Of a stretch of 64,000 nucleotides of DNA, positions 1 to 64,000 are shown in pieces; position 1 is the first letter of the stretch; the number at the start of each line of letters is the position of its first letter. Location of the stretch: the NCBI GenBank assembly GCA_002269645.1, contig NIVC01000424.1, positions 186,001-250,000 on the forward strand, read 5' to 3'. The translations under genes were made by a program, and so were the position numbers. Under the pieces are notes generated by a model. That model saw nothing but the letters and a program-made list of their open reading frames with translations. It made no database searches and was not told where the DNA came from. The stretch is from Macrostomum lignano (taxonomy: Eukaryota).

Positions 1-401
1 GCTGTTCCCAAAGACACACACACACCGAGGGTGTTTACACAGATGTTTACACAGAGTTTACACAGATGCCCCAATTCATAGCGAGGCCAACACCTTTTAG
101 CAGTCGCACGGCTGTCTTTCGCACCTTATTAAATGTTTTCTCTGTTTGGGCGGGCTAATTCAATTTCCATATAAGTTTATCTGCTTGTGAAAACTATTTT
201 TAAACAAACACTGTTATGTTGTGCAGTGGAAGCTGCTTTCCAGTGTGTGGCCCCTTTTTAGTTGCGTATAGGCTGGTCGAATTTATATATTGATATATAA
301 CAAAATTATATGTTGTAATCTCTAAGAAAAAATTGTTTTACTTAGATAGTTCATTTGGTATTAAAAGGATAATTTAGTCAATTTGAGCTAGAGGAAGAAA
401 G

Positions 402-1080
402 GTGAGAGAGATGAGGGAGAGAGATGAGGGAGAGAGATGAGGAGAGAGATGAGGGAGAGAGGTGAGGGAGAGAGGTGAGGAAGAGAGATGAGGGAAGGAG
501 ATGAGGGAGAGAGGTGAGGGAGAGAGGTGAGGAAGAGAGATGAGGGAGGGAGATGAGGGAGAGAGGTGAGGGAGAGAGGTGAGGGAGAGAGATGAGGGAG
601 AGAGATGAGGGAGGGAGATGAGGGAGAGAGATGAGGGAGAGAGATGATGGAGAGAGATGAGGGAGAGAGATGAGGGAGAGAGGTGAGGGAGAGAGGTGAG
701 GGAGAGAGATGAGGGAGAGAGATGAGGGAGAGAGGTGAGGGAGAGAGGTGAAGGAGAGAGATGAGGGAGAGAGATGAGGGAGACAGGTGAGGGAGAGAGG
801 TGAGGGAGAGAGATGAGGGAGAGATGAGGGAGAGATATGAGGGAGAGATATGAGGGAGAGAGACAAGGGAGAGAGACAAGGGAGAGAGATGAGGGAGAGA
901 GATAAGGGAGAGAGAGATGAGGGAGAGAGACAAGGGAGAGAGACAAGGGAGAGAGACAAGGGAGAGAGATGAGGGAGAGAGACAAGGGAGAGAGATGAGG
1001 GAGAGAGACAAGGGAGAGAGACAAGGGAGAGAGACAAGGGAGAAAGGTGAGGGAGAGAAATGAGGGAGAGTGGTGAGGAA
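402..1080. repeat. GA-rich minisatellite (about 13-15 bp units, GAGGGAGAGAGAT/GGT, grading to GACAAGGGAGAGA)
   Basis: Direct tandem periodicity; explains the three S/L/P-rich ORFs 374-1143. Confidence 0.95.
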
Positions 1081-1525
1081 GAGAAGCATTTCACGTTTCC
1101 CTAATAGGCAATATATAAAAATAGACCGAATAATGTTGAACAAAGAGTGGGCAGGCTCTGAATGAAAGTTGAAATTCCATAACCGGAGCCGTAGCTAAGC
1201 TGGAACAGAAGGCGCAGTGCTAATGCGAAGCGAGAGTTGAGTCTATTTGTCTAAATGCCTTGGCGTCACACCTGCGAGTGGCCAAGTTCACACAGGCGCC
1301 TCCCACAGCCTACAAACAGGAGGTTGCTCTGATGTCATTGGGGGTAGAGTTGGGCAAACAGTTTATGCAGAGAGAGATAGCATACAGACACAAACATTAC
1401 ACATTCGTCAGGAATTGAGCAGTTAAAGTCACCGTTTTTTGTGCGTGACTGCGTGTTGAACATCCAACCTTATATACGGTTCGTGTTGAAAGACTCAGCA
1501 TTATATATATATATGCTAGCTTTGT

Positions 1526-1679
1526 CTATTTAGTTTGCAGAGTCTCCAATTTCTCAAACCCGTCTGGGCGTTTGTCTCCGCCTAGCACCTTGAGCTCGTG
1601 TTTGTCTGTTTGTGTAAGTCGCCTTTCAAATAATTCCCTACTAGATAGCGCCTCCCTTATGCCGCTCGCGCAAACTTTC
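1526..1679 (-). CDS. Possible terminal exon of an unidentified gene (KVCASGIREALSSRELFERRLTQTDKHELKVLGGDKRPDGFEKLETLQTK*)
   Basis: Open frame after a pyrimidine-CAG acceptor (1680-1682) ending in TAG at 1526; protein-like composition; further coding-like sequence up to about 1850. No family recognised. Confidence 0.3.
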
Positions 1680-1863
1680 CTGAGTTGGAATCATGTGCTC
1701 AAAATTTTTGAATGCAATTTTTACTGAGGATTGGAGAGCCTTTGTGTCCGGCTTCTTGGCTGGGGCGGGGGTATCTGCTTTCACTGTTGCTTGAGCGTGT
1801 GCTTTGAGTGTCTGCTTCTGCGAAATGTGTTCTACTAAAGCAAAATATAATCAGTGGGCTCAA

Positions 1864-2331
1864 TGTGTTAGATACTGGCTGCTACTGTGTTAGATACTGG
1901 CTGCTACTGTGTTAGATACTGGCTGCTACTGTGTCAGATACTGGCTGCTACTGTGTTAGATACTGGCCGCTACTGTGTTAGATACTGGCTGCTACTGTAT
2001 TAGATACTGGCTGCTACTGTGTCAGATACTGGCTGCTACTGTGTTAGATACTGGCTGCTACTGTGTCAGATACTGGCTGCTACTGTGTTAGATACTGGCT
2101 GCTACTGTGTTAGATACTGGCTGCTACTGTGTTAGATACTGGCTGCTACTGTGTTAGATACTGGCTGCTACTGTGTTAGATTCTGGCTGCTACTGCGTTA
2201 GATACTGGCTGCTACTGTGTTAGATACTGGCTGCTACTGTGTTAGATACTGGCTGCTACTGTGTTAGATACTGGCTGCTACTGTGTCAGATACTGGCTGC
2301 TACTGTGTTAGATACTGGCTGCTACTGTGTC
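1864..2331. repeat. 22-bp minisatellite (TGTGTTAGATACTGGCTGCTAC), about 21 copies
   Basis: Direct tandem repeat with few variants. Confidence 0.97.
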
Positions 2332-2888
2332 AGTCATCAGGCACCCACAATATTTGGGTCTCACTGTCATATATGTCTAAACTCGCAAGCAACTTGAAAT
2401 CAATAAATTCGCACAAAATACTGCAATATTTAAATTTATTTTTTCTAAAACTATTCAAAATATTTTCTGCAATTTTAAACCGAAATACGCAAAAACCTAA
2501 ACGAACTTTGAAATCTTGAAACTTTTCTAAGGCTAGTCAGTGAAATTTAGTCGAGGGAACTTCCCAGAAGTTACTATTCTAACAAATTTAAACTGGCGAA
2601 TGTTTAAACCGAGCGTAAACACTTTAATAAAATCCATACTTTCAAACGCAGCTTCGAACATTCTGCAGTGCGGCCACTGCGATTGCGTGGGCGGAGGCGG
2701 AAGCTTATATTAACAGATTCAAGACTTGTTTTTAGCGCTCTCTGCTATCAAACAAGATTAAAGCTCAAATTCTATATTATGTTCATAGCAGATCCACATT
2801 GCAATTGGCCTGGTGGGCAATTCTTAGAATATAATAATCAATTTCTGAGGCCAGCATGATCAGCGGTGCGATTCTAATTAGACTTTTG

Positions 2889-3677
<789 letters not shown>

Positions 3678-4379
3678 TCATACTGAATGTTGATAGGGTG
3701 CGGAGTGAACGGTGAGAATCGCACCAGCTACCAAACTGCAATTAAGCCATAATGAGCTAAATTTGGCATCTTTGTCAGCCTACAGTCCAACAAGCGACCG
3801 ATTCAGTTTACAAACTGCATACTGAACTTGTTGCCAATTTCGAAATAAGGTAGAAAAAAACAGAACTAGACGGCGCTTCTGTCTAAAGGGTCAAGTGGTT
3901 TAATTAATCAAGAGCTTAAGGCGAATAATATAACATTAATTCAAGATAATATATAGCATAGAATTATATTAGCTTCATCAGGTAAGAGGTCAAACCACAA
4001 CCAAGTGAGAGGATATAATTGAAATTACAAAAAATTATCAAATACTAGATTATTGAGGAAATCCGTTTTATTACACGGCAAATATATTTTGAATAAACTA
4101 CAGATTGGCTACTTAAATGAGTAGCATTAGAGGTTATGAAACGCAAAATTTATATTGTGTTATTATTGAGATAAGAGATTGTTTTGTGGCATTTTGAAGC
4201 GAGATTTCAGTTAATTCAAAGCTGATTTCAATAAAAGAGGGTTTCTGTCAAAAGCTAAGCAACTCTTTGATACGATAAGTTAAAAGTTCAACTAAGTTTG
4301 CAAATTAAAACTAACTGTAGCTGAAAACTTTGCCTAGACTAGAATATTGTTACAGTATGAAATTGGGGCTAGATATCTA

Positions 4380-4990
4380 TTAGAGATCCATTAGAAACGG
4401 ATTAGAAATGAATTAGAAGTGGATTAGCAACACGATAGAAACCAATTAGAAACCCGTTAGAAACCCATTAAAACATATTAGAAAATCATGAAAAACCCAT
4501 TAGCAAACCATTAGTAAACGGTTAAAGACCCATTAGCAACCCATTAGAAAGCCGATTAAAAACTAAACCCCATAAACCCTCTAAACCCGATTAGAAACCC
4601 ATTAAGAAAACATTAGAAACCCATTAGCAACCCATTAGCAACCCAATAGGAACCCATTAGAAACCCATTAGAACCCCAATTAGAAACCCATTAAAAAAGC
4701 CATTAAAAACGGAATTTGAAACCCTATTAGAAACTCATTAGAAAAACCCATTAGGAATTCATTAGAAACCAGTTAAAAACCCACTAGAAACTTAATTAGA
4801 AAACAAATTAAAAAATCATTAGAAACCAATTAGAAACTCATTAGAAACTCATTAGAAACCAATTAGAAACTCATTAGAAACTCATTAGAGACCAATTAGA
4901 AACCCAATTAGACATCCATTAGAAAACCCATTAGAAATTTATTAGAATCGATTAGAAATATATTAGAAAAAACTGTTAGAGATACAAATT
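4380..4990. repeat. Degenerate about 11-bp repeat (AAACCCATTAG core)
   Basis: Recurring ATTAGAAACCC motif with many variants, just past the 3' end of the TXNDC16-like gene. Confidence 0.85.
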
Positions 4991-5169
4991 AGAAATCTAT
5001 ATGAGATTGAACAGTTCCATCGTAGAAACGCAGTGTTCTATCGTTCCACTTCAAGTAATCCTTGATATGCACTCTTATTCCCAGTGATCCCCGTGCATCA
5101 GCACTGCAAAGCAAAATGAGTCGCATTTCAGTGTCTGTCACCTCGAAGGCTCAACCCACAACAGTTCGC

Positions 5170-8076
5170 TCAGAGCTCTTCCCTGGCCGAGTGCGCCCCG
5201 GACGGAGCGAATGCCTGCTCAGCACTCATGGACATCCTGGCCGCCGGATCAACCGCTTCAGCGGCGGGGGCGGCCTCGTCGTCTTCGGCATCGCGAACGT
5301 CGTCAGTAGCCCGCGATTCCGTGTCAGCCGTGAAGGCGCGACTGCTGTGCGGCCTGCGCTCCCTGTTTGCTGAATAGGTCTTGCCGTGGTACACCTGGTC
5401 GACAAAGTTGAACACCTGCGTGGCCGGCTGCCAGGGTTGCCGAGGCTCCACCGACTTCCCATCGGTCAGCTGGTTGTTAACCACCTTCTCCAGCCAGTCG
5501 GCCGCGCGCTGTGACAGCTCAGAGCGAGCCATTTTGCCCAGCGGCAGTCTGTGGATGAGCCTATTGCTGGAGCCCGCAGGCCTTGTCAAAGCAACCAAAG
5601 CTGGCAGATTCAGACCCGAGAGCTGGTGCACCAGATCGTTCAGATGGCTAAAGTGGCGCAGGTTCATGTGGCAGACGGTGGCTCGACCGGTGAACTTGGC
5701 TCGGAGGTGCTCCAGCATGTCGGCGCTTTCGTTCTGGTTGTCAACGTGGAACAGAATCGCTAACGGACGGTTGCGTTTTAGCGCCGATGGCAGGTACACC
5801 CAGGTGCAGGGGAACACGGAGTCCAGGTGATTGTTCTCAACATAGTTGGCCAGCTCTGTAGCATCGTCCAGGGAGCCGCTGTACGGACTCACGCTTGGCT
5901 TGGCGTCTCGGTGGACGGCGGTCAACGTACCTTTGTCTTTGTTGTTCTTCTCGTGAACAAAGACTTCACGGAATCGATTGGACTTGGCGAAGACTGCCAA
6001 TTTGGTAGGCAATTCGGCGCCTCGATACACGAATGCGCGCGGTTTTAGGGAGATTATCTGTTTCAAAACCTGCTGCGTCTCCTGCTCGGAGCTGGTTGGA
6101 ACGACAGGCGGCTCGAAGGCGAGCTTCGTGTACAAGCACAGATCATCAGAGACAATCGGGCCCGAGTAGGTGTTCAGCTGGATGCCCCTGCTGAACATGG
6201 CAATCGTGGGATAGGAAAGGACGCCCAGCTTCTGGCAGATTTCGTTGCCCTCAAAGCAGTCGATCTTGACTAGTTGAACATCCGGGAAGCCCAGTCGTCT
6301 GGCGCAGTCGCCAACGGAGGCCCAGATAGATCGGGCAGCCTTGCACAGCGGGCTCCAGGACACGGTGAACAAAACCATCCACGGCTTGTCTTTACCGGCT
6401 AATTCGAAAAAATTGCTCATTAACTTATCGTCAGATTCAACGACTAAAACGCCCGAGACATTGTAAATATCCCTGAATTTCAGCTGCTCAACGAAGGCAT
6501 CTGTTTGATTGCTGACTCGAATCTCGTCTACTAAATCTTTTGTGTCTTCGTCCGCTCGGGCCATTTCGCCGGAGATGTGGCCGCTTTTAATCAACTTTTC
6601 AGGCAGCTCAGCCACGTCGGTATTAAAGACTTCTCGAGATGACTGGATAATGATCTGGTAGCTGCCCTCCTGAGCTATATGGCGCACAGTTGAGTCCAAA
6701 GTTGCGATCGGTTCGTCATTTTTGAGCACAGCAAACGCCCCATTGGGAAATCGCATGAAGTAGCAGGGTCGCTCGAATACCTCCTGCAAGTTTAAGCCAG
6801 TGTCAACGTCCTTCAGAATCTGCAGAGCCGTGGCCTTGTTGAGAACAACAGGATAGTAAGTTATGCTGAAGGACGAGCCCAGATATGACGTCAACGAGTC
6901 CATCATCTCCAGGCTGATCATCGGATCTGTGAGAAGTTCGTCTACTGGCATGACAGCCAAAACGTATGAAGCTGTACTGTGAACAAAGTCGCTGAGCTCA
7001 CTAACTGCAGTAGACTTGTACGTCGGATACGAAGTGCCTGGCAATGAATGGGCGGCCAACACTCCGTGCAGCAAGAATGCAGAATATTGCTCAGGAACGA
7101 GCATCTCGTTAGCGATCTTCATTAATGGTTTACAACTGAAAACCCACTTGGCATCTGACGAGCAGATTTGTCTCGTGTACAACGCTAGAAAGCTTTCATG
7201 CTCTCGAATCTTCCATCGGTACAGAGGTCGATCAGCCTCCTTTTCGATGTAGCTCAAAGGAGTGGCTATGATGTGGAAAGCGAAGCTCGATTTCAGGGTT
7301 AATGCCGCCTCCAGGAACCAAGCCAACTGTTGGTAATAAGCCAGGTTTTTTACCGGGCCAGCAGAGAACACGGCTACAGGTAGAGCTGCACCAGAAGTCA
7401 ACTGCTTGCCATTGGAATCATCCAGCTCCGACTGGATGAGATACTCGGTACCAGTGGAAGTAGTCAGTCGCAGCTCGCCCAGCTCTTTAGCAATGTAGGC
7501 CTGCCGTTCGACCATTCGGAAATGAACGTACTGAAGCATGTTGAGCAGAGTGGTAGGACGCTCTTTCTCTTTGTTTTCAATCAGCGAGCAGCCGAAATTC
7601 TGCGAACAGTGGCCGCTGATTAGGAATACGAATTTGCTAACGTATCCACCTGTGCAGGCAATGCGCAGTCGTTGACACGCTGAATTGGCCGATTTCAGGC
7701 ACTTTGTAACGCCAATGTACGAGTTGTGGCGCTCCATTTCGCTGGCAATCTCAAGGGCTGGATTGTTTGGCACAGTCAGTTCTTCCATGAACTCGCTATG
7801 AGCAAAGATCAATACGGTGACGCGGCTCATGAAGGTGTCCAGCGATTGGTCCTGCTCCTGCGCCCGACGCGCAAAATGCTGGATGATGGAGCAGTTTCTT
7901 GCCGGCTTGCTGGCATCTTCTTTGTTAGCCGCTAGACAGGACGGCAGCTGGATGCCCTCCAAGATGGAGCGAAACTCTTCTCCGTCGCAAAAGTTCTTCT
8001 TGACCTTACTGCCGGCCAACGACTGCACTGCGCTGCCTATTAGAAGAAGCAAAAGCAGTCCGTGATTCAACAGCAT
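5170..8076 (-). CDS. TXNDC16: Intronless ER thioredoxin-fold protein, TXNDC16/ERp90-like (968 aa)
   Basis: True ATG at 8076 (CAAAAATG context). Signal peptide MLLNHGLLLLLLIGSAVQSLA. Trx-like domain WMVLFTVSWSPLC...VKIDC...ICQKLGVLSYPTIAMF...YSG resembles the TXNDC16 domain as I recall it. C-terminal REEL ER-retention signal. Orthology not tested. Confidence 0.75.
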   Translation of the reverse strand: MLLNHGLLLLLLIGSAVQSLAGSKVKKNFCDGEEFRSILEGIQLPSCLAANKEDASKPARNCSIIQHFARRAQEQDQSLDTFMSRVTVLIFAHSEFMEELTVPNNPALEIASEMERHNSYIGVTKCLKSANSACQRLRIACTGGYVSKFVFLISGHCSQNFGCSLIENKEKERPTTLLNMLQYVHFRMVERQAYIAKELGELRLTTSTGTEYLIQSELDDSNGKQLTSGAALPVAVFSAGPVKNLAYYQQLAWFLEAALTLKSSFAFHIIATPLSYIEKEADRPLYRWKIREHESFLALYTRQICSSDAKWVFSCKPLMKIANEMLVPEQYSAFLLHGVLAAHSLPGTSYPTYKSTAVSELSDFVHSTASYVLAVMPVDELLTDPMISLEMMDSLTSYLGSSFSITYYPVVLNKATALQILKDVDTGLNLQEVFERPCYFMRFPNGAFAVLKNDEPIATLDSTVRHIAQEGSYQIIIQSSREVFNTDVAELPEKLIKSGHISGEMARADEDTKDLVDEIRVSNQTDAFVEQLKFRDIYNVSGVLVVESDDKLMSNFFELAGKDKPWMVLFTVSWSPLCKAARSIWASVGDCARRLGFPDVQLVKIDCFEGNEICQKLGVLSYPTIAMFSRGIQLNTYSGPIVSDDLCLYTKLAFEPPVVPTSSEQETQQVLKQIISLKPRAFVYRGAELPTKLAVFAKSNRFREVFVHEKNNKDKGTLTAVHRDAKPSVSPYSGSLDDATELANYVENNHLDSVFPCTWVYLPSALKRNRPLAILFHVDNQNESADMLEHLRAKFTGRATVCHMNLRHFSHLNDLVHQLSGLNLPALVALTRPAGSSNRLIHRLPLGKMARSELSQRAADWLEKVVNNQLTDGKSVEPRQPWQPATQVFNFVDQVYHGKTYSANRERRPHSSRAFTADTESRATDDVRDAEDDEAAPAAEAVDPAARMSMSAEQAFAPSGAHSAREEL

Positions 8077-8715
8077 TTTTGCTTGAACCGATTTGAATCC
8101 CAATTCAAGTGTCGTAACGCGCAACAGGAAATATTTAAGCCAATGAGTTTTACTTATGTTTCCTTAGACTAATATTTGCTGCTGCTGCTGCTGCTGCTGC
8201 GATCACTGCGTGTCAAGCCAACTCGTGCAGATCAGTCAACCCCCAGCTCCAAAACTGCGTTTTCCAGAGAGGGTTGGAGAAGGGGTTGTTGGAGTTTACA
8301 GTCCGAGTCGAGTCAGACTAGAATTTATTAAGATCTGCGGCCCGAAAAATGAGTGCGGAGTGAGGTCGAGGGGTGGAGCGCTTCGCACAGAGACACTACA
8401 GCAGAATGAAAAAGAAAGAAAAATGGAAAGAAAATGCCTTATTTGCGGTTTGAAACACGCGGTAAGAGTTGCAGAGGAAGAGAATATCGTGCAGAGAAGT
8501 GTATATAGGTATACTCGTAAGACAAGTAGCAGTTTGTGTATCAGAGAGATATCTGCGAGCGTACTAGCAAAATGTGTACAAGCTCAGTTATTCAGCCAGC
8601 CTGCAACCTACCGGCACCCCATTATGGAATTTTGGAAATTGCTAAAATTCTAGCAATACTCAAAATAGCTACATGAGTCTCAGGACTCAGCAATAGTTTT
8701 TGAGTTGTTAGACTC

Positions 8716-8741
8716 GGGGCGGGCGTGTAGATGACGGAAGT
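8716..8741. promoter_or_regulatory. GC-box plus ETS motif, candidate promoter of the TXNDC16-like gene
   Basis: GGGGCGGGC at 8716 and CGGAAGT at 8735, about 650 bp upstream of the ATG. Confidence 0.35.
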
Positions 8742-9100
8742 TATATGCACTTGGAATTCCTAATGCAAACTCTAGATCTAGTTGCAAACTTTAATGAAAT
8801 ATACATGCAGAAGACTTCTTATTCTGTTGCAAGATGGATACTTTTATGGATAAATTAACATGTGTGACTGGTTAGAAAATAAAAATTAAGTGAGGTTCTC
8901 GGTTATTTGGAAATTATGATAAAATCCGCGATACAGCTTAACAAGTACGATCGAGGGCATCACGAGCACATAATTCTCAATGGAATCAGCTATGCTGGCA
9001 GAGATTTTAATTAAAAATTCTTCTGTATCTATATAAGTAGTGTACACTTGTATTGAGTGGTTATAGATCGGAGTTGAATCTCAAATCAGTAGAGTTGGCG

Positions 9101-9572
9101 ACCCTGGTGCTGGCGCCCCTGGTGCTGCTGGCGCCCCTGGTGCTGGCGCCCCTGGTGCTGGCGCCCCTGGTGCTGGCGCCCCTGGTGCTGGCGCCCCTGG
9201 TGCTGGCGCCCCTGGTGCTGGCGCCCCTGGTGCTGGCGCCCCTGGTGCTGGCGCCCCTGGTGCTGGCGCCCCTGGTGCTGGCGCCCCTGGTGCTGGCGCC
9301 CCTGGTGCTGGCGCCCCTGGTGCTGGCGCCCCTGGTGCTGGCGCCCCTGGTGCTGGCGCCCCTGGTGCTGGCGCCCCTGGTGCTGGCGCCCCTGGTGCTG
9401 GCGCCCCTGGTGCTGGCGCCCCTGGTGCTGGCGCCCCTGGTGCTGGCGCCCCTGGTGCTGGCGCCCCTGGTGCTGGCGCCCCTGGTGCTGGCGCCCCTGG
9501 TGCTGGCGCCCCTGGTGCTGGCGCCCCTAGTGCTAAAGCTCCTGGTGCTAAAGCCCCTAGTGTTTACATTTT
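9101..9572. repeat. 15-bp GC-rich minisatellite (CCTGGTGCTGGCGCC), about 30 copies
   Basis: Near-perfect tandem array, decaying at the 3' end. Confidence 0.98.
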
Positions 9573-11707
9573 CGTGTACGTGAAACTTTAATACATGCGG
9601 CTCAGTTTATAGATGGCCTTTTTTAAATTTTCTGTTCTCAATAATTTTGTCCTATTTATAACTCACTCTTGAGTTCCCTTCGTATACTGTGACTTCGTCA
9701 TAAAAGTCCAAAATTCTTCTGCATTTCTATTCAGGGTTTAATCAAGGACCACTAGGAACACTAGTCTAGTTGTCCTTGGATTTAGTTCTTTCAATTTGAT
9801 ACACGTCGGGAATGGTAGTTTCGCGATTTACAATTATCTTTGATTTTCATGATGTGATATTAACTTCAGAAACTTTTTTGCATGTTTGCAACAAATCACA
9901 ATGCCTGATTCAAGTTTTACTCACTTGAACTAGGGTACATTCCGTTGTTTAGTTGCTTTAATTATCGAGTGAGGATATGCTCGTTTTTAGTCGTTATTGT
10001 TTGAATTAGTTGCGATATTACATTTTCCTAGAAATAACTATTCTTATTGACAGATTGACTGACACAATCATACCAAAACTTTAAAGCAATTTTTCGAGCT
10101 AAACTTTAGGCGTCCGCTACAAAACTTCATGCAGTAATTCAATAAGAACTATGGAACACGATGCCAATAAGACTGGAGCTGGGAGTGGACTAAGTGAGTT
10201 TCGCTCGCAGTTTGTGATTGCTATTTAAAAGTATAAAACTAATTTGCCTTTTATTTTTGAGATGATTTTATGAAGAAAGTCAATACTGGTTATCATTTCA
10301 AACATGACTTAGACGATGTTCATATCTCAGCTATTATTAAATTTTTCTTATTAAATATTTGTTTGGCAGAGCATCTTTTTGTTGTTTTTCTTTTTATTTG
10401 AAATAAATTTAACCATTTGGGTATGCCTAAGCATGCATCAAAAATTGTTTCAGTCCTCAATGATTTTATACAAAACTATATATTATAGTTTTTAAACTTA
10501 ATAACCTTAACTAAGATTCAATGCTCCCATCAAATAGTATTTGCTATCAATTTTGAAATTTTGGCTTTTTCTGAAGAAAAAATTCATATAATAATAATTT
10601 TTTGTTTTGATAATATTTAATATCATTATCAGTTGCTTAATCGATTCTTTAAAGTCCATTACAGAAAAGTATCTATTTGAAAAATAACACAGTTCCAATT
10701 TTTAGCATTCAATTCCAGCTCAAATATGAATATATATACTATCTATAGTATCTATCTATCTATGTATAGTATATACAACTTTTTTACTATATATTTCAAC
10801 TTCAATGGGTTATTTTTACAAGTTTTTTACACTAAAAGCATGTCATATTTAATAATTTAACATATTGGTATTGGTGAAAAGTTAAATAATTTTGAGCAGC
10901 AAGAAATCAGAGTTGATAATTTTGTTCTTTTAATTCCATTTTCTATGCTTAGAAAAGCAAACTTCAATTAAATATATTTTCAAACTGAAACTACTAAATA
11001 CCTCCCTCAAAGTAAGTATAACTCAACATATTCTATGCCAAAATGGTTTGGATGAACCTAGAATTGATGCCAGAGTTTTTTTAATTTTGTTGCCTAATAA
11101 TACTGGAAATTTGTTCTATATGGTATATTACTCATCAATTTTGAACATCTGAATAAACTAATTACTAACTAGATAACGAGGCATTCACTTCTTTAGTGAA
11201 AGTCATAGTTACTTAATCCGATTACTCGATAACAATGTATGGAGCCTTATTTGTTGGTTTTAAAATAATCTGATTTAACATTCTTTTTATGGCTTGCTGT
11301 AGCCACCCTGCCCTCGATATTGCCCTGGAATGAACCACCTGTGCACGGTGTCCTCTCTGTCTGCCTACTATAGAATTTTTTTATCATTAACAGCCAAAAT
11401 GTTTTAGTTCCGCCTTTACTAACGATAGATCAGAGCCATAATCCAGATCTCGCCTCCCCAGTCATTTCTTCCCATTTCTCTAGCCTGCCGATCGATTTTT
11501 TTAGGGCGAAGCATTTTCCTCTTTACTTTGGGTGAACAATTCTCTCTGTCTCAGCGGTAAAAACCAAACCAGTTGTTGTCAGACAGAAACTGTACACTGG
11601 AGCTGTCTGCCGCAATTTCTTGTCTATGCCAAGCCATGGAGCCTTAGAACCAGTGCACGGAGTGGCAAGTCCATCTCCAAACAGATTTGTCTTGGCGAAA
11701 CCCCGAA

Positions 11708-12098
11708 ATGTCTGACTGGCTGGAAAAGTGTCTGACTGGCTGGAAAAGTGTCTGACTGGCTGGAAAAGTGTCTGACTGGCTGGAAAAATGTCTGGCTGGC
11801 TGGAAAAGTGTCTGACTGGCTGGAAAAGTGTCTGACTGGCTGGAAAAGTGTCTGACTGGCTGGAAAAGTGTCTGACTGGCTGGAAAAGTGTCTGACTGGC
11901 TGGAAAAGTGTCTGACTGGCTGGAAAAGTGTCTGACTGGCTGGAAAAGTGTCTGGCTGGCTGGAAAAGTGTCTGACTGGCTGGAAAAATGTCTGGCTGGC
12001 TGGAAAAGTGTCTGACTGGCTGGAAAAGTGTCTGACTGGCTGGCAAAGTGTCTGGCTGGCTGGAAAATGTCTGGCTGGCTGGAAAATGTCTGGCTGGT
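11708..12098. repeat. 20-bp minisatellite (TGTCTGACTGGCTGGAAAAG), about 19 copies
   Basis: Direct tandem repeat. Confidence 0.97.
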
Positions 12099-12367
12099 AA
12101 AGTGCTGCGAAAATGCAGTAAATTTAATATTTCAACGAAATTTTTGGCCAATAAAAGAAAACACCAATGCGTCGATTGATTCCTAAGTTCTGAGTTTTAG
12201 AACTCCTTGGCTCTCACAGTCTGTACTAAACCCCTGAGCTGAGTCAGCCGCCAATTCTTTTTAATCCCTTTCTCTGTTCTCCTTTTTGAGCAGTTCCTGA
12301 GTAAGCGATTGTGCACAAAATATTGTGCAGCCCGCCCGTGTCTGTCCCCGCGCTTTCCGCCTGACAA

Positions 12368-12374
12368 TATAAAG
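12368..12374 (+). promoter_or_regulatory. TATA box candidate for the EML gene
   Basis: TATAAAG about 140 bp upstream of the inferred ATG (12509). Confidence 0.35.
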
Positions 12375-12508
12375 CAGGAGAAATTTCAAGGGAAGGCTAA
12401 GTAGATTTCGGCGTGTGTAAACTGCTTACTGAACTGTGCCAACTTTGTAAATCATAGGTGATAGCACAATTGGCATCAGATTTCTGATCAGGATTCAAGC
12501 CGACAAAA

Positions 12509-15500
12509 ATGCCAGCTGTGTCCGCTTATCAGCATTCTGCATCGCTTGGTAATATTTCATGTTTGAAATCATTTTATTTTTAGATAGATAGAGAGGGTCG
12601 CTTTCATAGGCCAGAAATTTCATGAACTCGAAATTTCATGAACTCGAAATTTCATGAACTCGAAATTTCATAAGCTCGAAATTTCATGAACTCGAAATTT
12701 CATGAACTCGAAATTTCATGAACTTGAAATTTCATAAACTCGAAATTTCATGAACTCGAAATTTCATGAACTCGAAATTTCATGAACTCGAAATTACATG
12801 AACTCGAAATTTCATAAACTCGAAATTTCATGAACTCGAAATTACATGAACTCGAAATTTCATAAACTCGAAATTTCATAAACTCGAAATTTCATGAACT
12901 CGAAATTACATGAACTCGAAATTTCATGAACTCGAAATTTCATGAACTCGAAATTTCATGAACTCGAAATTTCATGAACTCGAAATTTCATGAACTCGAA
13001 ATTTCATGAACTCGAAATTACATGAACTCGAAATTTCATAAACTCGAAATTTCATGAACTCGAAATTTCATAAACTCGAAATTTCATAAACTCGAAATTT
13101 CATGAACTCGAAATTACATGAACTCGAAATTTCATGAACTCGAAATTACATGAACTCGAAATTTCATAAACTCGAAATTTCATGAACTCGAAATTTCATA
13201 AACTCGAAATTTCATAAGCTCGAAATTTCATGGTCTCGAGATTTCATGAACTCGAAATTTCATGAACTCGAAATTTCATAAACTCGAAATTTCATGAACT
13301 CGAAATTTAAAAGCTCGATTTTCAGAAATCTCAAAATTTAACCCAATTTGAGGTGAAATTTATAAAAATTCTTTCTAGGCATTTTCTATTTTTATTTCCA
13401 GCCGCAGATTTCGAAACTGCGTAATTATGAGCCTTAAAAATAATTAGTAATAGTATAGGTTAATTAGGTAAAATTACGTGTCGTTTTCAAGGCTCGGTAG
13501 GCGTTCAGGTAACTTGCTTACAACTCGAAAAAATGGTGCACGATTTCTCTCTTTTTTTAAAACAAAATTCTTCTGTTGAAATATACTCATATTTCTCTCG
13601 TAGAAATACTCAGAATGCTTCTTTATGAAAGAGCATTACGGTTTTTTCGATTGAACGGAGAAAATACGAGTAATGCATGATAATAGCGTGCTAACATCAA
13701 ATTTAGCCATTTTGAGTAGCAGTACTATCGGAGCAGGCTCAGTGGTTGGGAGAGGCTAGGAGAGAGCGGAAAGAGACTAGGAGAGAGCGGAGAGAGAGAC
13801 TAGGAGTGAGCGGAGAGAGAGACTAGGAGAGAGCGGAGAGAGAGACTAGGAGAGAGCGGAGAGAGAGACTAGGAGAGAGTGTAGAGAGAGAGACTAGGAG
13901 AGAACATGAACGGAGACACAAACTTCAACAAACTTCAATGGCCTATTTTAGACGGTCTGCTCACTCAGGAGAACAGCGAACTCAGGGATCGCGTGGCGGA
14001 CCTTGAGCACCGAGTTCAAGCTCAATCAGACGAGCTCACCTGTCTGAAGTCGTCTCTTTCCGACTGTCTGCGCCGCCTGGCCACCCTGGAGTCGAGCAGA
14101 GGTGGGCCGCACTACCATGTGCCAGTTCATAATTATCACGGGGCTGTGATGCACGCATCGCATTGCTCTACTGAGCTTATGGGTGAGTTGAGTTTGAATC
14201 AGGCAGTGTTGAGCCTTATTCACTCCATTGTGAGATTCTTGATTTTCATTTTTGTCAGTTTTAGCTCGCATAGAGGAAGGGAGATGAGAGGAAGAGAGAT
14301 TTGAATAAATTAAATGAGAGACAGAGAGATTGGAAGAAGAGAGAGGACATCGAGAAGACAAGAGAGATGGGAGGAAGAGAAATGGGAGAGAGAGATGGGA
14401 GGAAGAGAGAAGAGATATATGAGAGGGAGAGAGAAGAGAGATATGAGAGGGAGAGAGAAGAGATATATGAGAGGGAGAGAGAAGAGAGATATGAGAGGGA
14501 GAGATGAGAGAAGATAGTGGAAGAATAACCATTCGTGCTTATGAGTCTAAGCATAGACTACTCCATGCTGTTTAGACACACCACGCACTATCGATGAAAA
14601 CTGCATGTGTAGCAGTTGAATCCTCAGATTTTTAAGTATTCAAAATTGCAACATTTCTACATCAACTGCTGCAGTAACTTAGTCATTGCTGTAAGATTCC
14701 ACTCTCGCTAAACAATTCCAGGTGTTCCCATTTAACTCTAATTTAGCATCAGCGTGCTAAAAAAGCGAGTTTCCTCCCTAGTTACACGAAAATCCCATAT
14801 CATTGTCAGTAGTATACTATTAAAATCGGATCCGTAAATTTGCACGCCGGAATTTACCTGTTCTCAAGGTGTCAAATATGTCATTGTAATACCGGTTTTA
14901 ATACAAAATGCATTTGGCGTGTCTGCAAGGTGATTTATTATCTGAAAGTGGTTAAAAATGCACCTATTATAAATTTTTATGCCTTGATTTTGCTATCTGA
15001 TAGAACCCCAAAATGGATGCCGTTGTTATTGACTCGTCAAATATTAAAACAGACTGGCTATTGGTACGTGAAGTTGTAATTTTATCTCACTATACAAATT
15101 TGCTTGAGCCTGCTAACCTGATTGCTGTTGTTTCGTGTTGCACTAAATCCTGTTACAATATTTTTAACTATATAGCTTCACTAGAAATGAATAACTTCTA
15201 CTGTATTAAAGCTTGTTTCTAGCAATGCTACTACAAGTAGATGGACGTAGCATTTATAATTTATTATTTGCTGTAGTGAGTTAGTCAGTCACGTGCTTTC
15301 ATAGGTGCAAATGCATAGGTGTGTCGCTATTGGACAAAACAGCTGTCACGTGACTACTGGCAGCCAATAGAGATGCAGGAGAAATTTGCCGGGTGATTCT
15401 CAAGGTCGTTCTCAGTCGTGGGGTGGGTTGATTCTAAAAATAGCATAGCTTTAAGCTTATCAGCCAGGGAAAATTTGAACCTATTACCTATTAGCCAATT

Positions 15501-18500
15501 TCCTTAGAAATTAACTACAAGTGTTTCTTTCAGTTTTTTCGTGTTGTAATTACTGCATGATTTTTATTTATTAGTAATGCCTATCGTAACTTAAGCCAGT
15601 TAGCCAATGTACATTAAGAGGATGCACCCAGTCTATCCTAAGCCAATGTACATTAAAAGAATTCCCCTAGTCTATCCTAAGCCAATGTACATTAAAAGGA
15701 TTCCCGCAGTCTATCCAAGCCAATGTACATTCGGATTCTCTTATCAACCCCCCCCCCCCCCCCCCGATTCCGTCTGGCGCAGCCCTGCAGAGTCAGGCTT
15801 CTCCAAACTTCGCGTCCGCCAAGTCGCCTTCGGTGGCGCCGTCTGGTGGCCCATCGTTTTCAAAGAAATCGGCACCAGCGGCCACGGCTGCGGGCGGCGG
15901 CGCCACGCGCGCTTCCGCTGCCGGTCGGCGTACCACGGGCAGCGGCGGAGGCGGCCATACGGTGTCCTACGGACCGCCTCCCGCCAAGCATCCGGCAAGC
16001 CGACAGTCGGCTAAGGAGCAGCCGCTGCATGTTTCTGTGTCTCAGAGTGCCGGGTGAGTGATGGGTACATCTGTAGTCGAAAAATCTTGATTTTCGTTAC
16101 AATTGGCTCCCTCCCCTGGTTTAGGATTTAATTGGAAATGGGGATTTACCTTAAATTTGACCTTGGGAGTCAATCAATGTTAGAGCAGTTTGGGATTCCA
16201 CTTTAGCTATGACCTTGTTGATGTGAGTCAGGCAGTTTGGGATTCTCCTAAGATTTGACCTTGGAAATTAATAGATATAGCAGTTTGGGATTCTCCTTAT
16301 AGTTTGACCATGGAAATTAATCGATATAGTGTAGTTTTCGGATTCTCCTTGGATACGACCTTTAGTAAGACTTATTAGTCACTCAAAACTTTGAATTCCA
16401 CTAATGAGCGACTGATACAATACGACCTTGATTGGTGTTTTCCAATCATTCTTTTCTTTCCATTTTGTCATTTTTATCAGTTGTATTAAGGATTTGATTT
16501 TGTTGCTCAAAATAAAATAAAATAAACTTCAGCCGAAGGCCGATGCTGAAGTCGCTGTCGCTGTATAACATGAGCCCAGTGCAGCAGGCTAAACTGGCTA
16601 ACGAAATTGACTTGGCAGTCTATCGGTAAACAGTCAGATGAGGGCTTTTTAGATTTAAATTGCGCTTGAATTTTTTCTGTCTTACTTAACACTAGAGATT
16701 TTAGCAAAGGCACACCAATTTTCTATGAATCAAACGTGGGCAGAAGGATATTTCTATTTGTAACAAAGCTCTAGAATGCTAGCGGCTGTTTCAATGCAAT
16801 TCTAGTTAGTTAGTCTCGCTTATGGGCCTCTTGGTTGAGCCATTATTTTCTTTTGGTTTCTGTTGTTTATCCTAATTATAGCCATTTTTATTTACGGTTG
16901 GAATTTTAACTCGCCTGTATTTAGACAGCAACAGTAACAGAATGTGCAACAGGCTGTAACAGAATGCGCAACAGGCTGTAACAGAATGTGCAACAGGCTG
17001 TAACAGAATGCGCAACAGGCTGTAACAGAATGTGCAACAGGCTGTAACAGAATGTGCAACAGGCTGTAACAGAATGCGCAACAGGCTGTAACAGAATGCG
17101 CAACAGGCTGTAACAGAATGTGCAACAGGCTGTAACAGAATGCGCAACAGGCTGTAACAGAATGTGCAACAGGCTGTAACAGAATGTGCAACAGGCTGTA
17201 ACAGAATGTGCAACAGGCTGTAACAGAATGTGCAACAGGCTGTAACAGAATGTGCAACAGGCTGTAACAGAATGTGCAACAGGCTGTAACAGAATGTGCA
17301 ACAGGCTGTAACAGAATGTGCAACAGGCTGTAACAGCATGTGCAACAGGCTGTAACAGAATGTGCAACAGGCTGTAACAGAATGTGCAACAGGCTGTAAC
17401 AGAATGTGCAACAGGCTGTAACAGAATGTGCAACAGGCTGTAACAGAATGTGCAACAGGCTGTAACAGCATGTGCAACAGGCTGTAACAGAATGTGCAAC
17501 AGGCTGTAACAGAATGTGCAACAGGCTGTAACAGAATGTGCAACAGGCTGTAACAGAATGTGCAACAGGCTGTAACAGAATGTGCAACAGGCTGTAACAG
17601 AATGTGCAACAGGCTGTAACAGAATGCGCAACAGGCTGTAACAGAATGTGCAACAGGCTGTAACAGAATGCGCAACAGGCTGTAACAGAATGTGCAACAG
17701 GCTGTAACAGAATGCGCAACAGGCTGTAACAGAATGTGCAACAGGCTGTAACAGCATGTGCAACAGGCTGTAACAGAATGTGCAACAGGCTGTAACAGAA
17801 TGTGCAACAGGCTGTAACAGCATGTGCAACAGGCTGTAACAGAATGTGCAACAGGCTGTAACAGAATGTGCAACAGGCTGTAACAGAATGTGCAACAGGC
17901 TGTAACAGAATGTGCAACAGGCTGTAACAGAATGTGCAACAGGCTGTAACAGAATGTGCAACAGGCTGTAACAGAATGTGCAACAGGCTGTAACAGAATG
18001 CGCAACAGGCTGTAACAGAATGTGCAACAGGCTGTAACAGAATGCGCAACAGGCTGTAACAGAATGCGCAACAGGCTGTAACAGAATGCGCAACAGGCTG
18101 TAACAGAATGCGCAACAGGCTGTAACAGAATGTGCAACAGGCTGTAACAGAATGTGCAACAGGCTGTAACAGAATGTGCAACAGGCTGTAACAGAATGTG
18201 CAACAGGCTGTAACAGCATGTGCAACAGGCTGTAACAGAATGTGCAACAGGCTGTAACAGAATGTGCAACAGGCTGTAACAGAATGTGCAACAGGCTGTA
18301 ACAGAATGTGCAACAGGCTGTAACAGAATGTGCAACAGGCTGTAACAGAATGTGCAACAGGCTGTAACAGAATGCGCAACAGGCTGTAACAGAATGTGCA
18401 ACAGGCTGTAACAGAATGCGCAACAGGCTGTAACAGAATGTGCAACAGGCTGTAACAGAATGCGCAACAGGCTGTAACAGAATGTGCAACAGGCTGTAAC

Positions 18501-21500
18501 AGCATGTGCAGCAGGCTGTAACAGAATGTGCAACAGGCTGTAACAGAATGTGCAACAGGCTGTAACAGAATGTGCAACAGGCTGTAACAGAATGTGCAAC
18601 AGGCTGTAACAGAATGTGCAACAGGCTGTAACAGAATGTGCAACAGGCTGTAACAGAATGCGCAACAGGCTGTAACAGAATGTGCAACAGGCTGTAACAG
18701 AATGCGCAACAGGCTGTAACAGAATGTGCAACAGGCTGTAACAGAATGTGCAACAGGCTGTAACAGAATGCGCAACAGGCTGTAACAGAATGTGCAACAG
18801 GCTGTAACAGAATGTGCAACAGGCTGTAACAGAATGTGCAACAGGCTGTAACAGAATGTGCAACAGGCTGTAATAGAATGTTCAACAGGCTGTGACAGCA
18901 TGTGCAACAGGCTGTAACAGAATGTAAAAAAAATACAATAAAATGTACCATGCATATTTTCCTAGTCGTAAAGAGGCTATGGTAGTAATTAAAAGTCGAA
19001 TTTTCCTGTAATATACAATTTCTAAAAAACTTAATGAGCATTTCTTTAACCTTTCCATTTCAGAAACAAGGAACCAGTGTGGGTTAAGGGTGAGTCAATT
19101 CGATTTAAATTTGAGTATTTATTAGTACAATAGTGTTATGCAATAATTGGATACCGGGTCACACACTAAATGAATGTTTGCTATAAACATCGGGAACAAA
19201 ATGTTATATATGACATTAGCAATCACTGTAGAGCATAGATATGATAAAAATGCACTTATAGCTTACCTTGCACCTGTGTACCCCAACCTCTCTGTTTACC
19301 TCTATTTCAGACTTCAATAGACTGGAAAGTACGTTCCTTGCACTTTTATTTTTGTTTGTTTGTTTGTTTATGATTTACGTTCCTTTTTTGTCTTGGCAAA
19401 ATAAAGATGTGCAGTTTCTGAGAAAAATGATAAATTTTGTTATACTTTAATTGGCGATTATTGCAGCTATTGAAGGAAAGCGAGAGTTTGTTGGCCGTCT
19501 GCAAGGTATGGTGCTGCTGTATTTTAACCGGCTGTGTCAGCTGTATGCCTGTCTGTGTCAGTTCTATACCTGTCTGTGTCAGTTGTATTCCTGTCTGTGT
19601 CAGTTCTATTCCTGTCTGTGTCATTTCTATTCCTGTCTGTGTCAGCTGTATTCCTGTCTGTGTCAGTTCTACTCCTGTCTGTGTCAGTTCTATTCCTGTC
19701 TGTCATTTTTATTCCTGTCTCTGTCAGTTCTACTCCTGTCTGTGTCAGTTCTATTCCTGTCTGTGTCAGTTCTACTCCTGTCTGTGTCAGTTCTACTCCT
19801 GTCTGTGTCAGTTCTATTCCTGTCAGTCATTTTTATTCCTGTCTCTGTCAGTTCTTTACCTTTCTGTGTCAGTTCTATGTCATAGAAATAATTAAGTTTA
19901 TCAAGTGTCCCAATTTTAGCTTTTTTCAAAGATTTATCAGATTTTTTGCTCTGCTTTGTTATGATAATGCCATTTTTAACACCCTAAAAACTTTTCTTGG
20001 GCAGTGCAGTTTGTATTGCCATTTTGCATGAAGTAACGCTTCTGAGTTTTCTTTGCTCTTCTGCTCAAATTTTGCTTCCTGCTTGCTGCATGTTTTTGAA
20101 TTTTAAGCAAATTGGCGCTTGTTGTGCTATCTAATTAATGATTTTTAATGAGTTTTGTACCAAAATAACCGACACACAGTGCTTCGGATTCAAATTTTAC
20201 GACTGGTGCTTTCTGCGTATCTCACCTTCTCCTCTGCCCCTCTCTCCTCTACCCCTCTCTCCTCCGCCCCTCTCCCCTCTGCCCCTCTCTCCTCTACCCC
20301 TCTCTCCTCTACCCCTCTCTCCTCTGCCCCTCTCTTCTCTGCCCCTCTCTCCTCTACCCCTCTCTCCTCTGCCCCTCTCTCCTCTACCCCTCTCTCCTCT
20401 GCCCCTCTCTTCTCTGCCCCTCTCTCCTCTACCCCTCTCTCCTCTGCCCCTCTCTCCTCTGCCCCTCTCTCCTCTACCCCTCTCTCCTCTACCCCTCTCT
20501 CCTCTGCCCCTCTCTCCTCTGCCCCTCTCTCCTCTGCCCCTCTCTCCTCTGCCCCTCTCTCCTCTGCCCCTCTCTCCTCTACCCCTCTCTCCTCTGCCCC
20601 TCTCTCCTCTGCCTCTCTCTCCTCTACCCCTCTCCTTCTCTACCCCTCTCTCCTCTACTCCTCTCCTTCTCTACCCCTCTCCTTCTCTACCCCTCTCTCC
20701 TCTGCCCCTCTCTCCTCTGCCCCTCTTTCCTCTACCACTCTCCCTCGAATGATAATGTCGATGCTGTTGTACACCCTGTGTGAGCGAATGCCTTCGTACA
20801 GTATATGCTCAGGGTCTTTTCTTTACACAGTCCATTTTATCTGCCCAAATCAAACCCCACCGTTCTCACCAGAGGAAGGCATCCTGAGAATTTACCTACG
20901 TGGCCGAGCTGTCAATCTCTACGCTCCCAGCGATATTGGCGATCAGCTGTCTGCCAAAGAGATCGGCGAGGCTCCGAACACTCAACTCAAACTCGAGTGG
21001 GTCTACGGCTACAGAGGTCGAGACTGCCGGTCTAACCTTTACCACCTGCCAACTGGGGAGCTGGTCTACTTTGTGGCTAGCGTGGTTGTGCTGCACAATG
21101 TTGAGGAGGGCACCCAGCGCCACTACACGGGGCACAATGACGATGTGAAGTGCTTGGCAGTGCACCCGGATCGAATCACCATGGCCTCTGGTCAGGTTGC
21201 TGGGCACGATAAGAAGCAGGGAAAGGTGAGGATCTGCTTCTTTTGCTGACCTTATGACCTCATCTCTATCCCATACACTAAGGTCTTGACCTCATCTCTA
21301 TCCCGTACATTAAGGTCCTGACCTCATCTCTATCACGAACACTAAGGTCATGACCTCATCTCTATCACGAACACTAGGGTCATGACCTCATCTCTATCAC
21401 GAACACTAGGGTCATGACCTCATCTCTATCACGAACACTAGGGTCATGACCTCATCTCTATCCCGTATACTGAAGGTCATGATCTCATCTCTATCACGAA

Positions 21501-24500
21501 CACTAGGGTCATGATCTCATCTCTATCCCGTACACTGAAGGTCATGACCCCAGCTATATCACGTACACTAAGGTCACGACCCCAGCCATATCACTTACAC
21601 TAAGGTTATGACCTCACCTGTGACCTGCACTCTACCCCCCGCCCCGCAGCCCCACGTCCGCATCTGGAGCAGCGTGGACCTCACCACTCTTCACGTGCTC
21701 GGACTTGGAGACTTCGAGCGCGCGGTCAGCTGCCTCGCCTTTAGCAGAGCAGACGGAGGCACCCACCTGTGCGTGGTTGACGACGCCAATGAGCACGCCA
21801 TCTCCGTGTGGGACTGGAGCCGCGGTCACAAGCTGACGGAAACAAAGACTTCAACTGAACCCGTGCTGGCTTGCGAGTGCCACCCATTGGATGCCGGGGT
21901 TATCATTACCTGCGGCAAGAACCAGCTGGCCTTCTGGACTCTGGAGGGATGTCAGCTGACTAGGAAGAATGGGATTTACGATGTGAGGCCTGGGCACCTG
22001 GGAATCGGTTTATGGATACTGATTGAGCACTTTCAACACTCACCCAATTTTCGTATCCCAGATCCCCATCCCAGATACCCATCACAGATTCCCATCCCAG
22101 ATCCCCATCCCAGATCCACATCCCAGATCCTTATCCCAGATCCACATCCCAGATCCTTATCCCAGATCCCCATTACAGATCCCCATTCCAGATCCCCATC
22201 CCAGATCCTTATCCCAGATCCCCATCCCAGATCCCCATCACAGATCCCCATTCCAGATCCCCATTCCAGATCCCCATCCCGGATCCTTATCCCAGATCCC
22301 CATCACAGATCTCCATTCCAGATCCCCATCCCGGATCCTTATCCCAGATCCCCAATCCAGAATCCCCATCCGAGATCCCCATTCCAGATTCCCATCCCAT
22401 ATCCCCATCCCAGATCCTTAATCCAGAATCCCCATCCCAGATTCCCATCCCAGATCCCCATCCCAGATCCCCAATCCAGAATCCCTATCCCAGATCCCCA
22501 GTCAAGAATCCCCATCCCAGATCCCCAGTCCAGAATCCCCATCCCAGATCCCCGGTCCAGAATCACTATCATGGGATGCTCACTACAAATCCCAAATTGA
22601 TCCCTGAAAGCCCAACAACTCCAAAATCCTTCCAATAACCGAAATCTCCCCTGACGCAGAAGCACGACAAGCCGAAGTTCGTGCTCTGCCTGACATTCTC
22701 CCAAAACGGCGATCTGATCACGGGAGACTCGAACGGCAGCATCCTGGTGTGGCCCCGCGGCTCCAACCGGATTGGCCAGGCCGTGACCGAGGCTCACGAA
22801 GGCGGCATTTTCAGCCTGTGCGCTATGAAAGACGACAAGCTGGTCTCCGGCGGCCGGGACCGCAGGCTGGTGCAGTGGGACTCGGCCTACAATCGGACTG
22901 GGGCCGAGGCTACCGTGCCGGAGCAGTACGGACCGATTCGTACCTTGGCTCAGGTAGCTCAAGTTTGCATTTTGTATTATTGCAGTCTGATGTGTACTTT
23001 TGGTATACGGATGTATTTCATTATGGAATGTACAGTGTTGCTTTTGTACATTCTGTAGTGTTCTCTTAGTTAGTAAATTTTCTAGTGTACTTTTATTTTA
23101 GTACATTTTGCAGTGTACTTTAAGTTTTGGTATATTCTGACGCATACTTTTAGTCTAGTACATTTTTGTAGTGTACTTTTAGCTAAGTACATTTCGTAGT
23201 GTACTTTTAGCTAAATACATTTTTAGTGTACCTTTAGTTCCGTACATCCTGTAGTGTACTTTTACTTTAGTACATTTTGTAGTGTACTTTTAGTTTAGTT
23301 CATCGTGTTGTAATTTTAGTTTAGTGCATTTTTTAGTGTACTTTTAGTTTCGGTACATTTTGTAGTGTTGCAGCTGTACACCCTCTGTGAGCATGTGGTG
23401 TGCGCGCACAAAGATCAGAGGTGTACTGAGCGTGACTGCTTGCCTCCAACCGCCGCCAACCGCAGGGACACGGACGGCTCCGAGCAGATTGAGTGTCTGG
23501 AGTTTTCTCCGGGTGAGACTGGGAGTGGGACTGGGGTGAGACTGGGGTGAGACTGGGGTGAGACTGGGGTGAGATTGAGTTAGACTGGGGTGAGACTGGA
23601 GTGAGGCTGGGATGAGACTGATGTGAGACTGAGGTGAGACTGAGGTGAGACTGGGGTGAGACTGAGGTGAGACTGGGGTGAGACTGGGGTGAGACTGGGG
23701 TGAGACTGGGGTGAGACTGGGGTGAGACTGGGTGAGACTGAGTTAGACTGGGGTGAGACTGGAGTGAGGCTGGGATGAGACTGGTGTGAGACTGGGGTGA
23801 GACTGGGGTGAGATTGGTGTGAGATGCGGTGAGGCTTGGTTGTGCTTCTCAGACTGGCACAGGCTACTTAGACTGGCATAGGTTACTCAGACTGGCACAG
23901 GCTACTTAGACTGGCATAGGTTACTCAGACTGGCATAGGCTACTCAGACTGGCACAGGCTACTCAGACTGGCATAGGCTACTCAGACTGGCACAGGCTAC
24001 TCAGACTGGCATAGGCTACTCAGACTGGCACAGGCTACTCAGACTGGCATAGGCTACTCAGACTGGCACAGGCTACTTAGACTGGCATAGGCTACTCAGA
24101 CTGGCATAGGCTACTCAGACTGGCATACTCAAACGCGCCACCACCAGACGGGTCAATGCTGGCCCTGGGCTCCCGGGACAACAGCATCTACGTGTTCGCC
24201 TGCACCGAGGCCGGGCGCAAGTATTCGAGAATCGGTCGCTGCTGCGGTCACTCGTCCTTCATCACCCACCTGGACTGGTCTGCCGACTGCGTCCACCTGC
24301 GCTCTAACTCGGGCGACTACGAGCTGCTGTTCTGGACTGCCGCCAACTGCCGGCAGGTGAGATGCGGCTCGGGCTGAAGGGCTGACGAGTGACGGCAGCG
24401 AGAGGGGAGTGAAAGAGGGAGAGGGAGAGGGAGAGGGTGGAGAGGGAGAGGGTGGATAGGGAGAGGGTGGAGACGAAGAGGGCGGAGAGGGAGAGGGCAA

Positions 24501-26685
24501 AGAGGGAGAGGGCGTAGAGGGAGAGGGCGGAGAGGGAGAGGGTGGAGACGAAGAGGGCGGAGAGGGAGAGGGCAAAGAGGGAGAGGGCGGAGAGGGAGAG
24601 GGCGGAGAGGGAGAGGGCAAAGAGGGAGAGGGCGGAGAGAGAGAGGGCGGAGAGGGAGAGGGCAAAGAGGGAGAGGGCGGAGAGAGAGAGGGTGGAGAGG
24701 GAGAGGGCGGAGAGAAAGAGGGCGAGAGGGAGAGGGCAAAGAGGGAGAGGGCGGAGAGGGAGAGGGCGGAGAGGGAGAGGGCGGAGAGGGAGAGGGCGGA
24801 GAGAGAGAGCGGAGAGAGAGAGGGCGGAGAGAGAGAGGGCGGAGAGAGAGAGGGCGGAGAGAGAGAGGGCGGAGAGGGAGAGGGCGGAGAGGGAGAGGGC
24901 GGAGAGAGAGAGGGCGGAGAGAGAGAGAGGAGAGAGAGAGGGCGGAGTGAGAGAGGGTGGAAAGGGAGAGGGCGGAGAGGGAGAGGGTGGAGTGGAGAGG
25001 GAGAGGGTGGAGTGGAGAGGGTGGAGAGGGAGAGGGTGGAGACGAAGAGGGCGGAGAGGGAGAGGGTGGAGACGAAGAGGGCGGAGAGGGAGAGGGTGGA
25101 GACGAAGAGGGCGGAGAGGGAGAGGGCAAAGAGGGAGAGGGCGGAGAGGGAGAGGGCGGAGAGGGAGAGGGCAAAGAGGGAGAGGGCGGAGAGGGAGAGG
25201 GCGGAGAGGGAGAGGGCGGAGAGAGAGAGGGCGGAGAGAGAGAGGGCGGAGAGAGAGAGCGGAGAGAGAGAGGGCGGAGAGAGAGAGGGCGGAGAGAGAG
25301 AGGGCGGAGAGAGAGAGGGCGGAGAGGGAGAGGGCGGAGAGGGAGAGGGCGGAGAGAGAGAGGGCGGAGAGAGAGAGCGGAGAGAGAGAGGGCGGAGAGA
25401 GAGAGGGCGGAGAGAGAGAGGGTGGAAAGGGAGAGGGCGGAGAGGGAGAGGGTGGAGTGGAGAGGGAGAGGGTGGAGTGGAGAGGGTGGAGAGGGAGAGG
25501 GTGGAGACGAAGAGGGCGGAGAGGGAGAGGGTGGAGACGAAGAGGGCGGAGAGGGAGAGGGTGGAGACGAAGAGGGCGGAGAGGGAGAGGGCAAAGAGGG
25601 AGAGGGCGGAGAGGGAGAGGGCGGAGAGGGAGAGGGCAAAGAGGGAGAGGGCGGAGAGAGAGAGGGCGGAGAGAGAGAGCGGAGAGAGAGAGGGCGGAGA
25701 GAGAGAGGGCGGAGAGAGAGAGGGCGGAGAGAGAGCGGAGAGAGAGAGGGCGGAGAGAGAGAGGGCGGAGAGAGAGAGGGTGGAAAGGGAGAGGGCGGAG
25801 AGGGAGAGGGTGGAGTGGAGAGGGTGGAGAGGGAGAGGGTGGAGACGAAGAGGGCGGAGAGGGAGAGGGCAAAGAGGGAGAGGGCGGAGAGGGAGAGGGC
25901 GGAGAGAAAGAGGGCGGAGAGGGAGAGGGCGGAGAGGGAGAGGGCAAAGAGGGAGAGGGCGGAGAGAGAGAGGGCGGAGAGGGAGAGGGCAAAGAGGGAG
26001 AGGGCGGAGAGAGAGAGGGCGGATAGGGAGAGGGCAAAGAGAGAGAGGGCGGAGAGAGAGAGGGCGGAGAGAGAGAGGGCGGAGAGAGAGAGGGCGGAAA
26101 GGGAGAGGGCGGAGAGGGAGAGGGTGGAGTGGAGAGGGAGAGGGTAAAGAGGGAGAGGGCGGAGAGGGAGAGGGTGAAGAGGGAAAGGTTAGAGTGTAGA
26201 GGGAGAGAGAGAGGGAGACAGCAGAGTCTCAGAGAGGCAGAGAGCGGAGCGCAGTGGGGAAGCGAAAGGATGCCAGAGACCTGGTGTCCAGGTTATTCCG
26301 CAGCCGACCAGTCGGCATTCCCATCCCACGGCAAACCGCCCCCCCCCGTGCCCAGGTGAGCTCCCCGTCCAGCCTGCGCGACTCCGAGTGGGCGAGCCAA
26401 CGGTGCGCCATCAGCTTCGACACCGCCGGCGTCTGGCCGGAGGGCGCTGACGGCACGGACATCAACGCCAGCGACCGCAGCTTCGACCGTCAGCTGGTAG
26501 CCACCGGGGACGATTTCGGCCAGGTGTGCCTCTACAGGTATCCCTGTTTCCAGCCTCGGTCGAAGGGCCACGCCGCGGCCGGGCACTCCAGTCACGTGAC
26601 CAATGTGCGGTTCCTGCGAGACAGCTCTAGGCTGCTGTCCACAGGAGGCAAGGACACCGCCGTGTTGCAGTGGGAGATCGCCTAA
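12509..26685 (+). CDS. EML: Echinoderm microtubule-associated protein-like (EML1-4/EMAP type), multi-exon
   Basis: Exons with GT/AG ends and consistent phase: 12509-12548, 13952-14101 (coiled coil [31 protein letters not shown]), 15783-16053, 16533-16625, 19064-19089, 20873-21225 (HELP motif [17 protein letters not shown]), 21650-21982, 22660-22953, 23466-23512 (or from 23374), 24148-24356, 26356-26685 ([11 protein letters not shown]...[10 protein letters not shown]). About 110 aa appear to be missing between 22953 and 23466. Confidence 0.93.
12614..13310. repeat. 16-bp minisatellite (CGAAATTTCATGAACT), about 44 units, in EML intron 1
   Basis: Direct tandem repeat; the unit contains palindromes GAAATTTC, TTCATGAA and TCGA and a perfect nGAAnnTTCnnGAAn element. 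Confidence 0.97.
13755..13905. repeat. About 23-bp GA-rich repeat (CTAGGAGAGAGCGGAGAGAGAGA)
   Basis: CTAGG recurs at 21-23 bp spacing, about 7 copies. Confidence 0.9.
14270..14520. repeat. GA-rich low-complexity / 28-bp repeat in EML intron 2
   Basis: AGAAGAGATATATGAGAGGGAGAG units. Confidence 0.85.
15288..15368. promoter_or_regulatory. E-box pair plus CCAAT cluster in EML intron 2
   Basis: GTCACGTG at 15288, palindromic GTCACGTGAC at 15345, CCAAT at 15364. Confidence 0.4.
15604..15732. repeat. 39-bp repeat, about 3.3 copies
   Basis: CCAATGTACATT recurs at 15604, 15643, 15682 and 15720. Confidence 0.9.
16533..16625 (+). CDS. EML: EML 93-nt symmetric (phase 2-2) exon, [30 protein letters not shown]
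   Basis: TTCAG acceptor, GTAAAC donor, open frame, phase fits both neighbours. Confidence 0.65.
16927..18925. repeat. 22-bp minisatellite (ACAGGCTGTAACAGAATGTGCA), about 90 copies
   Basis: Direct tandem repeat with point variants; source of the three 660-700 aa minus-strand ORFs. Confidence 0.99.
19064..19089 (+). CDS. EML: EML 26-nt microexon (NKEPVWVK)
   Basis: TTTCAG|AAACAAGGAACCAGTGTGGGTTAAGG|GTGAGT; converts phase 2 to phase 1 as required and gives [19 protein letters not shown], matching EML1 KEPVFSAEEGYVKMFLRGR as recalled. Confidence 0.85.
19540..19880. repeat. 21-bp minisatellite (CTGTCTGTGTCAGTTCTATTC)
   Basis: Direct tandem repeat, about 16 copies. Confidence 0.95.
20225..20745. 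repeat. 15-bp CT-rich minisatellite (CCCCTCTCTCCTCT[A/G])
   Basis: Direct tandem repeat. Confidence 0.96.
21255..21612. repeat. 32-bp minisatellite (GACCTCATCTCTATCACGAACACTAGGGTCAT)
   Basis: About 11 copies in an EML intron. Confidence 0.93.
22055..22562. repeat. ATCCCAGATCCC-based minisatellite (about 18-bp period)
   Basis: Recurring ATCCC/AGATCCC subunits in an EML intron. Confidence 0.93.
22990..23365. repeat. Degenerate T-rich repeat (GTAGTGTACTTTTAG / GTACATTTT)
   Basis: About 28-30 bp periodicity; occupies the intron where the missing EML exon(s) would lie. Confidence 0.8.
23513..23830. repeat. 11-bp minisatellite (GGGGTGAGACT) starting at the splice donor
   Basis: The first unit is the intron's own G|GTGAGACT donor. 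Confidence 0.93.
23850..24128. repeat. 19-bp minisatellite (CAGACTGGCAYAGGCTACT), largely alternating C/T dimers
   Basis: Direct tandem repeat, about 14 copies. Confidence 0.95.
24400..26230. repeat. GA-rich 15-bp minisatellite (GGAGAGGGAGAGGGC) with internal block duplication
   Basis: Fills the last EML intron; source of the R/E/G- and P/S/L-rich ORFs. Confidence 0.97.
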
Positions 26686-27384
26686 CAGCATCTGGACTGC
26701 TGAATCAAGGACTTCTAATTGATAATAGAAATGTGGAATAGAAAGCTTTAATCAGTTGTAAAACTAGTCGCATGTAACAGTAAAACTTTTCTCCTTGAAA
26801 ACGCGTTGATTCGGTTATTGGCTCTGCTAAGCTTATCCTATTTAGCAATTTCTCTTGAACTTTAAACTTCAATTTTTATTTCGATGATTAAGAAAAGAAT
26901 ACTGAGACTGTTTCTCAGCTGGTTTTTTGTCGATTTCGAAATTTCCTAACTTCGATATGTGATTGATTTTCGCAACTGACTACTAACTAACCCCACGGAG
27001 CAGTAGGACGTTAGTAATATTGCAGCTGATTTTTATTCATATAGTTTTGTCGCGTCGGTTTGCAGCTGTCTGTGCTAAAACTGTCCTTTCCTCTTGGAAT
27101 TTATCACCTGCAGCTGATGCCCCATCCGCAATTTTAATCCTAATTATCATTTTATTATTACCTGCATATACTACTGCAGCTTAAGTAGTTTCTCAACCTA
27201 TAAGCTTAGAATATTGAGCGTTTAATATTCTCAATGTCTATAGTATAATAAACATTTATCGCAATACTTGCTTCTCTGCCGCCTGAGCTGCACCCCGATT
27301 CTGGACCCCGAGCTCGCACGCCCTTGAAGCTTTTGGCTTCCAATTTTTGCTTGGGAATTTTCCACCTGATGTGAGGAGCAAGAA

Positions 27385-28262
27385 ATAAGCGGAGAGAAGC
27401 AGATAGGGAGAAGTAGACGTAAGTAGGGCAAAGTAGATAGGAAGAATTGTAGACGAGGAGAAGTAGACAGGAAGAAGTCGACAGAGAGAAGTAGGCAGGA
27501 AGAAGTTGATAGAAAGAATTAAACAGGAAGAAGTAGACAGAAGAAAGTAGGCAAGGAGAAGTAGGTAGGGAGCAGTAGACAGAGAGAAGTTGATAGAAAG
27601 AAGTAGACAGGAAGAAGGAAAAAGTAGACATGAAGAAGTAGGAAGGGAGAAGTAGACATGAAGAAGTAGGAAGGGAGAAGTAGACATGAAGAAGTAGGTA
27701 GGGAGAAGTAGACAGGAAGAAGTTAGTAGAAAGAAGTAGGCAGGAAGAAGTAGGCAGGCAGAAGTAGGTAGGGAGCAGTAGACAGAGAGAAGTTGATAGA
27801 AAGAAGTAGACAGGAAGAAGGAAAAAGTAGACATGAAGAAGTAGGAAGGGAGAAGTAGACATGAAGAAGTAGGAAGGGAGAAGTAGACATGAAGAAGTAG
27901 GAAGGGAGAAGTAGACATGAAGAAGTAGGCAGGAAGAAGTTGATAGAAAGAATTAAACAGGAAGAAGTAGACAGAAGAAAGTAGGCAAGGAGAAGTAGGT
28001 AGGGAGCAGTAGACAGAGAGAAGTTGATAGAAAGAAGTAGACAGGAAGAAGGAAAAAGTAGACATGAAGAAGTAGGAAGGGAGAAGTAGACATGAAGAAG
28101 TAGGAAGGGAGAAGTAGACATGAAGAAGTAGGAAGGGAGAAGTAGACATGAAGAAGTAGGTAGGGAGAAGTAGACAGGAAGAAGTTAGTAGAAAGAAGTA
28201 GGCAGGAAGAAGTAGGCAGGCAGAAGTAGGCAGGGAGAAGTAGACAGGAAGAAGACAGAGAG
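27385..28262. repeat. Purine-rich repeat with GAAGTAG core and larger duplicated blocks
   Basis: AGAAGTAG recurs throughout; lies between the convergent EML and bZIP 3' ends. Confidence 0.92.
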
Positions 28263-29178
28263 ATATAAAGGTAGGATAATTGAACATTTAACACAAAAAC
28301 TGCATATTAACAATCCTATATCGCTAAAAATATCAGTATTAGCAATCGCAAGCAAGTGTCATTGACTCCGATATGTTAGCTCAACAATATCGAGATGTAT
28401 TGAAATTAGTTAAATAAATATACATAATAATTCATTAACAAGTCCTCGCATGTTTCGGATAAATTTAAGCAGGTTTGTGTATAAGGAAAGTCTCTGGGAA
28501 CATGTGCGGGAAACTTAATTTACGAACAAACAAAAGCCTTGACAACAAACAAACAAACCAACTTTAGAGGTAGAAATTCGAAATGATCACAACATCAAAA
28601 AGAATGCGTTGAGCCTCGTGCGGTATTCACTGGGACTGACAATTGACCTGAGAGAATGGGAAGTAATCAGTTTGATTGACCGGTTCAGTTTCTGAATTGA
28701 AGAAGATTATTTCTACCAAAAAATCAAGCTTGGCAGTTGATAAACAAAATTAGGGACAACAGTCAAAAATGGCTGAGCAGGGTTTGCGAACGCTTTTTTA
28801 AATAAATCCTGAGCTGAAAGCTTCTAGCAAAGTTTGTTTAAATATTAAATAAAAGAAACTTGCACCAATTTGAATCGCTGAATCGGGGACCAATGCATGT
28901 ACATATGGAAAGGAATAGAAAATAAAAGACGCTGAGCTTTAATGAATTCAACAAAATCAGAGTTAGTGCAACTCTGTACGTTAAAGTAAAAATTACACGC
29001 GTCAGAAAATGCTTTCCGCTAAAAATATCTTATTTCGACACTTTCATATTGACAAATTTAAAATCTTAAGAGAAATAAACTCAAACTATGCTACTGACTC
29101 CGGCAGTGGTCAGTAGTGTAGTTAGGAAAGTGGGAATATTAATCGGTAGCGAGGGCTGAGTCATGCATGCCACAGCGG

Positions 29179-30303
29179 TCACCGGAGCCCGGAGTGCTTG
29201 CGCAGCAGCTCTCTCAGCGAGTTGGCCTCCTCCCTCAGCGAGGCCATCTGGGCCTTCAGCACGGCGTTCTCCTTCTCCAGGAAGCTCGCCCGAACGGCGA
29301 TCTCGTCTTCGCGGTGCTTGCGCGCGTCGCGAGACTTTTTCGCTGCCTCGTTGTTTCGTTTGCGCCGTTCAAAGTACTTAATGTCTTTCTGACTGTCCGG
29401 CACCGGACGCTTGTCCGGGCGGGAGCCGCGACCGCCTGAGGCTGGCGGCGAGCAGCTGCTGCTTTTGCTGCTGCCGCTGTTGGCGGGTGGCGGCGGCGGT
29501 GGCGGAGGCGGTGGCGGTGGCGGCGGCGGCAGCTGATTTGGTGGCGTGGCGCCTTTCGTCACGAGTCCACCGGTGGCCGCGGAGTGATAGACGGTCGATG
29601 ACACGCCCGACAGGCCGTCGCCAAGTGGCTGATGGCACAGCGGGAGGTAGGAAGCGAATGGCGGCTTCAGCTGCTGCTGTTGCTGCTGTTGAGGCTGCTC
29701 TGTCGATAGGCCTTGCTGATGAGGCGGCATCGGCGGGAGTGGCGGCTGCAGGTGATGATGCTGAGTCAGGTGATGCGGATGCTGATGCCGACTACTCACA
29801 GTCAAGTCGTACATGCTCGGCTGCAGGTTATAGTGCTGCTGCTGCTGCTGGTGCTGAGGCTGAGAATGCAGATGATGCAGCTGATGGTGCTGCTGCTGCG
29901 GATGCTGAGGAGGCGATGACTGCAAACTGTTCAGCCCACCGCCGTAGTCTTGAAATGCTGAGCTGAGCATCGGCTGATGATGATGCTGGTGATGCTGAGA
30001 AAGCAGCGAGCTGCCGGGGCTCCAAGAACTGCCCTGCAGGTAGCAGCCGCTGTTGCTAACCAGCTCGGTTGCCGGGGGCGGGTACCGATTGGTTATGCCC
30101 GGGTAGGAACTGCCGCTGCTGTGGAGTGGCGGTGAGACTGAACAGTCAAGATCAAGGAGGTCTTTCTTGGCGACAGAGTCGTTGGCGGTAGATGTTACTG
30201 CAGTCACGGCTGCTGAAGTTGTCGACGCTGATGACACGGTCGATGGCACCGTCAGCTGAGTGAGCCTCGCCGTGGCCGCCACCTGTGAGACCAGACTGTT
30301 CAT
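29179..30303 (-). CDS. Intronless PAR-family / giant-like bZIP transcription factor (374 aa)
   Basis: C-terminal [61 protein letters not shown] matches PAR-bZIP (TEF/HLF/Pdp1) and giant basic-zipper regions; polyQ/H and polyP N-terminal part; GCCATG context. Confidence 0.9.
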
Positions 30304-30486
30304 GGCGGTGACTGGCGCTGAAGTGCAGGCCGAACTGGTGGCGAGACGACGGAGAATGAAAATTATCTTGCTGCATTATGGCTCAGATCCAGGCAACGAT
30401 TTTCTCTTGATGCAAGTTGTCGGACCTAAACTATACGAGAACTCAGAATCCAACCCAGCTTTTGTATCAACTTCGGTAGTCAGTCA

Positions 30487-30856
30487 GTTACGTAAGCCTG
30501 TCTTTATCAGTCCCAGACTATGTGCATGAATGAGATAATTGGAAAACTGGAAACACTGATGACCGAATAAGAAAGAATTTCAATCGCAGACGGATCGAGG
30601 TGGTTGCCTTTAAAAGCGAGAGAAATTTATATGGATCGGGCGAATTGTTGCATAACTCACTCACACACACACACGGTTGAAAGACTCGAAGATCACCGAA
30701 GGCAAGACTAAGGTGGACCAGTTTGCCTTGGTCCCCCCTCCCGGTGGCCCGGCCTGCTAGCAATGAATGCTCTGCTCCAATTGATGACGTAACTAACTAG
30801 TTAGGCTATAACTTTCAGGAGTCGCGGGCACACACACCACAGCGTGATGACGCAAT
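30487..30856. promoter_or_regulatory. Three bZIP-type sites upstream of the bZIP ATG
   Basis: GTTACGTAAG (30487), ATGACGTAAC (30784), ATGACGCAAT (30847). Confidence 0.5.
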
Positions 30857-32410
30857 CGGTTACCGCACACAACGCGCATGAAAGATGAGGCAGCCAAGGC
30901 TCCTTTGTCTGCTTTTTTATAATTATTCGCAAGAACTTATTTATTGCACTTACCTCACGCCTGGGATCTTTTACTACTGAAAATAACTGCTATTGAGTGC
31001 ATGTCAATTTTTTTTCGCATACGGTTTAGCTTCTGGTAGAATGCTGATCTTCTAGTCTAGTCCATCTAAATTTTCTTAGCTAAGCCATATATATGCAGTC
31101 TGCCGCTTCTGGCTGAATATACGGCGATGCCAATGTCGAGGGTAGGGAGAGAGAGAAAGAACTCTCACACCCCTCTCGCTCCTAGCTCTCCCCCGTGTTG
31201 AAGGAGAGGAGCTTCTAGCGGGATAGCTAAAGCAGATCGTTTGGGGGGGGGGCCGAGAGCCTGCTGACTGTGCGCAGGCCTGAAGCGCGTGGCCATGCTG
31301 GAATAGTGTGGCGACGCAGTTTAGTCAGGCCCGCACTCGTGCAGGGGGTTAGGGGAGGGGTGCGCAGCGCTAAGCAAGAGAACGAAGGGGTGCTGGGACG
31401 GAGGATGGGGTGGGTGAACCAGACAGTCACCCACCCCAATCTCTCAACCGACGCACAGATGTGGCCCCTTGTCAGTTCTCCAGTTGGGGTGGGGGTCGGG
31501 GGAGGGTGAAGGGCTGCCAGCTAGTGGGGTGGTGGGCGGGGGGCTCTGTCTGGTTTTGAGAGTTGTGGCGTGGCCCACGGACCGATTGCGCAACACAGGA
31601 GTTAGTCAGCCTAGGCGGGCGGTTTTCCAGTTGCAATCTGTAAACATTTTATCGTTATATCGCACGTTGCTGCAAAAACTACACTTGCTGTGAGTTCTTC
31701 AGAGGCCAAATACCAAAAACTGTTTAAAACATTAACTTTCCAAGAATTCAAATAAAGACCAAGCCAATCAATTCTGTAGCAAAAAAGAACAAATTTCTAT
31801 ATGCAACCCGTTAGATATTGTTCTGAAGAGACCCGAAAACTGTTGCAGTAAAGCGGGTTGCAAGCTTCGCAAGCAATTCAGTTATTTATTATTTAATTTC
31901 TGTTGATCAACAAAGTTGGAATTGCATATGATATAACAAGCAAGCAACGCACCGGAGATGGAAGCTTAGCCAATGTTATTAGAACTAGTCTAGAACTGAA
32001 CAACTTTTGTAATGAAGAAGAATTAAGGATAGATTATTTATTTAAAACAGAAGAAAACAACAATAGTCAGAGCAGCAAGAAGCTCACGAAAATGAATACA
32101 AAAAGCTGCGACAAAATTGGTAGAAGTTTATTAATTACGCTGGTAAATTACTTTTTGTTAGCCAACGAAAGATGGCCGCATTAAACAAAACTTAACAAAA
32201 TTATAGAAAAATTATATAACAGCATCTAACAAACTGTCGAGGCCAAGCATTATTTTCGAAGGCAATTTTGATTTTTAATTATATTATTAATAATAATAAT
32301 AATAGTAAGACGCAATAATAACAAAACAGACAATTACACACAGTTCGAGTTTAGGCTGCCCAGAAAAGCAATTTATTAGTTTATGTATTTTTTCGATACA
32401 TATCGGCGAC

Positions 32411-35400
32411 TCAATACTTGCCACCGCGCATGTAGCCGCGCCGGCCGCCCGGCCTGGCGCCGTAGGTGCTCCTAGGCTGGTGCAGCTGCTGCGACATCAT
32501 CTGCATGTGCATTTGCATGCTGTGCTGCATCTGCTGCTGCTGATGCGGATGCTGCAGATGCAGAGGATGGCCAAAACCGACAAAACTGAACCCGCCGGAG
32601 GCGGGAGCGCCAGTGTCCGTGAGCAGCGGCTGTTGCTGCTGCTGCTCAACGCCTGTAACTTCCGACAGCTTTTCAAAGTCGTCCACGTGCATCGACGGCG
32701 GTCTGGAGGTGTTCGGCGGTCGAGAACGGAACGCGTCGTTGACACCGCCGCCGCCGCCGCCGCCGCCCCCAGCACCGCCGCCGCCGCCACCGATACCTCC
32801 GCCGCCGACTCCACCGGGTCCGCCACCGCCGCCGCCTCCGCCAGGGCCACCAAAGCCAGTCCGGAGGCTGAACCCGCGACCTCGCATCGGGGCAACGAAG
32901 CGACGCTGCTGGCTGGTCTCAATGATGGCGTCAAGGCCTTGACGGCGCTGCTTATGCCTCACGGCCTCGTCGTCCGACTGTTGGCCGCCGCTGCCGCGTT
33001 CTAATTCGTCGATTAAGTTCAACGTTGGGCAGGTGGCTCTGGACAATGGTTAAAGTTTGTTTCGATACATATCGGCAATTTTTTGAGCCACCCTGCATCT
33101 AATAATTAATATACACACACAAAACTATATTTCGATACATATCGGCTTACTAAACTTAATAATGAACTAACCTAGCCAACTCATCGAGATCGCATCGCAA
33201 CATCTCGGGCTCTAATTCTGATTCGTCCGGAGCAGCTAATCCGAACCAATAATCCGATTGGAGTCGCTCCTCAGCCTCGGCCTGGTTGAACCCGGCGCTG
33301 GTGGTGAACACGGCTCTCTGCTGGAACACCACGGCCAATGGCTGCGGTTCAGGCAGCTCGGGTGGACGAGTCACAGCCGGTTCACCGTCTGGCGCCTGTT
33401 CCAGCATCTGAATTAAACTGTCCATGCTCTCCAATAGGCCTTCTAAACTGGTCTCATCTTTGACGTATTCGCACAGCAGGTGGTGCAGTTCGTACACCGT
33501 GTGCCGCTCCGGTTGAGTCTCGCTAGCCGGGCGCCAATCTAGCATAGTTTTCACTTCGCCAACTGTGACAGCTTGACTGCGCAGCGGCATGGCTTCGCCT
33601 TCGAGTGTTTCGGTTGTAATCATAGCTCGCAGTAGTTCAAGAGTAGTGAGAAGAGTGTTTAGACAGTCCGGGTTTTCTCTAGTAAACGTTTTGTTCACCC
33701 GGCGCATCAGGTTTAGAAATACTTCGCTGGAGTCCGCCACGCATCTGCGGAAGGTTGGTTTGGGTAATAAAAATAATAAAATCTGCTAATCGTCTACTGA
33801 CAGTAGAGATGTGGAAATATTGTCGCTATTTCAAAAAAGCTCTAGCTTCTAAATACATTGACGGCCTGTCTTAGTATCCATCTTAGCGCCCTACAGTGTC
33901 CCAGGTGTCTGTCTTAGTGCCTAATTTAGAGTCTACCTGTCTCTCTGCCTGTCTGTCTGCCTATCTGTCTGTCTCAATGTCTGTCTCTTAGCATCTGTCT
34001 AACTGCCTATCTCAGTGTCTGTCTCAGTGCCTGTCTCATTACCTGTCTCAGTGTCTGTTTTGCCTGTCTGTCCCAGTGTCTGTCTCAGTGTCTGTCTCAG
34101 TGTCTGTCCCAGTGTCTGTCTGAGTGTCTATCCCAGTGTCTATCCCAGTGTCTATCCCAGTGTCTGTCTCAGTGTCTATCCCAGTGTCTGTCTGAGTGTC
34201 TGTCCCAGTGTCTATCCCAGTGTCTGTCTCAGTGTCTATCCCAGTGTCTGTCTCAGTGTCTGTCTGAGTGTCTGTCTCAGTGTCTATCCCAGTGTCTGTC
34301 TCAGTATCTGCCTCAGTGTCTGTCTAGTAGCTGTCACCCGCAGGCCACACAACCGCAATGGGCACTCACTGCTTGACCAGACAGAAGCCGGCATCGTGTT
34401 CGGTGAGCAGCACCAGCACCTTCAGGCACAGGTGCACCGTGGCCAACTCGCTAGTCGGCTCTTTGACGTGACGGAACACGGCCTCAGCGGCTGAAGCCAG
34501 CTGCTCAGATGGCGGGATGCAGTTGGCCAGAGTCTGCCAGGTGATTCGCTGACGGCCGGATTTGGTCAGCGGCATCTCCAGAGCGATGCTCGGGTCCAGC
34601 AGAGACACCAGACAGCCAATCAGCTGCTCCTGACAGCGCATCAGCTGGTCCGGCACCAGGCTGGCTGATAGAAGGCGCTGCGGATCGCGGTTTGGGATTT
34701 AAAGTTTATTTTCACATTTGGGATTTGAGTACATATTGACAGAGTTGGGATTTGAGTCCATTCTGACAGGATTGGGATTTGAGTCAATTTTGACACATTT
34801 GGGATTTGAGTCAATTTTGACACATTTGGGATTTAAGTCCATTTTGACACATTTGGGATTTGAGTTCATTTTGAGACATTTGAGATTTGAGTCCATTTTG
34901 ACACAGTTGGGATTTGAGTCAATTTTGACACATTTGGGATTTGAGTCCATTCTGACACGTTTGGGATTTGAGTCAATTTTGACACATTTGGGATTTGAGT
35001 CCCATTTGACAGAATTGGGATTTGAGTCAATTTTGACACATTCGGGATTTGAGTTCATTTTTAAACAGTTATGATTTGACTCCATCTTGACGCATTTGGG
35101 ATTTGAGTCAATTTTGACACATTTAGAATTTGAGTCCCAATAGAACACAGTTGGGATTTGAGCCCCAATAGGACACATTTCAGATTTGAGTCCATCTTGA
35201 CACATTTGGGATTTGAGTCCATTTTGACACATTTGGGATTTGAGTCCATTTTGACACAAGAGTCCAAACCTTGGCGATGATGTAGAAATCCCTAGCACAC
35301 AAAGGAGCAGGATTAGCAGCAGCATTGGCAGCAGTGAACACTGAGGTCTGCGGCGGCGGCGGCTCCATAGCCAGTCGAAGGAAAGCCAGTTTAACAGATG

Positions 35401-38400
35401 CTACTGACAGTAGGATGTTAAGCCCATTCAGTGCGCGAGTCACTTCACCAGCGTCTGGCTGAGGATCTTTGGCCGCGGGCTCGGACAGCAGGGGCGGCAC
35501 GATAACATTGCCGGCATTGCTTAGAAGCGATTGCGGATGCTGCTGGGGCGGTTGCTGCTTAAGCTGATCCTCCTGGGGATGCGAAGGTTTAGATTGTGCT
35601 GTTGCTAGTGTTAGACACTAGTGTTTATACAGACTGTTAGACACTGTCAAAAACTGAATTCTATGTTAGATACTGAACGTTTTTATACACCGAATCTCAC
35701 CAGACACTAAATCCCACCTGTTAGGCACTAAATCCCACCTGTTAGACACTAAATCTCATCTGTTAGACACAAAACTCCACCTGTTAGACACTAAATCCCA
35801 CCTGTTAGGCACTAAATCCCACCTGTTAGACACTAAATCTCATCTGTTAGACACAAAACTCCACCTGTTAGACACTAAATCCCACCTGTTAGACACTAAA
35901 TCCCACCTGTTAGACACTAAACTCAACCTGTTAGACACTAAATCCCACCTGTTAGACACTAAATCCCACCTGTTAGACACTAAACTCCAACTGTTAGACA
36001 CTAAATCCCACCTGTTAGACACTAAATCCCACCTGTTAGACACTAAATCTCATCTGTTAGACACAAAACTCCACCTGTTAGACACTAAATCCCACCTGTT
36101 AGACACTAAACTCCACCTGTTAGACACTAAATCCCATCTGTTAGACACTAAACTCCAACTGTTAGACACTAAATCCCACCTGTAAGACACTAAATCCCAC
36201 CTGTTAGACACTAAATCCCACCTGTTAGACACTAAACTCAACCTGTTAGACACTAAATCCCACCTGTTAGACACTAAATCCCACCTGTTAGACACTAAAC
36301 TCCAACTGTTAGACACTAAATCCCACCTGTTAGACACTAAATCCCACCTGTAAGATACTCTCAGACTCAACCAAAGCAACCCTTACCGTCCCAGCCTTGC
36401 GCGCCTCCCAGGCAATGAGCAGCCGATCGTACGGCTCCCAGGCGTCCAGTAGGATTCGAACTCCCAGCTCAGCCAGCATGTTGGCAGCCGGAGCTGATAA
36501 ATCGCCAATCTGAGAAGCCACCCGACGCAACACCTGGCTAACAAAGGGATTAGTTGAGCCGCCAATAAGTCGCAGCAGGTTGCCAATCTGTTTCGACAGG
36601 CACAGCATGTGAGCGCTGGCGAGTTTGCGAAGATTGACGCAGGCGCTGAGCTCGGATTCTGTTACCTGTAATTTGATTGCGGGATTTGGCTACTTCTGCT
36701 TCAGCTGAGGCCTGGGAGTATGGGATTCTTATATCAAGAATTTGTGATACTCTTATTGTGTACGTGGGCAGCACGTGATTTGAGAATTTCAAAGTTTGGG
36801 ATTTATGGGATTTCAGGATGTCGGAGCATGGGATTTGAGAATTGCTCAGCATGAGATTTGAGGATTTCTGGGCATGGGATCCGAAGATTTCTGGGCATGG
36901 GATTTGAGGATTTCTGAGCATGGGATTTGAGGATTTCTGAGCATGGGATTTGAGAATGTCTGAGCATGGGATTTGAGGATTTCTGAGCAGGGGATTTGAG
37001 GATTTCTGAGCATGGGATTTGAGGATTTCTCAGCATGGGATTTGAGGATTTCTGAGCATGGGATTTGAGAATTTCTGAGCATGGGATTTGAGGATTTCTG
37101 AGCATGGGATTTGAGGATTTTTCATCACGGGATTTGAGGATTTTTCATCACGGGATTTGAGGAATTCTGAGCATGGGATTTGAGGATTTCTGGGCATGGG
37201 ATTTGAGGATTTCTAAGCATGGGATTTAAGGATTTTTCATCACGGGATTTGAGGCTTTCTGAGCATGGGATTTGAGGCTTTCTGAGCATGGGATTTGAGG
37301 ATTTCTGAGCATGGGATTTGAGGATTTCTAAGCATGGGATTTGAGGATTTCTAAGCATGGGATTTGAGGATTTCTGAGCATGGGATTTGAGGATTTCTGA
37401 GCATGGGATTTGAGGATTTCTAAGCATGGGATTTGAGGATTTTTGAGCATGGGATTTGAGGATTTTTCATCACGGGATTTGAGGAATTCTGAGCATGGGA
37501 TTTGAGGATTTCTGAGCATGGGATTTGAGGATTTCTAAGCATGGGATTTAAGGATTTTTCATCACGGGATTTGAGGCTTTCTGAGCATGGGATTTGAGGA
37601 TTTCTGAGCATGGTTTTTGAGGATTTCTAAGCATGGGATTTGAGGATTTATAAGCATGGGATTTGAGGATTTCTAAGCATGGGATTTGAGGCTTTCTGAG
37701 CATGGGATTTGAGGATTTCTGAGCATGGGATTTGAGGATTTCTAAGCATGGGATTTGAGGATTTTTGAGCATGGGATTTGAGGATTTTTCATCACGGGAT
37801 TTGAGGAATTCTGAGCATGGGATTTGAGGATTTCTGAGCATGGGATTTGAGGATTTCTAAGCATGGGATTTAAGGATTTTTCATCACGGGATTTGAGGCT
37901 TTCTGAGCATGGGATTTGAGGATTTCTGAGCATGGTTTTTGAGGATTTCTAAGCATGGGATTTGAGGATTTATAAGCATGGGATTTGAGGATTTCTAAGC
38001 ATGGGATTTGAGGATTTCTGAGCATGGGATTTGAGGATTTCTGAGCATGGGATTTGAGGATTTCTAAGCATGGGATTTGAGGATTTTTGAGCATGGGATT
38101 TGAGGATTTTTCATCACGGGATTTGAGCATTTATGAGCATGGGATTTGAGGATTTTTCATCACGGGATTTGAGGATTTCTGAGCATGGGATTTGAAGATT
38201 TATAAGCATGGGATTTGAGGATTTCTAAGCATGGGATTTGAGGATTTCTGAGCATGGGATTTAAGGATTTCTGAGCATGGGATTTGAGGATTTCTAAGCA
38301 TGGGATTTGAGGATTTATAAGCATGGGATTTAAGGATTTCTAAGCATGGGATTTGAGGATTTTTGAGCATGGGATTTGAGGATTTTTCATCACGGGATTT

Positions 38401-41400
38401 GAGCATTTATGAGCATGGGATTTGAGGATTTTTCATCACGGGATTTGAGGATTTCTGAGCATGGGATTTGATGATTTTTCATCACGGGATTTGAGGATTT
38501 CTAAGTATGGGATTTGAGGATTTCTAAGCATGGGATTTGAGGATTTCTGAGCATGGGATTTGAGGATTTCTAAGCATGGTATTTGAGGATTTCTGAGCAT
38601 GGGATTTGAGGATTTCTAAGCATGGTATTTGAGGATTTCTGAGCATTGGATTTGAGAGCTTGGGACTTGATGCTTTCTGAGAAGCTTGAAGATATTGTAA
38701 AAAGGGATTAAAATATTTATTAGATCACAAATAAAAGTCTAGAAAACAGCCTGACCTTGGACCCAGTCCTAATATAGATTGGCAGCGGCAGTGGCAACAG
38801 TTCGCCCAGAATAGTCAGGCCGGCCAAATAATAGCAAGGCGCTGACACAGTCAACTCCAGTACATGTTTCAACGCTTTAGTCCACTGAGAATCGTCTAGC
38901 GCGCGTTCGTGATCACCAGCTGGCGGCAGGGCAGTCTGACTGAATGCCAGATAGCTGTCAATCACACCAGTGTGAATCTGGGAAATCACCTGGGCGTACA
39001 ACAGCGGCAAACTAGCCGATGGGAAACTGCAAGCCACGGCGAATGCGCGAAATAAGCAATCCAGCATAGTGTAGTTGTTGAACCGCGAGCCCATAGCTTT
39101 GATAACGCTCTGCAGTAGCACCGCTATGGTCTGTATAGCCGGCTCCAGTGCCAGGAGAGACATCAGGAAATTGTCGTCTAGAAAGTCCGTGCCTTGTTGC
39201 CAGGGCAGGGTGAGCTGCGGATGGGGGAAAGTTTAGCAGCTTATTTTCAATTCTGCTTTTGTCTTGTTAAAAATTAATTAGGGATGAGTGAGTTGCGTGA
39301 TGGGATAAGGGTGAGATGGAGGCAGGTGAGAGGATGAGAGGTAAGGGAAGAGTTGGGGAGAGTTGAGAGGGAGTGAGTTGGGTGAGAGGGAGAGTGAAAA
39401 GGAGAGTGATAGGGTGAGAGGAAGAGTGAAGGAGGCTGAGAGGAAGAGTGAAGGAGGCTGAGAGGAAGAGTGAAGGAGGCTGAGAGGAAGAGTGAAGGAG
39501 GCTGAGAGGAAGAGTGAAGGAGGCTGAGAGGAAGAGTGAAGGAGGCTGAGAGGAAGAGTGAAGGAGGCTGAGAGGAAGAGTGAAGGAGGCTGAGAGGGAG
39601 GGTGAGAGGGAGGGTGAGAGGAAGAGTGAAGGAGGCTGAGAGGAAGAGTGAAGGAGGGTGAGAGGGAGGGTGAGAGGGAGGGTGAGAGGAAGAGTAAAGG
39701 AGGCTGAGAGGAAGAGTGAAGGAGGCTGAGAGGGAGGGTGAGAGGGAGGGTGAGAGGAAGAGTGAAGGAGGCTGAGAGGAAGAGTGAAGGAGGCTGAGAG
39801 GAAGAGTGAAGGAGGCTGAGAGGAAGAGTGAAGGAGGCTGAGAGGGAGGGTGAGAGGGAGGGTGAGAGGAAGAGTGAAGGAGGCTGAGAGGAAGAGTGAA
39901 GGAGGCTGAGAGGAAGAGTGAAGGAGGCTGAGAGGAAGAGTGAAGGAGGCTGAGAGGAAGAGTGAAGGAGGCTGAGAGGGAGGGTGAGAGGGAGGCTGAG
40001 AGGAAGAGTGAAGGAGGCTGAGAGGAAGAGTGAAGGAGGCTGAGAGGAAGAGTGAAGGAGGCTGAGAGGAAGAGTGAAGGAGGCTGAGAGGGAGGGTGAG
40101 AGGGAGGGTGAGAGGAAGAGTGAAGGAGGCTGAGAGGAAGAGTGAAGGAGGGTGAGAGGGAGGGTGAGAGGGAGGGTGAGAGGAAGAGTAAAGGAGGCTG
40201 AGAGGAAGAGTGAAGGAGGCTGAGAGGGAGGGTGAGAGGGAGGGTGAGAGGAAGAGTGAAGGAGGCTGAGAGGAAGAGTGAAGGAGGCTGAGAGGAAGAG
40301 TGAAGGAGGCTGAGAGGAAGAGTGAAGGAGGCTGAGAGGGAGGGTGAGAGGGAGGGTGAGAGGAAGAGTGAAGGAGGCTGAGAGGAAGAGTGAAGGAGGC
40401 TGAGAGGAAGAGTGAAGGAGGCTGAGAGGAAGAGTGAAGGAGGCTGAGAGGGAGGGTGAGAGGGAGGGTGAGAGGAAGAGTGAAGGAGGCTGAGAGGAAG
40501 AGTGAAGGAGGCTGAGAGGAAGAGTGAAGGAGGCTGAGAGGAAGAGTGAAGGAGGCTGAGAGGAAGAGTGAAGGAGGCTGAGAGGGAGGGTGAGAGGGAG
40601 AGTGAAAGATGGTTAGAGGTTGATAGGAAGGCGATAAGGCGACCGGTAGCTATAGCAGAGCACAGCACCAGGTGAAGGAGACCTAAGTGTTGGCATATAT
40701 AAGCAATAAACAAAAAGACACAAAAGCTAACCTGATCAACCAGCCTTGTGGCAATCCTCACAAGCAGGTTGAGCCCGTCGGCGCTAACCAGCTCAGCCAG
40801 TGCGTACTGATAGCGCAGCTCGGTGACTCTCGGCTCCAGCGCGTGCGGACACCACAGCCTGGGAGTCTCTCTGGCCCGGAACGAACCGGGAGCCACCGTT
40901 AGAGTTTTCAACAGTCGCAACAGGGTGACCAGGCCTGGCGGGCAGGGTGAATGGTCCAAGCAGTCTGACCAGGTCTTCAAGCTGGTCAGCAGGGCTGGCA
41001 GCTGGTCCAGATTGTATGGCGGCCGGATTGTCTGCCGAATGGCCGAATGGTGGTTTGTTTTTTATATTTACAGAGCACTACCGATATGTAGCGTAGCTAA
41101 TTTAATTTTCGAATTGGATACCGTCATCTGACTGCTAGTAAATTGGGATCGGGATCACACAGGATTTGGGACCGGGAAACCAGGATCCCACAGGATTTGG
41201 GGATCGGAAAACTGGGATCCCACAGGATTTCAGGATTGGGTTCTCACAATTTTTTTGGATCAGGATCCGACAGGATTTGGGGATCCGGATCCCACAATAT
41301 TTTGGGACCGGGAAACCGAGATCCCACAGGATTTTGGGATAGGGAATCCGGGATCCCACAGGATTTGGGATCGGAAAACTGGAATCCCACAGGATTTTGG

Positions 41401-44400
41401 GATCGGGAAACCGGGATCTCACAAGATTTTGGGATCGGGTAACCGGGATCCCATAGGATTTGGGATCAGAACAATGGGATCCATCAGGATTTAGGGATCG
41501 GGAAACCGGGATCCCACAGGATTTAGGGATCGGGAAACCGGGATCCCACAGGATTTAGGGATCGGGATCACACAGGACTCTATTACTGGAGACAAAAATC
41601 GATTCGATTACTAATTATTACCTTGAGTGGAGCCAGCCAATCAGCCAGTTCACTCAATCGGCTACTACTCGCAGACTTTCCACTGCCGCTTCCAGTAGCA
41701 GCAGAAGAAGCAGAACCAGCAGACGTTGTTGCTGTCTGTTGCTGCTGCTGTTGTTGTTGCTTCTTCCGGCCAGCCCCGGCCACCACGGCCAGCAGTCTGT
41801 CGCCGCATTTGCCAAACAGGCCGCCAACAAATTGGTCACCGTCAGCGTAGCGCAAACACGCGGACAGAATTGACAGGCAGTAGCTGCGAGTTGCGGAGCG
41901 GTAGCGTTTCTGCTGCTGCTGCTGCTGCTGGCGCTGTCTTTTAGCAGAAGACGGCGCATCGGAAGCGCCGGCAGCAACAACGCTAGAGGACTCTAGAAAT
42001 GGCAGCAATACTAGCATGCTCTCTTCTGTAAGCAGCAATTCCGCTAGCCAACGACCAGCCTGAGGCGCAGAGGCGGACATCAGATACAGTTCATGCAGAC
42101 TGGCCACGGCCTCGCTTGCCAACTCGTCTAGCAGGCCGGCCTGCTGCTGAGCTGGACCAGTCGATGACGAAGGCGACTGCGGCGGCGAAGACGACTTGGC
42201 ATCGTCAGAGGCGGCGTTGGCGAGCATCAGCCGGCGCAGTTTGTGATGCACCAATAGCCGATCAATATGGCCAACAGTGAATAATTTGCAGATCAACTGC
42301 AAACCAAGCGCTGACCAATCTGCTGGCGCTGGCGATTTATTTGCCTCCTCGTCATCGTCTCCATCATCGTCATTGGACTCCTGCTGGTTCGCCTGCTGCT
42401 CTTTGTTGCCATTGTCTTTGTTATTGTCCGAGTCGGGATTTAGCTCCGGACTTAGGCGGTAGATTATAGCCTGTAGGTAGAGTTTCAGGTGCAAATTTGT
42501 GCTTCAGGGTTCAGGCCCTCAGGAGAGGGTCTAGGAAGCTTCAGTGTTGAAGACCTCAGATAAAGCTTCAGAGAACAGGGTTCAGGGCCTCAGGACCAGC
42601 TTTAGAGAACAGGGTTCAGGACCTCAGTACAAGCTTCAGAAAAAAGGGTTCAGGACATTAAGACAAGCTACAGAGAACAGGGTTCAGGAACTTCAGGACA
42701 AGCTTCAGCGAACAGGGTTCAGGACATAAAATAAAGCTTCAGAGAACAGGGTTCCGGACATCAGGACAAGCTTCAGAGAACAGGGTTCAGGAACCTCAGG
42801 ACAAGCTTCAGAGAACAGGGTTCAGGACCTCAGATAAAGCTTCAGAGAACAGGGTTCAGGACATCAGGACAAGCTTCAGAAAACATGGCTCAGAATATCA
42901 GGACAAGCTTCAGACAACAGGTTTCAGGAACCTCAGGATAAGCTTCAGACAACAGGGTTCAGGAACCTCAGGACCAGCTTCAAAAAACAGGGTTCAGGAA
43001 CCTCAGGACAAGCTTCAAAGAACAGGGTTCAGGACATTAAGACAAGCTTCAGAGAACAGGGTTCAGGAACTTCAGGACAAGCTTCAGCGAACAGGGTTCA
43101 GGACATAAAATAAAGCTTCAGAGAACAGGGTTCCGGACATCAGGACAAGCTTCAGAGAACATGGCTCAGAATATCAGGACAAGCTTCAGGGAACAGGGTT
43201 CAGGAACCTCAGGATAAGCTTCAGCGAACAGGGTTCAGGACATAAAATAAAGCTTCAGAGAACAGGGTTCCGGACATCAGGACAAGCTTCAGAGAACATG
43301 GCTCAGAATATCAAGACAAGCTTCAGGGAACAGGGTTCAGGAACCTCAGGATAAGCTTCAGACAACAGGTTTCAGGAACCTCAGGATAAGCTTCAGACAA
43401 CAGGTTTCAGGAACCTCAGGATAAGCTTTAGACAACAGGGTTCAGGAACCTCAGGACCAGCTTCAAAAAACAGGGTTCAGGAACCTCAGGATAAGCTTCA
43501 GACAACAGGGTTCAGAAACCTCAGGACCAGCTTCAAAAAACAGGGTTCAGGAACCTCAGGACAAGCTTTAAAGAATAGGGTTCAGGACATTAAGACAAGC
43601 TTCAGAGAACAGGGTTCAGGAACCTCAGGACAAGCTTCAGAGAACAGGGTTCAGGACATCAGATAAAGCTTCAGGGAAAAGGGCTCAGGACCTCAGGATA
43701 AGCTTCAAGGAACAGGGTTCAGGAACTTCAGGACAAGCTTCAGAGAAAAGGGTTCAGGACATTAGGACAAGCTTCAGAGAACAGAGTTCAGGACCTCAGG
43801 ACAAGAAGAGGGCTCAGAATGTCATCCATAAAAGCTGTCTAGCAGATAAAAACATAAACCCGACCTGAAGCAGCAGCGGCTGAGCAGCCAGGTACTGCAC
43901 CCCGTGATCCAGGCTGAGCAGAGCCTCCAACAGACCGCAGGCGGAGTGCCGGACTCGCTGCAGTCCAGGCCGGGGCCGGGGCTCGCACACGGCGTGTCGA
44001 ACGCAGTCCATCAGGCGAACAGAATTGAAGTAATGATACAGATCTGGATAGGGGCTGTAGGGCCGCTGGGTCTGTTCGAAGCACACTCCGGCTGGTAGGC
44101 AACGTCGAGGATGACCGATCGACTGAGGCGCATTCAGATAGGCCAAGCGAATGTCAGCTAGAGCGGACGACAGCCTGTCAGCTATGGCTGACAGCTCCTT
44201 GTCGGCTGCGGCCTGCTTCTGCTGCTGACTGGCTGGTGCTGTTGAAGAATCTGCAGCTGGGTTTGCATCGTCTGCCGCTGCTGCTGCTGCTGATGCGGCC
44301 GCTTCGGCTGCTGCACTGCGTTCGGCCTGCGGAGAGGCAGAGTGCAGAAATGAGATTGGCTGAGTAGCTGAAGGATTGGCTGAGTAGCTGAAGGATTGGC

Positions 44401-47400
44401 TGAGTAGCTGAAGGATTGGTTGAGTAGCTGAAGGATTGGCTGAGTAGCTGAAGGATTGGCTGAGTAGCTGAAGGATTGGCTGAGTAGCTGAAGGATTGGC
44501 TGAGTAGCTGAAGGATTGGCTGAGTAGCTGAAGGATTGGCTGAGTAGCTGAGGATTGGCTGAGTAGCTGAGGGATTGGTTGAGTAGCTGAAGGATTGGCT
44601 GAGTAGCTGAAGGATTGGTTGAGTAGCTGAAGGATTGGTTCAGTAGCTGAAGGATTGGCTGAGTAGCTGAGGGATCTGGAAGGCTGGCCCGGCAACTGAT
44701 GATCTGTGGAGAGTGGCGGTGGCCCCCACCCCTGCAAAGTAGCACGGCACTGACCTGTTTAAACTGGTGAAACAGAGTCCGAAAATCCAACAACGATTCG
44801 TACAGATGCAGCTTGTTCAGCAGGCAGCCCATGGCGGCCACCACTCTGGCCGTGTGCTTCTGGTAAAACATTGCCAACAGTCTTTTGTATGGCGTGTCCA
44901 AGTCCATTCTGGCCAAGCATTTTCGCATATGCGTCAGATCGTCTTCGCCAAGTACGCGCGGCGGTTCGATGTACTTTTTACCTGAATTGGAAAATTTAGG
45001 AAAATTAGGAAAGTTTAACATTTGCCTACTGCAAGTAGGATAGGTGAAAATTGCAAGTAAAATTTAATAAATAGAGACAAACAATGGCTTCAAAAATGAG
45101 ATACTCTAAAGTAATTTTCTATTACTTTGGAAAAAAACTATTGATAAATAACTTAACTACTTACAGTACTCGTACTACATCGTCCAAACTTAATATTAAA
45201 TTTTACAATAGAAAATCTATACTTTCGATACATATCGGCAATTGAAAATTAAAGATAGTTAAAATCTCACCTCCTTCCGATTGTTGCTGCTGGGCGGCAG
45301 CGCTAACGGTACTACTGCTAGTAGCTGATTCGGACGTCACTCCAAGAAAAGCGTCAGCCCCGGCCGCCAGTCGAACTGAGCTGCTTAGCGCTCGAACAAT
45401 TAACAATTTAACAGACGTGGCCATGTGATCAGCCGATAGCAAATCCAGCAGCCTATGCTGAACAGATTTAGCCAGTAGTCTCGCACTGATTCGCTGATCT
45501 AAAGTACACAGCATACCGGCTAGGCTCAATCCAGCCTTCAAGTGTCTCATTATAAACGTATTAGCGTCTTGTTGTTGCTGCCTCCGAGCTGCCTGTAAGT
45601 CTAGGCCTTCCAGCGTCCAGTCTACCAGAGTGTCCATAGTAGTCTCAAACTCTGCCAGGTTGATGCTTTCAACAAAGGCCAGAGCGCCAGGCAGATAAGT
45701 AGGCAGCTGCTCCAGCTGTTCAATCCACTGCCAATTATGACTGGCAGGTTCCGCGTAGCGACTAAGCAAGTCGGCTAAACGGCTGGCAGCCTCTTCGCAT
45801 CGCTCCTCATCCTGGGTGTTGATGACTGGCTGCGCGGAGTCGTACAGGAGCTTTTTCTCCACCTGTACAATTTGTGCAGCAGATTATTGAAACTAAGATC
45901 ACGGACTAAACTCATTAGGACAATTTATTAGATTCCCCGACATAATCTGAGAATCTCACATCTCCCACAATATACATGCCCTAATATAAGCCCTAGCGCG
46001 AGAGGTCTGGCCAAGGTAAGACGCAAACAAAGCCGACTCGAGAAATACAGACGTAGTACTAACTAGCTGACGAGTAACTTAGCCTTATTAATACAGTCAT
46101 AGTTACTCCTGCCGTTTATCCAAATTTTTACTTGGGTGACGTTTTCATTTTGGGTCAACAAGTGAATCACCTCAAAAGCGGTCAGGCTCGGATCCGAGGG
46201 GAACCGCAGTTCCCTGAGCCGACACCGCTCGGGCCTGAACGCCAGCGGAAACCCCAGCTCGGCTTCGCTGAGCTCCTGCGGCATCGTCGAAGTCGTTGAA
46301 TCGACCGACTGCTCGCCCGAACTAGTCAACAGCTCCTGCTCGTCATCGGTGCACCAGCTGACATCGTCGGTAACGTCAGCAGCATCGGCAGAATCCTCTT
46401 CCTCGGCTGGCCGTTTAGTTTGGCCAACCGCGCCGGCAATAAGCGGCGCCATCGACATCGAGCCAACTGGCAGCTGAGGCGAACGAGGCCGCGAGCTCTG
46501 ATGAGGCATCTGATGTTGCTGATGCTGCTGCTGCTGACGCCTGAAGTCAAAGTTGCCACCGCTTCCGCCGCCTCGATAGCGACTAAACACTGACTGATGC
46601 TGCTGCTGTTGCTGCTGATGGTGAAACGAATGCGGTAGATGGTGAGGCGGTTGGCTGGAAGTTATAGCGGGTGGAAGCTGCTGTTGCTGCTGCTGCTGCA
46701 TCGATATATGATGAGGCGGCAGAGGAGGCGGCGGCAGAGGCGGTGGCAGTGGCAGTGGCAGCGGAAGCTGCTGTTGCTGTTGTTGAGTCATTGGAACTTG
46801 AAACTGAGACTGATGATACATCTGCTGCTGCTGCTGGAAGGCAGACATTGGATTTGGCAGGGACATTGGCGGCGGCAACTGCGGTGGAGGCATCAGTTGC
46901 TGCTGCTGCTGCTGCGAGGATGGTGGTGTCAAAAATGGAGCCTTGCTAGCCCCGCTCGGCGCGGGGGTGCCAAACACGCCCAGAGTGAGGCTACTATAAG
47001 TGCCGCGAATCACAAGCAGGTCAGTGCAGGAGTCGCTCAGACTGCAACTGGTATGACCGGATCGTTCGTCGTATTTGAGATCGCCGACTTTTTCAAAGGT
47101 GGCAGCTTCTGGGCCTCGGCGGGCGAAGAATTCCACATTGAACTGCGAAGGCCCAGTAAGGCCAACCATCGGCTCGGAGCGCTGCAGTTCGCTCTTGATG
47201 GCCACGCCGAATGGCACAATGCGGGCCTCTCGTAGGCGAACGCTTGGATTGAATAGCACAGTGTCGCATTGCACTTCCTGCGAATATGAAGCAATTGATT
47301 ACCTTAGCCTTTGATTCTCCGTGCATTGCTCACAAGATATCAAACTATTCATTAGGCCTTAATATTGTAATATCTGTTGGGTTCCTACTTAGTGGTTGGA

Positions 47401-50400
47401 CAAAATCCTGATCCCAATCCTGACTTCTGAGGATCTGATCTTCATAGTTTAACATTGAAAAAAACTGGAAAAGATGGGTCAAATTTGATAGTATGAGCGA
47501 GTTTAGTGGGAAAATAGGCCCCTACCATTTTTAATAAATGCAAATTTGACTTTTAGATGTACTTTTCTGAACATAGGCAATTTTATAGATTTAACTATAG
47601 GCCTAGTATATATCCTAATTAAGTATGCTAAAGTTAAAAAATCTTAGATATGCCCTTATTTTGTAAAGGGAAATGGTTGAAGTCATCATATGATAATTTT
47701 TAATATTACAATTTTGATTGTATCAAATCCATTTATGGGACAGTGTGTCTTGCTCACTTGGTATAGTGCTATCGCTATCCTATATGAGTAATCACAGCCA
47801 ACTACTTGCTTCAAGAATTGATTATAATGCAATTAGTGATAGCAAAATATATAAGTTGGCCCTGCTAAGTGCAAGCAGCCCTTTAAATTATTTTCATGTC
47901 TATCTAGCACCATATTGTGGCATTGACTTTTCTACATTAGTGTGCAAGCAACATCTTACAGACAAATAGAGTTCCTTATTTTTACTCTATCTTTTGCATA
48001 TAAACTGGCAAGTAATGGGACCCTTATTGAAGTCCCTTTTTTACTTAAATTTGCCTTTCTGCATGCATATTAGCAAGTCATAGACATGGCAACCCATATT
48101 GTAGGTTCTGTTTTTTTTTGAATGCCAGAGAATGTATTTGGCTAGCTAACAAAGTGCATATCAACAAACTAAATCAGTAGATTATATTAGTATTAGCAGA
48201 GTAAAACAATGAAGAGTAGAATAGTGCATATAGATAAAAAAGCAAAATCTCATTTTAAAAATTGGTAAATTAAAACATTGCTATACATTATTGATTATAA
48301 AATATTGTTTTTTTAATAATTATCAATTCTCCAAACTACAGTATTATTTAATCGATCTAATTTAGTGTTAAAAAAACACTACCATTAAAAAATTCATTAC
48401 ACAATGATATCAAAACTTTAATATATGCTAGCTATATTGTTAAAATATAATGTTTTGTAATGGTACACTAAAATGTCTTTTGAAAAGTCCTTCAACTTTG
48501 CAAATAAGTTTCCCAAGAAAAGTTTATAAAGAATGTTTATAAAAAATATTATGAATTATTCCTATTTTAAACAAAAAACACAAAAAATATCAATGCATAA
48601 CTAGAGTTTTCTGTGATTAAATGCTAGAAATTTTCAAACCTAAATGGTTTTCTGAAACTGAATCTACCTTGTCATCTAATTAATGATCTAATTAGTATCA
48701 CACATAAATTGACTGACAATATTCTATTTGTTGCAGGGTTAAAATATATCTATCTAAGTAAAAATAAGTAAGTTTGAATAGAACATATTCTTATATATCT
48801 AATCTAACTAATTCTAACTATTAATACTAATTGATGTTACATTTGTATAACTTGATAATTTAATAACTTTACTGTAAGTCTATGCATTTGCATTTTAAAT
48901 GATTAATGAATATACTTAAACAATCTATATACTTAATTACTTAAAATGGTTTTGCAACTTTCCAAAGTTGGTTTAATGTCTCAAAGGTCTTTAAGTTTAG
49001 TAACTTTACTTAATATAACTTTCTTTAAATACTAATGCAAAACAGACAATTTTAAAAATGAATGACCTTTTAATTTTTTAAATTTAGCTTCTTATTTCAA
49101 AAGTTTTATTTCTTTTATGCCTGAATTTATTTTGGTTTCTTGATTCTTTTTCATATTTAGAAACACATTTAGAAATATTCATAGAAAAAATTAAATTCTA
49201 AACATTCTTATTGATAATAAAGGTAGTGCATCCCTAGGGCACCAAAGAATAATTTTTATCTTATTCCTAAAGTACCATGTGAATAATTTTTGTTTTATCT
49301 ACATGGTATACTAATAAGATAATTGCTTTATCTTTTATAAAATGTTTTATTTACTTAAAATACGATTTAATTTTTATTTCTACAAAACCAGCTATGAATT
49401 CTTCTTATTAGTATCTATAAGAAGATAGGATAGACTTGGCTTGTTAATAACTTATAAATAACTATTTTGTCATTGTGCTATGCAAATAAGATATTAATTT
49501 TTCATTATAATATCTATAGCCAAAATTTCAGGGTGCAGCCGAAATTGTCATATTTAAAATCATCATATGATGATGACGACTTGAACAAATCTTGAAGACT
49601 TAAACATTTAAATATGACGACTTTGACCAAAGGCAAGGGTGTATTAATTTTGGATTTTTCTACCTTTGGGCAAAAATCCCTTGCATATGCACCCGTAATT
49701 TTTATATTAACTGTGTCAATTAATGCTGATTCACCCCTGATTGCTGCATCAGCAATCAGGGTCGGCGTTGCGTTCGCGCAAATTAATCCAGAGAAATTGC
49801 GCAGACGAATCACAACAAAATTTTCTTTCTCCTGCTTACTCCGACAGCCGGGTTCTCAAGTCTTATAAATCTAATAAAACTATAAAATAAAACTAACAAG
49901 TCTAAAGTGCGCAAAACTAATAAAAAAATTTGAACTAAACTGTCGAACGCAAAAAGAAAAAGACAAGAAAAAGGAAAAAGGGGTTGAAAATTAGGCGGCA
50001 TATCAAGGCAGTATAAATATTAAAAAAAGGAGGTTACAATCAACGGGTGGGGGTGCCGCTAGACACACTACTGGACCAAAAATCCCATGCGTGGAGACTA
50101 CCGATGGAACGGCTCACAAACATGCAAGCAACAAAATTAAAACAAAAGTTTTGACCAAGATTTGACCAAGACCTACTTTTCCAACCAAAGGAAGAACAGA
50201 ACAATTTCTGGAACCTCTAGTCAATGGAAATGTGACAAAAATTGAACAATGAGCGGACAAAAATTAAACATTTGTAGCAGTTTTCCTTTTAAATGAGTTA
50301 TTAAAGTAATGGTTATTAGTTCACAAATATCAATTAAGTGGCACCCGACTGCCACACATGACTACTGAGAATACACTATAAATTGTTTTAATTTGTTGGC

Positions 50401-51457
50401 AAACAAGAACACGCTGCCGCCATGAGCTAAGATCCTTGCGCAGCCAATGCAACATAATATGACGATTTAGTGAATGCAGCATTGTCCAATACTGAGATGA
50501 TGACGATTTAGATAATTTAGTTGTTTTTCTCGTAAGCCGCAGATGACGATCTCGAATATGACGACTTCGGCGGGAACCAAATTTCAAATCTGTTACATAG
50601 TATGCCAAAAAAGTGAACCCTTCACCATAAGTAAGGAAATGGTTTAATAGTCTATGCCAGAAAAACAAATTTACTTGTGATATATATGCCAAACATACTA
50701 GGAAAATGTTACAACAATGTAGGACACTTTTGAATTATTGTATCTTTTGTATACCAATAGCTATACCATATGCTAGCAGCTTTGTAATGCAATTTTCTGC
50801 TAGATATTTATGCCAACCATTTTTTCATGTCCATTGTATGCCAAAAATTTCTAGCATATATATAAGATTAAAAATGGCATAGGAGTCTATAAGAAAATAA
50901 AAAAGCTATCTTGTCAGTTTGACATAAAAATAAGCAAAATATTATTCCCATGGTACTGTAAGAATAAGACATAAGTTATTCCTATGGTAAAAAAGGGGAT
51001 AAGCTTTGCCTTCTAAAAAAGTAAGACATTTTTAATTCAAATTAAAAATTTAATAAATAGGCCTATTCAAATCCTATATACTAAAAATTCTAAGTCCTAA
51101 CTTTAGTAAAAATGGTATTGATGCAAATTTTAAATTTAAAAACAAAAAGAAAGCTGGAAGTATTAAATAAAAGAAATATTCCAAACAAAAAATTAAATAG
51201 TACAAAATGCAGTAGGCCTAGCCCTAGGTCTAAATGGTCACAATTAAATTAATAATAGCAAATTTTCTGATTGTTAGCTTTTGCACAATGCCAATGGCAC
51301 ATCGATATCACTTTAATTAATGTCTAAACGCCTATTTCAGCAACTGCAATAATGGTCATTTTTTGCCTTAAATAAAAATGCTTACCTCGTGAGTTTCTAT
51401 TTCTTTTTGATGTGCAAAATAGTCTAAGAACAATAGACAGACTTCTTCGCTTGTCAT
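32411..51457 (-). CDS. VIRMA: Virilizer / VIRMA (KIAA1429), m6A writer complex subunit, 13 exons, about 2065 aa
   Basis: Exons 51457-51386 (MTSEEVCLLFLDYFAH, cf. LLFLDTFKH), 47277-46132 (VIR_N: CDTVLFNPSVRLREARIVP...LVIRGTYSSLTLGVFG), 45862-45271, 44981-44755, 44326-43865, 42470-41622, 41031-40732, 39214-38756, 36665-36387, 35572-35270, 34677-34370, 33744-33172, 33038-32411 (NTSRPPSMHVDDF). All junctions are GT/AG with matching phase; total 6198 nt, divisible by 3. Confidence 0.94.
33935..34327. repeat. 12-bp minisatellite (CAGTGTCTRTCY) in a VIRMA intron
   Basis: Direct tandem repeat. Confidence 0.93.
34692..35260. repeat. 27-bp minisatellite (GGGATTTGAGTCMATTTTGACACATTT)
   Basis: About 20 copies in a VIRMA intron. 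Confidence 0.94.
35690..36358. repeat. 21-bp minisatellite (AATCCCACCTGTTAGACACTA)
   Basis: About 31 copies in a VIRMA intron. Confidence 0.96.
36795..38660. repeat. 23-bp minisatellite (GGGATTTGAGGATTTCTGAGCAT), about 80 copies, with 322-bp higher-order blocks
   Basis: Direct repeat; identical ORF-track peptides recur at 322-bp offsets (37420/37742, 37548/37870). Confidence 0.97.
39300..40615. repeat. GA-rich about 22-bp minisatellite (GAGAGGAAGAGTGAAGGAGGCT) mixed with GAGAGGGAGGGT
   Basis: Direct tandem repeat in a VIRMA intron. Confidence 0.97.
41144..41577. repeat. About 32-bp minisatellite rich in GGGATCCC palindromes
   Basis: GGGAAACCGGGATCCCACAGGATTT units. Confidence 0.92.
42503..43810. 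repeat. 33-35-bp minisatellite (CAGGACAAGCTTCAGAGAACAGGGTTCAGGAACCT)
   Basis: About 38 diverged copies, each with AAGCTT, in a VIRMA intron. Confidence 0.95.
44352..44672. repeat. 20-bp minisatellite (TGAGTAGCTGAAGGATTGGC)
   Basis: About 16 copies in a VIRMA intron. Confidence 0.97.
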
Positions 51458-54051
51458 TATAATTCAAATAAAAGCCTAGCCTATACTATATATCAGTTAA
51501 TATACTAATGTAGCAATATAGAATAGTCATATAATGATTGCACAGATTACGTTTATTAGTATAGTATAGTATTATGTCAACAGGCCCGATGTTGTTATCA
51601 GTCAGTCAACTTGATGATTTGATAATAATGGCCACAACAGTTATTTTAAAAACGAAAACTAAATATGTTTCCTGTAAAGACTGTTTTTAACATGACATAG
51701 TTTTTTTCCAGTCTATTCGCATAAACCTGAACTATAAAAAAATCTTTTAAGCAATTTTATAGCAAGCTTTTTTGACGAAGTATTTCAGTCGATTGTAATT
51801 TTTTGTTCCTTTAACGATAAAGAGGTTCCACAGGGAACGATAATTCAACTTGAGGATGGAGTAGGGCATTCATGACTCTATATATTGCAACCCAACCAAA
51901 TTAATTAGTTGGCATGTTTATAAGTTGAGATTGCGACCTAACATGCCTCTGAGCCTATCAACATAATCAGAATGCAATTTAAGATAGGCCTACTTATAAT
52001 ACATACGAGCTTTAAAATAAAAAGACAGTTTTAAATTTAAATAACCTTGCTTAGGCCACCATACAACAGGTATACATATCATACGACTTGGCACATGTAC
52101 GAGTTATGCTTATTTTATTTAATAACGAAAAAGTGCAGTGCACTAGCCTAGTCTTGGTTTAGCTCAAAACAGACTTATAAAATAATATTGCTAGATAAAT
52201 AAATAATAATATTAATAATGGGTGGCTAGATGATACTATTGCCAAAATCCAAATTAAAAAAATGTCTCATATTTTAGAAATATGAAATGGATTGGAATTT
52301 TTTCTAAATCTTTCCAAATGTGCTTCTGAATAATTTCATGAAACAATTAACAAAAAAACTTAATTTCCAAGTCTATCCAGTATCCTCTTGAATTAGATTC
52401 ACTAGATAATAGATAGGCCTAGATAAAATAGATCCATTTTAGTCAATTCATATTATTTATGAAACTAATTAGATCATTAAGGCCTTAATAAATGACAAAG
52501 CATTTTTAACTCAAAAAATAGTATAGTTACTTTTAATATTAATATTTTTATTTTACATTGTTATTGGAAAATTACTAAATATTTAGATTTGAATTTTAAA
52601 ATGTTTTTGTACATTTAGATTTGGTTTTAAAAACTTACAAAAATCTATATTTGATCTATTACTAATAAAATCACAATGTTATTTTATTATTAATAAGCTC
52701 TAGCTATAGGCATTAGATTAGATTAAAGATTAGCAAACTATAGCTTATAGACTATATATAGCCTAAAAAAGCCTTTCTATTAGACTTTTAATAAGCCTAG
52801 ATTCTTTGTTCAAGCCAAGCTTAAGTTTATTGTTGGGTAAGCTAATAATAATAATAATAAAATTCAAATAATGAATTCAAACTTGAGTAGTAGTGTTTAT
52901 TATTGGCTATTATTACTTATTAGACTATATATTTATAAATAAATTATTTTATAAAAAGTATAAAAATCTTATCATCTTTTTCTTGGAATAGGCCTACAAT
53001 AATGTATATATATATTACATTACAAGTTACCATCAGATAGGCTACTGAATCTTATTAACTACTCAAAAGTCAAGTATCAAGAAATATGATAGAAATTTCT
53101 TGAGCTTTAGTATGTAAAAATAATAGGATTGAATACCTTTGAGTTGAGTAATCTTATGGACTCTACTCTATTTAGCCTCTAGCCTAGGTCTTGAAACTGT
53201 AATAGTAATCTACTAGTTAGCCTGTTAAAGCATTCCTTTTTTCTTCCTTATTAATATTATCTTTCTTTCTATTATCTCTAGGTTTTTTGTGTGAAATTTG
53301 TGCCCTTGCCATATTTTTCCCAAAACTTTGAAGGCTAAGTGTCATTTTGGCATATATTTATTTTCAATTTGGCACATTCTCTTTTGAGTTTTGAGTTAAA
53401 AAAACTAAAGACCTCAGTAGAATTGCTGCAACAAAAGAAAATTTCTAGCTCTAAAAATTTATTTGTGTCAGATAAATTGTTTTTTAATGTATCATAGACA
53501 TAGTCACAGGCACATTAAGTTTCAAAATAGCATACATTTTTGGGTAAGTTACCATATAGTACATATTTTCAAATGAAAAAACCTGCTTATCTCTTTTTGC
53601 TATTCTTTTTTTTGCTCTCTTATCTTTCATAAAACATGAGTCATTAACCATTAGCTAGATTCTTAATCTGGCCCTTGCAGTAAAAAAAGTTTGCTTACCA
53701 TTGCACTAGATCAAGACTAGTTATATGTATGTAAATTATGATTGCTCTTATTACAATAAAAGTTTTTTTTATTTCTTATTTTACTAAATATAGCTTGTAT
53801 AAGCAATCAATGCTCATCAAAATGTATTTTTTAGCCACTGAATATGTTGTCCCTATTATCCATTGATTATGCTAACTAAATTAATTTCTAGATATGGGGT
53901 CTTCTAAGATAGCAAACTAGAAAGATTATAATACAATGTACATCATAATATTTATAAATAATGCTATTCAGTACCAAGTTATTATGTCCTATGTACTAAT
54001 ATCTTATTTACAACAATATTGATTCTAAAAATTGCCAACTTCTGCAGCAAA

Positions 54052-54952
54052 ATGGTATTTATGAAAGGTGGCAGCCAGGCGGTGACATTCACCAAGGCCT
54101 ATCTGCAATCTGGCAGCTTAATACTGCGCGATAGTGTGAAAATTCTGGCATTTAACTACCTGCCCAATCAGCCAGTGTCGCAGGGTGTCAACGATTTCCT
54201 GCGGATGACGCTGCCTCAGTTGCAGTTCAAGAATCCATCAGTGCAGATGCTCACCATGCAGAACCTGGCGCCCACGCCCTTCATCCAATGCTATATGGAG
54301 GCTGAGGGCAGGCGTGAGCTTCTCATCGACTGCTCGCATCGGAAACGGCAGGAGATTCAGGTTGGTGCCAAATCCCCTAATCCTACCATAGTGTCAGTTG
54401 CTGGGCTAGCCTCCCATAGTGTCAGTTGCTAGACCAGCCTCCCACTGTCTCCCAGATCCTCAGTTGCTGGGCTAGCCTCCCATAGTGTCAGTTGCTAGAC
54501 CAGCCTCCCACTGGCTCCCAGATCCTCAGTTGCTGGGCTGCCAGCCTCCCAGATCCCCAGTTGCTCCCGCCTCCCAGATCCTCAGTTGCTGGGCCAGCCT
54601 CCCAGATCCTCAGTCGAAATGACTCTGCAAGTGCCCAGCCTCTCATTTCCCGCCATCAGGAGCATGTGCGCAATATTCTATGCAAAACACCGAAGAAGTC
54701 GCGGAAGAGAACCTCCGGCGTCAGGTGGTTCGCAACCCGGCCAATTTCGGCTACAACTGCAAGCGCCACTGCATTTGCGAGGTGTTCGGCCAGGTGCCCT
54801 GTTCCAGCTTCCGCGACGAGCACCGCAGATTTGTTGAAGCTCGGGCCGCCGAGGCAGCGGCAGCCGCCGAAGCGGTCGCTAGAGATGGCGCCGCTGCCGA
54901 CTCCTCCCAGCCTCCGTCTGATGAGCCAGTGGAAAATTTGCTCACTAACTAA
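54052..54952 (+). CDS. MRPS25: Mitochondrial ribosomal protein S25 (2 exons: 54052-54360, 54660-54952), with a 1-nt frameshift near 54690
   Basis: MVFMKG...LILRDSVKILAFNY...PQLQFKNPSVQ...PTPFIQCY and NPANFG...CKRHCICEVFGQVPC match MRPS25; EHVRNILCKT and EEVAEENL...NPANFG lie in different frames. Confidence 0.92.
54395..54615. repeat. CAGTTGCTGGGCTAGCCTCCC / CCCAGATCCT repeat in the MRPS25 intron
   Basis: Several diverged direct copies. Confidence 0.85.
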
Positions 54953-55212
54953 TTAATAACAAATGTTTGCAGGTGTTAAACTACTAGACTAAGCATTAAT
55001 ATTATGTTTTAGTGTTATTGTTATGTCATAAGTTCTGCTTAGACAGTAAATTTGTATTTTCTTTTTATGGCAATTAAAATCTATTTTGCCGACTATAAGA
55101 TTATGCCTATTATTTTTTGGTTACTGGTTTCTTATTTTTATTCATTGACATGTAAATTATAGTGCTACAGTTGACTGATACTTGAAAGTTGAAATTAGTT
55201 TAGTGGGGCCTC

Positions 55213-55435
55213 GAGGCAGGTGAGATAAGGATGGCTAATTAGTTAATGACTCCAGGCAGGTGAGATAAGAATGGCTAATTAATTAATGACTCCAAGCAGG
55301 TGAGATAAGGAGGACTAGTTATTGACTCCAGGCAGGTGAGATACGGATAGCTAATTATTCTTGACTTCAGGCAGGTGAGATACATGTGGCTAATTATTAA
55401 TGACTCCAGGCAGGTGAGATAAGAATGGCTAGCTA
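55213..55435. repeat. About 40-bp repeat x6, each containing CAGGTGAGATA
   Basis: CAG|GTGAG at 55217, 55257, 55297, 55333, 55372 and 55411. Confidence 0.9.
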
Positions 55436-55455
55436 AGAATGAATACTTCTTTTGC

Positions 55456-58433
55456 ATGTCTGAAGCGTCCGCAGCCCACGATCAGGTGGCCGCGGCGGAG
55501 GCAGCTGCCACGGCTGCCGCAGTCGCCGCTGAAACTGCAGCCGCAGCGGCCGCCGAGGAGCGGCCTCTGGCCGAGTTTGAGCACTCTGTTAGCCGCCTAT
55601 TAGAACTATTAACCAGCGTTGAGTCGTTAATTGAGCAGGGCGCCGAGCTGCCGGAGTGCCGGAACACGGCCGAGAGCATGTGCGGCCAGGCGGCCGAGTC
55701 TGCCAAGCAGTTGGACGCCTGGTTCAGACAGCGGCGGTTCGTGTTCTTGCAGAATGCTCGCAGGTAATTGCCGGGGGGAGGCGTAATATTGGGGGATGGA
55801 GCCAAGAGTAGTCTCTCCAGTCTAATATTTCTGTGCATACTTTAACATAGGTGAAACATAGGCGATTCACGGCCATGCTGGCCAAGAGCCAGAGAATGTA
55901 AATGCCTGACGATTGCAGAGTCAAGGGCTGCTGTACACCCTGAAGTCAGACATGTTCATCAGTGCAGCCACCGTATGCTAGATTAATAAGGTCTTACTAT
56001 TAGTAGAATGTTAAGTATATTAGACTAGCCATCTTCGCCCCTCGTTTGGGAGGCAACAAAGAAAGTAATTTTTTTTGTTAAATAAGCCACATGTAGCTTT
56101 TAACCTTGTGCAATCACTATCGTTAGTTTATTAAGGAAAATGACTTTTAAAGCCAAAAGCTATCAGCACCCATTTGAATTTCGACATCAAAGCCTCTTTT
56201 TAGGCCATGGCTTAACCCCTAACTCTTAGGGGTTAGGGGTTAAGTACACTCCCATTTATGCTTGGCCTACCAGCAGCTCCCTATAGAGCCACAGCATCTC
56301 AGCAACACCCCCAATGAGCCACAGCATCTCAGCAACACCCCCATGAGCCACAGCATCTCAGCAACCCTCCTATGATCCACAGCATCTCAGCAACACCCCC
56401 ATGAGCCACAGCATCTCAGCAACCCTCCTATGATCCACAGCATCTCAGCAACCCCCCTTCCCCTATGAGCCACAGCATCTCAGCAACACCCGATGAGCCA
56501 CAGCATCTCAGCAACCCTCCTATGATCCACAGCATCTCAGCAACACCCGATGAGCCACAGCATCTCAGCAACCCTCCTATGATCCACAGCATCTCAGCAA
56601 CACCCCCATGAGCCACAGCATCTCAGCAACCCTCCTATGATCCACAGCATCTCAGCAACCCCCCCTTCCCCTATGAGCCACAGCATCTCAGCAACACCCG
56701 ATGAGCCACAGCATCTCAGCAACACCTCATGAACCACAGCATCTCAGCAACACCCCATGAGCCACAGAATCCCAGGAACCCCCATAAGCCACAGCATCTC
56801 AGCAACAACCCATGAGCCACAGAATCCCAGGAACCCCCATAAGCCACAGCATCTCAGGAACACCCCCCTCATGAGCCACAGCATCTCAGCAACACCCCAT
56901 GAGCCACAGAATCCCAGGAACCCCCATAAGCCACAGCATCTCAGCAACACCCCATGAGCCACAGCATCTCAGCAACACCCCATGAGCCACAGCATCTCAG
57001 CAGCACCCCATGAGCCACAGCATCTCAGCAACACCCCATGAGCCACAGCATCTCAGCAACACCCCATGAGCCACAGCATCTCAGTAACACCCCATGAGCC
57101 ACAGAATCCCAGGAACCCCCATAAGCCACAGCATCTCAGCAACACTCCATGAGCCACATCATCTCAGCAGCACCCCATGATCCACAGCATCTCAGCAACA
57201 CCCCATGAGCCACAGAATCCCAGGAACCCCCATAAGCCACAACATCTCAGCAACACCCCATGAGCCACAGAATCCCAGGAACCCCCATAAGCCACAGCAT
57301 CTCAGCAACACCCCATGAGCCACAGCATCTCAGCAGCACCCCATGATCCACAGCATCTCAGCAACACCCCATGAGCCACAGAATCCCAGGAACCCCCATA
57401 AGCCACAACATCTCAGCAACACCCCATGAGCCACAGAATCCCAGGAACCCCCATAAGCCACAACATCTCAGCAACACCCCATGAGCCACAGAATCCCAGG
57501 AACCCCCATAAGCCACAGCATCTCAGCAACACCCCATGAGCCACAGCATCTCAGCAGCACCCCATGATCCACAGCATCTCAGCAACACCCCATGAGCCAC
57601 AGAATCCCAGGAACCCCCATAAGCCACAACATCTCAGCAACACCCCATGAGCCACAGAATCCCAGGAACCCCCATAAGCCACAACATCTCAGCAACACCC
57701 CATGAGCCACAGAATCCCAGGAACCCCCATAAGCCACAGCATCTCAGCAACACCCCATGAGCCACAGAATCCCAGGAACCCCCATAAGCCACAGCATCTC
57801 AGCAACACCCCATGAGCCACAGAATCCCAGGAACCCCCATGAGCCACAGCATCTCAGGAACACCCCCCCTCATGAGCCACAGCATCTCAGCAACACCCCA
57901 TGAGCCACAGCATCTCAGCAACACCCCATGAGCCACAGCATCTCAGCAACACCCCATGAGCCACAGCATCTCAGCAACACCCCATGAGCCACAGCATCTC
58001 AGCAACAACCCATGAGCCACAGCATCTCAGCAACCCCCCATGAGCCACAGCATCTTAGGAACCCCCATGAGCCACAGCATCTCAGCAACACCCCATGAGC
58101 CACAGCATCTCAGCAACACCCCATGAGCCACAGCATCTCAGCAACAACCCATGAGCCACAGCATATTTCTTTTGTCAAAAAGTCCATAAGCAAAAGTGCA
58201 TGCCAACCCCTCCCCCATTTTGACTTGATGTCGCTTGCAGTAGCGGAGTATCCAGTGGCCTCACGGACGAACGCTTGGCCAGCCTTCGAGAGGAGGCCGC
58301 TCGCAAAAAGGAGCTGATTCGGTCAACTGAGCGACAGCTGCGCGAGGCTCGGGGCCAGCTGACCTCGCTGGTTGATCGACGTCGCCAGCGTCGGGATGGC
58401 GAGACGCCGAGCCTGTCCTACGCTTTGCACTGA
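55456..58433 (+). CDS. MED28: Mediator subunit 28-like (exons 55456-55763, 58241-58433; 166 aa)
   Basis: LAEFEHSV...AKQLDAWFRQRRFVF...LASLREEAARKKELIRSTERQLREARGQL parallels MED28 (LDIARQTECFFLQKR...VSELRNELQRKDALV) as recalled; phase-2 GT/AG intron; AATAAA sites downstream. Confidence 0.75.
56285..58165. repeat. 28-bp minisatellite (AGCCACAGCATCTCAGCAACACCCCATG) with an AGAATCCCAGGAACCCC variant, about 65 copies
   Basis: Fills most of the MED28 intron. Confidence 0.97.
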
Positions 58434-58835
58434 CTTGCCATTGTGTACTAGTGAATTTTCATCAATGTAATAGTTTGGACCTTTGCTTGTCTTCTTTTAT
58501 GTAATTTATGAACCGGATGACCATTAAAATTAGCATGATTATTAGGTAGCAGCGAAAGTTTTAAAATATTTATGCTACTCATTCAAGTAGTATAAATAAA
58601 CAAAACTACTTTGCTGAATTTTTTGTTGCATTTTTAATGCTTTCATTTTTTAACTCTTGTATTCGACATAAATAAAAGTTACATGTGCGCGTGTATTTGT
58701 CCTTTCTAACTTATTATAATCGAGCGTATATTATATTTACGAATATTAAGCTCATTTTTTGAGTAGTTTAACTATAGACTAAAAAAACTACATTAACACA
58801 AGCTGCTAAATATTAGGTGATGTAGGAAAGTTGAT

Positions 58836-61800
58836 TTATACAAAAGAATCTTGCAGCAGTCCTGTGGACACCGAAGGTAGCAGCAGCTTCCGTCCGCCGC
58901 TGGTCTCGGACTCGTCGCGCAGAATTCCGCCAATTTGTTCGTTCAATTCCGATTGCGAGCTGGGCTGTAGCAGGGTGCAGCGATGCTTCTCCAGCATTAC
59001 CAATCGTTGAAGTAATCTGACTTGCTGATTAACACCTGTGTGTAAATTAGATGGGAATTCAGGATGATTTCATCAGATTGCTCAAATTTGACAAAATAAC
59101 GGAAGTCATGGATATACTACATGTAGGAATCCCCTGAAAATTGGAAAATTACTAGCAATATGCACCCCCCCCCCCTTGGGAGACAACAAAGTAACCTACC
59201 TACCCACATATATACATACAGACAACTCATTTTTAGTATATGGACTAGCAATCTGCGCCCCTCCTTGGGAGACAACAAAGGAACCTACCTACCCACATAT
59301 ATACATACAGACAACTCATTTTTAGTATATGGACTAGCAATCTGCGCCCCTCCTTGGGAGACAACAAAGGAACCTACCTACCCACATACATACGCTCGTA
59401 CATTCAGACAACTTATTTTTAGTATATGGACTAGCAATCTGCGCCCCCCCTTGGGAGACAACAAAGGAACCTACCTACCCACATATATACATACAGACAA
59501 CTCATTTTTAGTATATGGACAAGCAATCTGCGCCCCTCCTTGGGAGACAACAAAGGAACCTACCTACCCACATATATACATACAGACAACTCATTTTTAG
59601 TATATGGACTAGCAATCTGCGCCCCTCCTTGGGAGACAACAAAGGAACCTACCTACCCACATACATACGCTCGTACATTCAGACAACTTATTTTTAGTAT
59701 ATGGACTAGCAATCTGCGCCCCCCCCCCTGGGAGACAACAAAGGAACCTACCTACCCACATACATCATACCGACAACTCACAGACAACGATTATAAATTT
59801 TTTTGAATTATCAACTACCTGTACGTTTTCATCTTGTACAGACGTCACTATTGTTTATCTCTTAAAGCACGGGTCGGCAAACTTTTTTTACCTTAAGTGC
59901 CAGATAAAGAATCCAGATCATTGCTGCGGGCCAGATGAGAAAGGAAGAATAGAGGAGGGAGTTAAGAGGCGAGATGAGAGAAGAGATGAGATAGAAGATA
60001 ATAGAAATACATGTAAGAGAGCAGAGGAGAGTAGAAACGGGAGAGGACAGATGAGAAGACAAAAACCTTGAGCGGGCTGGATTGCTATTGTGAAGTTTCA
60101 AAGGACCCGAGGACCGGATAGAGAGGCTTCGCGGGCTGTAGTTTGCCGACCCATGTCTTAGGAAAAGTATGGTAAACGCAAAAAGCATGCAACCTGAAAG
60201 CCAGTTATCTATAATAGCCTTATAAAAGAGTCCTGTGGACACCGGGTCCTTTGAAATATATTGAAATTTGAAATATATCAGCTATATAGGAAATATAGCA
60301 TCCCATTGAGCTTCCGCTCAAAGCATCTTCAGCAATACCCCATGAGCCTTAACATATTAGCATATTAGCACCCCCCCCCCCATGAATCTTTTATAGTTGA
60401 CAGGGCGATTCTTTTACAATTGAAGCCCCGAGCCGAAACATAGTCCCAGTTTTTCAGTTCTTTTTTTAGAATGCCGTACTTAGATAACGGAAGTTACTTT
60501 TTGATAAGTCTGGTACCTCCGGTACTTCAAAATGAAAATTTTGGAGCCAAGCTCCCAATTTAGCACACCATATTTTTCCCAAAAGCGCAAAAATTTCACC
60601 AAAATACAATTATACCATAATAAAAAAGAGATGATAGATCCTGTTTCTTTTTACTTTTAAAGTTAAGCACGTTTTCATTTTTTAAATTAGAAAGGATCAG
60701 TAACGGATGTTATATATACTTCTTTTTAAAGTACCGGTACATACCAGGTAACAAGTGCCAGGAAATTTGTGGGTTGACAATTTGTTTTAGCTACTGAGAC
60801 AAGAACAGGAAACGTTGATTAGAAATTTTTGCAGGCAGATTTTTAAGTGAGAAAAATGTACTACTCTCTGATAAAGCGTTTCAAAAATTTCTATTTTTCG
60901 GCAGAAAGGTACGAGTATAGCAAGCTCACTGGTTAAGGCATCTTTCTAGCGCCGAAGTATACCCCGGATCAAATTCTGATTCACAGGCTCACACATTTGA
61001 GAAATTTAGAAAGTTTGTATATTGAATCAAAGTTCATTTTTGGAAGAAAGCTTTCTTTTTTATTTGGCGGCAGAGGGGCTGTGTGTGCACCCTGGCGCAC
61101 TTTAAGCGACATTGTCACAACCGGCGAGAGGCATTACTGCCCATTCCGCCAACTCCCTTGAGCAGGCACACAAGCGAGCGGATACGTACGCAGTCATACG
61201 CACAGGCACACACTCACACAGGAGTGTACAGCGGCCCTAAACTTTATTTATCGTTAGGCATGTACACTTCAGTGTGCCTTGGGGGTTGCAGTGGCGGATC
61301 TAGAATTTTATTTGGGGGGGGGGTGAGTTTGGGGCGCCAACATGAGTATGAGGGGCGCCAATTTTTAAGCTAGGGGCGCAAAAATGCGTGTAGGGGGCGA
61401 AAAATCAAGTTTACAGGGCGCAAACTAAGGTTTTTTTGGGGGGCGGCCGCCCCCCGCTCCCATCCCCTAAATCCGCCCCTGGAGGTTGGCCCTCAAGGCC
61501 GTTAATTGCACGAGCAGAGCCAAGCTGAGATTCCAATTTAGCCCCAAATTAATGTGACTGCGCATGCGCACAATTTGGAGTCACATTACAAGCTCGAAAA
61601 GTTACATCGTCAAAAACTGATTTAGCAACCACCATCACAAGCTCGAAAAGTCACATTGTCGAAAACTGATTTAGCAACCACCACCACAAGCTCGAAAAGT
61701 CACATTGGCGAAAACTGATTTAGCAACCACCATCACAAGCTCGAAAAGTCACATTGTCGAAAACTGATTTAGCAACCACCACCACAAGCTCGAAAAGTCA

Positions 61801-64000
61801 CATTGTCGAAAACTGATTTAGCAACCACCATCACAAGCTCGAAAAGTCACATTGTCGAAAACTGATTTAGCAACCACCACCACAAGCTCGAAAAGTCACA
61901 TTGTCGAAAACTGATTTAGCAACCACCATCACAAGCTCGAAAAGTCACATTGTCGAAAACTGATTTAGCAACCACCATCACAAGCTCGAAAAGTCACATT
62001 GTCGAAAACTGATTTAGCAACCACCATCACAAGCTCGAAAAGTCACATTGTCGAAAACTGATTTAGCAACCACCACCACAAGCTCGAAAAGTCACATTGT
62101 CGAAAACTGATTTAGCAACCACCACCACAAGCTCGAAAAGTCACATTGTCGAAAACTGATTTAGCAACCACCACCACAAGCTCGAAAAGTCACATTGTCG
62201 AAAACTGATTTAGCAACCACCATCACAAGCTCGAAAAGTCACATTGTCGAAAACTGATTTAGCAACCACCACCACAAGCTCGAAAAGTCACATTGTCGAA
62301 AACTGATTTAGCAACCACCACCACAAGCTCGAAAAGTCACATTGTCGAAAACTGATTTAGCAACCACCACCACAAGCTCGAAAAGTCACATTGTCGAAAA
62401 CTGATTTAGCAACCACCATCACAAGCTCGAAAAGTCACATTGTCGAAAACTGATTTAGCAACCACCACCACAAGCTCGAAAAGTCACATTGTCGAAAACT
62501 GATTTAGCAACCACCACCACAAGCTCGAAAAGTCACATTGTCGAAAACTGATTTAGCAACCACCATCACAAGCTCGAAAAGTCACATTGTCGAAAACTGA
62601 TTTAGCAACCACCATCACAAGCTCGAAAAGTCACATTGTCGAAAACTGATTTAGCAACCACCACCACAAGCTCGAAAAGTCACATTGTCGAAAACTGATT
62701 TAGCAACCACCACCACAAGCTCGAAAAGTCACATTGTCGAAAACTGATTTAGCAACCACCATCACAAGCTCGAAAAGTCACATTGTCGAAAACTGATTTA
62801 GCAACCACCACCACAAGCTCGAAAAGTCACATTGTCGAAAACTGATTTAGCAACCACCACCACAAGCTCGAAAAGTCACATTGTCGAAAACTGATTTAGC
62901 AACCACCATCACAAGCTCGAAAAGTCACATTGTCGAAAACTGATTTAGCAACCACCACCACAAGCTCGAAAAGTCACATTGTCGAAAACTGATTTAGCAA
63001 CCACCACCACAAGCTCGAAAAGTCACATTGTCGAAAACTGATTTAGCAACCACCACCACAAGCTCGAAAAGTCACATTGTCGAAAACTGATTTAGCAACC
63101 ACCACCACAAGCTCGAAAAGTCACATTGTCGAAAACTGATTTAGCAACCACCACCACAAGCTCGAAAAGTCACATTGTCGAAAACTGATTTAGCAACCAC
63201 CATCACAAGCTCGAAAAGTCACATTGTCGAAAACTGATTTAGCAACCACCACCACAAGCTCGAAAAGTCACATTGTCGAAAACTGATTTAGCAACCACCA
63301 CCACAAGCTCGAAAAGTCACATTGTCGAAAACTGATTTAGCAACCACCATCACAAGCTCGAAAAGTCACATTGTCGAAAACTGATTTAGCAACCACCACC
63401 ACAAGCTCGAAAAGTCACATTGTCGAAAACTGATTTAGCAACCACCATCACAAGCTCGAAAAGTCACATTGTCGAAAACTGATTTAGCAACCACCATCAC
63501 AAGCTCGAAAAGTCACATCGTCGAAAACTGATTTAGCAACCATCACAAGCTCGAAAAGTCACATCGTCGAAAACTGATTTAGCAACCATCACAAGCTCGA
63601 AAAGGGTTAGGGTTGGAGCTTGTGCCTTAAGGTTTAGGGTTTAGGGTTAGGGTTAGAGTCGTGCCTTTTCGAGCTTGTGGTGGTGGTTGCTAACCTTTTC
63701 GACGATGTGACTTTTCGAGCTTGTGATGGCGACCCCACTATTTGTGTCGAACGCAACGATTATACAATAATTGAATACAAATATGAGTCCATTACACTCC
63801 TTGATTATGCATACTCACCGTTCTCTTCGCTGTCGCTCATCGTCTCAGTCAGTCCGTCGTCCAAAATAAGAACTTTACTGGCGGAGGCTACTGTCGACTC
63901 GAATCTCTGAGCCGTTCCAGCTGACGTTGGCGCGCTACAGTCGAGCACAGCCAACTGGTAGCCTAGCGATGCCGCTTGACAGCGCAGCCGATCCCACCCA
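58836..64000 (-). CDS. 3' part of an unidentified gene: exon from window end to 63819, and terminal exon 59035-58836
   Basis: GWDRLRCQAASLGYQLAVLDC...SDSEEN G|GTGAGT (phase 1) joins CAG|GT GTT AAT..., giving GVNQQVRLLQRLVMLEKHRC...QDSFV*. Further exons in between are not excluded. Confidence 0.65.
59160..59775. repeat. 89-bp (variant about 98-bp) tandem repeat, about 7 copies
   Basis: GACAACAAAG recurs at 59271, 59360 and onward. Confidence 0.95.
59868..60155. mobile_element. hAT (Charlie-like) MITE, 288 bp
   Basis: TIRs CACGGGTCGGCAAAC / GTTTGCCGACCCATG; subterminal GCGGGCCAGAT and GCGGGCTGTAG typical of Charlie MITEs; partial 8-bp TSD TCTTAAAG / TCTTAGGA. Confidence 0.8.
60918..60980 (+). 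pseudogene. Degenerate tRNA-derived sequence / SINE head
   Basis: A-box-like AGCTCACTGGTTAAGGCA (60923) and B-box-like GGATCAAATTC (60966) at tRNA spacing; no intact cloverleaf. Confidence 0.3.
61289..61481. mobile_element. PIF/Harbinger-like MITE, about 190 bp
   Basis: CAGTGGCGGATCTAG ... CTAAATCCGCCCCTG inverted ends with CWG termini; internal GGGGCGCMAA repeats. Confidence 0.65.
61569..63746. mobile_element. Foldback-like element: expanded 49-bp left arm, TTAGGG-rich centre, inverted about 1.5-unit right arm
   Basis: Left end CACAATTTGGAGTCACATTACAAGCTCGAAAAGT versus reverse-complemented right end CACAAATAGTGGGGTCGCCATCACAAGCTCGAAAAGT; no clear TSD. Confidence 0.6.
61588..63602. repeat. 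49-bp tandem array (ACAAGCTCGAAAAGTCACATTGTCGAAAACTGATTTAGCAACCACCAYC), about 41 copies
   Basis: Period verified (61686 to 61735); highly homogeneous. Confidence 0.99.

What the first reader, a model, noticed from the sequence alone, without database searches (positions are those of the whole stretch)
12614..13310. Minisatellite made of perfect heat-shock elements, 65 bp into EML intron 1
Seen: the 16-bp unit reads cGAAa-tTTCa-tGAAc-t, three contiguous inverted nGAAn pentamers. By my count about 23 of about 44 units are perfect; variants (TTCATAAAC, ATTAC) break one pentamer. Established: nGAAnnTTCnnGAAn is the binding site of an HSF1 trimer, and HSF1 clusters on repeat arrays such as human satellite III. 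Inference: this array could be a promoter-proximal HSF1 platform or sink that makes EML, or an intronic RNA, stress-inducible, with copy number as a tuning knob.
Basis: partly seen in the sequence, partly recalled or inferred. Interest (0 to 1): 0.8.

Follow-up and report, generated by a model that had tools for sequence, protein, structure and literature searches.

The report
Heat-shock-element minisatellite in flatworm EML intron
A real 43-copy tandem repeat whose 16-base unit spells a textbook heat-shock-factor binding site sits in the first intron of a microtubule-protein gene of the flatworm Macrostomum lignano, but it behaves like the dozens of neutral, fast-changing repeats around it, so its motif is probably a coincidence that still deserves one cheap experimental check.

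Summary
The array is real: window 12614-13308, 43.4 indel-free copies of GAAATTTCATGAACTC, 23 of them with an intact GAAnnTTCnnGAA. [quoted passage not shown]

The window is Macrostomum lignano scaffold NIVC01000424.1. By the GenBank protein models, EML exon 1 is at 10151-10193 and intron 1 spans 10194-13951. The array is therefore in intron 1, but 2.4 kb from the donor, not 65 bp, and it is not promoter-proximal.

Three 94-99.5% identical copies of the locus carry the array with 95, 43 and 16 units (58, 23 and 10 intact HSEs). About 20 neighbouring minisatellites are shared and vary in the same way, so neither the shared position nor the copy-number variation is special.

Eight of 10 distinct unit mutations hit the GAA/TTC cores, and broken units have been amplified in blocks. 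This shows no purifying selection on the HSE.

The chance of a perfect HSE per array is about 2e-4. Given the genome's 15% tandem-repeat content, I estimate some 10-30 such arrays by chance.

Best reading: a neutral intronic minisatellite that would probably bind HSF in vitro, with no evidence here that it has a function. Canonical HSEs do work in this species, and Caenorhabditis Helitron HSE clusters are a functional precedent, so the idea is testable.

The parts
12614..13308 (.). HSE minisatellite: 43.4 copies of GAAATTTCATGAACTC, 23 with an intact GAAnnTTCnnGAA (33 HSEs per kb)
   Evidence: TRF; unit list; pattern search; HSE scan
13302..13370 (.). Possibly decayed units at the 3' edge (GAAATTTAAAAGCTCG..., GAAATTTATAAAAATT). 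Weak hint that the array grew in situ from AT-rich intron sequence.
   Evidence: Rotated-consensus matches of 10-11/16. A score of 11/16 occurs at 0.6% of background intron positions.
10151..10193 (+). EML exon 1 coding part (MEHDANKTGAGSGL + 1 nt), followed by donor GTGAGT
   Evidence: N-termini of GenBank proteins PAA83276.1, PAA83301.1 and PAA90608.1 mapped to the window and loci
10194..13951 (+). EML intron 1 (3.76 kb). It holds three arrays: a 20-mer at 11709-12097, the HSE 16-mer, and a GA-rich 23-mer at 13750-13903.
   Evidence: Donor and acceptor deduced from the protein models; TRF
13952..14181 (+). EML exon 2 (coiled-coil trimerisation region, [21 protein letters not shown]...). P0121 uses an earlier donor after ...LESSR.
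   Evidence: tblastn of P0001 and P0121
12509..12549 (+). It could be joined in frame at a 'ctag' acceptor about 16 bp upstream of the in-frame ATG at 13906, but no annotated model uses it.
   Evidence: Sequence; absent from P0001 and P0121-P0123
5173..8163 (-). Divergent upstream neighbour: a thioredoxin-domain protein, 997-aa ORF
   Evidence: Pfam PF00085, E = 8e-11; same synteny in all three loci

Best explanation
This is an ordinary, young, hypervariable intronic minisatellite of Macrostomum lignano. It is one of 31 arrays that make up 35% of the window. Its 16-bp unit happens to spell a canonical three-pentamer heat-shock element.

Inferred: it most likely arose in situ from AT-rich intron sequence. 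It grows and shrinks by replication slippage and unequal exchange of multi-unit blocks, possibly helped by the palindromic, hairpin-prone unit.

Inferred from established HSF biochemistry: because the HSE is canonical, the array is a dense cluster of potential HSF trimer sites, and purified HSF should bind it in vitro.

Shown here: no sequence evidence indicates that binding has been selected for or that the array controls EML. Any HSF occupancy in vivo is most likely incidental, with little or no effect on a promoter at least 2.4 kb away.
For: - Tandem arrays saturate the locus. There are 31 arrays covering 35.5% of the window and 52% of the EML span. The species' genome is 15% simple and tandem repeats (PMC5730564).
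- The window is identical to NIVC01000424.1. Two further syntenic copies, 94-99.5% identical in unique intron DNA, carry the array at the same place with 95 and 16 units.
- Control: about 20 other arrays are shared by position in the same way and vary as much or more in copy number.
- There is no purifying selection on the motif. Of 10 distinct substitutions, 8 fall in the 9 core positions and 2 in the 7 spacer positions. In the three copies 38-47% of units are broken. Broken units have been co-amplified in higher-order blocks (...CCCCCCCCCtaaaCt... three times in L001).
- P(perfect HSE) is about 2e-4 per random array. With roughly 115 Mb of tandem repeats I extrapolate tens of such arrays by chance.
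- A lone intronic HSE present in the other two copies is simply mutated in this one.
- The flanks show no terminal inverted repeats and no second copy in the window.
- Six units fold as ssDNA hairpins with z = -2.67.
Against: - Within this window alone the hit is improbable (0.007 expected).
- Canonical HSEs are functional in M. lignano (PMC12801592).
- Dense HSE clusters in Caenorhabditis Helitrons recruit HSF-1 and make nearby genes heat-inducible (PMC6927752).
- The three copies are too similar for their agreement to argue for or against selection.
- No ChIP, RNA-seq or cross-species data could be consulted. Neutrality is inferred, not demonstrated.
Confidence: 0.7

Rival explanations
1. 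The array is a working HSF platform: an intronic heat-responsive enhancer, or a sink. On heat shock it loads many HSF trimers and makes EML or an intron-derived RNA stress-inducible, with output tuned by copy number.
For: There are 23, 58 and 10 perfect canonical HSEs in the three copies. That is a density of 33-38 per kb, comparable to the Caenorhabditis Helitron clusters that bind HSF-1 and confer heat induction (PMC6927752). Mutating HSEs abolishes heat induction of an M. lignano LTR promoter (PMC12801592). At 37 C, 1,120 genes are up-regulated, so many targets remain unexplained.
Against: The array lies 2.4 kb downstream of the exon-1 start codon, not near the promoter, and there is no HSE elsewhere in the window. 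The HSE core is not protected from mutation. Copy-number variation is generic to all arrays here. The same paper notes that HSE presence is not sufficient, since two HSE-bearing LTR families were not induced. The adjacent EML copy is truncated by a frameshifting deletion. EML is not a classical heat-shock-response gene (my own knowledge).
Confidence: 0.15
2. The array is cargo of a mobile element, such as a Helitron-like or LTR-derived fragment, that spreads HSE clusters through the genome as in Caenorhabditis. It would then be one member of a dispersed family.
For: There is precedent in Caenorhabditis Helitrons (PMC6927752). M. lignano LTR retrotransposons independently acquired HSEs (PMC12801592). 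LTR elements make up 21% of the genome (PMC5730564).
Against: No inverted or direct terminal repeats surround the array. The flanks and the unit are single-copy in the 64-kb window. The three loci that carry it are whole-segment duplicates with identical synteny, not independent insertions. Possibly degenerate units at the array edge hint weakly at in-situ birth. A genome-wide repeat library could not be queried.
Confidence: 0.08
3. The motif matters for a different reason: another factor or a DNA structure. An example would be a cruciform or hairpin-forming palindromic array that affects splicing, replication or recombination of intron 1.
For: GAAATTTC and TTCATGAA are both perfect 8-bp palindromes. 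The ssDNA fold has z = -2.67, and no shuffle folds as well.
Against: The fold is weak: -15.9 kcal/mol over 96 nt, and the centroid is unstructured. Rfam finds nothing. Neighbouring non-palindromic arrays are just as large and as variable.
Confidence: 0.05

Closest known systems
Helitron-acquired HSE clusters of Caenorhabditis (Garrigues et al. 2019, PMC6927752)
   Same: Both are high-density runs of tandem, overlapping canonical HSEs, with more than 10 per kb; here the density is 33-38 per kb. Both lie in or near genes, and copy number differs between loci. In worms these clusters bind HSF-1 and can make neighbouring genes heat-inducible.
   Different: No Helitron or other transposon signature was found around this array. 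It is known so far only at one segmentally duplicated locus. HSF binding is untested. That paper reported no high-density HSE clusters in the other bilaterian genomes it examined, so this would be an example outside nematodes, and of minisatellite rather than transposon origin.
HSE-bearing LTR retrotransposon promoters of M. lignano (Ustyantsev et al. 2025, PMC12801592)
   Same: Same species and the same canonical motif definition (nGAAnnTTCnnGAAn). This work shows that the motif is read by the worm's heat-shock machinery.
   Different: Those elements have 1-4 HSEs placed just upstream of a TATA box and TSS inside an LTR. Here there are 10-58 HSEs in a tandem array inside an intron, 2.4 kb downstream of the exon-1 start codon, with no LTR features.
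Human satellite III / nuclear stress bodies (e.g. PMC2241877)
   Same: A tandem repeat that can load many HSF1 molecules.
   Different: SatIII is a (GGAAT)n-type pericentromeric array of very large size (my own knowledge) in heterochromatin (PMC2241877). This is a 0.26-1.5 kb euchromatic intronic minisatellite with a 16-bp unit of discrete perfect HSEs.
Generic hypervariable minisatellites (10-100 bp units, unequal exchange, interspersed variant repeats)
   Same: The unit length, the indel-free head-to-tail structure, the interspersion pattern of variant units, the block duplications and the 6-fold copy-number range among near-identical copies all fit.
   Different: Nothing differs except that the unit coincides with a transcription-factor consensus.

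Membership tests
Canonical heat-shock element (HSF trimer site) | Three contiguous inverted nGAAn pentamers (nGAAnnTTCnnGAAn) | tested here: met
   23 of 43 units in the window, 58 of 95 in L001 and 10 of 16 in L003
Canonical heat-shock element (HSF trimer site) | Bound by HSF, in vitro or in vivo | not testable with these tools
   No ChIP or EMSA data are accessible. Binding in vitro is expected from established HSF biochemistry, which is inference.
Canonical heat-shock element (HSF trimer site) | Confers heat-inducible transcription on a linked promoter | not testable with these tools
   The differential-expression tables of PMC12801592 are not held. The paper itself shows that HSE presence is not sufficient.
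Hypervariable minisatellite | Head-to-tail array of a 10-100 bp unit | tested here: met
   Period 16, 43.4 copies, 0% indels
Hypervariable minisatellite | Copy-number instability and variant-repeat interspersion between closely related copies | tested here: met
   16, 43 and 95 units in loci 94-99.5% identical in unique DNA. Variant maps differ and show block duplications.
Helitron-acquired HSE cluster (Caenorhabditis type) | More than 10 HSEs per 1-kb window | tested here: met
   23 HSEs in 695 bp and 58 in about 1,520 bp. The criterion is from PMC6927752.
Helitron-acquired HSE cluster (Caenorhabditis type) | Cluster resides inside an annotated Helitron or dispersed repeat family | tested here: inconclusive
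   No terminal repeats, and the flanks are unique within 64 kb. No genome-wide repeat library or whole-genome scan was available.
Helitron-acquired HSE cluster (Caenorhabditis type) | HSF-1 occupancy and enrichment near heat-induced genes | not testable with these tools
   No data accessible
HSF1-bound satellite (human SatIII type) | Very large pericentromeric heterochromatic array of a GGAAT-type unit | tested here: not met
   The array is 0.26-1.5 kb, has a 16-bp unit, and lies inside an intron between expressed genes.
HSE-bearing LTR promoter (M. lignano) | HSEs inside an LTR, shortly upstream of its TATA box and TSS | tested here: inconclusive
   No LTR-like repeat or second copy of the flanks was found in the window.

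The most novel reading that the evidence does not exclude
The array is a real HSF-loading platform born by minisatellite expansion rather than by a transposon. On heat shock it recruits tens of HSF trimers inside EML intron 1. It then either drives heat-induced EML or intronic transcripts, or titrates HSF. The 16-, 43- and 95-unit copies would give graded responses. This would be the first high-density HSE cluster outside Caenorhabditis, and a natural copy-number dial on the heat-shock response.
Probability: 0.12. Interest if true: 0.6.

Novelty: new member of a known kind. Interest (0 to 1): 0.3.

Why it matters
If the array is functional, it would show that plain minisatellite expansion, without a transposon, can create a dense and rapidly tunable cluster of stress-factor binding sites inside a gene. 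It would also extend HSE clustering beyond Caenorhabditis; Garrigues et al. saw no such clusters in the other bilaterian genomes they examined. M. lignano already has heat-shock RNA-seq and an HSE reporter assay, so the test is cheap.

If the array is neutral, as the evidence here suggests, it is a caution. In a genome with 15% tandem repeats, perfect transcription-factor consensus arrays are expected by chance. Neither conservation among recent duplicates nor copy-number variation should be read as evidence of function.

Tried and rejected
- Transcript 5' ends: a protein search with the species-specific EML N-terminus, meant to find transcript contigs, returned nothing. This happened even though P0001 shares an identical stretch with the query.
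- The look-up of encoding contigs failed for the UniProt models P0001 and P0002. It succeeded only through the cluster members PAA83276, PAA83301 and PAA90608.
- Older paralogue test: a search with P0022, the ~61-75% identical second EML of M. lignano, found no M. lignano protein with a genomic record among the 120 best listed hits. Whether an older paralogue's intron carries the array could not be tested.
- A metagenome scan for two tandem units gave 0 hits. This is uninformative for a flatworm.
- The supplementary differential-expression tables of the M. lignano heat-shock paper are not held.
- Transposon origin: the inverted-repeat search and the self-BLAST of the flanks found nothing.
- Non-coding RNA: Rfam and tRNA scans of the window were empty.
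I rejected it in favour of the annotated exon at 10151-10193.
- Conservation as evidence of function: I considered treating the array's presence in three loci this way. I rejected it because the loci are near-identical recent duplicates and every other array is shared too.

Full report
**1. The observation**

The sequence at 12614-13308 is a clean tandem array. TRF reports period 16, 43.4 copies, 93% matches and no indels, with consensus GAAATTTCATGAACTC.

Read in register there are 22 consensus units plus one ...ACTT unit. That gives 23 units with an intact GAA-nn-TTC-nn-GAA. The other units are 10 with G>A in the third pentamer (TTCATAAAC), 6 with T>A in the middle pentamer (ATTAC), 2 ATAAGC and three singletons.

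The unit is absent from the rest of the window. There are 43 matches at up to 2 mismatches, all in the array, against 0.06 expected. The array holds all 23 trimeric HSEs of the 64 kb. The motif observation is fully confirmed.

**2. Where it is**

The best protein matches to the downstream exons are Macrostomum lignano HELP/EML proteins. Cluster members PAA83276.1, PAA83301.1 and PAA90608.1 led to three loci of assembly GCA_002269645.1. Locus L002 (NIVC01000424.1) is identical to the window over 33,342 bp, with window coordinate = L002 + 150.

All three GenBank proteins start MEHDANKTGAGSGLN. This is encoded at window 10151-10193, followed by GTGAGT, and joined to the acceptor ttttag|AC at 13951/13952. 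A UniProt model built on the older assembly begins at exactly that acceptor.

Intron 1 is therefore 10194-13951. The array lies inside it, 2,420 bp from the donor and 643 bp from the acceptor. 'In EML intron 1' is right. '65 bp into' and 'promoter-proximal' are not.

**3. Context**

The window holds 31 distinct arrays of at least 5 copies. They cover 35.5% of the window and 52% of the EML gene span. Intron 1 alone has three.

This fits the published description of the genome. Simple and tandem repeats make up 15% of 764 Mb, and there is extensive recent duplication, with 180 Mb in blocks at least 95% identical (PMC5730564).

**4. Comparative test with a control**

The three loci share the same gene order: thioredoxin-domain gene (-), EML (+), a 374-aa gene (-), VIRMA (-). 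They are 94-99.5% identical in unique intron DNA.

The HSE array is present at the same position in all three:

| Locus | Units | Intact HSEs |
|---|---|---|
| L001 | 95 | 58 |
| Window | 43 | 23 |
| L003 | 16 | 10 |

The control matters most here. Nearly every other minisatellite at the locus is also shared by position, and varies as much or more. Copy numbers in window / L001 / L003 are:

| Array (window coordinates) | Copies |
|---|---|
| 23-mer, 13750 | 6.7 / 72.7 / 51.7 |
| 22-mer, 16934 | 90.5 / 10.5 / 9.5 |
| 15-mer, 24424 | 118 / 16 / 69 |
| 22-mer, 1864 | 21 / 67 / 69 |

Positional conservation simply reflects how young the duplicates are. Copy-number variation is a property of all arrays here, not a dial specific to this one.

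**5. Internal test for selection**

Pooling the three arrays gives 10 distinct substitution types. Eight fall in the nine GAA/TTC core positions and two in the seven spacer positions. The binomial p against the 9/16 neutral expectation is 0.20, with the deviation in the direction opposite to constraint.

Between 38% and 47% of units are broken. In L001 the variant map shows a block (...CCCCCCCCCtaaaCt...) repeated about three times. Broken units are therefore amplified along with intact ones rather than purged.

A separate lone HSE in a downstream intron, present in L001 and L003, is simply mutated in the window copy at 18998. Nothing indicates purifying selection on HSE integrity.

**6. Chance**

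Random units with the window's base composition contain a perfect trimeric HSE, in either orientation, with probability of about 1.2e-4 to 4e-4 for periods of 13-49 bp. Summed over the window's arrays the expectation is 0.007, so within this window the hit is unusual.

The genome-wide picture differs. About 115 Mb is tandem repeat (PMC5730564) and the mean array length here is roughly 0.7 kb. That implies on the order of 50,000-150,000 minisatellites, and so roughly 10-30 arrays with a perfect HSE unit by chance. This is my extrapolation. A reader alert to any familiar factor consensus also has many more chances to find something.

**7. Origin**

There are no terminal inverted repeats around the array, and no second copy of its flanks in the window. 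The 3' edge has possibly decayed units scoring 10-11/16; a score of 11/16 occurs at 0.6% of background positions. This is weakly consistent with in-situ birth from AT-rich intron DNA.

The unit is built of two overlapping 8-bp palindromes, and six units fold as ssDNA hairpins with z = -2.67. This may favour slippage, but that is inference. Rfam and tRNA scans are empty.

**8.

The plausibility is real. In M. lignano, canonical HSEs in LTR promoters accompany more than 250-fold heat induction, and mutating them abolishes the response. However, two HSE-bearing families were not induced, so an HSE is not sufficient (PMC12801592).

In Caenorhabditis, dense tandem HSE clusters carried by Helitrons bind HSF-1 and make nearby genes heat-inducible. 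The same paper saw no such clusters in the other bilaterian genomes it examined (PMC6927752). At 33-38 HSEs per kb this array matches that density criterion.

Several points weigh against function:
- The array lies 2.4 kb downstream of the exon-1 start codon.
- The core motif shows no constraint.
- The array's dynamics are the same as those of its neighbours.
- This window's EML copy has a 332-bp frameshifting deletion in a beta-propeller exon. Its annotated protein is 498 aa, against 830 aa for the L001 copy.

**9. Verdict**

The feature is real and correctly read at the motif level. It is best explained as a neutral, hypervariable intronic minisatellite whose unit coincides with the HSE consensus (confidence 0.7).

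It should bind HSF in vitro. Whether it does anything in vivo is open. I put about 0.15 on a measurable regulatory role and 0.08 on a transposon-borne family.

It is a new member of known kinds (minisatellites and HSE clusters) and of modest interest. The interest rises if the cheap checks listed under next steps come out positive. Dead ends are listed under Tried and rejected.

Noticed in passing
window 23468-23473 (deletion junction); compare L001 28977-29375: This window's EML copy (BOX15_Mlig032671g1) lacks 332 bp of a 399-bp beta-propeller exon that is intact in the other two copies. The loss is not a multiple of 3, and the annotated protein stops at 498 aa instead of 830. This copy looks like a decaying duplicate.
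   Followed up: yes
whole window; L001-L003: Minisatellites saturate the locus. There are 31 arrays covering 35.5% of the window and 52% of the EML gene span. Almost all are shared by position among three 94-99.5% identical genomic copies, yet differ up to 10-fold in copy number. This makes a natural data set on minisatellite turnover after recent duplication.
   Followed up: partly
window 18998; L001 20629; L003 18368: A single canonical HSE (GAAttTTCctGAA) just downstream of the 22-mer array in a downstream EML intron is intact in two copies and broken (GAAttTTCctGTA) in the window copy.
   Followed up: partly
L001 13147-14666: The 95-unit array shows a higher-order periodicity: blocks of about 15 units, ...CCCCCCCCCtaaaCt..., repeated about three times. 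This points to recent unequal exchange of multi-unit blocks. L003's array carries a different set of variant units from L001 and the window.
   Followed up: partly
window 12098-12613: The 516-bp unique segment just upstream of the array is more similar to L003 (98.3%) than the first 1.5 kb of the intron is (94.0%). This could be gene conversion, chance, or an unannotated element.
   Followed up: no
window 5173-8163 (-), 44185-47298 (-): The neighbouring genes are a 997-aa thioredoxin-domain ORF divergent from EML, and downstream exons of a Virilizer/VIRMA homologue (PF15912). The same synteny holds in all three copies.
   Followed up: partly
window 13952-14181: The GenBank models use two alternative donors for exon 2, after ...LESSR in P0121 and after ...STELM in P0122/P0123. 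The in-frame ATG at 13906, which a naive ORF reading would take as the start, lies upstream of the real acceptor.
   Followed up: partly
tool behaviour: The word-indexed protein search returned no hit for the 217-aa EML N-terminus, although P0001 in the same database contains a long identical stretch. Low-complexity, species-specific queries can be missed entirely.
   Followed up: no

Follow-up and report, generated by a model that had tools for sequence, protein, structure and literature searches.

Four exact copies of a 17-nt sequence in non-coding parts of the Macrostomum lignano virilizer gene, a possible gene-specific RNA element

The virilizer locus of the flatworm Macrostomum lignano raises the question of why one 17-nt word recurs there, letter for letter, and whether it acts in RNA, in DNA or not at all. 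In the window analysed here, a stretch of 64 kb on contig NIVC01000424.1 (assembly GCA_002269645.1), TTTCGATACATATCGGC has exactly four exact matches, at 32391, 33060, 33130 and 45223, all on the + strand. No fifth match occurs in the 64-kb window at up to 3 mismatches, and the nearest other sequences in it differ by 4-5. None of 100 dinucleotide shuffles reached four copies (mean 0.07). When tandem arrays are masked, the 17-mer is the sole exact word of at least 14 nt that occurs more than twice in the window, and also its sole full-complexity dispersed word of at least 11 nt with at least 3 copies. The four copies are real and not due to chance. The first-pass annotation, which had reported them in a single orientation among unrelated flanks and had judged them too many for chance, was right in both respects.

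The same four copies are found in an independently fetched public record and are therefore not an artefact of the window. An assembly or sequencing error is in our opinion highly improbable: besides its presence in that record, the motif lies within unique, well-structured gene sequence with intact splice sites, and we know of no adapter that it matches. What speaks for such an error is that the Mlig_3_7 assembly was built from long reads and contains redundancy (PMC5730564).

All copies fall in one gene on the minus strand. Its product matches Pfam VIR_N (PF15912, E = 1.7e-13), and an M. lignano VIR_N protein in UniProt is identical across the window's virilizer exons and represents the same gene copy; the two results establish the proposed identity of the host gene as virilizer/VIRMA. 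A representative protein search found relatives of VIRMA length; it gave the M. lignano protein again, together with distant VIRMAs, and the closest match other than that protein was a 544-nt TARA scaffold. As to a homeologous or orthologous virilizer, protein searches returned that same gene copy and the distant VIRMAs. Two annotated products, EML (498 aa) and Vir (2026 aa), were rebuilt by enumerating splice sites and gave no match in the protein cluster collection. The features of the gene, with the copies read in the sense direction, are:

32411-47326, minus strand: virilizer/VIRMA coding region, 12-13 exons; 8 introns with one private minisatellite array each
44982-45270, minus strand: intron 2, 289 nt, GC 0.26, without tandem array; copy D inside, with no partner in the same intron
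45223-45239, minus strand: copy D, within intron 2, beginning 31 nt downstream of the GT donor
33039-33171, minus strand: last intron (intron 11), 133 nt, GC 0.32, without tandem array; copies C and B inside
33130-33146, minus strand: copy C, on the 5' side of this intron, beginning 25 nt downstream of the GT donor
33060-33076, minus strand: copy B, on the 3' side of the last intron, ending 21 nt before the last exon
32411-33038, minus strand: last coding exon, encoding the Gly/RGG-rich Vir C-terminus; copy B upstream, copy A downstream
32391-32407, minus strand: copy A, sense GCCGATATGTATCGAAA, in the ~55-nt 3'UTR, starting 3 nt past the TGA (32411-32413) and ending 13 nt before AATAAA
32372-32377, minus strand: polyadenylation signal AATAAA, downstream of copy A

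On the sense (minus) strand, the distances to the stop codon and to the splice sites agree with those first reported. Copy B also lies ~8 nt upstream of a likely branch site, CUUUAAC. The copies lie in introns 2 and 11 and in the 3'UTR and are restricted to transcribed non-coding sequence outside the arrays, a class that makes up 2.2 kb of the 15-kb gene. The window as a whole contains ~34 distinct arrays that occupy ~40% of its length. A bZIP gene lies at 29179-30303, and copy A sits between it and virilizer.

Judged from its sequence and position, the 17-mer is probably an RNA-level signal of virilizer. More specifically, and only tentatively, somewhat short of an even chance, we explain it as a discrete gene-specific cis-element of the M. 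lignano virilizer transcript, read as sense RNA (GCCGAUAUGUAUCGAAA). In favour of this explanation, the four copies are exact and without degenerate relatives, no other such word exists in the 64 kb, and all of them share one transcription unit and one orientation, although the orientation bias by itself has p = 1/8. They are placed in transcribed non-coding, non-array sequence only, and their positions match: two begin 25 and 31 nt past a donor, one ends 21 nt before the last acceptor and one begins 3 nt past the stop codon.

The start-to-start spacing of the copies is 669, 70 and 12,093 nt, and the sequence between them is unrelated. A tandem (minisatellite) repeat was considered and rejected, the spacing not being constant and TRF giving no array at the four sites. 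Copies B and D, at 33060 and 45223, have 21 nt in common (…GGCAATT); the flanks of the four copies are otherwise unrelated and the edges of the 17-mer are sharp, which is the look of a selected site and untypical of repeat fragments. Some similarity extends beyond the copies, downstream of C and D (p ~0.01) and upstream of A and B (0/500 shuffles), but after correction for 12 comparisons and offsets it is not convincing.

The motif could instead be part of a genome-wide interspersed repeat, or an ultra-short mobile element or its footprint, that landed four times in virilizer. It is a discrete unit with a near-palindromic core, and its TA-CA-TA centre resembles the classical Tc1-type excision footprint at a TA inside CGATATCG. 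Repeats account for more than half of the M. lignano genome (PMC5730564). However, the 64 kb + 21.8 kb of this genome covered by the analysis hold 4 copies with one orientation and identical ends, none of them outside virilizer: the 17-mer is absent from the other ~49 kb of the window and from 21.8 kb of the homeologous contig NIVC01000106.1, a stretch that was found via a thioredoxin-gene cluster and ends ~15 kb short of virilizer. No target-site duplication was found at any of the four copies and no terminal inverted repeat beyond the internal 5-2-5 core; among the copies there was no extended similarity and there were no variable truncation points, and within the window no family of longer relatives. 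A footprint also fails to explain identical 17-nt contexts, all co-oriented, and to our knowledge 17 bp is far below the size of any transposon. Counted on the same side are the viral contigs, with 0 matches to the 17-mer, and the metagenomes, with 98 matches, each single-copy, mostly from human gut and at chance level; both scans are in themselves uninformative. A literature search for the motif (both strands and the RNA form) returned unrelated primers only, and the M. lignano genome paper (PMC5730564) does not mention such an element. We consider a mobile or interspersed origin unlikely.

Slightly more credible than such an origin, while still unlikely, is that the copies are a neutral by-product of local copy-paste mutation (template switching, or templated insertion in repair), perhaps favoured by the palindrome, young and functionless. 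The genome is highly repeat-prone, as the ~34 distinct arrays over ~40% of the window illustrate, and 15% of it consists of tandem and simple repeats (PMC5730564). The comparison with NIVC01000106.1 gives a homeolog divergence of only ~6%, at which young copies would still be identical, a point that also weighs against the cis-element: four identical 17-mers could simply be young. Furthermore, the copies are all local and co-oriented, and no signal of selection appears in thermodynamics or flank complementarity (see below). Nevertheless, neutral copying would need three independent events, each with the same 17 nt and the same edges, and one copy lies 12 kb away from the rest. The window contains no other dispersed short duplicates of this kind, and therefore the copying process is not visibly active there.

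The evidence that turns on the RNA itself is the pairing of the copies. The core had been described as an inverted repeat, which holds, and as a 4-bp hairpin, which is marginal (-2.1 kcal/mol); the relevant RNA property is copy-to-copy pairing over 12 bp. The 12-nt core CGAUAUGUAUCG is self-complementary on the sense RNA via two G·U pairs (central U-G/G-U wobbles). As an RNA palindrome on that strand, it therefore allows any two copies to form a 12-bp duplex, with 12 contiguous pairs and a predicted energy of -15.8 kcal/mol, against -11.4 kcal/mol for the antisense duplex, which has an internal C·A/A·C mismatch. When the 133-nt last intron is folded alone, a C:B helix of 11-12 bp appears in both the MFE and the centroid structure. 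With 30-nt exon flanks the helix has an ensemble probability of ~0.53 in sense and 0 in antisense, and the MFE is without it. The predicted C:B pairing joins the region of the 5' splice site to that of the branch and 3' splice site. Both asymmetries between strands argue for an element read as sense RNA.

On the other side, the folding energy shows no excess over shuffles for the last intron (z = -0.39) or for intron 2 (z = -0.68), and flank complementarity is not above that of shuffled flanks for any pair of copies. Pairing accounts for the central 12 nt only and leaves the GC… and …AAA ends, which are also invariant, unexplained. Within its own intron copy D lacks a partner, copy A is alone in the mature mRNA, and for pairing over 0.7-12 kb a helix of 12 bp, two of them G·U, is short. 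Rfam gave 0 matches at the gathering threshold over the whole window, miRNA and mirtron families included. The suggestion of m6A autoregulation is unsupported, the motif being without DRACH (no AC on the sense strand).

A binding site in DNA has been weighed as well: the near-palindromic CGATA-CA-TATCG may be recognized by a dimeric or multi-finger protein, the copies forming an intragenic enhancer or insulator cluster, perhaps one that also acts on the downstream bZIP gene, the upstream region of which begins just past copy A. In favour of this, inverted repeats of the 5-2-5 form are typically bound by dimeric factors, recognition by several zinc fingers would suit a footprint that is exact over 17 bp, and copy A lies between virilizer and the bZIP gene (29179-30303). 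But a DNA site requires neither a fixed orientation nor avoidance of non-transcribed DNA, yet all copies are co-oriented in the transcript; clusters of binding sites are normally degenerate, and these copies are identical; and the palindrome is perfect only as sense-strand RNA. The likeness to DREF or BEAF-32 targets proposed in the first-pass annotation has no basis, because the host is Macrostomum lignano and not Drosophila; these named Drosophila factors are inapplicable to a flatworm, BEAF-32 being restricted to Drosophila, and the DRE TATCGATA has 0 occurrences in the window. We regard a DNA-level site as improbable.

Returning to the RNA cis-element, the copies would jointly affect how the last intron is removed and/or how the 3' end is formed around the RGG-encoding last exon, either by pairing directly with one another or by binding one common factor. 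For the last intron we prefer direct pairing, at about an even chance. Copy D would bring in the upstream intron 2 likewise. The copies may have arisen by local copying, after which selection would have kept the 17 nt intact while the flanks are unrelated.

A bolder version, which we hold to be quite unlikely, is a self-pairing "RNA palindrome" network (C:B, B:A and D:C/B) tuning the isoforms of the gene for the m6A-writer scaffold, or else a set of fixed-5'-end targets of a dedicated small RNA. On the sense RNA all copies are complementary to one another, and therefore the four direct repeats would form a switchable pairing network. In it, a C:B helix would close up the last intron, a B:A helix would leave the RGG-encoding last exon in a loop, and pairing of D with C or B would bracket exons 3-11 as in circular-RNA biogenesis.

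The copies might also be targets of one trans-acting RNA or RNA-binding protein and not of one another. The probability of this variant is counted within that of the cis-element; taken alone it is unlikely, ranking below neutral copying and above a mobile origin. All 17 nt are invariant, beyond what the palindrome alone would account for; the edge is sharp at the target's 3' side and two copies are 4 nt longer at the 5' side, as for a guide RNA with a fixed 5' end; and copy A is at the usual place of UGUA upstream elements. One candidate factor is an antisense small RNA beginning UUUCGAUACAUAUCGGC, for which reads antisense to the motif would begin UUUCGAUAC, but the window encodes no candidate for such a guide, and Rfam is without a match. 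Another is CFIm on the UGUA ~20 nt upstream of AAUAAA, although UGUA is just 4 nt. The third is the spliceosomal snRNAs, since CCG/AUAUGUAUCG resembles a 5' splice site with A at +1. The U1 and U6 snRNA sequences compared were generic ones, presumed stand-ins, and not those of M. lignano. The motif matches 8/11 positions of the generic U1 consensus CAGGUAAGUAU (p = 0.018 in shuffles), but its +1 base is A and no more than 4 of the pairs are contiguous. Together with a stretch of 7 nt that is complementary, in the same register, to the CGAUACA region of U6, this match is reached in 5e-5 of shuffles, in a post-hoc test. Against the snRNAs stand the few contiguous U1 pairs without G+1, and against the variant as a whole that its comparisons were picked after the sequence had been viewed.

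Among known systems, the closest to the preferred reading as an RNA cis-element are intron-bridging complements such as UB1/DB1 of yeast RP51B and the intronic repeats of circRNAs, where two complementary elements lie near the 5' splice site and the branch or 3' splice site. Here, C and B are predicted to pair on the pre-mRNA, on sense RNA only, and D with C or B recalls circRNA-type complementary elements in two introns flanking an exon block. Unlike in those systems, the partners are direct repeats of one self-complementary 12-mer and not two different boxes, the helix, of 12 bp with 2 G·U, is short and without thermodynamic excess, and a fourth copy lies in the 3'UTR. The docking-site/selector systems of arthropod mutually exclusive splicing, in Dscam1 and 14-3-3ξ, also have several copies of a short conserved intronic sequence in one gene, which work by RNA-RNA pairing as proposed here. 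However, their copies are degenerate, pair with one common docking site and are located before alternative exons, whereas the virilizer copies are identical and self-complementary and there is no alternative exon cluster.

Elements resembling 5' splice sites in terminal exons inhibit polyadenylation, as in the papillomavirus late 3'UTR, or export (PMC4380460). Copy A shares with these U1-binding elements a donor-like sequence on the sense strand just before the poly(A) signal, but its +1 base is A in place of G, no more than 4 of its U1 pairs are contiguous, and the likeness goes through a generic consensus and a post-hoc test. DRE/DREF and BEAF-32 sites share with the motif an inverted pair of CGATA; the motif differs from them in its flatworm host, in the absence of TATCGATA, in lying in introns and the 3'UTR rather than at promoters, and in having identical rather than degenerate copies. 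MITEs and Tc1-mariner footprints are also short, discrete and near-palindromic, with a TA-CA-TA centre; the 17-mer differs from them in having no TSD and no TIR beyond the core, in being several-fold shorter than any MITE and in its four identical contexts.

If the 17-mer does have a function, it would provide the scaffold subunit of the m6A methyltransferase complex with a cis-regulatory RNA module that is very compact and unusually exact, and in which a self-complementary direct repeat replaces the inverted-repeat pairs in joining splice sites. Should the network or the small-RNA reading be true, it would constitute a new compact element of gene-specific post-transcriptional control in a flatworm. 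If it is a young neutral copy or a common repeat, it would be one more product of a repeat-rich, recently duplicated genome and of little wider interest. Transgenesis is possible in M. lignano, which makes the element directly testable.

An inverted degenerate copy had also been noticed near 41082. It is indeed present, and it is compatible with chance, as ~0.1-0.3 such matches are expected:

41080-41096, plus strand: degenerate inverted copy ACCGATATGTAGCGTAG, in intron 5, matching the motif at 13/17 positions and its core at 11/12; possibly a chance match

On the sense RNA it would form 11 consecutive pairs with a motif copy.

A whole-window search with TTTCGATACATATCGGC returned exactly four matches, all on the + strand (starts 32391, 33060, 33130 and 45223), where the first-pass annotation had reported them. 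The same copies were found in an independently fetched public record covering the window, and an artefact is a very improbable explanation. No other site was present in the whole window with up to three mismatches allowed; at up to five, the extra matches were unrelated sequences and one inverted 13/17 match at 41080-41096, compatible with chance. Four matches were reached in 0 of 100 dinucleotide-preserving shuffles, which bears out the earlier argument against chance. With tandem arrays masked, the 17-mer was the sole dispersed exact word of at least 14 nt with more than two copies in the window and, as a family, the sole full-complexity word of 11-13 nt with at least three. A tandem repeat is ruled out by the start-to-start spacings of 669, 70 and 12,093 nt. 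Also, no copy was found in the ~49 kb of the window outside virilizer, or in 21.8 kb of the homeologous contig NIVC01000106.1, whose homeolog locus ends ~15 kb short of virilizer. Rfam holds no family matching the motif, a literature search gave no match among published sequences, and the metagenomic and viral collections scanned yielded either nothing or isolated hits at the level of chance. The four-copy 17-mer is real, statistically solid, gene-local and so far undescribed.

The host gene is virilizer (VIRMA), as first proposed, encoded on the minus strand from ~47.3 kb to 32.4 kb. Its first large exon is matched by Pfam VIR_N; the exons agree without a difference with the M. lignano VIR_N entry in UniProt (P0004), which maps with canonical GT-AG introns, and the public annotation gives a 2026-aa VIR_N product sharing its stop with the gene here. 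Protein searches returned only the same virilizer copy. The word-indexed search missed P0004, although a 191-aa query is identical within it, and therefore its negatives carry little weight for virilizer. A private minisatellite occupies 8 of the 12 virilizer introns, one each, and the 17-mer is confined to array-free sequence, where the sense strand reads GCCGATATGTATCGAAA.

Copies of the 17-mer and array-free introns of virilizer (minus-strand gene)
45223-45239, copy D: intron 2 (44982-45270), starting 31 nt after the donor
33130-33146, copy C: last intron (33039-33171), starting 25 nt after the donor
33060-33076, copy B: last intron, ending 21 nt before the last exon
32391-32407, copy A: 3'UTR, starting 3 nt after the TGA and ending 13 nt before AATAAA
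Candidate micro-intron: 25 nt
Intron 1: 269 nt
Intron 2: 289 nt, GC 0.26
Last intron: 133 nt, GC 0.32

By their sense-strand positions, copies B and A lie on either side of the last exon, and this exon codes for the Gly/RGG-rich C-terminus. If the last intron (33039-33171, minus) were retained, the frame would close 5 codons in (…R LVHY*); three consecutive stops (TAA, TAG, TAA) run up to copy C, and the RGG-rich C-terminus would be lost. The normal stop likewise has copy A within 3 nt. This pattern may mean nothing, as nearby stops are expected in AT-rich introns. At the other end of the gene, no in-frame ATG immediately precedes the first large exon (EVQCDTVLF…, 47277-47326, minus). Either this exon is spliced to ATGCACGGAGAATCAAAGGCTAAG across a 25-nt intron (47302-47278), or ttcgcag|GAAGTG would serve as an acceptor for SL trans-splicing, with the in-frame AUG supplied by the leader.

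We tentatively favor the 17-mer as an RNA-level, gene-specific cis-element of virilizer with a putative function, a reading held at less than even confidence. The sharp identical boundaries, exact identity, single orientation, similar offsets from two donors and restriction to the non-coding, non-array sequence of one transcript look like those of a selected element. Copy identity itself is weak evidence of constraint, because the homeologs differ by only ~6%. In this sense the copies could be young, as neutral local copying would have it; the boundaries, identity, orientation and placement are awkward for repeated independent template-switch events, and we regard this origin as unlikely, if the likeliest of the named rivals. 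The flanks are unrelated apart from 21 nt common to the copies at 33060 and 45223, and the two strongest similarities between flanks (downstream of C and D, upstream of A and B) are no longer convincing after multiple-comparison correction. Next in probability, and also unlikely, is a fragment of a genome-wide repeat or mobile element, for which the same boundaries, identity and orientation, and the restriction to one transcript, are awkward; the copies show no target-site duplication, longer relatives or variable ends, and no terminal repeat beyond an internal 5-2-5 core. That core, CGATA-TG-TATCG, is the inverted repeat noted at first pass, imperfect as a DNA palindrome. A DNA-binding site is improbable; the Drosophila DREF/BEAF comparison does not apply to a flatworm, and the window contains no DRE. 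The coordinates, gene identification and non-chance argument of the first-pass annotation stood, and its organism-specific interpretation did not. The remaining probability goes to explanations outside those considered. The motif is excluded as an m6A site itself, having no DRACH.

Within the RNA-element reading, we give about even odds to the copies pairing directly with one another and to their all being bound by one trans-acting factor. Because the central U-G faces G-U, two copies give 12 contiguous sense-RNA pairs, with a computed duplex energy of -15.8 kcal/mol, against -11.4 kcal/mol for an antisense duplex interrupted by C·A/A·C; a copy folded on itself gives a hairpin of marginal stability (-2.1 kcal/mol, computed). 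When the last intron was folded alone, the C:B helix was present in the minimum-energy and centroid structures. With 30-nt exon flanks the minimum-energy structure dropped it, although its ensemble probability was still ~0.53, and zero on the antisense strand. Such a helix would place the 5' splice site beside the branch and 3' splice site region. The last intron folds no more stably than its base composition predicts (z = -0.39), intron 2 gave a local hairpin only, and flank complementarity of any copy pair was not above shuffled flanks, all of which argues against selection for structure. Pairing also does not explain the invariance of the non-palindromic ends (GC…, …AAA). The degenerate inverted copy ACCGATATGTAGCGTAG (13/17, 41080-41096) is in intron 5 at a distance of 48 nt from its acceptor; in sense RNA it could pair with each of the motif copies over 11 consecutive positions (chance expectation ~0.1-0.3).

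As to a trans-acting binder, the motif read as CCG|AUAUGUAUCG looks like a splice donor whose +1 position is A. It agrees with the U1-complementary consensus at 8 of 11 positions, with no more than 4 pairs contiguous, and in the correct register it carries 7 nt complementary to the U6 segment CGAUACA; neither snRNA sequence is this flatworm's own. Both matches together arose in 5e-5 of motif shuffles, a comparison chosen post hoc. The UGUA of copy A is placed as an upstream element bound by CFIm would be. If the copies were targeted by a guide RNA whose 5' end is fixed, they would be expected to be sharp-edged on the 3' side; the motif boundary is sharp on that side, at the opposite edge two copies share 4 nt more, and the motif antisense begins with U.

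Exact look-ups of the thioredoxin-domain and bZIP ORFs assign the window to contig NIVC01000424.1 of GCA_002269645.1, which is Mlig_3_7, an assembly of Macrostomum lignano. The assembly comes from a recently duplicated flatworm genome with SL trans-splicing on many mRNAs, a repetitive fraction above half, and 15% tandem and simple repeats (PMC5730564). Some 34 distinct minisatellite arrays, with periods of 4-89 nt and as many as 118 copies, make up ~40% of the window. The same arrays occupy the same places on the homeologous contig (L101), at 90-95% identity in alignment, arrays included, and therefore predate the genome duplication.

Other features
5170-8124: thioredoxin-domain ORF, 968 aa
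29179-30303: bZIP ORF
16934-18925, 24424-26188, 36805-38656, 61588-63604 and L101:1-5704: example minisatellite arrays
48680-48712 / 52448-52480: inverted-repeat arms, 33 nt, 85%
47683-47714 / 49542-49573: inverted-repeat arms, 32 nt, 91%

In the EML (EMAP-like) gene (13906-24374, +), the annotated 498-aa product ends with TGA 23490-23492, which seems to fall in a very short last exon (…GHGRLRAD*), and WD-repeat coding sequence resumes at 24081-24374, right before a 1.8-kb (GGAGAGGGAGAGGGC)n array; either the isoform itself or its annotation is truncated, and the best splice reconstruction had no match in the protein collection. To read on from …EHVRNIL into NTEEVAEENL…, the MRPS25-like gene (54019-54952, +) has to change frame, which reflects either a small intron or an assembly error of one base. 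Upstream of virilizer, an AT-rich block (47683-53143, GC 0.26-0.32) holds several inverted-repeat pairs, which may be transposon remnants.
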